Source: Clostridiales bacterium
Lineage (GTDB): Bacteria > Bacillota > Clostridia > Christensenellales > Aristaeellaceae
Reading direction: 5' to 3'
Length of the DNA stretch: 32,000 nt
NCBI GenBank assembly: GCA_004556155.1
Contig: SFIM01000017.1
Span: 14,489 to 46,488 of the forward strand
The translations under genes and the position numbers were made by a program. Shown here one piece after another: positions 1-32,000 of this stretch (within the stretch, counting starts at the first letter, position 1; each line of letters begins with the position of its first letter). The notes under the pieces are model-generated. The model was not told the DNA's origin, did no database searches, and saw nothing but the letters and a program-made list of their open reading frames with translations.

Positions 1-685
1 TGCTTTTTTCGATGACGCGGGCGAAATTGATCTGCGGCAGCGACAGGATCATGGTGATCAGCCCGCCTGCGCGCTCGGCGGTGGATAACAGCTGGGCGCG
101 TGCCTGATGGGCGGCGGACTTCGGAATTTGATTGCCTGCACGCAGATGCACATCTAACTTGCGCGCGGCCTCGATATTGCCGGACTGAGACAGCACCTCC
201 TGCGCGCGGCGAAGCGCCACGGGGCTTTGCGGCCAGCGCGCGGGAGCGCTATGCCCCAGCGCGGCGGCCAGGGCTTCCCCCGTGCGGTAATCCTGGCACT
301 CCTGCACCAGCGTGGGCAGCAGCGCAAGCAGCGCGGCAAACAGCCGCGCGCGCAGCATGCCGTGCAGGGCGCGCAGCTCCTGCACGGTAAAGAGCGCATC
401 CTTTTGCGCCTGCCGCAGGGCGCGCAGCAGCGCGCCCTCGTCGATGCGCCCGCTTGGTGGGGCGATGAGGGCATCGCAGAAATCACGCAGGCGGCGGAAC
501 GCGCGCCGCCCCAAATAGCGGGCTTCCTGCTGGGTCTGCGCGGCCTGGCCGTAAAGCGCGCGGGCGTTATCGCGCAGCCATTGCGCGGCGGGGGGCAGAT
601 CCTCGCGCTGGCTTTGGCAAAGCAGACGCTCTGCGCGTCGAATGGGGGAGATGATGGATACATTGCTGCGCGGGCTGCCGATCAT
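1..685 (-). CDS. 5' part (first ~228 codons) of a gene that continues left of the window. Function is not assignable. The N-terminus weakly recalls the N-terminal region of large NdvB/GH94-type glucan enzymes.
   Basis: This frame is absent from the supplied track because it has no stop inside the window. Reading the minus strand from ATG 685-683 (GGAGG at 695-691, 5-nt spacer), I found no tta/cta/tca triplet in that phase down to position 2. Third codon positions are nearly all G/C, as in neighbouring genes. Translation begins MIGSPRSNVSIISPIRRAERLLCQSQREDLPPAAQWLRDNARALYGQ... The family resemblance (PAAQWLRDN, Leu/Ala-rich helices) is from memory only. Confidence 0.6.
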   Translation of the reverse strand, partial: MIGSPRSNVSIISPIRRAERLLCQSQREDLPPAAQWLRDNARALYGQAAQTQQEARYLGRRAFRRLRDFCDALIAPPSGRIDEGALLRALRQAQKDALFTVQELRALHGMLRARLFAALLALLPTLVQECQDYRTGEALAAALGHSAPARWPQSPVALRRAQEVLSQSGNIEAARKLDVHLRAGNQIPKSAAHQARAQLLSTAERAGGLITMILSLPQINFARVIEKS

Positions 686-770
686 GCGCGCCTCCGAAAA
701 ATCGCATGGAACCATGCGTTATTGCTGCGGTTTTACAGCGTTTATTGTGGCGCGCGGCGGCGGATTCCAT

Positions 771-798
771 ACAAAAAGCAGCCGGATGAACCGGCTGC
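771..798 (-). terminator. Intrinsic terminator downstream of glgA
   Basis: Perfect 8-bp stem GCAGCCGG (778-785) / CCGGCTGC (791-798) with a 5-nt loop. On the minus strand it is followed by TTTTTGT (777-771). It lies 30 nt after the glgA stop. Confidence 0.6.
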
Positions 799-827
799 AA
801 TGGGCAGTGAAAAAATGAAAGCTGTTT

Positions 828-2528
828 TTACTCCGCGGGCTTTTCGGCCTTTTTGGCGCGGGGCTTGCGGGCGGGCTTATCGGCGGGCGCGTCCGCGGCT
901 TTCTTTGCGCGGGTTTTGGGGGAGGGCTTTTCAGCGCCCGCGTCCGCAGGCTTCTTGGCGCGCGGCTTGCGCGCAGGCTTGGCGGGCTTTTCGGTGATTT
1001 CCTCTTTTTCCAGCGCCGGCATTTCCTCCGCAGCCTGCTCGGCCTGCACGGCGACGGGCGTGGGCATTTCCACGGGCAGCGCGTTCTGCGCGCCGGGCAG
1101 AATGCTCATGTACAGGGACAGGTAGGTTTCGGCCGAGGCGTTCCAGCTGTAATCGCCATTCATGCCGCGGCTCTGCAGCTCGCGCCAGACGTCGGGATGC
1201 TCGTGATAATAGCGCAGCGCACGGCGGATGGTAAAGAGCATATCATGCGCGTTGTAGTTAAAGAACGTGAAGCCGTTGCCCGCGTTGTTGTAGTGGTTAT
1301 AGCTCAGCACCGTATCGCGCAGGCCGCCGGTTTCGCGCACGATGGGCACGCAGCCATAGCGCAGGGCGATCATCTGCGACAGGCCGCAGGGCTCAAACTG
1401 CGAGGGCATCAGGAACATATCCGCGCCGGCGTAGATGCGGTGCGCCAGCTGATGATCCATCTGGAAGCGCGCGGCCACGCGGCCCGGATACTGCTGCTCC
1501 GCCCAGCTGAACAGGTTGACATAGCGGCTTTCGCCCATGCCCAGTACCACCAGCTGTACGTTTTCTTCCATGATTTGGCCGATCACATGATCCACCAGAT
1601 CCAGGCCCTTCTGCGAGGACAGGCGGCCCACCATGCCGATGATGGGCACGCTGGGATCAACCGTCAGGCCCAGACTTTGCTGCAGGGCGGCCTTGCACTG
1701 GGCGCGGCCGGACAGATCCTGGGCGCTGTAAGGGGCGGGGATCAGGGGATCGGCTGCCGGATCATACTCCTGCATGTCAATGCCGTTGAGCACGCCCGAG
1801 AGCGAATTGCGCCGTGCGCGCAGCAGGCCGTCCAGGCGTTCGCCGTAATAGGCGGTCTGGATTTCCTCGGCGTAGCTGGGGCTGACGGTGGTGATCTCAT
1901 CCGCATAGACCAGCGCGGCTTTCATGAAGTTGGCGCAGCCGAAGCACTCCAGCTTGTCGTTGGTAAAGACGTCGTCGGGCAACTCCAGCACGTCCTTGAC
2001 CTGCTCGATGCCGAACACGCCCTGATATTGCAGGTTATGGATGGTAAACACCGTGCGGATATTATGGTAAAAATCCGCCTGATCATATTGGATGCGCAGC
2101 AGCGCGGGCACCATGCCGCTTTGCCAGTCGTGGGCGTGGATGACGTCGGGCTGGAAATCCAGCCGGGGCAGCGCGTCCAGCACGGCGCGGCAGAAGAAGC
2201 CAAAGCGCTCGTATTCGTCCCCGCCCAGGCCGTAGATGTAATTGCGCTTGAAGTAATACTCGTTATCTACAAAGTAGAAGGTAACGCCCTGGCGCTCCAG
2301 CGCCTCGATGCCGCAGTACTGATGCCGCCAGCCCAGCTTTACATAGAAGTCGGTTACATGGCGCAGCTGCTGGCGATATTCCTCGGCCATCATGCCGTAC
2401 TTGGGCAGGATGACGCGCACATCGTGCCCCTTGCGGGCAAGCACGGGCGCAAGCGCGCCCACCACGTCGGCCAATCCGCCGGTTTTGATGAAGGGAACGC
2501 ATTCGCTGGCAGCAAATAATATTTTCAT
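828..2528 (-). CDS. glgA: Glycogen (starch) synthase GlgA, GT5, with a non-canonical 89-residue C-terminal tail
   Basis: 566-aa ORF. The N-terminus MKILFAASECVPFIKTGGLADVVG carries the K-x-GGL ADP-glucose motif, and the rest is collinear with ~480-aa bacterial GlgA. ATG 2528-2526 lies 9 nt after AAGGAG (2543-2538). The tail is at 831-1097 (see findings). Confidence 0.95.
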   Translation of the reverse strand: MKILFAASECVPFIKTGGLADVVGALAPVLARKGHDVRVILPKYGMMAEEYRQQLRHVTDFYVKLGWRHQYCGIEALERQGVTFYFVDNEYYFKRNYIYGLGGDEYERFGFFCRAVLDALPRLDFQPDVIHAHDWQSGMVPALLRIQYDQADFYHNIRTVFTIHNLQYQGVFGIEQVKDVLELPDDVFTNDKLECFGCANFMKAALVYADEITTVSPSYAEEIQTAYYGERLDGLLRARRNSLSGVLNGIDMQEYDPAADPLIPAPYSAQDLSGRAQCKAALQQSLGLTVDPSVPIIGMVGRLSSQKGLDLVDHVIGQIMEENVQLVVLGMGESRYVNLFSWAEQQYPGRVAARFQMDHQLAHRIYAGADMFLMPSQFEPCGLSQMIALRYGCVPIVRETGGLRDTVLSYNHYNNAGNGFTFFNYNAHDMLFTIRRALRYYHEHPDVWRELQSRGMNGDYSWNASAETYLSLYMSILPGAQNALPVEMPTPVAVQAEQAAEEMPALEKEEITEKPAKPARKPRAKKPADAGAEKPSPKTRAKKAADAPADKPARKPRAKKAEKPAE

Positions 2529-2583
2529 GGCTACAGGCTCCTTTTTTGTTTTTGATTTTCAATGAGGGGGTGCGACTGCCCTT

Positions 2584-2612
2584 ATTTTACCATAAACAGA
2601 GCCGCACTGCAA
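2584..2612 (-). promoter_or_regulatory. Sigma-70-type promoter of glgA
   Basis: On the minus strand: TTGCAG (2612-2607), 17-nt spacer, TAAAAT (2589-2584), with TGG immediately upstream of the -10 (extended -10). It sits about 50 nt upstream of the glgA ATG. Confidence 0.5.
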
Positions 2613-2660
2613 CCATGCGGAAGAAAAAGACAAAACAGGGTAAAATCTGTGCGCAATGTC

Positions 2661-2699
2661 AATAAAAAATCCGACCAAGCAGCGTTTGGCGCTGCTTGG
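2661..2699 (-). terminator. Intrinsic terminator of the FMN-binding protein gene
   Basis: 10-bp stem CCAAGCAGCG (2675-2684) / CGCTGCTTGG (2690-2699). On the minus strand it is followed by TCGGATTTTTTATT. It lies 30 nt after the stop at 2730. Confidence 0.65.
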
Positions 2700-2729
2700 C
2701 CGGCGGATAAAGCGAATTGTTCGATGGGA

Positions 2730-4376
2730 TTATTTCACGTTGATCAGGCAGGCCTTGGCGTTTTTCCAGGCCTTTTCAATTGCGCCCAGAATATCGCCGT
2801 GGCCGTCGCGCAGAGACATGGTCGCGCCGCTCAGCGCATCCACTTCGGCCTGCTGTTCGCTGGTCAGGGCGTTCCACTTGGTTACGTCGGCTTCCTTATC
2901 GGAGGTGCCGCGCAGGATGCGGCCGTTTACATCGGAGCCGTAGGCGGTGAAGAATGCGCTGATTTCATCGGCCGTCTTGCCGGTAAAGTAGGCTTCAAAG
3001 GTCTCCATTTCCTGCTTCCAGGTGCCGGAGTTCATCTTATACTTGTCGCCCAGGGAACGCTTGGTGGTGTAACCCTTGATCTGCTCCACAAAGGTATCCT
3101 CGGTCTGCGCCAGCACGCCGTCTACCTTGCCGTCCGCATCCGCGTCGTTGTTGTAGGATTGTCCAGGCCAACCGGTGAACACGTTGTCATCCGCGCCATC
3201 ATGGTTGGGGGTAATGATTTCCAGTACATCCGCAGCCAGCGCCACGGTCTTGCCCTCCGCGTCGTAGCAGCTGCCAGCCATGACTACATTGAAGGAATAC
3301 ACGGGCACGCCCTGATCATCCTTGCCGGGGCCCAGGCGAGGGGTGACGACGACGCCAAGCCCCATGCTGGCGATATCGCTGTCCACGGTGATGGGCTGCT
3401 GATTGTTGATCGCGTTTTCGATGGCGGCGATGATATCGCCGTGCGCATCGTTTACGGACATGGTGGCGGCGGATACCGCGTCGATGGCCGCCTTTTCTTC
3501 ATCAGTCAGGGCGTTCCATTTGGTTACGTCGGCTTCCTTGGTCACGGTGCTGTGCAGCGCGCGGCCGTTCAGATCGGAGCAGTACTTGGCTACCCAATCC
3601 TTCACCTCGGAGATGGTCATGCCCTTGAAGATGCTTTCATAGGCGTCCATTTCCTGCTCCCAGGTGCCGGAATTCATCTTATAAGCGTCGCCCTTGTCGC
3701 GCTTGGTGGCCCAGTTGGTCAGGTTATTTACAAAGGTTTCGGTCGTTTCTTCGATTACGCCGTCTACCTTGCCGTCCGCATCGTGATCGTCATTATAGGT
3801 GCTGCCCGGCCAACCGGCGATGTAGTTGTCGTCTGCTGCGTCGTGGTTGGGGGTGATGATCTCAAGGATGTCCACTTCCAGATCCACAATGCGCTGCTCT
3901 GCATCGGTGATCACATAGGCAACCACTTCGTTAAAGGAATAGACGGGCATGCCCTGATCATCCTTGCCGGGGCCCAGGCGCGGGGTGGAGGCCAGGCCCA
4001 GACCATGGCTCAGCCCCGTGGCGGAAACAGCCTCGGCGGCCGTCTGAGCGGATTCTTCCTCAACGCCCATGGCCTTTTTGATGGCGGCAAAGGCGCCCTT
4101 GCTGGTCCAGGTAGCGCCGGTCACAACGTCCACGCCTTCCAGCGTACCACTGGCCAGGATGGCCTCGGTCAGCTTTTCCAGCGCAACGCCGCCCAGCGAG
4201 GGGGTTTCCTTATCGCCGGTCAGCTTCAGGGCTGCAATTTTGTCGCCGTCCAGGGTGACTTCAGCCTGGATGGGGCCGCCATAGCCGTCAGCTTCGCCAG
4301 TGAGCGGCTCAGCCAGGGAAAAGGATGCGGTGCATAGCATAGCCATACACAGAAGGATAGCAAGCAGTTTTTTCAT
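2730..4376 (-). CDS. Secreted protein with one canonical FMN_bind domain plus two duplicated FMN_bind-like modules. It has three flavinylation-type motifs and resembles PplA.
   Basis: 548 aa with signal peptide MKKLLAILLCMAMLCTASFSLA. Residues ~25-104 match the FMN_bind pattern and end in DVVTGATWTS. Two further D-A-[VL]-S-[AG]-A-T-M-S motifs follow. ATG is at 4376-4374. Confidence 0.85.
   Translation of the reverse strand: MKKLLAILLCMAMLCTASFSLAEPLTGEADGYGGPIQAEVTLDGDKIAALKLTGDKETPSLGGVALEKLTEAILASGTLEGVDVVTGATWTSKGAFAAIKKAMGVEEESAQTAAEAVSATGLSHGLGLASTPRLGPGKDDQGMPVYSFNEVVAYVITDAEQRIVDLEVDILEIITPNHDAADDNYIAGWPGSTYNDDHDADGKVDGVIEETTETFVNNLTNWATKRDKGDAYKMNSGTWEQEMDAYESIFKGMTISEVKDWVAKYCSDLNGRALHSTVTKEADVTKWNALTDEEKAAIDAVSAATMSVNDAHGDIIAAIENAINNQQPITVDSDIASMGLGVVVTPRLGPGKDDQGVPVYSFNVVMAGSCYDAEGKTVALAADVLEIITPNHDGADDNVFTGWPGQSYNNDADADGKVDGVLAQTEDTFVEQIKGYTTKRSLGDKYKMNSGTWKQEMETFEAYFTGKTADEISAFFTAYGSDVNGRILRGTSDKEADVTKWNALTSEQQAEVDALSGATMSLRDGHGDILGAIEKAWKNAKACLINVK
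2757..4004 (-). repeat. Intragenic tandem duplication of a ~200-codon module (copy A 3399-4004, copy B 2757-3365)
   Basis: The two copies align almost residue for residue: PRLGPGKDDQG[MV]PVYSFN, LEIITPNHD[AG]ADDN, GWPG, D[HA]DADGKVDGV, YKMNSGTW[EK]QEM, KEADVTKWNALT, SxATMS, HGDI[IL][AG]AIE. Confidence 0.85.
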
Positions 4377-4431
4377 GTGTGTTGCTCCTTTCGCAGATAG
4401 AATGGGATAACGTTATTGTTATACCACCGAG

Positions 4432-4460
4432 AATATAGAATGAAACAGGGCGTTCGTCAA
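4432..4460 (-). promoter_or_regulatory. Sigma-70-type promoter of the FMN-binding protein gene
   Basis: On the minus strand: TTGACG (4460-4455), 17 nt, TATATT (4437-4432). It sits about 55 nt upstream of the ATG at 4376. Confidence 0.5.
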
Positions 4461-4481
4461 TAAACAAATTTTAGGCTTTGC

Positions 4482-5543
4482 CTATCTGGCATCACAAAGC
4501 GTTTGTGCGATGGTTTGCTCGTCCTTAAGCGCTGGGGAGGAGGTGAAGGCGTTGACCAGCTTGCCCTCGCGCAATGCCTGTTGGGCGGCGAGCAGGATGG
4601 GCTGATCCGCGCCGTACAGGGTGATTCCCTCGCGGGCGGGCAGCAGGCCGCGTGCGGCAAGCGCCTGCTGAGCGGACGCTGAAAGCAGAAAATCAAGCAA
4701 ACCTTCGGCAGCTGGCTGCGCGCTTTGCGGAATCGCGCCGAAAACCACGCGGTCGGTGATATCCGCCGCAGCCAGCAATTGAAGCCCCTGACCGGCGGTC
4801 AGGCATTGCCGTGCCTGGGTAAGCGTCAATAGCGCGCCTTCCGCCTGTCCGGACAGCAGGGCGGCGGGCACCTGCGCGGCGGGTAGCCATGCGATTGATC
4901 CCGATACCCCCAGGCGATCCATCGCTACCGCGCCGAAAGCGTCGTCCGCGATCAGTCGCTCGGGCCAGCTTTCGCGCGGCAGGGCGGTTGCTTGCGGCAG
5001 CGCATGCGCATCAGGCGTGGGTGCTGCGCCGAACAGGCTGGTGGGGGAGGGGGTGACGGCGGCCTCGCGCGCGGGGCATACCAGCGCATAGCCGTCCAGG
5101 CACAGCGGTACGGCCAGCTGACGCCCCTGCGCCTGGCCGGCGGCGCGATAGGCTGCGCAAAGGCCATCGGCGGACAGGGCGCGCAGACAGTCCGCCGGGA
5201 TATCCAGCCCTGGCGCAAACAGAATCAGATCGGGCGCGCCGTCCATATTTTCGCAGAGCGCTTGCAAATCCTCCCGCGCGGCAGTGCGTATCCACACGCG
5301 TACTCCCTTGTGAGTCTTGGCATAGGCGGCGGCCTGTGCGCGCACCCAGGGCGCGGCGTTTAAGCAATCGCCCGCCAACCATACGGTAAGCAGCTGCCGC
5401 CGGGCCGCGTTTACGCCGGGCGGGGCGCTGGGGGCGGCAGCGGACAGGCGGGCGGAAAGCGCGGGATAGGCCAAAATCAGCGCGCAGGTAAGCAGAATAC
5501 ACAGTAGACATCCCAGCGCTTTGCCGGGTTTTAAACGCTTCAA
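4482..5543 (-). CDS. Membrane-anchored hypothetical protein with a possible degenerate type-2 solute-binding-protein fold
   Basis: 353-aa ORF with TTG start (5543-5541), 7 nt after a G-run SD (AAGGGGGGG). It has an N-terminal hydrophobic anchor (LGCLLCILLTCALILAYPAL). LTVWLAG...KGVRVWIRTAAREDLQAL...GAPDLILF and AAEGLLDFLLSASAQQALAARGLLPAR resemble the N- and C-terminal signature stretches of binding proteins. The sequence is extremely GC/Ala-rich, so the function call is weak. Confidence 0.55.
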   Translation of the reverse strand: MKRLKPGKALGCLLCILLTCALILAYPALSARLSAAAPSAPPGVNAARRQLLTVWLAGDCLNAAPWVRAQAAAYAKTHKGVRVWIRTAAREDLQALCENMDGAPDLILFAPGLDIPADCLRALSADGLCAAYRAAGQAQGRQLAVPLCLDGYALVCPAREAAVTPSPTSLFGAAPTPDAHALPQATALPRESWPERLIADDAFGAVAMDRLGVSGSIAWLPAAQVPAALLSGQAEGALLTLTQARQCLTAGQGLQLLAAADITDRVVFGAIPQSAQPAAEGLLDFLLSASAQQALAARGLLPAREGITLYGADQPILLAAQQALREGKLVNAFTSSPALKDEQTIAQTLCDAR

Positions 5544-5577
5544 TGCGGATCCCCCCCTTGTTGTTACAAGAATATGC

Positions 5578-5606
5578 TTGCAAACGGCGCGGTTATTTCA
5601 TATAAT
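5578..5606 (+). promoter_or_regulatory. Sigma-70-type promoter of the phosphoglucomutase gene
   Basis: TTGCAA (5578-5583), 17 nt, TATAAT (5601-5606), 30 nt upstream of the ATG. Confidence 0.55.
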
Positions 5607-5635
5607 TAAGTTGGAAATTTAAGGGGGTATGTAGC

Positions 5636-7360
5636 ATGGCTGATATGAATTATCGCGCTGTATACACGCAGTGGCTGCACGATTTTGCCAATGACGACGC
5701 GCTGGTGGCGGAGCTTTCCGCCCTGACGGATGAAAAACAGATTGAAGATCGTTTTTATACTGAGCTGGCTTTTGGCACGGCGGGCATGCGCGGCGTGCTG
5801 GGCTATGGCACCAACCGCATGAACGTGTATGTGGTGCGCCGCGCCACGCGCGGGCTGGCCGCCTATATTCATACGTTCCCCGGCGGGACGGAGCGTGGCG
5901 TAGCCATTGCCTATGACAGCCGCCACATGAGCGCGGAGTTTGCCCGCGAGACGGCGCTGACGCTGTGCGCGGCGGGGGTCAAGGCGTATCTGTTTGATTC
6001 GCTGCGTCCCGTGCCCATGCTCAGCTATGCCGTACGCCACCTGGGCTGCATCGCGGGCGTGGTGATTACCGCCAGCCATAATCCGCCGCAGTATAACGGC
6101 TACAAGGCTTACTGGGAGGACGGCGCGCAGCTGTCGCCCGAGGCGGCCGAGGCTGTAACCGGTTATATCCGTCCGCTGCCCTATGCGGGCGCGCCTGTGA
6201 TGGCGGAGGACGAAGCCAAGCAAAAGGGTCTGTTGCAGATCATTGGCGCCAAGGAAGTGGATGATGATTACATCGCCATGATTCGTTCTCTGTCCGTATG
6301 TCCCGAGCTTTTGCAGGCCGAGGGCAAGAACCTGCGCATCGTCTACACCCCGCTGCATGGCTCGGGCAATCTGCCGGTGCGCCGCATGCTGCGAGAGGTA
6401 GGCATCACCCATGTGAACGTTGTGGCTGAGCAGGAAGCGCCCGACGGTGATTTCCCCACCGTCACCGCGCCCAACCCTGAGGATCCCGCTGCGTTTAAAT
6501 ACGCCATTCCGCTGGCCGAGCAGGTGGGGGCAACGGTGGTATTTGGCACCGATCCCGACTGCGACCGTATGGGCGTGGCTGTGCGCGACGGCCAGGGGAC
6601 TTTCCACACCCTGACGGGCAACCAGATCGGCTGCCTGCTGCTGTATCATGTGCTGTCCCAGCGTCAGGCGCACGGCACGCTGCCGCGCAACGGCGCAATC
6701 TGCAAAAGCATCGTATCCACTGAGATGGCGAGTGCCATCGCGGCTAGCTTTGATATCGCCTGCATCGATACGCTGACGGGCTTCAAATTCATCGGCGAAA
6801 AGATTCAGCAGTTTGAAGAGACGGGCGCGCATACCTTCCTGTTTGGCTTTGAGGAAAGCTACGGCTTCCTCAGCGGCACGCAGGTGCGCGATAAGGACGG
6901 CGTAAACGCCTCGCTGCTGCTGTGTGAGGCGGCGTGCGTGTGCATGCAGGAGGGCATCACCCTGTATGATCGCCTGCAGCAGCTCTACGCCCGTTACGGC
7001 GCGTATAGCGATCGCGTGACCAGCCGCACGCTGCCCGGCAAGGACGGCGTAAGCCGCATGCGCGCCATCATGCGCGGGCTGCGCGAAAACCCCCCGCAAG
7101 CGTTTGGAAACATCCGCGTGACGGCGGTGCGCGATTACCTGACGGGTGTGCGCACGCAGGAGGGTAAGACGAGCAAGATCGATCTGCCGGCCTCCGATGT
7201 GCTGTACTTTGAGCTGGAGGGCGGCAGCTGGCTATGCGTGCGTCCCAGCGGCACGGAGCCAAAGATCAAGCTCTATGTCAGCGCCCGGGCGGAGACGCTT
7301 GCCCTGTCTGATGCGATGGCGGAGGCGCTTTGCGCTTGCGCGGCGGAAAAACTGAACTAG
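5636..7360 (+). CDS. pgcA: Phosphoglucomutase / phosphomannomutase of the alpha-D-phosphohexomutase superfamily, PgcA class
   Basis: 574 aa. It has the phosphoserine loop ITASHNPPQYNGYK and the metal loop FGTDPDCDRMG. Length and N-terminus match Gram-positive PgcA-type enzymes. ATG 5636 lies 8 nt after AAGGGGG. Confidence 0.92.
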   Translation: MADMNYRAVYTQWLHDFANDDALVAELSALTDEKQIEDRFYTELAFGTAGMRGVLGYGTNRMNVYVVRRATRGLAAYIHTFPGGTERGVAIAYDSRHMSAEFARETALTLCAAGVKAYLFDSLRPVPMLSYAVRHLGCIAGVVITASHNPPQYNGYKAYWEDGAQLSPEAAEAVTGYIRPLPYAGAPVMAEDEAKQKGLLQIIGAKEVDDDYIAMIRSLSVCPELLQAEGKNLRIVYTPLHGSGNLPVRRMLREVGITHVNVVAEQEAPDGDFPTVTAPNPEDPAAFKYAIPLAEQVGATVVFGTDPDCDRMGVAVRDGQGTFHTLTGNQIGCLLLYHVLSQRQAHGTLPRNGAICKSIVSTEMASAIAASFDIACIDTLTGFKFIGEKIQQFEETGAHTFLFGFEESYGFLSGTQVRDKDGVNASLLLCEAACVCMQEGITLYDRLQQLYARYGAYSDRVTSRTLPGKDGVSRMRAIMRGLRENPPQAFGNIRVTAVRDYLTGVRTQEGKTSKIDLPASDVLYFELEGGSWLCVRPSGTEPKIKLYVSARAETLALSDAMAEALCACAAEKLN

Positions 7361-7398
7361 ATAGTTGATAAAATTACCCTAAATGTTTCATATTCTAC

Positions 7399-7427
7399 TT
7401 GACTTTGTAATAAAAACGTAATACAAT
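7399..7427 (+). promoter_or_regulatory. Sigma-70-type promoter of the SH3b wall-protein gene
   Basis: TTGACT (7399-7404), 17 nt, TACAAT (7422-7427). The track's ATG at 7426 lies inside this -10 box, so it is not the start codon. Confidence 0.55.
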
Positions 7428-7470
7428 GCAGGTGGAAGATTCTGCGCAAGGGCGCATTACGAGGTGGGCT

Positions 7471-10400
7471 ATGAACAGAAACACGAACACACATCATGCC
7501 ATGCGGATTCGGGTATTGAGCCTGCTGGCTGCGCTGATGCTGGCGCTGGGCGTTTTGCCCGCTGCGCTGGCTGAAGACGGGCAGTACGGCTATGTCAATT
7601 TTGACAATGTGCGTTTCCGTAAGCAGGCCAACGATACCGTGGTGTGGGACAAGCTCAACAACGGTTGGGTATGCAAAATCCTGGGCACCAAGTCGGCCGG
7701 CGGCGTGAATTATTACTATGTATCCACCAATCTGCCCGCGTATCTGGATCGTGAGTATTACGGCTATATCAGCCAGCAGTACATCACCCTGATGAGCGAG
7801 GCCGAGGCGGACGCCTGGCAGAAGCAGGGCGGCAATGCCACCGTGCTTGGCGGCAGCACGTCCTCTTCTGGCGACAGCGGCACGGATACCGCCAACAATG
7901 TGACGGCGCTGACCAACTATGCCCGTCCCAATAACGCCAGCACCAATTATTATCATTATGAGGGCGGCGTGCTTACCAGCCTGGGTCTGCTCTCCGCGGG
8001 CGAGGCCTATTATGTGACCGGCACAGCCACCATCAACAGCACGATTTATTACATCATCACCGTCAACGGCGCGGATTGCTATGTGCGCGGCAGCAACATG
8101 ACCATGTTGAGCAGCGATACCACCACCGCGCCCGCGCCGACTACTGCGCCCTCCGGCGGCAATGATCCGGTGGGCACCATCGTGATTACTCCCGAGGGCA
8201 ATACCAACCTGCGCAAGTCTGCCGCGATCCTGGATAACAACAGCATCGCCAAGCTGCCTCAGGGCACCGAGCTGCCTTACTATTACACCGTGCAGAGCGG
8301 CGGAAGCACCTGGTATTATTGCTACAGCGCGGATAACAACGCCTTTGGCTATATCATCGCCACCTGCGCCACGGTGAAATCCACCGCCGGCACTACGACC
8401 ACCCTGCCTACCACCACCAACGATCCTTCCAGCATTCTGGGCTATGTAAAGATGAATGTGAAGGGCCGCACCAACATCCGCAGCCAGGCCAAGGCCGGCA
8501 CGGGCAACCGCGTGGGCTATGCCGAGGAGGGTCAGGTGCTGCCCTACTATGCGGTCAAGATCGTCAGCGGCGCTACCTGGTATTATGTGTACAGCAGCAC
8601 CGAGGATGTGTTTGGCTATGTGCTGGGCACTTGCTGCTTTAAGAGCGACGCGTCGGGCAATCCCATCGCCGCCGCCCCCACCGCGCCCAACGTCACCGCC
8701 GCGCCCAGCGGCGCGCAGGGCTACATCAAAACCACCGATTCCGTCAACGTGCGCAAGAGCGCCAGCATCACCTCCGCCCGCATTGCCAAGCTGGATAAGG
8801 GCGTTGTGGCTCCCTACAGCGCGGCTGTGTCCGTGGGCGGCACCACCTGGTACAAGATCGTATACAACTTTGAAACCGGCTATGTGATGGGCGATTACTG
8901 CGCGCCCTGCGACGCCTATGGCAATACCTCCACCAAGCCCCAGAACGTCACCTCCGGCTATCTGATGACCACGCGCGACAAGGTGTATCTGCGCAGAGCC
9001 GCCAGCGCCTCCGCGGGCGTGTATGGGCAGGTGCCCGCGCAGGGTACCGTTCTGCAAATCGTGGGCAAGGCTCGCTATGCCAACGGCTACTACTGGTACA
9101 ATGTCGCCTATAATGGCGATATCGGCTATATGCGCGGGGACTGCATCAGCGTGATGTCCCCCGAGCAGGTATCGGCTTACCTGAGCGGCAAGCCCATGCC
9201 CACCGCCACGCCCACCCCCACCCCTGTGCCCAAGGCGACCAAGTATATCCAGACCACCCTGGACAAGGTGTGGCTGCGCCAGTCGCCCTCCAGCAAGGCG
9301 GGCACCATCGGCCAGGCTGCGCTGGGCGCGGTATTCAAGTTTGATTCCAAGGTCAAGGTCAGCGGCGTGGAGTGGTACAAGCTCACCGTCGGCGGCAACG
9401 AGTGCTACATCCGCGGCAACTGCGCCAAGGTGATGAACGACGCTGAATACAGAGATTATCTGAACAACCAGCCCACGGCCAAGCCCACCGCTACGCCCAC
9501 GGCTGTGCCCGATCTGTCCAAGCTGAGCACCACCTTCATCACCACCAAGGAAAAGGTGGTCGTCCGCGCCGAGGGCAATCCCAGCGCGCGTCAGGTGGGT
9601 CTGATCTACACCCAGGGTACGGGCGGCAAGATCAGTGGCGCCACCAACGTGGTGGACGGCGTAACCTGGTATGGCGTCACCATCAGCGGTGTGACCGGCT
9701 GGATCCGCGGCGACCTGGTGCGCATCCTGACCAAGACGGAAGAAGCCGAGTATATCAAGAGCGGCGATCCCGACTCCAAGCCTGAAGCCAGCTACACCAC
9801 CCTGCAGCTGGGCTCCACCGGTGAGGCGGTGCGCAAGGTACAGGTCCGTCTGGCTGAGCTGGGCTACATGAGCAACAGCCAGATCAACAGCGTATTTGAC
9901 AGCAACACTGCCAGCGCCATCAGCCGCTATCAGGAAGATCATGACCTGGTTGTGGACGGCATTGCTACCTCCCTGACCCAGCACTCGCTGTTTGGCACCA
10001 GGGAAAAGAGTGAAACCACCAATGGCTCCTCCACCACCGTCACCCTGCATATGCCGAAGCTGATTGACTGGTATACCGGCGGTATCCAGAGCATCTTCTA
10101 CAAGGGCAGCACGGCCGTTGTGACCGATGTGAACACGGGCATCTCCTTCCGCGTAAAGCGCTGGAGCGGCGGCGCGCATGCCGACGTGGAGCCCTTGACC
10201 GCTGCCGATACTGCGGCCATGTGTAAGATCTACAAGGTAAAGACTGCGCAGGAAATCAGCGATAAGAACCTGTATCAGCGCCATCCTGTCTTGGTGACCA
10301 TCGGTGATAATAGCTATGCAGCCTCCATGTACGGCGTGCCGCATAACTACCCGGCCGGCGATACCATCCCGGATAACGACTTCTATGGCCAGTTCTGTAT

Positions 10401-10536
10401 CCACTTTGTCAACAGCAAGACCCATGGCTCAGGCATTGTGGATGTGGGCAACTCCAAGAACGGCTGGTACGGCCATCAGGACGCTATCATGGATGCGTAC
10501 AGAAACGCGGCCAAGAAGCTGAACATCAAAAACTGA
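7471..10536 (+). CDS. Secreted cell-wall-associated protein: signal peptide, eight SH3b-like repeats, PG_binding_1 domain and an unassigned C-terminal domain
   Basis: The start is reassigned to ATG 7471 (MNRNTNTHHAMRIRVLSLLAALMLALGVLPAALA), which follows GAGGTGG. The eight repeats have the form GY[VI]..t..vN[VL]Rk.as..s..ig.l..G......v...g..WY.v...g..GY[VIM].g.y, separated by Thr/Pro linkers. Residues TLQLGSTGEAVRKVQVRLAELGY...DGIATSLTQHSLF (9790-9993) match the PG_binding_1 pattern. Confidence 0.85.
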   Translation: MNRNTNTHHAMRIRVLSLLAALMLALGVLPAALAEDGQYGYVNFDNVRFRKQANDTVVWDKLNNGWVCKILGTKSAGGVNYYYVSTNLPAYLDREYYGYISQQYITLMSEAEADAWQKQGGNATVLGGSTSSSGDSGTDTANNVTALTNYARPNNASTNYYHYEGGVLTSLGLLSAGEAYYVTGTATINSTIYYIITVNGADCYVRGSNMTMLSSDTTTAPAPTTAPSGGNDPVGTIVITPEGNTNLRKSAAILDNNSIAKLPQGTELPYYYTVQSGGSTWYYCYSADNNAFGYIIATCATVKSTAGTTTTLPTTTNDPSSILGYVKMNVKGRTNIRSQAKAGTGNRVGYAEEGQVLPYYAVKIVSGATWYYVYSSTEDVFGYVLGTCCFKSDASGNPIAAAPTAPNVTAAPSGAQGYIKTTDSVNVRKSASITSARIAKLDKGVVAPYSAAVSVGGTTWYKIVYNFETGYVMGDYCAPCDAYGNTSTKPQNVTSGYLMTTRDKVYLRRAASASAGVYGQVPAQGTVLQIVGKARYANGYYWYNVAYNGDIGYMRGDCISVMSPEQVSAYLSGKPMPTATPTPTPVPKATKYIQTTLDKVWLRQSPSSKAGTIGQAALGAVFKFDSKVKVSGVEWYKLTVGGNECYIRGNCAKVMNDAEYRDYLNNQPTAKPTATPTAVPDLSKLSTTFITTKEKVVVRAEGNPSARQVGLIYTQGTGGKISGATNVVDGVTWYGVTISGVTGWIRGDLVRILTKTEEAEYIKSGDPDSKPEASYTTLQLGSTGEAVRKVQVRLAELGYMSNSQINSVFDSNTASAISRYQEDHDLVVDGIATSLTQHSLFGTREKSETTNGSSTTVTLHMPKLIDWYTGGIQSIFYKGSTAVVTDVNTGISFRVKRWSGGAHADVEPLTAADTAAMCKIYKVKTAQEISDKNLYQRHPVLVTIGDNSYAASMYGVPHNYPAGDTIPDNDFYGQFCIHFVNSKTHGSGIVDVGNSKNGWYGHQDAIMDAYRNAAKKLNIKN
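7585..9729 (+). repeat. Array of eight divergent SH3b-type coding repeats (~65-70 codons each) separated by T/P-rich linkers
   Basis: The repeats were recognised at protein level. Examples are QGYIKTTDSVNVRKSASITSARIAKLDKGVVAPYSAAVSVGGTTWYKIVYNFETGYVMGDY and TKYIQTTLDKVWLRQSPSSKAGTIGQAALGAVFKFDSKVKVSGVEWYKLTVGGNECYIRGN. The linkers include TTAPAPTTAP, TTTTLPTTT and PTATPTPTPVP. Confidence 0.7.
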
Positions 10537-11747
10537 TGAAAAACAAATCGATTCTTATTCTCGGCGGCGGGGCGTCTGGCCTCGCCGCCGCTGTGCAAGC
10601 AGGGCAAATGGGCGCGCGCGTGACGATTCTGGAGCGCAGCGACCGCGTGGGTAAAAAGCTGCTGGCTACCGGCAACGGACGCTGTAACCTGGCTAACATG
10701 GATGAGCCTTGCTATTTTGGCGATACGGATTTTGCCCGCCGGGTGCTGCAAAGCATGCCCGTGGCCGATGTGCTGGGTTTTTTTGACTCCCTGGGCTTGC
10801 CCACGCGCGAGGACGCCAGCGGCAGGGTGTATCCTGCCTGCAACCAGGCGGCGGCGGTGCTGGATGTGCTGCGGCTGCACTTGGAGCGCGTGCATGCGCG
10901 CGTGATAACCGGCGCGCAGGCACAGGCCATCCTGCCTGAAAAGGACGGGTATTGCGTGCGCACGGCGGACGCGGCGTATCATGCCGATTGCGTGCTGGTG
11001 TGCTGCGGCGGGCTGGCTGCGCCCAAGCTGGGCGCTGTCAACGCCTATGGCCTGCTGACGGCGCTGGGCTGCAAGCTGGCGGCTCCCGCTCCGGCGCTGG
11101 CTCCCATTGAAACCGAAAAAGCGCCGCTGCGTGGGCTGAGCGGCCTGCGTTTGCCTGCCACGCTGACGCTGTGCGATGGTGACCAGCCCATTGCTCGCAC
11201 GCAGGGCGAGGTGCTGTTTGCCGATTACGGCGTCAGCGGTGTATGCGCTATGCAGCTGGCGCGCGACGCGCAGCGGCTGCTGTCCGCGCGTCGTCAGCCT
11301 ATGCTATATCTGGATTTCTCCCCAACGATGGGCATTGGCGCATATCGCATGGCGCGCCTTGAGCCTGGGCGGCCCGATGACAATCTGCCTGCCGTGCGCG
11401 CCTTTCTGAAGCGCCGGGCGCAGATACTGCCCAACGATGCGCTGCTGCTGGGGGCGCTGCCAAGGCTGCTGCGCGAACGCATGGCGGCCTATCGCGGCGA
11501 GGAGCTTGCGCGCATGCTGTGCGCTTATCCGCTGCGCGTGACTGGCGTGCGCGGCTATGATCAGGCGCAGGTGACGCAGGGCGGAATCGATCCCGCGGAT
11601 TTTGATCCTGCCACCATGGCGTGCAAAAAGCATCCCGGCCTGTATGCCTGCGGCGAAATCCTCAATGTGGATGGCGATTGCGGCGGCTATAACCTGCAGT
11701 TTGCCTTTGCAACCGGATTGCTCGCGGCCAGGGATGCGGCGAAGTGA
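10536..11747 (+). CDS. HI0933/YhiN-family (BaiN-like) NAD(P)/FAD-dependent flavoprotein
   Basis: 403 aa. It has the dinucleotide fold ILILGGGASGLAAA and the family motif KLLATGNGRCNL. Its ATG overlaps the upstream stop (TGATG at 10534-10538), which suggests translational coupling with the wall-protein gene. Confidence 0.88.
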   Translation: MKNKSILILGGGASGLAAAVQAGQMGARVTILERSDRVGKKLLATGNGRCNLANMDEPCYFGDTDFARRVLQSMPVADVLGFFDSLGLPTREDASGRVYPACNQAAAVLDVLRLHLERVHARVITGAQAQAILPEKDGYCVRTADAAYHADCVLVCCGGLAAPKLGAVNAYGLLTALGCKLAAPAPALAPIETEKAPLRGLSGLRLPATLTLCDGDQPIARTQGEVLFADYGVSGVCAMQLARDAQRLLSARRQPMLYLDFSPTMGIGAYRMARLEPGRPDDNLPAVRAFLKRRAQILPNDALLLGALPRLLRERMAAYRGEELARMLCAYPLRVTGVRGYDQAQVTQGGIDPADFDPATMACKKHPGLYACGEILNVDGDCGGYNLQFAFATGLLAARDAAK

Positions 11748-11752
11748 ATAAC

Positions 11753-11786
11753 AAAAAAGAGCTGTCTTGCTTAGGCAGCTCTTTTA
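11753..11786. terminator. Bidirectional intrinsic terminator between the convergent flavoprotein and ecfT genes
   Basis: Stem AAGAGCTGTC (11757-11766) / GGCAGCTCTT (11774-11783) with one G-U pair. It is flanked by an A-tract on the left and TTTTAT on the right. Confidence 0.65.
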
Positions 11787-11799
11787 TCATGCGAAGCTT

Positions 11800-12594
11800 T
11801 TATCCAATCACCGCTACCAGCGCGATCATGGCGGCGGTAATCAGCGTGGCGACGGCGTCGGCGCGGGTCAGCTTCAGGATGCGCAGGCGCGTGCGGCCCT
11901 CGCCGCCGTGATAGCAGCGGGCCTCCATGGCCATGGCCAGATCGCCCGCGCGGCGGAACGCGCTGATAAACAACGGCACCAGCAGCGGTACCATGGCCTT
12001 GGCGCGCTGAATGATATTGCCCGATTCAAAATCCGCGCCGCGGGCCATCTGCGCCTTCATGATCTTGTCGGCCTCTTCCAGCAGCGTGGGGATAAAGCGC
12101 AGGGCGATGGTCATCATCATGGCCAGCTCGTGGGCGGGAAAGCCGATCTTGGCAAAGGGGCTGAGCAGCCGCTCCAGGCCGTCGGTCAGCACCACGGGCG
12201 GGGTGGTCAGCGTCAGCAGGCTGGCGCCTGTCACCAGAAAGATCAGCCGGGCGGAGAAGCGCAGCGCCGTCAGCAGGCCTTCCAGCGTGATCTGAATGCG
12301 CCACACATGCACAAGCACCGTATCGCCGGGGCTGAAAAACAGGTTGAGCAGGAAGGTGAAAATCAGGATGAACCGCAGGGGCTTTAGCCCCTTGGCCAGC
12401 AGCTTTAACGGCAGATGCGAGGCATAGGCGGCCAGCACGATAAAGACGATGACGGGCAGGAAGCCCAGCAGGCTTTTGACCAGAAATACGCCCACGATAA
12501 ACGCGATGGTCAGCAGGATCTTGACGCGCGGGTCCAGACGGTGCACCGGGCTTTCAACCGGGTAGTACTGGCCCAGGGTGATATCCTTAAGCAT
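11800..12594 (-). CDS. ecfT: ECF transporter transmembrane (T) component
   Basis: The start is reassigned to ATG 12594 (MLKDITLGQYYPVESPVHRLDPRVKILLTIAFIV, a typical EcfT N-terminus). It overlaps the ecfA2 stop by 8 nt. The protein is a multi-TM protein with the ARG-type coupling motifs (MARGADFE). Confidence 0.9.
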   Translation of the reverse strand: MLKDITLGQYYPVESPVHRLDPRVKILLTIAFIVGVFLVKSLLGFLPVIVFIVLAAYASHLPLKLLAKGLKPLRFILIFTFLLNLFFSPGDTVLVHVWRIQITLEGLLTALRFSARLIFLVTGASLLTLTTPPVVLTDGLERLLSPFAKIGFPAHELAMMMTIALRFIPTLLEEADKIMKAQMARGADFESGNIIQRAKAMVPLLVPLFISAFRRAGDLAMAMEARCYHGGEGRTRLRILKLTRADAVATLITAAMIALVAVIG

Positions 12595-13447
12595 GGATGG
12601 CCGCCTCCTTTCCCAGCGCGCGGCAGATCGCGTCGCACAGCTCCTCATTGGTCAGGCAGTCGGGCACATCCATACCGCCCGCGCGCAAGGCCTGGCACAG
12701 CTGCACGGTCTGCGGAACATCCAGACCCATGGCGGCCAGCTCGTCTCCACGGGAGAAAATTTCCCTCGGCGTGCCAAGCATGGCCAGGCGACCCTTGTGC
12801 AGCACGGCGGCGCGCGTGGCGATGCGCGCCACATCGTCCATGTTATGGCTGATGATGACCATCGTTACGCCGTCCTGATGGAGCTCGTTGATGATCTCGG
12901 TCAGCTCGTCGCGGCCGCGCGGATCCAGCCCCGCGATGGGCTCGTCCAGCACCAGAACGCGCGGATGCATGGCAATTACGCCTGCCAGCGCCACGCGGCG
13001 CATCTGACCGCCGGAAAGGTCAAAGGGGGATTTTTGCAGCGCATCCTCGGGCAGATGCACGCGGGCAAAGGCCTCGCGCACGCGGGCGTCCAGCTCGTCG
13101 CCGGTTAATCCTTGATTTTTGGGGCCGAAGGCGATGTCCTTGTATACCGTTTCCTCAAACAGCTGGTATTCGGCGTATTGGAACAGCAGCCCTACCCGCT
13201 GGCGCAGCGCGCGGCGGTTAGCGCCCTTCTGGTTGATATCCTCGCCGTCCACCAGCACGCGACCCGAGGTGGGGGTAAGCAGCCCGTTCAGGTGCTGCGC
13301 CAGGGTGGATTTGCCGCTGCCGGTGTGGCCGATCAGCGCCAGCAGCTCGCCATCCTCGATGGTAAAATCAATATCCTGCAGCGCGTCGGATTGGAAGGGG
13401 CTGCCGGGCTGGTAAACATGGGACAAGTGTTCAATCTTTATCGGCAT
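12587..13447 (-). CDS. ecfA2: ECF transporter ATPase, second subunit
   Basis: 286 aa with Walker A GHTGSGKST, signature LSGGQMRRVALAG and Walker B VLVLDEP. It has the typical EcfA' N-terminus MPIKIEHLSHVY. It overlaps ecfA1 by 10 nt. Confidence 0.92.
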   Translation of the reverse strand: MPIKIEHLSHVYQPGSPFQSDALQDIDFTIEDGELLALIGHTGSGKSTLAQHLNGLLTPTSGRVLVDGEDINQKGANRRALRQRVGLLFQYAEYQLFEETVYKDIAFGPKNQGLTGDELDARVREAFARVHLPEDALQKSPFDLSGGQMRRVALAGVIAMHPRVLVLDEPIAGLDPRGRDELTEIINELHQDGVTMVIISHNMDDVARIATRAAVLHKGRLAMLGTPREIFSRGDELAAMGLDVPQTVQLCQALRAGGMDVPDCLTNEELCDAICRALGKEAAIHA

Positions 13448-14271
13448 TTCAGCACCTCCTGAGCCATGGCGCTTACATCCATGGCCTCATGCGCGATGGG
13501 CAGGCCGCGCGCGCGCAGCAGATCGCCCAGCGCCACCATGGGCGGCACATCCAGGCGCATGGCGCGCAGACGCTCCGCCTGGCTGAACACGGCCTTGGGC
13601 GTGTCGTCCATCACCACCTGGCCGTCGTCCATCACGACCACGCGGTCGCAGCGCGCGGCCTCTTCCATAAAGTGAGTAATCCATACTACCGTGATTCCCT
13701 GCTCACGGTTGAGGCGGCTGACGGTATCAAATACCTCGCGGCGGCCGCGGGGATCGAGCATGGCGGTGGATTCATCCAGAATCAGCGCTTTGGGCTGCAT
13801 GGCCAGGATGCCCGCAATGGCGATGCGCTGCTTTTGGCCGCCCGACAGGGTGTGGGGGGCGCGATCGATGAATGGGAGCATCTCCACCTGGCGCAGCGCG
13901 GTTTCAATGCGCGCGGGCATCTGGGCGGAGGGCACGCCGATGTTTTCCAGGCCGAAGGCCACATCATCGCGCACGATGGAGGCTACCAGCTGGTTATCGG
14001 GATTTTGAAATACCATGCCCGCGCTGCGGCGAATATCCCAGGTGTGCTCATCCTCCTGGGTATCCATGCCGCACACGGTAACATGACCCTCGGTGGGAAT
14101 ATACAGCCCGTTAAGCAGCTTTGCCAGCGTGGATTTGCCGCTGCCATTGTGCCCAAGTACGGCTGTCATTTCGCCTGTGCGGAAGCCTAAGGTCACGCCG
14201 CGAACGGCCATACCCTCGCTGTCCTCATAGGCGTAGCTTACATTGTCTGCGCGTAGAATCAAATCTTCCAT
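13438..14271 (-). CDS. ecfA1: ECF transporter ATPase, first subunit
   Basis: The start is reassigned to ATG 14271 (MEDLILRADNVSYAY), which follows GGAGG (14280-14276). It has Walker A GHNGSGKST, signature LSGGQKQRIAIAG and Walker B ALILDEST. The track's upstream extension would begin inside or upstream of the promoter. Confidence 0.9.
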   Translation of the reverse strand: MEDLILRADNVSYAYEDSEGMAVRGVTLGFRTGEMTAVLGHNGSGKSTLAKLLNGLYIPTEGHVTVCGMDTQEDEHTWDIRRSAGMVFQNPDNQLVASIVRDDVAFGLENIGVPSAQMPARIETALRQVEMLPFIDRAPHTLSGGQKQRIAIAGILAMQPKALILDESTAMLDPRGRREVFDTVSRLNREQGITVVWITHFMEEAARCDRVVVMDDGQVVMDDTPKAVFSQAERLRAMRLDVPPMVALGDLLRARGLPIAHEAMDVSAMAQEVLKCR

Positions 14272-14302
14272 GAATCCTCCGGGTGACATAAAAATACAGC
14301 CT

Positions 14303-14331
14303 ATTATAGCACGAAGATGCGCGGCGCACAA
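14303..14331 (-). promoter_or_regulatory. Sigma-70-type promoter of the ecfA1-ecfA2-ecfT operon
   Basis: On the minus strand: TTGTGC (14331-14326), 17 nt, TATAAT (14308-14303), with TGC immediately upstream (extended -10). Confidence 0.5.
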
Positions 14332-14454
14332 CGGGCGGAAATGAAAGAAACGAGGCTGGGGCTATCAAAAATTCTTTTTGGCAGCCTGCAGATGAACTAA
14401 GATAGGAAGCAACCCGATGGATGCTCTTTGTGCCGTACACGCATTGCGTGGATT

Positions 14455-14482
14455 AAAAATGAAGGGGTTATACCCCTTCATT
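14455..14482 (-). terminator. Intrinsic terminator of the GGDEF gene
   Basis: Stem AATGAAGGGG (14458-14467) / CCCCTTCATT (14473-14482). On the minus strand it is followed by TTTTTAAT. It lies about 70 nt after the stop at 14554. Confidence 0.65.
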
Positions 14483-14553
14483 GGCTCTTGGATAAGATAG
14501 CGAAGCGTGTTGAAAACAAGAATCGTTTTATCAGCTTTGCGCTTGCAAAGCGC

Positions 14554-15756
14554 TTACGAGCGCTGCTTTTTTTCGCGCTTGGTTTTATACAGATCCGCGT
14601 CTGCGGCGCGGATGAAATCGGGAATGGTTACGCAGCCGGGATGCTGGATGGCGCAGCCAATGCTGACGTCCAGCTGATAGGGCACCAGCGCGTCGGCGTT
14701 TGCCTGCTGAAGGGCAAGATGGATTTGCTGACACAGGGAACGAATCTGCGCGGGGGTGGCTGCGTTGCCGATGACGACAAACTCATCCCCGCCATAACGG
14801 CCCACAAAGGCGTTGCGCGGCGCGGTACGCCGCAGCGTTTCGGCAATGCGGATCAGCGCTGAATCGCCCTCCATATGGCCGTAGCGGTCGTTGATGTGTT
14901 TAAAATTGTCCGCGTCCAGCATCAGCAAAAACAGCGAGGAATCCTCCCCCGCGCTGCGCAGCTTGTGGGAAAGATAGCGCACCATTTGCTCACGGTTATA
15001 CACCTGGGTGAGCGGGTCGATGGTGATGCGCTGATCAAGGATGTTCAGGTAAACCACCAGCAGGGTCACGGTATAGCCCATGCACAGGGTGGGCACTTGC
15101 CCCAGATAAATCACCTGCAAGAGCACAAAGCCCAATGGCAGCAGCATGAACGCGGCCAGGGACAGCAGCTCCATGCGGCGCTCAAAGTGCTTTTTCTGAA
15201 AAGCCTTGCACAGCGCCTTGGCCGATGTGAGCAGCACATAGGCAAAGGACAGCCCCAACTGCCACAGATGCAGCGGGCCGCGCAGATAGCGATTATTTTC
15301 GTCAATGCTGAATACCCAGCCAGTGCGGCAGGAGGCGATGGTAATGCCGATGAGCCCCAGCGCGGGCAGCAGGACAAGCCAGGCATTGCGCTGCCGGCGG
15401 CTGGCCCATCCGCCCTGGCTGATCTCGGCATACATAAACCAGAAATAGCACCCCAGCGTGCCAGCGGAGAAATACAGGCAATTAATCAGATAGTTGAGCG
15501 AAATTGGCGTGGAGGCATGGTGGTTGTCAATAATTCGCCACACCAGATCGCATAGAAAGTTGATTTCAAAGCAGATTGTCATGCTGCAAAAGTAGCGGGC
15601 TTTGCGGCGTTTATCAATGCTGCGCAGGCAGCGAATTAGGATAACGCCGCAGATCAGCACGCACAGCAGATTGACTTCGATGTATAAAAAAGAAGCGGCG
15701 CTGGACAAGTGCATTTCCTCCGTTTCATCAAGAATACAAATATATACATTTATCAT
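14554..15756 (-). CDS. Integral-membrane diguanylate cyclase (N-terminal multi-TM sensor region plus GGDEF domain)
   Basis: 400-aa ORF with about seven hydrophobic helices in the first ~225 residues. The rest follows the GGDEF domain pattern (DPLTQVYNREQM..., LLMLDADNFKHINDRYGHMEGD, RYGGDEFVVIG). The start is uncertain. ATG 15756 has no good SD. GGAGG at 15721-15717 would better serve ATG 15714 (2-nt spacer) or the in-frame TTG 15708 (8-nt spacer). Confidence 0.85.
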   Translation of the reverse strand: MINVYICILDETEEMHLSSAASFLYIEVNLLCVLICGVILIRCLRSIDKRRKARYFCSMTICFEINFLCDLVWRIIDNHHASTPISLNYLINCLYFSAGTLGCYFWFMYAEISQGGWASRRQRNAWLVLLPALGLIGITIASCRTGWVFSIDENNRYLRGPLHLWQLGLSFAYVLLTSAKALCKAFQKKHFERRMELLSLAAFMLLPLGFVLLQVIYLGQVPTLCMGYTVTLLVVYLNILDQRITIDPLTQVYNREQMVRYLSHKLRSAGEDSSLFLLMLDADNFKHINDRYGHMEGDSALIRIAETLRRTAPRNAFVGRYGGDEFVVIGNAATPAQIRSLCQQIHLALQQANADALVPYQLDVSIGCAIQHPGCVTIPDFIRAADADLYKTKREKKQRS

Positions 15757-15831
15757 ACCGCCATATGCGCCAAAAGAAAAGCTGAAAGTGTGATGTTTTG
15801 CTTACATATGGGCCTGATGACGGAAGAAAAT

Positions 15832-15866
15832 GTAAAAAATAAAAGCGCGGGAAAGTTCCTGCGCTT
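15832..15866 (-). terminator. Intrinsic terminator of azlCD
   Basis: Stem AAGCGCGGGA (15843-15852) / TCCTGCGCTT (15857-15866) with one G-U pair. On the minus strand it is followed by TTTTATTTTTTAC. Confidence 0.7.
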
Positions 15867-15894
15867 GATGAACGCCTTGGCGCGATGGAAAATG

Positions 15895-16197
15895 TTACAG
15901 CACCAGCTCCAGCAGCAGCACCGTGCCGCAGCACAGCGCAGCCACTTTGGGCAGGCTGGCTCCGCGATAGGCGAAAAACACGCCCATAGCCAGCGCGGCC
16001 ACGCCAGCGATGGGCGATTGCGTGGCGTCTACCATGGCGGGAAAGGTCATTACCGACAGGGTAACATAGGGCACATAATACAAAAAGGATTGCAGAAACG
16101 GGCTGGTAATCGGGCGGCGCAGCAACGTCAGCGGCAGCACGCGCACGGCATAGGTAACGCCTGCCGCCACCAGAATATAAAGCAGCATGTTAGGCAT
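15895..16197 (-). CDS. azlD: Branched-chain amino acid transport protein AzlD
   Basis: 100-aa hydrophobic protein (MPNMLLYILVAAGVTYAVRVLPLTLL...), typical of AzlD. ATG lies 6 nt after GGAGG. It overlaps the azlC stop by 8 nt. Confidence 0.85.
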   Translation of the reverse strand: MPNMLLYILVAAGVTYAVRVLPLTLLRRPITSPFLQSFLYYVPYVTLSVMTFPAMVDATQSPIAGVAALAMGVFFAYRGASLPKVAALCCGTVLLLELVL

Positions 16198-16912
16198 TGC
16201 GCGCCTCCTTTCTGGGGCAAAGCAGCGCCGCGGCGGCCGAAACAGCGATCGTCAGCACGATGGTACGTGTGCCCTCGGATAACGTTTTCAGCCCGGGTAG
16301 GCGCGAGAAGGCAAGGCTGAGCGCAAAGCAGGTGGGCACCAGCACGCGCACCACGCGATCCTTGCGCGCCTGGGGGATGATGATGGCCAGGAACATGGCG
16401 TACAGCGCCACGCTCAGCGCGCTTACAAGCGCCGCAGGCAGCACGCTGCCGGCCAGCACGCCCAGCGCCGTACCCAGCGCCCACATGGGCATGGCCATGA
16501 TCATCGCGCCATAATAATAGGGCGGCTCCAACATGCCGGGACGGTTGATGGCCAGGCCGAACAGCTCGTCGGTAATATCAAAGCCGATAATCAGCCGATG
16601 GTAAATGGGCATATCGGGGCGCAGACGCTGGCTCAGCGCACAGCTCATCAGCAGATACCGGGCGTTGGCAATCAACGTTAGCAGCGCCATTTCCCACAGG
16701 GACGCGCGCGCGGCGATCACCGTCAGCGCGGCATACTCGCCCGCAGAGGCGTTATTGAGCAGGCTCAGCAGCGCGCTTTCCCATACGTTCATCCCAGCGT
16801 TTTTGCATACGATTCCCAGCGAAAAGCTGACCGCCAGATATCCAAGCCCCACGGGCACCGCGTCGCGCAGCCCGCTCAGAGCCAGCGCGCGCGTTTCACT
16901 TTTGCACGGCAT
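16190..16912 (-). CDS. azlC: Branched-chain amino acid exporter component AzlC
   Basis: AzlC-type N-terminus (...LSGLRDAVPVGLGYLAVSFSLGIV) and a multi-TM body. ATG 16912 is preferred because of AAGGAA at 16930-16925 and because it lies downstream of the predicted promoter. ATG 16945 is an alternative start. The track's TTG at 17002 lies upstream of that promoter. Confidence 0.8.
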   Translation of the reverse strand: MPCKSETRALALSGLRDAVPVGLGYLAVSFSLGIVCKNAGMNVWESALLSLLNNASAGEYAALTVIAARASLWEMALLTLIANARYLLMSCALSQRLRPDMPIYHRLIIGFDITDELFGLAINRPGMLEPPYYYGAMIMAMPMWALGTALGVLAGSVLPAALVSALSVALYAMFLAIIIPQARKDRVVRVLVPTCFALSLAFSRLPGLKTLSEGTRTIVLTIAVSAAAALLCPRKEARNA

Positions 16913-16958
16913 AGATACAGTTTCTTCCTTCGTTTTTGCCTGCATGACAGGCTGCCCT

Positions 16959-16987
16959 ATCCTATCAGGAATATGCCCGCGCGTCAA
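16959..16987 (-). promoter_or_regulatory. Candidate promoter of azlCD
   Basis: On the minus strand: TTGACG (16987-16982), 17 nt, TAGGAT (16964-16959), preceded by TGA (extended -10). Confidence 0.4.
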
Positions 16988-17047
16988 TGCGCAGGGCGGC
17001 AAAATAGCGACCGGACGGGGCAGGAAAAAAGCCGGAAATATGAATAT

Positions 17048-17075
17048 GCCCCGCCGAATGAGAATTCGGCGGGGC
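17048..17075 (-). terminator. Terminator hairpin after the FAD-oxidoreductase/ABC operon
   Basis: Perfect 12-bp stem GCCCCGCCGAAT (17048-17059) / ATTCGGCGGGGC (17064-17075) with a GAGA loop. It lies 18 nt after the binding-protein stop. The downstream U-tract on the minus strand is only moderate (ATATTCATATTTCC). Confidence 0.6.
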
Positions 17076-17092
17076 GGGTTGAAGCGTTGCTT

Positions 17093-18580
17093 TTACTTGG
17101 CTGCGTAGCCCAGGGCGACCAGCTGCTCGGCACAGATATCCAGATAACGCTGGAAGTCGTAGGTTTTGTACAGCTCATCGATGAACTGATCATACTCGGC
17201 TACCGGGCGCTCACCCTTAACAAAGGCAATCAGCTGCATGTTGACATAGTTTTCAAGGTCGGACAGGTAGAAATCCGCAGGGATTTCAACGGACTTGTTA
17301 TAGATGATGTAGCGGGGCGTGTTCAGACAATAGGCGACCACATCGGCGGCTTCGGGAAACTTGAGGGCCAGATAGGCGGCTTCCTCGCGACCCAGAATCT
17401 GATATTTGTAGGCGTACAGGGTTTCGGTCTTGCCGCGCTCGGTCATGGTGATGGAGTTATCCGCGTTGCGCTGCCAGTGATCGCCCTCCAGACCCACATA
17501 AACCATCATGGAGCCTTCGTCGGTGCACAGGTACTGCAGCACCTTGAAAATGGCTTCCAGCTTCTCCTCGGAGACGTTGGCGTTGATGACATACTTGTCG
17601 CGGGTGTTGCGATTGTAATCCAGAATGCCGTATACGCTTTCCGCGCCTTCGATTTCGCTGGCCATCGGGCCGCACCAGCCATATACCAGATCGGGATTGA
17701 TTTCATGCGCCTGGGTCAGGTAAGCGGCCTTGGAAATGTCAGACCACTTCATTACGGATACGCCGAAGTTGCCCGAGAGGGTATGAGCTTTGATTTCGCT
17801 CTTTGCACCCAGAATATCGGGATCTACCAGGCCGGCTTCAAAGAACTTGCGGATCATGGTCAGCGCGTCCTTCATGCCGGGCTGCAGCAGGGAACTGGTT
17901 ACTTTGTTATCGCGCACGATCACATAATTGCCCAGGCCGGCATCATAAGCATTGGCAATCGCGTCCAGCGCCTGCAGTCCATAGCCGGTGAAGCCGATGG
18001 TGTCCTTCTGACCGTTTTGATCCAGATCGGCCGCAGCGATTGCAGAGCAGAATTCAAACAGGCCTTCTACCGTGGTGGGAGCCTGCAGATTTAGCTTGTC
18101 CGCCCAATCCTGACGGAAATACATGGTGTAGTAGGCGTTATCCTGATAGTCGTTGGTGGGAATCATGTACATGCGATCGTTGTAGTACAGGTAGGGGGTG
18201 TCTACGCTGTCGCCGAACTTATCGAAGATGCACTTGAGACCGGTTTCCTTGTAGGGGGTCAGGTCCAGCAGCATATCCTGCGCAGCGTAGGTGCGCATGG
18301 TATCGGCATTGACGATGAACATATCGGGCGCATCGTCATTGGCTACCAGCAGGTTCAGAGTTTGGGCATAGTTGTCCAGCGGGGACATGACGAACCGAAC
18401 GCCTGTCTTTTCAAGAATTTGCTGCTGGATGAAATTCTCATCCTCGGATGCAGGCCAGCCGGTGGGCGTGCCGTTCATGGCGACGGTGATCTCGATGGGG
18501 GCCTCGGCAGCGGCGGATGCGGCCAGGCAGCACAGTGCCAGCACTGCGCACAGAATCAGGGAAAGTGTGCGTTTGAACAT
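17093..18580 (-). CDS. Large extracellular solute-binding protein of a carbohydrate ABC importer (LplA-like)
   Basis: 495 aa with signal peptide MFKRTLSLILCAVLALCCLAASAAA. Its size and sequence style match the family-1 binding proteins that pair with LplB/LplC permeases. ATG 18580 follows AAGGAGGAAA. Confidence 0.9.
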   Translation of the reverse strand: MFKRTLSLILCAVLALCCLAASAAAEAPIEITVAMNGTPTGWPASEDENFIQQQILEKTGVRFVMSPLDNYAQTLNLLVANDDAPDMFIVNADTMRTYAAQDMLLDLTPYKETGLKCIFDKFGDSVDTPYLYYNDRMYMIPTNDYQDNAYYTMYFRQDWADKLNLQAPTTVEGLFEFCSAIAAADLDQNGQKDTIGFTGYGLQALDAIANAYDAGLGNYVIVRDNKVTSSLLQPGMKDALTMIRKFFEAGLVDPDILGAKSEIKAHTLSGNFGVSVMKWSDISKAAYLTQAHEINPDLVYGWCGPMASEIEGAESVYGILDYNRNTRDKYVINANVSEEKLEAIFKVLQYLCTDEGSMMVYVGLEGDHWQRNADNSITMTERGKTETLYAYKYQILGREEAAYLALKFPEAADVVAYCLNTPRYIIYNKSVEIPADFYLSDLENYVNMQLIAFVKGERPVAEYDQFIDELYKTYDFQRYLDICAEQLVALGYAAK

Positions 18581-18630
18581 GGTGTTTCCTCCTTTTTTAT
18601 CATTAAAGCAATTCGTGCTTTAAGATTCCT

Positions 18631-19485
18631 TTAGCCCTTGACCGCGCCGGCCAGAGTGCCTTTAACAAAGTACTTTTGGATAAAGGGATATACGACGATG
18701 ATAGGCGCGGTGGCGTAGCAAACAGCAGCCATTTTGAGGGTTTCGGTCGGTACCAGCTCCTGATCGGCAGCGTTTCGGCTGGCGTCCAGCAGGCGGCGCA
18801 GAATCACCTGCAAGGGCTTTAGCTGATCTTTGGTGATGTAGTAGATGGACAAGAGATAGCAGTTCCAGTGATCTACCGCGTAGTACATGCCGATAGTCAG
18901 GATGATCGGCAGCGCCATGGGCAGGATCAGGTGCCAGAGAATGCGAAACTCATTGGCTCCATCGATGCGCGCAGCCTCGAATAATTCCTCCGGCAGTCCT
19001 TCAAAAAAGGCTTTCATGATTACCAGGTTATACGCGCTTACCAGCGTAGGCACGATCATGGCCCACAGGGTGTTGATCAGCCCGGTTTTGCGAACAATCA
19101 GGTATGTTGGCACAATCCCAGCGTCAAAGAGCATGCAGAACATGACGATTTTCATCATTGCCCCAGATAGCGGCATGCTGTGTCGGCTGAGGGGATAGGC
19201 CAGCATCAGGGTGACGACAAGGTTCAAGGCGGTGGCGATCACCGTCAGCTTGACCGTTACCCACATGGCGTGGCTCAGCGCGCCGTCAGCCAGCATTTCT
19301 ACATAGGCTACATTGGTGAATTTGCGGGGAATGAGCACGAAGCCGCCGTTTTTAAGCAGCTCGGAATACGGCGTTACGGAGGCGGAGATGACGAACAGCA
19401 CCGGGATCAGGCAGATCAGCCCCACCGTAAAGATGATGACGTATACCAGAATATTGAACAGCACATCGCCTTTTGACTTTACCAT
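18631..19485 (-). CDS. Carbohydrate ABC transporter permease (LplC/MalG-like)
   Basis: The start is reassigned to ATG 19485 (MVKSKGDVLFNILVYVIIFTV...), which follows GGGAG and overlaps the upstream stop (ATGGTAA). It has the EAA loop EAARIDGANEFRILWHLILPMALP. Confidence 0.9.
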   Translation of the reverse strand: MVKSKGDVLFNILVYVIIFTVGLICLIPVLFVISASVTPYSELLKNGGFVLIPRKFTNVAYVEMLADGALSHAMWVTVKLTVIATALNLVVTLMLAYPLSRHSMPLSGAMMKIVMFCMLFDAGIVPTYLIVRKTGLINTLWAMIVPTLVSAYNLVIMKAFFEGLPEELFEAARIDGANEFRILWHLILPMALPIILTIGMYYAVDHWNCYLLSIYYITKDQLKPLQVILRRLLDASRNAADQELVPTETLKMAAVCYATAPIIVVYPFIQKYFVKGTLAGAVKG

Positions 19486-20432
19486 ATTGCGCACTCCCAC
19501 TTTCTGGCCAGCCGGTTGGTGGCAAACACCAGCATGAAGCTGATCACGCTTTTCAGTAGACCCACAGCAGTGGACAGGCTGTAATTGAGTTTGCCAAGAC
19601 CCTCTGTGTAAATCCAAGTGTCGATAATCTCGCCGCTTTGGCGCACGCTGTCGTTCATCATCACGTTTACCTGGGTAAAACTGACGTTGAGGATTTTGCC
19701 TACGTTCATAATCATCAGCACCACGAATATTTTGCGAATGCCGGGCAGGGTCACGTGGATGATTTGGCGCAGGCGCCCGCAGCCGTCTACCGTGGCGGCC
19801 TCATACAGCGTAGTATCCACGCCCATGATGGCCGCGATGTAGGTGATGGCGCCCCAACCCAGGTTTTTCCACAGGTCTGAACCAATCAATACGCCGCGAA
19901 AGTATTTGTTGCTGGTAAGGAAGGGGATGGTTTTGCCGCCGAAGGACTTGATTAATCCATTGATTACGCCCGTGCTTTCAGATAGCATGGTCAGGCAGAT
20001 ACCGTATACTACCGCCCAGGAGAGAAAATGCGGCAGGTAACTGACCGTCTGGATGGCGCGTGCCACATATTTATTGCGGCATTCGCTGATGGCCAGGGCG
20101 AAAATCAGCGGCGGTAGTAGCCCCACCACCAGCTTACCCAGGGACAGTGTGATGGTGTTGGTGATGATGCGCACATTGGAGGGGCTACGGAAAAAGTATT
20201 TGTAATGTTGATACCACGGCTGCGCCCAGGGGCTGCCCCAAATCCCTTTTTTGATAGTGAAGTTTTTGAATGCGATTACTGCGCCGAAAATGGGCACGAT
20301 TTTGTAGATGATAAAGTACAGCATGCCGGGGATAGCCATCAGATATAGCGGCCAGTACCGGCGCAGCGCGCGCAGTATGCGGTCGCGCAGCGAGCCGCGG
20401 AGGGCGGGGGAAACGGTAGAGACGTGCATCAT
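19479..20432 (-). CDS. Carbohydrate ABC transporter permease (LplB/MalF-like)
   Basis: 317 aa with the EAA loop EAATVDGCGRLRQIIHVTLPGI. ATG 20432 follows GAAGGAGG and overlaps the oxidoreductase stop (ATGA). Confidence 0.9.
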   Translation of the reverse strand: MMHVSTVSPALRGSLRDRILRALRRYWPLYLMAIPGMLYFIIYKIVPIFGAVIAFKNFTIKKGIWGSPWAQPWYQHYKYFFRSPSNVRIITNTITLSLGKLVVGLLPPLIFALAISECRNKYVARAIQTVSYLPHFLSWAVVYGICLTMLSESTGVINGLIKSFGGKTIPFLTSNKYFRGVLIGSDLWKNLGWGAITYIAAIMGVDTTLYEAATVDGCGRLRQIIHVTLPGIRKIFVVLMIMNVGKILNVSFTQVNVMMNDSVRQSGEIIDTWIYTEGLGKLNYSLSTAVGLLKSVISFMLVFATNRLARKWECAIW

Positions 20433-22324
20433 GCCTGGCCTCCTTCGCTGCCGTATACGCGCACCTCATAGATGCGTGCGGCGGGGAGTCCATTGGTGGC
20501 TCGGATTTCGATGCGCACGGCGTCGCAGACGACGTTGTCAAAATCAATGCGATTGAGACGCTGGCAGTTTTCGCGCACCGCCCTGCGGGCAACCTCCTGA
20601 CCGTCTCTGAGCAGCACAACGTCATAATCCCGCAGCAGTTCGGGCGGCACGCCGGGCAGCTGCTCCGCCTGACGCTTGGGGGACATGGTGATTTTCAGAG
20701 GCCGGGAAAGGTTGGTGTCCAGCGTCAATTGCACCTGGGCGACGGCATGTGCCTGCGGCAGCGTGAGCATCACGCTGGGCAGCCCCTCGGAAAGCGGAGC
20801 CGATTGCCACACGTTGGAGTGGCCATCCACCATGCGGGTAACGCCGCTGAGCAGGTTGATTGCCTCGCAGCCGGGCGTTTCGCTGCTGGCGGATACCTGT
20901 GCGCCGTGAGCCAGGTCGTTGGGATCCTCATTGCCAAAGCCGGGCAGGTAGCAATCGTCCCGCAAAAGCTGCTGCTGCACCTCGCGGATATACTGCGAAG
21001 GCAGATCGCTCAGCTCACATCCATGCTGCAGAGCGATGGCTGCTGCCGTGCCCATGGCCTGGCCGCCCACCGCGCAGGTGGCAATGACGCGTGCCGAGGA
21101 CATGGCCAGCTTGCTTGCGCCCAATGCGCGGCCCCCGGCCAGTAGATTGGGCACGTTACGCGAGATAAAGGAGCGAAGGGGGATGGTGTAGCAGCCGGGG
21201 AAGGCGTACATGAAGCTGGGGGGATTATCAAAATTGAACAGCCCGCCTACATGCACGTCCATGGGCCAGCCACCATAGGCGACGGCGTCGTCAAACACGC
21301 GGTTGCTGAGCACATCGTTTTCATTGAGCATGTATAGCGCCTGCATGCGGCGGCTTTCGCGCATGCCGGGCAGCATGCCCACCCAGGCCAGCTCATAATT
21401 GTCCGCGCCGTGATCGCCCTCGTTTTTGATGTGATTCCAGATGCCGTATACGCACTTGAGCACTTCGTCGCGGATGTCCTCGTATTCCGAGATGATATCC
21501 TCCTGGTGGCCGGGTACCTCGATCCACCAGTAGCCATACTCCAGGCAGTATTTCTCAATGGCCTTGTCACCCGCTACCTGGTGCGTTTCATCCAGCAGAG
21601 CGCTGCCTGTTTCATGCTGATCTACACTGTACAGTGAGCCTACGTTGCCGTGATGGCGGAAGCGCAGCTGATCTTCGGTGAAGTGATATACCTCGATGGG
21701 CGGCGTAAAGGGCACGGGATGATCGCGGCGCACAGCTTTGAAAAACAGCGTGTTGCCCATGCGCTGGTTATCGGCCTGATCCTGGGCGTGGGGTTCGTTG
21801 TAGGTAGCCTTATCCTCGCGGCCGGTGGTGTAATCAGCCCCGGACATAAAGCCCAACGTCAGGTTGCCGGTGCAGTCAATGAAGATGCGGCCGGTGATGT
21901 GCCAGTGAATTTCAGTGGTGCCTTGATAACAGGTGATGCCGGTGATGCGCCCATCCTGCATGTCGCAGTCGTACATATCAGTATTCAAATAAACAGTCAG
22001 GTTCTTTTCCTGGCGCACACTGTTGTACAGCACGGCGTCCCAGACGGAAAAATTATAGTCTGGGTTTACGCGCTTGTTTTCCAGCAGGATTTCCTGAAAA
22101 ATGCCGGTTTCTTCCAGATCGGGTTTGATATGATTGGCAGTTGCGCCGCATGCGCCTACGCGGATCTCGCTGCTGGCATTGCCGCCAAGCACAGGACGGG
22201 CGTGTATCAGTGCGGTTTTAACGCCCAGGCGCGCGCAAGCTTTAGCGGCGCAGATGCCTGTCATGCCGCCTCCGACAACCACCACGTCAAAATCCGCCGA
22301 TTGATTTTTAGAACGTATCGACAT
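20429..22324 (-). CDS. Cytoplasmic FAD-dependent oxidoreductase (FAD_oxidored/PF12831-like) with a C-terminal galactose-binding-like (F5/8 type C-like) domain
   Basis: 631 aa with no signal peptide. It has the dinucleotide fold FDVVVVGGGMTGICAA and the motif RPVLGGNASSE. The last ~147 residues (20432-20872) end in ...VRIEIRATNGLPAARIYEVRVYG, the hallmark ending of discoidin-type domains. ATG 22324 lies 6 nt after GAGGTG. Confidence 0.85.
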   Translation of the reverse strand: MSIRSKNQSADFDVVVVGGGMTGICAAKACARLGVKTALIHARPVLGGNASSEIRVGACGATANHIKPDLEETGIFQEILLENKRVNPDYNFSVWDAVLYNSVRQEKNLTVYLNTDMYDCDMQDGRITGITCYQGTTEIHWHITGRIFIDCTGNLTLGFMSGADYTTGREDKATYNEPHAQDQADNQRMGNTLFFKAVRRDHPVPFTPPIEVYHFTEDQLRFRHHGNVGSLYSVDQHETGSALLDETHQVAGDKAIEKYCLEYGYWWIEVPGHQEDIISEYEDIRDEVLKCVYGIWNHIKNEGDHGADNYELAWVGMLPGMRESRRMQALYMLNENDVLSNRVFDDAVAYGGWPMDVHVGGLFNFDNPPSFMYAFPGCYTIPLRSFISRNVPNLLAGGRALGASKLAMSSARVIATCAVGGQAMGTAAAIALQHGCELSDLPSQYIREVQQQLLRDDCYLPGFGNEDPNDLAHGAQVSASSETPGCEAINLLSGVTRMVDGHSNVWQSAPLSEGLPSVMLTLPQAHAVAQVQLTLDTNLSRPLKITMSPKRQAEQLPGVPPELLRDYDVVLLRDGQEVARRAVRENCQRLNRIDFDNVVCDAVRIEIRATNGLPAARIYEVRVYGSEGGQA

Positions 22325-22371
22325 AACTTACACCTCATAAGATATCAATTGCGATGCTGATTACGGAATAT

Positions 22372-22400
22372 AAGATACAATTGTTTTGTAAATATGTCAA
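22372..22400 (-). promoter_or_regulatory. Candidate promoter of the FAD-oxidoreductase/ABC operon
   Basis: On the minus strand: TTGACA (22400-22395), 17 nt, TATCTT (22377-22372). The perfect palindrome ACAATTGT (22377-22384) overlaps the -10/spacer. Confidence 0.45.
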
Positions 22401-22480
22401 TAGAAATGCAACATAAATAATGCATGTATCTAAAAATATTTGTTAATGATTTGTATGTATTTAAAATTGAATACTAAATA

Positions 22481-22509
22481 TTGACAGCTATATAAAAGTC
22501 TGATACAAT
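22481..22509 (+). promoter_or_regulatory. Near-consensus promoter of the GntR-family regulator gene
   Basis: TTGACA (22481-22486), 17 nt, TACAAT (22504-22509), with TGA immediately upstream (extended -10). The track's ATG at 22508 lies inside the -10 box. Confidence 0.6.
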
Positions 22510-22543
22510 GACTGCATTCCATCAAGCAAAAGGAGAGAATCCC

Positions 22544-23266
22544 TTGGCTAAACGATATCAGGAGATTGTGGACTATATAAAAGAAAAGATTGATTCTACA
22601 GCTTGGCCTGTGGGGTATAAACTGCCGCGGGAGGTGGATCTGTGCACGGAGTTTGACGTGAGCCGCACCACCATTCGCCGGGCGCTGTCTGTGCTGGTGG
22701 CGGATGGACATCTACAGCGCGTTAAGGGCACGGGCACCTTCGTTACCCAGCCCAAGATCATCGAGAACACATCCATTTTTATTGAGAGCTTTGCCGAAGA
22801 GCTGCGCGAGCGCGGGCTGAGCGTGGTGACAGAGGTGCTTGAATTTCGTCCTATCGCGGCGGAAGGTTCTGTTGCCACACATTTGCAGGTTGCGCCGGGA
22901 GAGCAAGTGGTCAAGCTGTGCCGCTTACGTTATGCCGGCGGAAACTTTGATAAAGGCCCGATTGTGTTGACCACGTCCTATTTTCCCAATGATGTGGGCA
23001 AGATCATGATGCGTTATGATATGGAAAAGAATTCTGTGCGCCACCTGTGCCAGATGAACGGCATCATTCGCGCGCGCACGCAAAAGCGCCTGACAGCCGT
23101 GCAGCTGCCTGCGCGAGAGCGGCGGCTGCTGGGCGCGCAGGATAACGATTTGTTTATCTCTATTACCTCCGAAATCCGCGATATCAACGCTCGCTGCGTG
23201 GAGTATGTGGAAAGCTATTATCCTGTGGATCGTAATGAGTTCACCATTAGCACTCTATCGCATTGA
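22544..23266 (+). CDS. GntR-family transcriptional regulator, HutC subfamily (wHTH plus UTRA effector domain)
   Basis: The start is reassigned to TTG 22544, 8 nt after AGGAGA (22531-22536). The N-terminus (M)AKRYQEIVDYIKEKIDSTAWPVGYKLPREVDLCTEFDVSRTTIRRALSVLVADGHLQRVKGTGTFV is a classic GntR wHTH. The ~160-residue C-terminal part has HutC/UTRA length and style. Confidence 0.85.
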   Translation: MAKRYQEIVDYIKEKIDSTAWPVGYKLPREVDLCTEFDVSRTTIRRALSVLVADGHLQRVKGTGTFVTQPKIIENTSIFIESFAEELRERGLSVVTEVLEFRPIAAEGSVATHLQVAPGEQVVKLCRLRYAGGNFDKGPIVLTTSYFPNDVGKIMMRYDMEKNSVRHLCQMNGIIRARTQKRLTAVQLPARERRLLGAQDNDLFISITSEIRDINARCVEYVESYYPVDRNEFTISTLSH

Positions 23267-23279
23267 CGCGGTTTCGTGC

Positions 23280-23315
23280 TTGTTTACAAGCGCTGCCTGT
23301 GATAAAATACAGGCA
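23280..23315 (+). promoter_or_regulatory. Candidate promoter of the radical-SAM operon, with an inverted repeat bracketing its -10 box
   Basis: TTGTTT (23280-23285), 17 nt, TAAAAT (23303-23308), preceded by TGA. A perfect 7-bp inverted repeat, TGCCTGT (23294-23300) / ACAGGCA (23309-23315), encloses the -10 exactly. Confidence 0.45.
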
Positions 23316-23361
23316 TGCCGGGCGAAGCGCCGTGCGCCGTCCGCAATGGGAGGAACAAAGG

Positions 23362-24489
23362 ATGAAGATTTCTAAACGCGACGCGCTGCTGTGGTTTCGC
23401 TTTTTTGCTCAGATGCCTGAGGACGAGCCGCTGATGCCCCATCAGCGGGAGCTGGCATATGCTGTGATTGCACAGATTGAAACGGCGGCCGAGGCGCGCT
23501 TTGACAGCCTGATGCGCGAGATTCCGCATTTGAAATCGCTAAACGGCCGTACCTACTATGTGGGCAGCGATGAAAAGTTTTCCAAGGGCTGCCGCTCCTG
23601 CCTGACCGGCACAGGGCTGAGTGCCGTGCGAAAAACCAATAAATGCAATATGCAGTGCCCGTTCTGCTATGATTACGGCATGCTGGACTGCCAGGAGCCC
23701 ATCGGCGAGGGCATGTGGGAGATTGGCGGCACCAAGTTCCGCGAAGACGATATGGAACTGCTGCTATCTATCCAGAAGAAGCCCACGGGTATCGCCTATG
23801 TGTATCTGGAACCGTTTATGGAAATTGAAAAGTACTACGGCGTGATCCGCACCTTCCATGCCGCGGGCGTGCATCAGCACATGTACACCAACGGAACCCT
23901 GGCTACGGAGGAGAATCTGCGCGCGCTGGGCGAGGCGGGACTGGATGAGCTGCGCTTCAATCTGGGCGCAAGCAACTGCGCCGACAAGGTGATCGAGGCC
24001 ATGGCTATCGCCCGTAAGTACATTCCCTTCGTCGGCATCGAAACGCCTATGACGCCGGCCTTTTATGAGGGATTCCAGCGCAAAAAGGCGCAGATTTTCG
24101 CAGCTAAGTCTGACTTTATCAACTGCGCTGAGCTGCATCTGAACGATAACAATCTGCAAAATTACGCCGGGGAAAACCTGTATATGTCCCGTCACGGCTA
24201 TGTTTCGCCCATTTGGAGCCGCGAATTGACGCTGAAGCTGATGCGGCAGGCAGATGAGGAAAACTGGGATATGCTGGTGCATGATTGCAGCAATCGCACC
24301 AAGTTTGCCCGTGATTTAAACCTGCGTGCCCATGAGGGCGGCTGGTTTGGCAGCAGCACCTATGGCTGCGAGTTTGAGCGCATTCCTTACGCCGCCTTCC
24401 TGCCCGTGCTGGAGGACGAGAGCTTCCGCTTCCTGGAGGAGGATGAAAAGCTGCCCTATGGCTATAATCCTGGGGATATTGTGCTGTAA
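23362..24489 (+). CDS. Radical SAM enzyme of unassigned function
   Basis: The start is reassigned to ATG 23362 (MKISKRDALLWF...), which follows GGGAGGAA. The CX3CX2C cluster CNMQCPFC is at 23644-23667, preceded by KGCRSC (CxxC). Downstream segments (IAYVYLEPFMEIE, HMYTNGTLATEENLRALGEAGLDELRFNLGA) are typical of the radical SAM half-barrel. Confidence 0.85.
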   Translation: MKISKRDALLWFRFFAQMPEDEPLMPHQRELAYAVIAQIETAAEARFDSLMREIPHLKSLNGRTYYVGSDEKFSKGCRSCLTGTGLSAVRKTNKCNMQCPFCYDYGMLDCQEPIGEGMWEIGGTKFREDDMELLLSIQKKPTGIAYVYLEPFMEIEKYYGVIRTFHAAGVHQHMYTNGTLATEENLRALGEAGLDELRFNLGASNCADKVIEAMAIARKYIPFVGIETPMTPAFYEGFQRKKAQIFAAKSDFINCAELHLNDNNLQNYAGENLYMSRHGYVSPIWSRELTLKLMRQADEENWDMLVHDCSNRTKFARDLNLRAHEGGWFGSSTYGCEFERIPYAAFLPVLEDESFRFLEEDEKLPYGYNPGDIVL

Positions 24490-24500
24490 GGGGGCCATGC

Positions 24501-25550
24501 ATGACCGTTCAAAAGGATTTGAAGGAACGGCTGATTGACGATATTGAAAAGCTGCCTGCGCATACCAAGCTGCCCTCGCGCACCGAACTGAGCGCGCAGT
24601 ATTACGTCAGCCGGCAGACAATGGACGTGGTGATTAACACCCTGTGCCGCGAAGGATATCTATATGCCCTGCGCGGAGCGGGCACCTATGTGGCGGATCC
24701 CGCGGCCAATATTGTGATGGGCGGCGGACTGACGCGCCGCACTATCGGCCTGGTGCTGCCTACCTACGGCATTAACATATCGCCGCAATTGGAAAAAGGC
24801 GCGGTAGAGGAAGCTGCGCGCCATGGGTTGAACGTGGTGTGCTGCGTAACGGATCATAATGATCGCAAGCAGATGAGCCATTTGCGCCGGCTGGTCAACA
24901 GCAACTGCGCGGGCGTATTGACCATGGCCCCCGACGGCTCGGATGGCCGGGATATGGCGGCGCTTTTGCATGCCGCGCGCGTGCCGGTGGTGTGGCTGCT
25001 GTCCAAGCCAAAATCCGAGTACGACGCGCCGGTGATTCAGTACAACGATATCAGCGTCAGCACCCTATCCGTGCAGCATCTGTACAACCAGGGGTATCGG
25101 CGCATCGGCTATGTGTGCAATCACATCAGCGCGCAGCCCGGCATGCCCAATATGGGGCTGGCGGCGGCGCTGCGAATGCTGAATTTGCCCATCGATCCGG
25201 CCTGGACGCTGCAAATGCACGCAACGGACGAAATCTTTATCGAGCAGGTGGCGCGCATGCTGTCCCATCCCAACCGCCCCGATGCGCTGACTTGTTTTAA
25301 TGATACCGTTGCGGCCAGTGTGTATGAAGCGGCGCGGCGCGCGGGATTGCGCGTTGGGGCTGATCTTGGCGTGATTGGCAAGGATAAGACCTTTACCGTG
25401 GGCTTGCAGGCCTTCATTCAGGAAAATACCACCAACTGGGTCAACATGGCCGCTGCCACGGTGCTGGGCTTGATTCCTGTGCTGATCCTGTTTTTGAGCT
25501 TCCAGAAAACCTTTATCGCTGGCATGACCAGCGGCGCCGTCAAGGCGTAA
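24501..25550 (+). CDS. Chimeric ORF: AraR-type regulator (GntR wHTH plus LacI-type sugar-binding domain) truncated after ...ADLGVIG and fused in frame to a permease C-terminus. It is probably a decayed gene.
   Basis: Residues 1-67 form a GntR-type wHTH (LPSRTELSAQYYVSRQTMDVVINTLCREGYLYALRGAGTYV). Residues ~80-293 have LacI/PBP1 style (IGLVLP..., GYRRIGYV, CFNDTVAASVYEAARRAGLRVGADLGVIG). From residue ~294 the sequence switches to KDKTFTVGLQAF...GAVKA. Confidence 0.75.
   Translation: MTVQKDLKERLIDDIEKLPAHTKLPSRTELSAQYYVSRQTMDVVINTLCREGYLYALRGAGTYVADPAANIVMGGGLTRRTIGLVLPTYGINISPQLEKGAVEEAARHGLNVVCCVTDHNDRKQMSHLRRLVNSNCAGVLTMAPDGSDGRDMAALLHAARVPVVWLLSKPKSEYDAPVIQYNDISVSTLSVQHLYNQGYRRIGYVCNHISAQPGMPNMGLAAALRMLNLPIDPAWTLQMHATDEIFIEQVARMLSHPNRPDALTCFNDTVAASVYEAARRAGLRVGADLGVIGKDKTFTVGLQAFIQENTTNWVNMAAATVLGLIPVLILFLSFQKTFIAGMTSGAVKA
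25380..25550 (+). pseudogene. 3'-terminal fragment (~57 codons) of a MalG-type carbohydrate ABC permease gene
   Basis: KDKTFTVGLQAFIQENTTNWVNMAAATVLGLIPVLILFLSFQKTFIAGMTSGAVKA follows the conserved C-terminal pattern of MalG-like permeases. That pattern is D..YTL.VG[LM]Q.F......W....AA.V....P.[LI][LI].F...Q+.F..G.T.G.VK[GA], as in the E. coli MalG tail. No upstream permease body is present. Confidence 0.7.
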
Positions 25551-25578
25551 TCGTATAGAAAAGGAAAAAGTAAACCAT

Positions 25579-26391
25579 ATGAAAAAACTTGCATTGTACA
25601 TGTCCTCTACCCACATGCCGCAAAAGGCGGATTGGCTCTCCTGCGTAACGGTTGCGGCGGACGCCGGCTTTGACGGGCTGGAGCTGTTTGGCGCTCGCTA
25701 CACGCGCGAGGCCGATATGACCCCGGATCAGCTGGACGCGATTGCCCGCGCCGCGCGGGCGCGCAATTTGACACTGTCGGGCCATCCCTGGGTGGAATGG
25801 GGCGATCTGCCGCTGGCTGCGCTTTTGCCCAGGCTTGACCGGCTGTGCGATGACTGCGCACGGCTGGGTGAGCGCGAAGTGGTACTGCATATGGATTTTC
25901 TTTCGCACCGGCAAAACGGGGGCATGGAGCGGCTCTTTGCGGCGATTGACCGCATGTATCCTATCCTGCAAAGGGAGGGGATGACCCTGATGATGGAGAA
26001 CGTGCCGGCGCACGGCATCCGTGAGCTGGGCTCTGAAACCGAAGATTTTACGCAGCTGTTTGCCCGCTATGCCGATGAAACTGGCCCGGTGCAGATGAAC
26101 ATCGACAGCGGCCATGCTTATATTATGAACATGGCGGAGACGCTTTCTCAGCGCTTTGGCAGCCGCTGGCGCTATGCGCATATTGACGATAACGACGGCG
26201 TGGAGGATTCGCATGTTGCGCCTGGCGAGGGCACGCTTGACTTTGCGGCCTTTGCCGCCTGTGCCGCGCAGGCGGGCTATCAGGGGCCGCTGATGATGGA
26301 ATATGCCATGGGCAAGGTGGCGTTTGGCATGCAGGCGCTGCGCGATGCATACGGCGCGCAAGGCTATGATCTGCATGCGCTCAAGCTGTAA
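25579..26391 (+). CDS. Xylose-isomerase-like TIM-barrel protein ('sugar phosphate isomerase/epimerase' family, PF01261-like)
   Basis: 270 aa. The pattern AGFDGLELF ... VVLHMDF ... LMMENV ... NIDSGHA ... LMMEY gives the E/D/H/E metal-ligand spacing typical of this fold. ATG 25579 follows AAAGGAAAAAG. Confidence 0.85.
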   Translation: MKKLALYMSSTHMPQKADWLSCVTVAADAGFDGLELFGARYTREADMTPDQLDAIARAARARNLTLSGHPWVEWGDLPLAALLPRLDRLCDDCARLGEREVVLHMDFLSHRQNGGMERLFAAIDRMYPILQREGMTLMMENVPAHGIRELGSETEDFTQLFARYADETGPVQMNIDSGHAYIMNMAETLSQRFGSRWRYAHIDDNDGVEDSHVAPGEGTLDFAAFAACAAQAGYQGPLMMEYAMGKVAFGMQALRDAYGAQGYDLHALKL

Positions 26392-26410
26392 GATATTGCT
26401 ATTATGATAA

Positions 26411-26444
26411 CTCCCCCGTCTGTTGCAATGAACGGACGGGGGAG
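26411..26444. terminator. Hairpin between the convergent TIM-barrel and YgjP-like genes
   Basis: 10-bp stem CTCCCCCGTC (26411-26420) / GACGGGGGAG (26435-26444). The flanking U-tracts are poor, so efficiency is uncertain. Confidence 0.45.
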
Positions 26445-26447
26445 CTC

Positions 26448-27167
26448 TTATCGCAGCCATTGGGCTGCGTTTTGCTTTAAAACGAGCCTGCACTGCGGCC
26501 AATCGGGCGCTAACCTGGACAGCAGGGCGTAAAAGCCGCTGCCGTGGTTGGGATAAATCAGGTGGCACAGCTCATGCGTAACGACCATGCGGATGCATGC
26601 TGGCGGGGCCTGGATCAGCCTGCGATTGAGGGTGATAACGCCCTTTTGCGGCATGCAGGAACCCCAGCGGCTTTTCATATCTCGAATGCGTAGCGCAGGC
26701 TTGGCCGCGCCTAAATGGGCGAATGGGGGATAGGCTGCGTCCAGCGCGGCGGAAAATACGGACTGACATTGGCTGCCGATAAAACTCTCCGTCAGGCGTT
26801 TGCGGGCGGCAGAGTCCGCCGGATGCCGCAGGCGCAGCAGCAACGTATCATCCTGCCATACTGCCTCGTCGCGCGTGCCCTGCACAGCGCGCAGCGTTAC
26901 GCTGCGGCCAAGCAACTGGATGACTTCGCCATCTGCATATGTGCGCGGTGTGGGAGCCATGGCGGATTGCGCCTGCTGGATGGCAAGAATCTGCTTCGAT
27001 TTGCTGGCTACAAAAGCATCGATCAATGTACGGCTTGTCCCAAAGGGCGCGGAAACATAGACGCTGCCGTCCGGGCGAATGCGCAGATTGACGTTCTTGA
27101 TGGGCTTTTCTTCCAGCGTGTAGTGAAGGTGCTGATCCTGCACCCGTACGGTGCGTTCCGTTTTCAC
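26448..27167 (-). CDS. YgjP/DUF45-type (M48-like) zinc metallohydrolase
   Basis: 239 aa with the pattern RWGSCMPQKGVITLNRRLIQAPPACIRMVVTHELCHLIYPNHGSGFYALL (HExxH plus downstream H). The start is GTG at 27167, 11 nt after AAAGGAG. The nearby ATG at 27177 is out of frame and only 1 nt from the SD. Confidence 0.82.
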   Translation of the reverse strand: MKTERTVRVQDQHLHYTLEEKPIKNVNLRIRPDGSVYVSAPFGTSRTLIDAFVASKSKQILAIQQAQSAMAPTPRTYADGEVIQLLGRSVTLRAVQGTRDEAVWQDDTLLLRLRHPADSAARKRLTESFIGSQCQSVFSAALDAAYPPFAHLGAAKPALRIRDMKSRWGSCMPQKGVITLNRRLIQAPPACIRMVVTHELCHLIYPNHGSGFYALLSRLAPDWPQCRLVLKQNAAQWLR

Positions 27168-27205
27168 GCGTATTCATTCTCCTTTTTCCAGCGGAATTAC
27201 GGCGT

Positions 27206-27235
27206 ATTATAGCATGCGGCGTTAAATTGTGTCAA
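27206..27235 (-). promoter_or_regulatory. Sigma-70-type promoter of the YgjP-like gene
   Basis: On the minus strand: TTGACA (27235-27230), 18 nt, TATAAT (27211-27206), preceded by TGC. Confidence 0.5.
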
Positions 27236-27280
27236 AAAGATAAAATGTATAATCCGTCCGACAAAAATACATCAAAGGGG

Positions 27281-27309
27281 TTTACAGAATCTTGCAGAGG
27301 GAGTATAAT
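27281..27309 (+). promoter_or_regulatory. Sigma-70-type promoter of the PII-like/antiporter operon
   Basis: TTTACA (27281-27286), 17 nt, TATAAT (27304-27309). GGAGG at 27333-27337 lies 9 nt before ATG 27347. Confidence 0.6.
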
Positions 27310-27346
27310 TGCCCCGTTCTGATAGAAGAAACGGAGGCAATGCAAG

Positions 27347-27703
27347 ATGAAACTGCTGATTTACATCACCAACAATACGCAGCACGTCTATCCGATCCTG
27401 GCCTCCATGCTGGAGCAGCACATTGGCGGGGCGACCGTGGTGGACTGCGAGGGCATGCTGCGCGCCATTTCTGAAACGTCCAGCGAGCCGCCACCGATTT
27501 TCGGCTCTCTGCGCGCTTTCCTTAATCCTACCCAGCAGAACGGCAAGATGATCTTTGCCGCCCTGCAGGATGATCAGGTGCCTGTGGCTAAGCGCATTAT
27601 CCATGCGGTGGCCGGCAACCTGACCGAGGCCAACCATGGCGTGCTCTTTACCGTTCCCATCGACGATGCGGAGCTGACGGATACGCACGAAGCGAGGCGC
27701 TGA
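27347..27703 (+). CDS. Small cytoplasmic protein with a predicted PII-like (beta-alpha-beta-beta-alpha-beta) fold. It is a candidate regulatory partner of the downstream antiporter.
   Basis: 118 aa. Predicted elements are MKLLIYIT (b1), VYPILASMLEQHIGG (a1), ATVVDCEG (b2), a ~30-residue loop, KMIFAALQ (b3), DQVPVAKRIIHAVAG (a2) and GVLFTVPIDD (b4). This order and the C-terminal G..[VL]F..P[VI]D resemble DarA/PstA-type PII-like proteins. The stop lies 2 nt before the antiporter ATG. The fold call is by eye only. Confidence 0.55.
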   Translation: MKLLIYITNNTQHVYPILASMLEQHIGGATVVDCEGMLRAISETSSEPPPIFGSLRAFLNPTQQNGKMIFAALQDDQVPVAKRIIHAVAGNLTEANHGVLFTVPIDDAELTDTHEARR

Positions 27704-27705
27704 AA

Positions 27706-28881
27706 ATGACAATGCTGCTTAGTCTGGCTTTGGCCATGCTGGTGGGTCTGCTCTTTACCCGCCTTGCCAAGCTGGTGCATCTGCCCAATGTAACCGCCTA
27801 CCTGGTGGCGGGTCTGCTGATCGGCCCCAGTTGCCTGGGGCTGGTGCCCTCGGGTGTGCTCAAATCCATGGATATCATTTCCACCGTGGCACTGGGCTTC
27901 ATCGCCTTCTCCATCGGCGGCGAGTTTAAGCTTTCCAGCATGAAAATGCTGGGCAGCCGGGTGATTACCATCACCTTCTTCCAGGCCATGACGGCCGTGC
28001 TGATGGTGGATGCGGTGCTGCTGATCTGCGGCTTCCCTGCCGCCGAAGCGCTGACGCTGGGCGCGATTGCCGCGGCCACGGCTCCCGCCGCTACGCTGAT
28101 GGTGGTGCGTCAATACCGCGCCAAGGGCCCGCTGACCTCCACACTTCTGCCTGTGGTGGCCATGGATGATGCGGTGGGACTGATCGTTTTCGCCATCTCG
28201 CTGGCGCTGGCACGCACCTTTGCCAATGGCAGCGCGCTGACGGTGAAGAATATGCTGATCGACCCGGTGGTGGAAATCGTGCTTTCCCTGACCATTGGCG
28301 GCGTGATAGGGCTGCTGCTGGCCGTGGGCATTCGCTTCTTCCATTCCCGCGCCAACCGGCTGATGCTGTGCCTGACGGCCGTGCTGCTGGGCATTGCGCT
28401 GGCCGAGCTGATGAGCCTTAGCTCCCTGCTGCTGTGCATGATGATCGGCGCAGTCTACTGCAACCTGGGCGCGGATACCGCCGTGGTGATGGATCTGTGC
28501 GATCGCTGGACGCCGCCGGTGCTGCTGCTGTTCTTCGTCGTTTCGGGCGCGGAGCTGGAGCTGTCGGTCATTCCCACGGTGGGTCTGCTGGGCATTATCT
28601 ATATGCTCACGCGTTCGCTGGGCAAGTATTTTGGCGCGTATATCGGCTCGCTCATTACGCATGCGGATGCGAGCATCCGCAAGTATCTGGGCATTACGCT
28701 GCTGCCACAGGCTGGCGTAGCCATCGGTATGGCGCAGCTGGTCATTGCGCAGCTGCCGCAGTACGGCGCGCAGATTCGCGCGGTGGTGCTGTGCGCCACG
28801 CTGATTTACGAGCTGGTCGGCCCCTTCCTGACCAAGAAGGCGCTGCAGGCGGCAGGGGAAATCGATCCCAAGAACGCCTGA
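27706..28881 (+). CDS. Cation:proton antiporter, CPA2-type (Na_H_Exchanger family), membrane domain only
   Basis: 391 aa with ~11-12 TM helices. The N-terminus LLSLALAMLVGLLFTRLAKLVHLPNVTAYLVAGLLIGPSCLG is characteristic of KefB/KefC/YbaL-like exchangers. There is no C-terminal RCK/KTN domain. Confidence 0.9.
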   Translation: MTMLLSLALAMLVGLLFTRLAKLVHLPNVTAYLVAGLLIGPSCLGLVPSGVLKSMDIISTVALGFIAFSIGGEFKLSSMKMLGSRVITITFFQAMTAVLMVDAVLLICGFPAAEALTLGAIAAATAPAATLMVVRQYRAKGPLTSTLLPVVAMDDAVGLIVFAISLALARTFANGSALTVKNMLIDPVVEIVLSLTIGGVIGLLLAVGIRFFHSRANRLMLCLTAVLLGIALAELMSLSSLLLCMMIGAVYCNLGADTAVVMDLCDRWTPPVLLLFFVVSGAELELSVIPTVGLLGIIYMLTRSLGKYFGAYIGSLITHADASIRKYLGITLLPQAGVAIGMAQLVIAQLPQYGAQIRAVVLCATLIYELVGPFLTKKALQAAGEIDPKNA

Positions 28882-28894
28882 AAAGATCATAGAC

Positions 28895-28927
28895 AAAAGC
28901 CGTCGGAGCGGATGCTTCGGCGGCTTT
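28895..28927. terminator. Bidirectional intrinsic terminator (antiporter operon on +, small ORF on -)
   Basis: ~13-bp stem AAGCCGTCGGAGC (28897-28909) / GCTTCGGCGGCTT (28914-28926) with two G-U pairs and a GGAT loop. The minus-strand side is followed by TTTTGTCTAT, the plus-strand side by TGCTGCTAATTTTC. Confidence 0.6.
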
Positions 28928-28931
28928 GCTG

Positions 28932-29024
28932 CTAATTTTCGGTGCCTTGTCTGCGGCGCATGCGGTGCAGCGCGCGGCGATAGCGAAAAAGCGGCGCGGC
29001 GGATTTGAAAATTTCCCGCTTCAT
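28932..29024 (-). CDS. Candidate small ORF encoding a 30-residue arginine-rich peptide
   Basis: ATG 29024-29022 lies 7 nt after a full AGGAGGTGA (29037-29029). Hand translation gives MKREIFKSAAPLFRYRRALHRMRRRQGTEN, with TAG at 28934-28932. The terminator hairpin begins 5 nt later. I could not find a convincing promoter upstream. Confidence 0.35.
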   Translation of the reverse strand: MKREIFKSAAPLFRYRRALHRMRRRQGTEN

Positions 29025-29100
29025 CCCGTCACCTCCTGTTAAAAGTGTGGCAGGTTTCTGCGCAAAAATGCATAATTCAAGACGAAAATTGCACGCTTTC

Positions 29101-29129
29101 TTGCATTCCAAACGCAAATGTGATATGAT
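29101..29129 (+). promoter_or_regulatory. Sigma-70-type promoter of aroK
   Basis: TTGCAT (29101-29106), 17 nt, TATGAT (29124-29129), preceded by TGA (extended -10). Confidence 0.55.
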
Positions 29130-29159
29130 CTGATCACGAGATACAAAGGAGATGGCAGC

Positions 29160-29669
29160 ATGCTTAAGATGCACATTTTTCTGGTAGGCATGGCCGGCGC
29201 GGGCAAAACCAGCCTGGGCAGGCGTTTGGCTACCAACCTGAATATCCCCTTTGTGGATACCGATCAGCGCATTAGCGAAATCATGGGTATGTCCGTGATT
29301 GAGATTTTTCAAACGTTGGGCGAGCAGTTTTTTCGCAATGCGGAGGCCGGCGTGCTGATGGAGCTGATTGGCAAGCCCCCGTGCGTGGTGTCTACCGGCG
29401 GTGGCCTGCCCACCGTGCGCGAAAACGTGCTGCTGATGCAGAACCACGGCGTGATCATCCATGTGGATCGTCCGCTGGATCAGATTCTGTCCGATATCAA
29501 GATGGATCGCCGCCCTACCCTGGCCGGCGGCTCGCACGAAAATGTGATCGACCAGTACAACGAGCGCATCGGCCATTACCGTGCCTGCGCTGATTACCGG
29601 CTGGACAACTCCCACGGCTTCGCCATCGGATTGCAGACGCTGACCCAGATGGTGGAGAATATGCGATAA
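29160..29669 (+). CDS. aroK: Shikimate kinase
   Basis: 169 aa with P-loop GMAGAGKTSLGR, shikimate-binding FVDTDQ and VVSTGGG, and family-typical length. ATG lies 8 nt after AAGGAG. Confidence 0.92.
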   Translation: MLKMHIFLVGMAGAGKTSLGRRLATNLNIPFVDTDQRISEIMGMSVIEIFQTLGEQFFRNAEAGVLMELIGKPPCVVSTGGGLPTVRENVLLMQNHGVIIHVDRPLDQILSDIKMDRRPTLAGGSHENVIDQYNERIGHYRACADYRLDNSHGFAIGLQTLTQMVENMR

Positions 29670-29672
29670 ATC

Positions 29673-29711
29673 AAAACCGGGAAGGCTGAAATGGGCCGTT
29701 CCCGGTTTTTT
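29673..29711. terminator. Bidirectional intrinsic terminator between aroK and the convergent ABC permease gene
   Basis: Stem AAAACCGGGAA (29673-29683) / TTCCCGGTTTT (29699-29709), with an inner GGC/GCC extension. A T-run follows on the plus strand and an A-run precedes it. Confidence 0.75.
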
Positions 29712-29734
29712 ATGCTTATATTTATGATAATCAA

Positions 29735-30529
29735 TCAGTGCTTTTTTCTGCTTCCCGCCGCAGCAGCGGCAATCAGATAAAACGCCAGCACAGGCAGGGC
29801 GTACAGCAGCGCACCCGCGAAGGCGTAGTCCGTGCTGCTTTTGATGATATCGTTAAACGCAGTAGAGAGCGGGCGCAGGCGTGCATCTGGCAACAGGATC
29901 AGCGGCTGCTCAACCATGTTCCACACCTGGGCAAAATACACCAGACCCAGCGCCGCTAACCCCGGCGTAATCTGCGGCAGCAGCACATAGCGCAGAATCT
30001 TGAGCGCGGAGTCCGTCTCCAGCGAGGCGGCCTCCCACTGGCTGTCGTCCACTGTGCGCAGCAGCATGCACACCGCCACCGGCCCGATGGGCGCAAAAAC
30101 GTTCAGCAGTATGACGCTCCATGGGCTGTCGTACAGGCCGGTGAGCAGGCTCAGCTTGTATACCGGCAGCATAATGATCTGAAACGGCGACAGGAGCGAC
30201 AGCACGTACAGCGCCAGCAGCGCGCGCTGCCAGCGGCGCGGCAGGCGCGACAAAAACAGCCCCGCCCCCAGCGCGACAGGCATTGCCAGAGCCAGCGATA
30301 CGCCCGTCAGCATGGCCGAATTGTAAAACTGGCGGCCGTATTCGCGGTCGCTTAGCGCGCGGACAAACTGCTCCGTGCTCAGGCGCAGCCCGCTCAAGGC
30401 GGCGGGTTCCTGCTGGAAGATTGCCTGCGCCGTTTGCGATGGCAGAAAGGAGAGCAGCGTCAGCACGACTGCCGGCAGCAGAAACAGCGCCAGCAGCAGG
30501 GTCAGCAGCGCGCCGGAAAGCCTTTTCAT
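29735..30529 (-). CDS. Carbohydrate ABC transporter permease (MalG-like)
   Basis: The start is reassigned to ATG 30529 (MKRLSGALLTLLLALFLLPAVV...), which overlaps the upstream stop as ATGA. It has the EAA loop EAASLETDSALKILRYVLLPQITPG. The first 258 residues of the 523-aa track ORF are an out-of-frame read-through of the neighbouring gene. Confidence 0.88.
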   Translation of the reverse strand: MKRLSGALLTLLLALFLLPAVVLTLLSFLPSQTAQAIFQQEPAALSGLRLSTEQFVRALSDREYGRQFYNSAMLTGVSLALAMPVALGAGLFLSRLPRRWQRALLALYVLSLLSPFQIIMLPVYKLSLLTGLYDSPWSVILLNVFAPIGPVAVCMLLRTVDDSQWEAASLETDSALKILRYVLLPQITPGLAALGLVYFAQVWNMVEQPLILLPDARLRPLSTAFNDIIKSSTDYAFAGALLYALPVLAFYLIAAAAAGSRKKH

Positions 30530-31341
30530 GCGCGCCCCCTTTCCCGCCCCGCCAGCGGATAGGCCAGCATGTACAGCAGCAGGGACAACACCGTCAGGCT
30601 GACGGCGCTGGCCGCTACGTTCTGAAAGTTCAGCTTGTTGAAGTGATTGCTGATATAGTGCTGTATCATGTACATATTGCGGCACGGATACGCCCCAAAC
30701 AGCAGATAGCTTTCCTTGTACAGCTGAAAGGCGTACATCAGCAGCACCAGCAGCATCAGCCCGATATTTGCCTGCACGCAGGGCAGGCTGATGCGCAGAT
30801 AGGTGCGCACCTCGCCCGCGCCGTCCAGCGCCGCCGCGTCCAGGATATCCCGCTCCACCCCGCGCAGCCCGGCATACAGCAGCGCTGCTCCTGCGCCGCT
30901 GTATTTCCACAGGTATAGGCTGACCAGCGCGCAATAAGCGCTGCCCGTGCTGCTGAAGGCCGACGTGTGAAACGCCGCCTGCCACAGGGTTGTGATGGAT
31001 ACCGAGGGGATAAACAGCGGCAGCACCAGAATGGACAGCGCCAGGATTCTGCGCCGCGCGCGCAGCAGCAGATATGCCAGAAGGCCAGCCAGCAGCGATG
31101 CACCGCCCACCGTCATCAGCAGGATGATCAGCGTATTTTTTACCGCCAGCCTGAAGTTGGGGTTGTTCAGCACCCTGGTGTAGTTCTGCAGCCCGACAAA
31201 CTGCCGCGAAAAGCTGTTGCTCAGCAGCGAATACCAGCCCGTTATGCCAAAGGGTACAATGTAGAGCGCAAAGAACGCCAGCGCGGCGGGCAGACCCATC
31301 AGGCACAGCTTCAGATCGATCAGCCGCTTACTGCTTTTCAT
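30526..31341 (-). CDS. Carbohydrate ABC transporter permease (MalF-like)
   Basis: The start is reassigned to ATG 31341 (MKSSKRLIDLKLCLMGLPAALAFFALYIVPF...), which overlaps the upstream stop as ATGA. It has the EAA loop DAAALDGAGEVRTYLRISLPCV. Confidence 0.88.
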   Translation of the reverse strand: MKSSKRLIDLKLCLMGLPAALAFFALYIVPFGITGWYSLLSNSFSRQFVGLQNYTRVLNNPNFRLAVKNTLIILLMTVGGASLLAGLLAYLLLRARRRILALSILVLPLFIPSVSITTLWQAAFHTSAFSSTGSAYCALVSLYLWKYSGAGAALLYAGLRGVERDILDAAALDGAGEVRTYLRISLPCVQANIGLMLLVLLMYAFQLYKESYLLFGAYPCRNMYMIQHYISNHFNKLNFQNVAASAVSLTVLSLLLYMLAYPLAGRERGRA

Positions 31342-32000
31342 TCGGACAGCACCATCTCGGCGCGCATCTGGCAGGTCTGCGCGTATTCCTGCGGCGACAC
31401 CTTGCCCTCCAGCAGCTGCGGATACAGATGCTGCCACTGATCCTTGTACAGGTCGCCGATGTAGTAATCCTGCACGGCGTTCTGCAGCATGGCGTACCAC
31501 ACGCGCTTGTTGCCGCTGGGATCGTTTTTCAAGTCATTTTCCATATCCGTCTTCAGCAGATATCCGTTATTGGTGCGGAAGGCCGTGCTCCGCAGCGCAT
31601 CCTCTGTAAACAGGCAGGCAAGCAGATACTCCGCCGCTTCCCTGTAGGGCGAATTGGCGTTGAGCACCGTGCGCACAACGTCCGCCGGATAGCGCGTTTG
31701 CCTGTCAGACACCGGCGGCAGCAGCAGCGGGCCATATTCGCCTTCGACCGCTGAGGAATAGCCTGCGCCGCCCGCATACAGCAGCGCGCGGCTGTTCATT
31801 GTCTCCTGCTCGCGGAACAGCACCAGCCCATCCCGGCACAGCTGCGTCCAGCGCGTCAGATCGTCTATAAAGCCCGCATCGTTATAGCTTGCCGTGCCGC
31901 GGAGCGCATCCACCGTGTTGGCATTATACTGCACCAGAAAATAGGGCAGCGTGCCCACCTGGTCCTGCAGCAGATAAAGCTGCGTGCCATGGCTGGCGTT
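31338..32000 (-). CDS. 3' part of a probable extracellular solute-binding protein gene (5' end lies beyond the window)
   Basis: The frame stays open from 31958 to 32000 by hand translation (...NASHGTQLYLLQDQ-VGTLPYF...), so the listed GTG start is internal. Its position directly upstream of, and coupled to, two permease genes supports a binding protein, as does the sequence style (ALLYAGGAGY, YYIGDLYKDQWQHLYPQLLEGKVSPQEY). Confidence 0.65.
   Translation of the reverse strand, partial: NASHGTQLYLLQDQVGTLPYFLVQYNANTVDALRGTASYNDAGFIDDLTRWTQLCRDGLVLFREQETMNSRALLYAGGAGYSSAVEGEYGPLLLPPVSDRQTRYPADVVRTVLNANSPYREAAEYLLACLFTEDALRSTAFRTNNGYLLKTDMENDLKNDPSGNKRVWYAMLQNAVQDYYIGDLYKDQWQHLYPQLLEGKVSPQEYAQTCQMRAEMVLSE

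Follow-up and report, generated by a model that had tools for sequence, protein, structure and literature searches.

Three probably independent modules at a sugar-uptake locus of a Clostridiales bacterium, one of them an import operon with a PF12831 flavoprotein as its only enzyme

The interval 17093-26391 of the window (the whole analysed stretch of DNA, 32,000 nucleotides) is likely to consist of three independently inherited modules, which lie side by side and do not make up a single joint pathway; we give this degree of belief to the account as a whole, including the explanation of each module set out below. The division was made by comparative genomics of loci with homologues:

17093-23266: module A, an operon for a PF12831 flavoprotein, two permeases and a binding protein, with the gene of a HutC-type GntR regulator transcribed divergently from it
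23362-24489: module B, a lone radical SAM gene
24501-26391: module C, a remnant of an operon of an AraR-type regulator, an ABC importer and a TIM-barrel protein

An earlier, sequence-only reading had assigned the flavoprotein, radical SAM and TIM-barrel genes to one route; their orthologues fail to co-occur in other genomes, which is the very check that this reading had set for itself. The inventory of that reading fared better. Pfam recovered every gene that it named at its coordinates, the wrecked second ABC system included, and there is indeed no glycoside hydrolase, phosphorylase or sugar kinase within 17093-26391. The evidence supports a sugar-uptake-type locus without a hydrolase, in which a cytoplasmic flavoprotein with a lectin-like domain is the sole enzyme of the conserved core. 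What merits pursuit is this sugar-import operon: its one enzyme is a member of an uncharacterised and very large family of flavoproteins.

Module A contains the following features:

17093-18580, minus strand: extracellular solute-binding protein of CUT1 type, 495 aa, last gene of the leftward operon (PF01547, SBP_bac_1, E 6.4e-12)
18631-19485, minus strand: ABC permease of LplC/MalG type, 284 aa (PF00528, BPD_transp_1, E 1.7e-14)
19479-20432, minus strand: ABC permease of LplB/MalF type, 317 aa (PF00528, BPD_transp_1, E 3.3e-10)
20429-22324, minus strand: PF12831 (FAD_oxidored) flavoprotein, 631 aa (E 2.5e-87, profile positions 1-416 of 416)
20450-20902, minus strand: CBM32/F5-8-C-like domain of the flavoprotein, about residues 475-625 (Foldseek)
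22325-22543: divergent control region (promoter scan; conservation with the L014 intergenic region)
22400-22372, minus strand: promoter-like site (promoter scan)
22422-22430 and 22448-22462: ATGTAT repeats, candidate HutC operators (conserved repeat in the control region)
22481-22509, plus strand: promoter-like site (promoter scan)
22544-23266, plus strand: GntR regulator of the HutC subfamily, 240 aa, TTG start at 22544 (GntR E 2.7e-19, UTRA E 4.9e-23)

Translational coupling of the flavoprotein and permease genes is real. The ATGA-type overlap described earlier holds for the flavoprotein stop and the first permease start; between the two permease genes the overlap is 7 nt long and reads ATGGTAA, not ATGA. 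The LplC/MalG-type permease is likewise 284 aa long on contigs of the same species. The solved structures nearest to the binding protein are AlgQ1/AlgQ2 and Smon0123-type proteins, binders of uronate-containing oligosaccharides, and the similarity is modest (E 1e-13 to 1e-11, N-terminal half only). Of the parts of a CUT1 importer, the binding protein and the two permeases are encoded here, and there is no ABC_tran gene within 17093-26391; the ABC_tran genes at 12587-14331 adjoin a CbiQ-type gene and are read as an ECF transporter. CUT1 systems commonly use a shared ATPase encoded elsewhere.

The regulator is of HutC type, as had been proposed, with both the N-terminal GntR winged helix and the C-terminal UTRA domain matched. 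The AT-rich control region that the two divergent units were thought to share is borne out too: it falls in the kilobase of the window that is poorest in GC (0.48), and its two best sigma-70-like sites (11/12 and 10/12 matches) point outwards. Blocks AAATACATACA.ATC and GATACA.GC are shared with the intergenic region of L014, and we infer that the ATGTAT repeats are HutC operators. The whole of module A (binding protein, both permeases, flavoprotein and GntR/UTRA regulator) is syntenic in L014, L015 and L016, whose flavoproteins are, respectively, 72%, 59% and 54% identical to that of the window; the L014 regulator is 59% identical. Radical SAM and TIM-barrel genes are absent from these three loci.

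The FAD domain of the flavoprotein spans residues 13-453 (Pfam), with the GxGxxG dinucleotide-binding motif near its N-terminus (VVVVGGGMTG, residues 14-23). The protein is cytoplasmic, and no signal peptide was found in it. Its C-terminal domain has no Pfam PF00754 match, and the galactose-binding-like fold is seen by structure only: in the AlphaFold model it matches the lectin domain of lectinolysin, the CBM32 of NanJ and the fucose-binding modules of SpX (Foldseek E 3e-10 to 1e-8, target TM 0.78-0.85). The model thus agrees with the earlier assignment of such a domain, for which sugar binding is a prediction. The AF2 model has pLDDT 68.7 and pTM 0.76, and the putative substrate-binding regions are of low confidence. 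There is no NCBIfam equivalog, PDB sequence matches are confined to the dinucleotide-binding motif, and no characterised relative was found. Pfam finds no Gfo/Idh/MocA or GMC domain within 17093-26391, only PF12831 and generic Rossmann matches; we take PF12831 to be a family of the GR2-type flavoprotein fold, not GMC.

Homologues of this protein number more than 7000, and the family occurs in glycan-utilisation loci across many phyla. Among 80 genome loci with flavoprotein homologues, sulfatases are the commonest non-transport neighbour (13 loci, plus L009), and ABC permeases (16 and 13 loci), SusC/D, GH2 and GH141/43 are also found. A sulfatase gene lies directly 5' of the flavoprotein gene in L015 and in L009, the latter encoding the 59%-identical homologue P0004. 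Twin-arginine signals are present in the Bacteroidota homologues, as would be expected of enzymes that take up a cofactor before export; the protein next to the flavoprotein in Bacteroidota has a motif, DAVSGAT, similar to a flavinylation site. Arg and His residues that are invariant in the flavoprotein include the RESRR motif, H358, R399 and R412. An endonuclease-IV-like TIM barrel, of a subfamily different from that of the window, stands directly beside the flavoprotein homologue in 5 of the 80 loci and in L007: it is within 100 bp in L018, L021, L031, L044 and L007, and within 1.3 kb in L030. The gene order in L031 is TIM barrel, flavoprotein, flavoprotein paralogue, permease, permease, binding protein. 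Flavoenzyme and TIM barrel may thus be partners in other genomes, and the position of module C beside module A may not be pure chance.

Module B is a conserved lone radical SAM gene that happens to sit here:

23362-24489, plus strand: stand-alone radical SAM protein, 375 aa (PF04055 E 1.2e-8)
23644-23667, plus strand: radical SAM CX3CX2C motif (CNMQCPFC), residues 95-102, with C95, C99 and C102

The gene has its own RBS, GGGAGG, and follows the GntR stop by 95 nt. The CX3CX2C motif is invariant in 17 homologues. The protein is 72-78% identical across Clostridia and has an extra CxxC at residues 77-80. Foldseek gives generic radical SAM matches only, and Pfam and NCBIfam find no SPASM domain or anSME model in the protein, which also lacks auxiliary-cluster cysteine motifs. 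Its neighbours elsewhere are unrelated (integrases, valyl-tRNA synthetase, an HD protein, aldose epimerase): none of 76 radical SAM loci of other species contains the flavoprotein, the binding protein or the TIM barrel, and four further loci, looked up separately, have no flavoprotein, ABC or TIM-barrel neighbours. In the same-species strain L004 the gene is split in two.

Module C is what remains of a second regulator/ABC/TIM-barrel operon, now in decay and under deletion in the population:

24501-25550, plus strand: deletion-fusion ORF (GntR and Peripla_BP by Pfam; C-terminus matches MalG)
24501-25387, plus strand: AraR-type regulator part of this ORF, GntR HTH and Peripla_BP, residues 1-296 (Pfam)
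25388-25550, plus strand: last 53 codons of a MalG-type permease, fused in frame (residues 296-348 match the MalG C-terminus)
25579-26391, plus strand: AP_endonuc_2 TIM barrel, 270 aa (PF01261 E 2.6e-29)
26452-26479, plus strand: terminator-like hairpin that closes the rightward unit (7-bp stem with 6 GC pairs, then a T run)

The fusion ORF has no complete AraR-type sensor domain after the HTH; the domain breaks off at residue 296, and the frame runs on into the permease C-terminus. The same-species operon of L003 is intact, with a regulator of 353 aa, a binding protein of 432 aa, permeases of 297 and 276 aa and the TIM barrel, and proves the earlier suspicion of a wrecked AraR-type regulator and second ABC system. 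Relative to it the window has lost 3287 bp (3.29 kb), with the junction near 25387, and L005 carries an independent deletion. On the plus strand the scan detected no terminator-like site separating any of the GntR, radical SAM, fusion-ORF and TIM-barrel genes; these may be co-transcribed and co-regulated here, despite being unlinked elsewhere.

By its conserved residues, the TIM barrel resembles the trinuclear-metal esterases of endonuclease IV/MJ1311 type, rather than a sugar isomerase or eliminase. Residues H69, H104, E140, D176, H179, H201, D210, H212 and E241 align to H69, H109, E145, D179, H182, H216, D229, H231 and E261 of E. coli endonuclease IV (Nfo; the aligned sequence is identical to PDB structure 1qtw), and all nine positions are invariant in the family of the window protein. 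We take the nine Nfo metal ligands to be those of the published Nfo structure. When the family profile was compared with all PDB sequences, the best matches were MJ1311 (3e-11) and endonuclease IV (7e-7), and no C-deglycosidase or O-glycoside eliminase was found at E <= 0.1; the nearest keto-sugar enzyme, 3-keto-D-glucoside 4-epimerase 6wn6, has E 0.017 over 49 residues. The NCBIfam CbiR match is weak (25.9 bits against a cut-off of 105). Homologues of the window barrel are found in operons of binding protein, permease, permease and TIM barrel by an AraR-type regulator, one of which, with a barrel 52% identical to ours, also includes a GH20 enzyme; none of these operons contains a PF12831 gene.

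The sequence-only reading held that the flavoprotein, radical SAM enzyme and TIM barrel jointly cleave an imported glycoside by redox or radical chemistry, without a hydrolase. The three genes are indeed close together, in 6 kb about a single divergent control region, the plus-strand genes from GntR through radical SAM to the TIM barrel are not interrupted by a terminator, the interval has no hydrolase, and AP_endonuc_2 proteins are paired with flavoprotein homologues in some other genomes. We nevertheless consider this model very improbable. There is no co-localisation outside this species, as neither a radical SAM gene nor a TIM barrel of the window type occurs in any of the 80 flavoprotein loci (0/80 each), and the flavoprotein is missing from all 76 radical SAM loci; the barrel, with its endonuclease-IV-type ligands and no eliminase match, is part of a separate operon that has its own regulator and is being deleted; and strain L004 keeps the radical SAM gene in two pieces. 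Dropping the radical SAM enzyme gives an unlikely variant, in which the flavoenzyme and the TIM barrel act here on one substrate class, in a mirror of Clostridia operons such as L031. The close pairing in L018, L021, L031, L044, L007 and, at 1.3 kb, L030 speaks for it, as do the nine metal ligands that FAD-adjacent and window barrels have in common (profile match E about 1e-15). Yet the window barrel is of a different subfamily (no more than about 25 bits when single sequences are compared), its homologues reside in AraR-type/ABC operons of their own, and the closest flavoprotein orthologues, L014-L016, have no TIM barrel nearby.

The remaining alternatives concern single enzymes. The flavoprotein might be a reductase, for example of the C4=C5 double bond in lyase-made unsaturated uronate oligosaccharides, like the fumarate- and urocanate-reductase-type flavoenzymes that act on unsaturated carboxylates. 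The host is probably a strict anaerobe, solved relatives of the binding protein bind unsaturated uronate oligosaccharides, Foldseek matches include FrdA/SdhA flavoprotein subunits and geranylgeranyl reductases, the invariant RESRR, H358, R399 and R412 could bind carboxylate or sulfate, and the DAVSGAT protein of Bacteroidota hints at flavinylation. The likeness of fold is generic, however (TM 0.3-0.4), a polysaccharide lyase is absent from the window, and the DAVSGAT protein has no FMN_bind match, so that we hold the reductase to be improbable. An extremely improbable role for the radical SAM protein is sulfatase maturation of the anSME kind, linked to the sulfatases that so often accompany flavoprotein homologues: the want of a SPASM domain, auxiliary-cluster cysteines and an anSME match argues strongly against it, its Foldseek matches are generic, and the window contains no sulfatase.

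We therefore return to module A as an entity of its own, which would be a substrate-inducible import-and-process system. The HutC-type repressor would bind the shared AT-rich region and control the flavoenzyme/permease/permease/binding-protein operon. Outside the cell the binding protein would take up an oligosaccharide, probably an anionic one (uronate-containing or sulfated), to judge from the AlgQ/Smon0123 relatives and from the sulfatases beside the closest orthologues, and the permeases would import it with an ATPase encoded elsewhere. In the cytoplasm, the flavoenzyme would grip the glycan via its CBM32-like domain and perform a redox step; we would guess that it dehydrogenates a sugar hydroxyl, leaving a keto group that would weaken a neighbouring glycosidic or ester bond. 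It is possible, though doubtful, that a new class of carbohydrate-active redox enzymes is made up of the PF12831 flavoproteins that have a CBM32-like domain. Those of Firmicutes would be cytoplasmic and supplied by ABC importers, those of Bacteroidota PULs would be exported by the Tat pathway, and both would act non-hydrolytically on anionic (sulfated, phosphorylated or uronate-containing) glycans, often accompanied by sulfatases or endonuclease-IV-like trinuclear-metal TIM barrels. If so, module A would be a minimal example, with importer and flavoenzyme only.

Among known systems, the locus resembles those of oxidative (3-keto) glycoside cleavage: an oxidoreductase lies near a protein of the AP_endonuc_2 fold, in a sugar-uptake setting and without a Koshland-type glycosidase, and a redox step in place of hydrolysis is the shared idea. 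Such systems are DgpA/DgpBC, CarA/CarBC, the OGE of A. tumefaciens and the AL/BT cluster (BT2156-2160), which employs oxidation, elimination and hydration (PMC10628242; 10.1101/2024.03.25.586180). Their oxidoreductase is of the Gfo/Idh/MocA or GMC type, whereas that of the window is PF12831. Their lyase is co-inherited with the oxidoreductase, while the window barrel belongs to another operon, keeps the nine-residue endonuclease IV site and has no detectable match to the lyases of these systems; the analogy drawn earlier with DgpBC and CarBC is accordingly weak. The locus also lacks a DUF1080 hydratase, unlike these systems. The barrel appears closer to the endonuclease IV/MJ1311/CbiR branch of trinuclear-metal phosphoesterases, from which it differs by its place in a sugar ABC operon, not in a DNA-repair or cobamide context, and by a score far under the CbiR cut-off.

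The importer is like the CUT1 systems of the AlgQ/Smon0123 type, which handle alginate and unsaturated glycosaminoglycan oligosaccharides: a binding protein of about 500 aa goes with two MalF/MalG-type permeases, and the operon encodes no ATPase. The likeness of the binding proteins is modest (E about 1e-13, N-terminal half), and those systems are linked to lyases and GH88/GH105 hydrolases, whereas the only enzyme linked to the window operon is the flavoprotein. Periplasmic, Tat-exported FAD sugar dehydrogenases exist, such as the GMC-type glucoside 3-dehydrogenase. The Bacteroidota homologues, with their twin-arginine signals and glycan-utilisation loci, fit such a cofactor-loaded periplasmic sugar redox enzyme, whereas the flavoprotein of the window is cytoplasmic; the fold family, PF12831 as against GMC, differs as well.

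Three modules lie side by side in the interval 17093-26391: module A (17093-23266), in which a HutC-type regulator diverges from a PF12831 flavoprotein, two permeases and a binding protein; module B (23362-24489), a radical SAM gene; and module C (24501-26391), the remnant of an operon for an AraR-type regulator, an ABC system and a TIM barrel. Modules B and C are independent of module A, since their genes do not co-occur with it in other genomes and relatives of the TIM barrel belong to separate operons. The gene content given by the sequence-only reading was correct, and it was also right that the interval encodes no hydrolase, phosphorylase or kinase.

Genes of the interval 17093-26391, each recovered by Pfam
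17093-18580, minus strand: SBP_bac_1 binding protein, 495 aa
18631-19485, minus strand: BPD_transp_1 permease
19479-20432, minus strand: BPD_transp_1 permease
20429-22324, minus strand: PF12831 FAD_oxidored protein, 631 aa (E 2.5e-87, whole profile covered)
22544-23266, plus strand: GntR+UTRA regulator, HutC-type
23362-24489, plus strand: radical SAM protein, motif CNMQCPFC
24501-25550, plus strand: ORF with GntR HTH and LacI-type sensor domain
25579-26391, plus strand: AP_endonuc_2 TIM barrel

To the left of the interval lies AzlC, to its right a YgjP-like gene. The 219-bp spacer between the divergent units falls within the lowest-GC kilobase of the window and holds the two strongest sigma-70-like sites found in a promoter scan of the region, both pointing outwards. 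Translational coupling holds: the stop of the FAD gene and the start of the first permease share ATGA, and the permease pair has a 7-nt overlap, which reads ATGGTAA, not ATGA. Elsewhere in the window, at 2730-4376 on the minus strand, a gene flanked by one for glycogen synthase (828-2528) and by a binding-protein-like gene encodes a 548-aa protein. It has an FMN_bind domain at the N-terminus (E 1e-16), with no annotation for the rest, and is possibly a flavinylated, extracytoplasmic redox protein.

The flavoenzyme, the radical SAM protein and the TIM barrel had been proposed to form one redox or radical route for cleaving an imported glycoside, which, had it held, would have been a new route of glycan breakdown in gut anaerobes. 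Co-occurrence in other genomes, the test named with the proposal itself, gives it no support. In tblastn comparisons with 80 genome loci containing flavoprotein homologues of 36-72% identity, with flanks of up to 10 kb, the radical SAM protein was found at 0/80 loci and a barrel of the window type likewise at 0/80. In L014, L015 and L016, the closest three relatives (FAD identity 72, 59 and 54%), the FAD gene keeps its synteny with the genes for the binding protein, the two permeases and the HutC regulator. Among 80 metagenome loci of the radical SAM gene, the FAD, GntR and AraR-type neighbours seen in the window recur in 4 alone, all from the same species or a very close relative; the remaining 76 loci have no FAD gene, binding protein or TIM barrel, with 105 of the 160 flanks longer than 3 kb. 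The three enzymes are thus neighbours by accident of gene order.

The radical SAM protein is 72-78% identical across many Clostridia, a conservation far above that of the flavoprotein, and its gene has a strong ribosome-binding site of its own, 95 nt past the GntR stop. Genes for valyl-tRNA synthetase, an HD protein and aldose epimerase adjoin the gene at four individually inspected loci. Clustering brought up integrases, a recombinase, a phosphatase, an aldolase and genes of housekeeping function but no partner that is consistent from locus to locus, in a neighbour test limited by the many clustered loci that come from closely related genomes. Proteins of the family (loci L010-L013 and L100-L176) have 374-375 aa, an N-terminal domain made of helices and, 15 residues ahead of the CX3CX2C motif, a further CxxC (C77, C80) that is invariant. 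An identity as anSME was rejected for lack of a SPASM domain (Pfam, NCBIfam), and a Foldseek search with the structure model gave generic matches alone (LipA, HydE, SkfB, PylB, PFL-AE), with no specific relative. In L004, a strain of the same species, the gene is split in two by a frameshift.

Module C had been described as the wreck of a regulator and a second ABC system, and alignment with L003, one of the contigs of the same species with the identical flavoprotein, bears this out. L003 has the intact operon (2647-7824): the TIM barrel found in the window, a regulator of 353 aa, a binding protein of 432 aa, and permeases of 297 and 276 aa. From the window, 3287 bp of this operon are missing, with the junction near 25387; its regulator ORF has 349 aa, of which the final 53 match the C-terminus of MalG. 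This fusion allele occurs on 469 contigs, other length variants have 307, 402 and 549 aa, and in the same-species locus L005 (6145-7824) a separate, independent deletion has fused the regulator to the TIM barrel, giving a protein of 559 aa. Together, the independent deletions and length variants suggest repeated, ongoing loss of the second sugar importer in the gut population. The locus also adjoins a second strain-level rearrangement breakpoint: just past YgjP, from about 27143 onwards, the window has Na+/H+ exchanger and shikimate kinase genes, and L003 (1-1870) has LysR and MFS genes.

The TIM-barrel family is small (36 matches). A member of 52% identity is encoded in a binding-protein/permease/permease/TIM operon adjoining genes for an AraR-type regulator and for a GH20 enzyme; elsewhere members stand alone or beside a DeoR regulator, and no PF12831 or radical SAM gene was seen near the homologues in the loci inspected. 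In a search of all PDB sequences, the best match to the family profile was MJ1311 (3e-11), followed by endonuclease IV (7e-7), with no C-glycoside deglycosidase or O-glycoside eliminase at E <= 0.1. Profile-sequence and multiple alignments align the invariant residues H69, H104, E140, D176, H179, H201, D210, H212 and E241 with, respectively, H69, H109, E145, D179, H182, H216, D229, H231 and E261 of E. coli Nfo (the sequence used is identical to PDB 1qtw), the nine residues that coordinate three zinc ions in the published endonuclease IV structure. Known sugar epimerases of the AP_endonuc_2 fold use four ligands only. Retention of all nine positions suggests that a phosphoesterase-type activity is at least as likely as that of an isomerase or lyase, and the barrel does not look like an obvious glycoside eliminase. 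The same site in barrels annotated as 'sugar phosphate isomerase/epimerase' cautions against calling every AP_endonuc_2 protein of a sugar locus an isomerase or eliminase.

The flavoprotein of module A has no signal peptide, and identical copies are found on many human-gut contigs of uncultured 'Clostridiales bacterium'. In its AlphaFold model (pLDDT 68.7, pTM 0.76) the C-terminal 150 residues form a beta-sandwich matching lectinolysin, CBM32 and fucose-binding modules (target TM about 0.8), in agreement with the galactose-binding-like domain noticed in the sequence. The N-terminal part retrieved generic GR2-type flavoprotein folds alone in Foldseek (TM 0.3-0.4), and the match in a PDB sequence search was confined to the 40-residue dinucleotide-binding motif. 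In NCBIfam, the FAD protein, the radical SAM protein, the TIM barrel and the binding protein all lack an equivalog, and our searches found neither a paper characterising the PF12831 flavoprotein family nor a solved structure. At the metagenome locus L110 (104-988) the FAD gene is 48% identical overall to that of the window, diverging after about 55 codons, beside GntR and AraR-type genes 99.6% and about 99% identical to those of the window and a radical SAM gene with about 96% identity along most of the gene; this is probably a chimeric assembly or an allele replacement of the flavoenzyme in some strains.

Homologues of the flavoprotein number more than 7000 and come from Clostridia, Bacteroidota, Verrucomicrobiota, Planctomycetota, Spirochaetota, Gemmatimonadota and other groups. 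We took the four genes to either side of the flavoprotein gene at 77 loci, clustered them and annotated the cluster representatives; longest-ORF gene calling is crude in GC-rich DNA, so that the resulting counts are approximate and probably underestimates. Sulfatases are represented by 23 genes in 13 loci, and a second PF12831 paralogue is present in 17 loci; other recurrent neighbours are ABC permeases, binding proteins, AraC and GntR/UTRA regulators, SusC/SusD, GH2, GH141/GH43, CstA and FGGY kinases. A sulfatase gene lies directly upstream of the FAD gene in L015 and likewise in L009, the locus of a 59%-identical homologue (P0004). Both L015 (6613-8397) and L016 (7800-9569) encode a protein of about 590 aa, absent from the window, whose sole match is Laminin_G_3; it is placed between the GntR and FAD genes (in L015, between GntR and the sulfatase/FAD pair) and may be an unrecognised glycoside hydrolase of the module A-type system.

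AP_endonuc_2-like proteins were found by HMM search in 10 of the 80 flavoprotein loci, and in the 77-locus survey such a barrel stands immediately beside the FAD homologue in five, as it does in L007 (L018 11864-12769, L021 2739-3572, L031 7457-8332, L044 11866-12723, L030 10621-11502 and L007 9855-10778, all Clostridia). In L031 the operon is complete, with TIM, FAD, FAD paralogue, two permeases and binding protein. These barrels are a subfamily separate from that of the window (about 25 bits by single sequence, about 1e-15 by profile), and the five that were aligned (the L007 protein was left out) keep all nine endonuclease IV metal ligands. Homologues from Bacteroidota carry twin-arginine signal peptides, as would be expected of enzymes that fold around their cofactor before export, and often precede a 330-390-aa unannotated protein ('unk373'), secreted or anchored, with a conserved DAV(S/T)GAT motif (L057, L065, L067-L070, L073, L084 and L089). 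Pfam gave no hit to this protein, even at E 10. Its motif is similar to [S/T]GA[S/T], the sequence at which FMN is attached covalently, a lead by which the protein might possibly be an electron-transfer partner.

Module A might work as follows. The HutC regulator would repress both divergent promoters through ATGTAT repeats at 22422-22430 and 22448-22462, and the repeat blocks of the spacer are conserved with L014. The binding protein and permeases would import an oligosaccharide, probably anionic, with an ATPase encoded elsewhere, and the flavoenzyme would hold it by the lectin-like domain and then carry out a redox step. We favour dehydrogenation of a sugar hydroxyl because Tat-exported sugar dehydrogenases offer a precedent and because the family is recurrently paired with esterases, a preference that is tentative and may well prove wrong. 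A serious alternative is a reductase acting on unsaturated uronates; the closest similarity of the window's binding protein is to AlgQ1/AlgQ2 and Smon0123-type proteins, binders of alginate and unsaturated chondroitin oligosaccharides. An operon with the flavoprotein as its sole enzyme is a clean entry to the substrate and chemistry of the family.

The oxidoreductases of the known oxidation-elimination-hydration pathways are of the Gfo/Idh/MocA or GMC type, and these pathways also use co-inherited lyases annotated as 'sugar phosphate isomerase' and DUF1080 proteins (10.1101/2024.03.25.586180; PMC10628242). The locus in the window has none of these defining features and thus cannot be filed with them. 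Redox chemistry in place of hydrolysis is possible, as a general idea, for module A, and the remaining interest of the locus, which is moderate, is that of a minimal importer and flavoenzyme operon representing a very large uncharacterised family, whose members lie in loci for glycan utilisation in Clostridia, Bacteroidota, Verrucomicrobiota, Planctomycetota and other bacteria.
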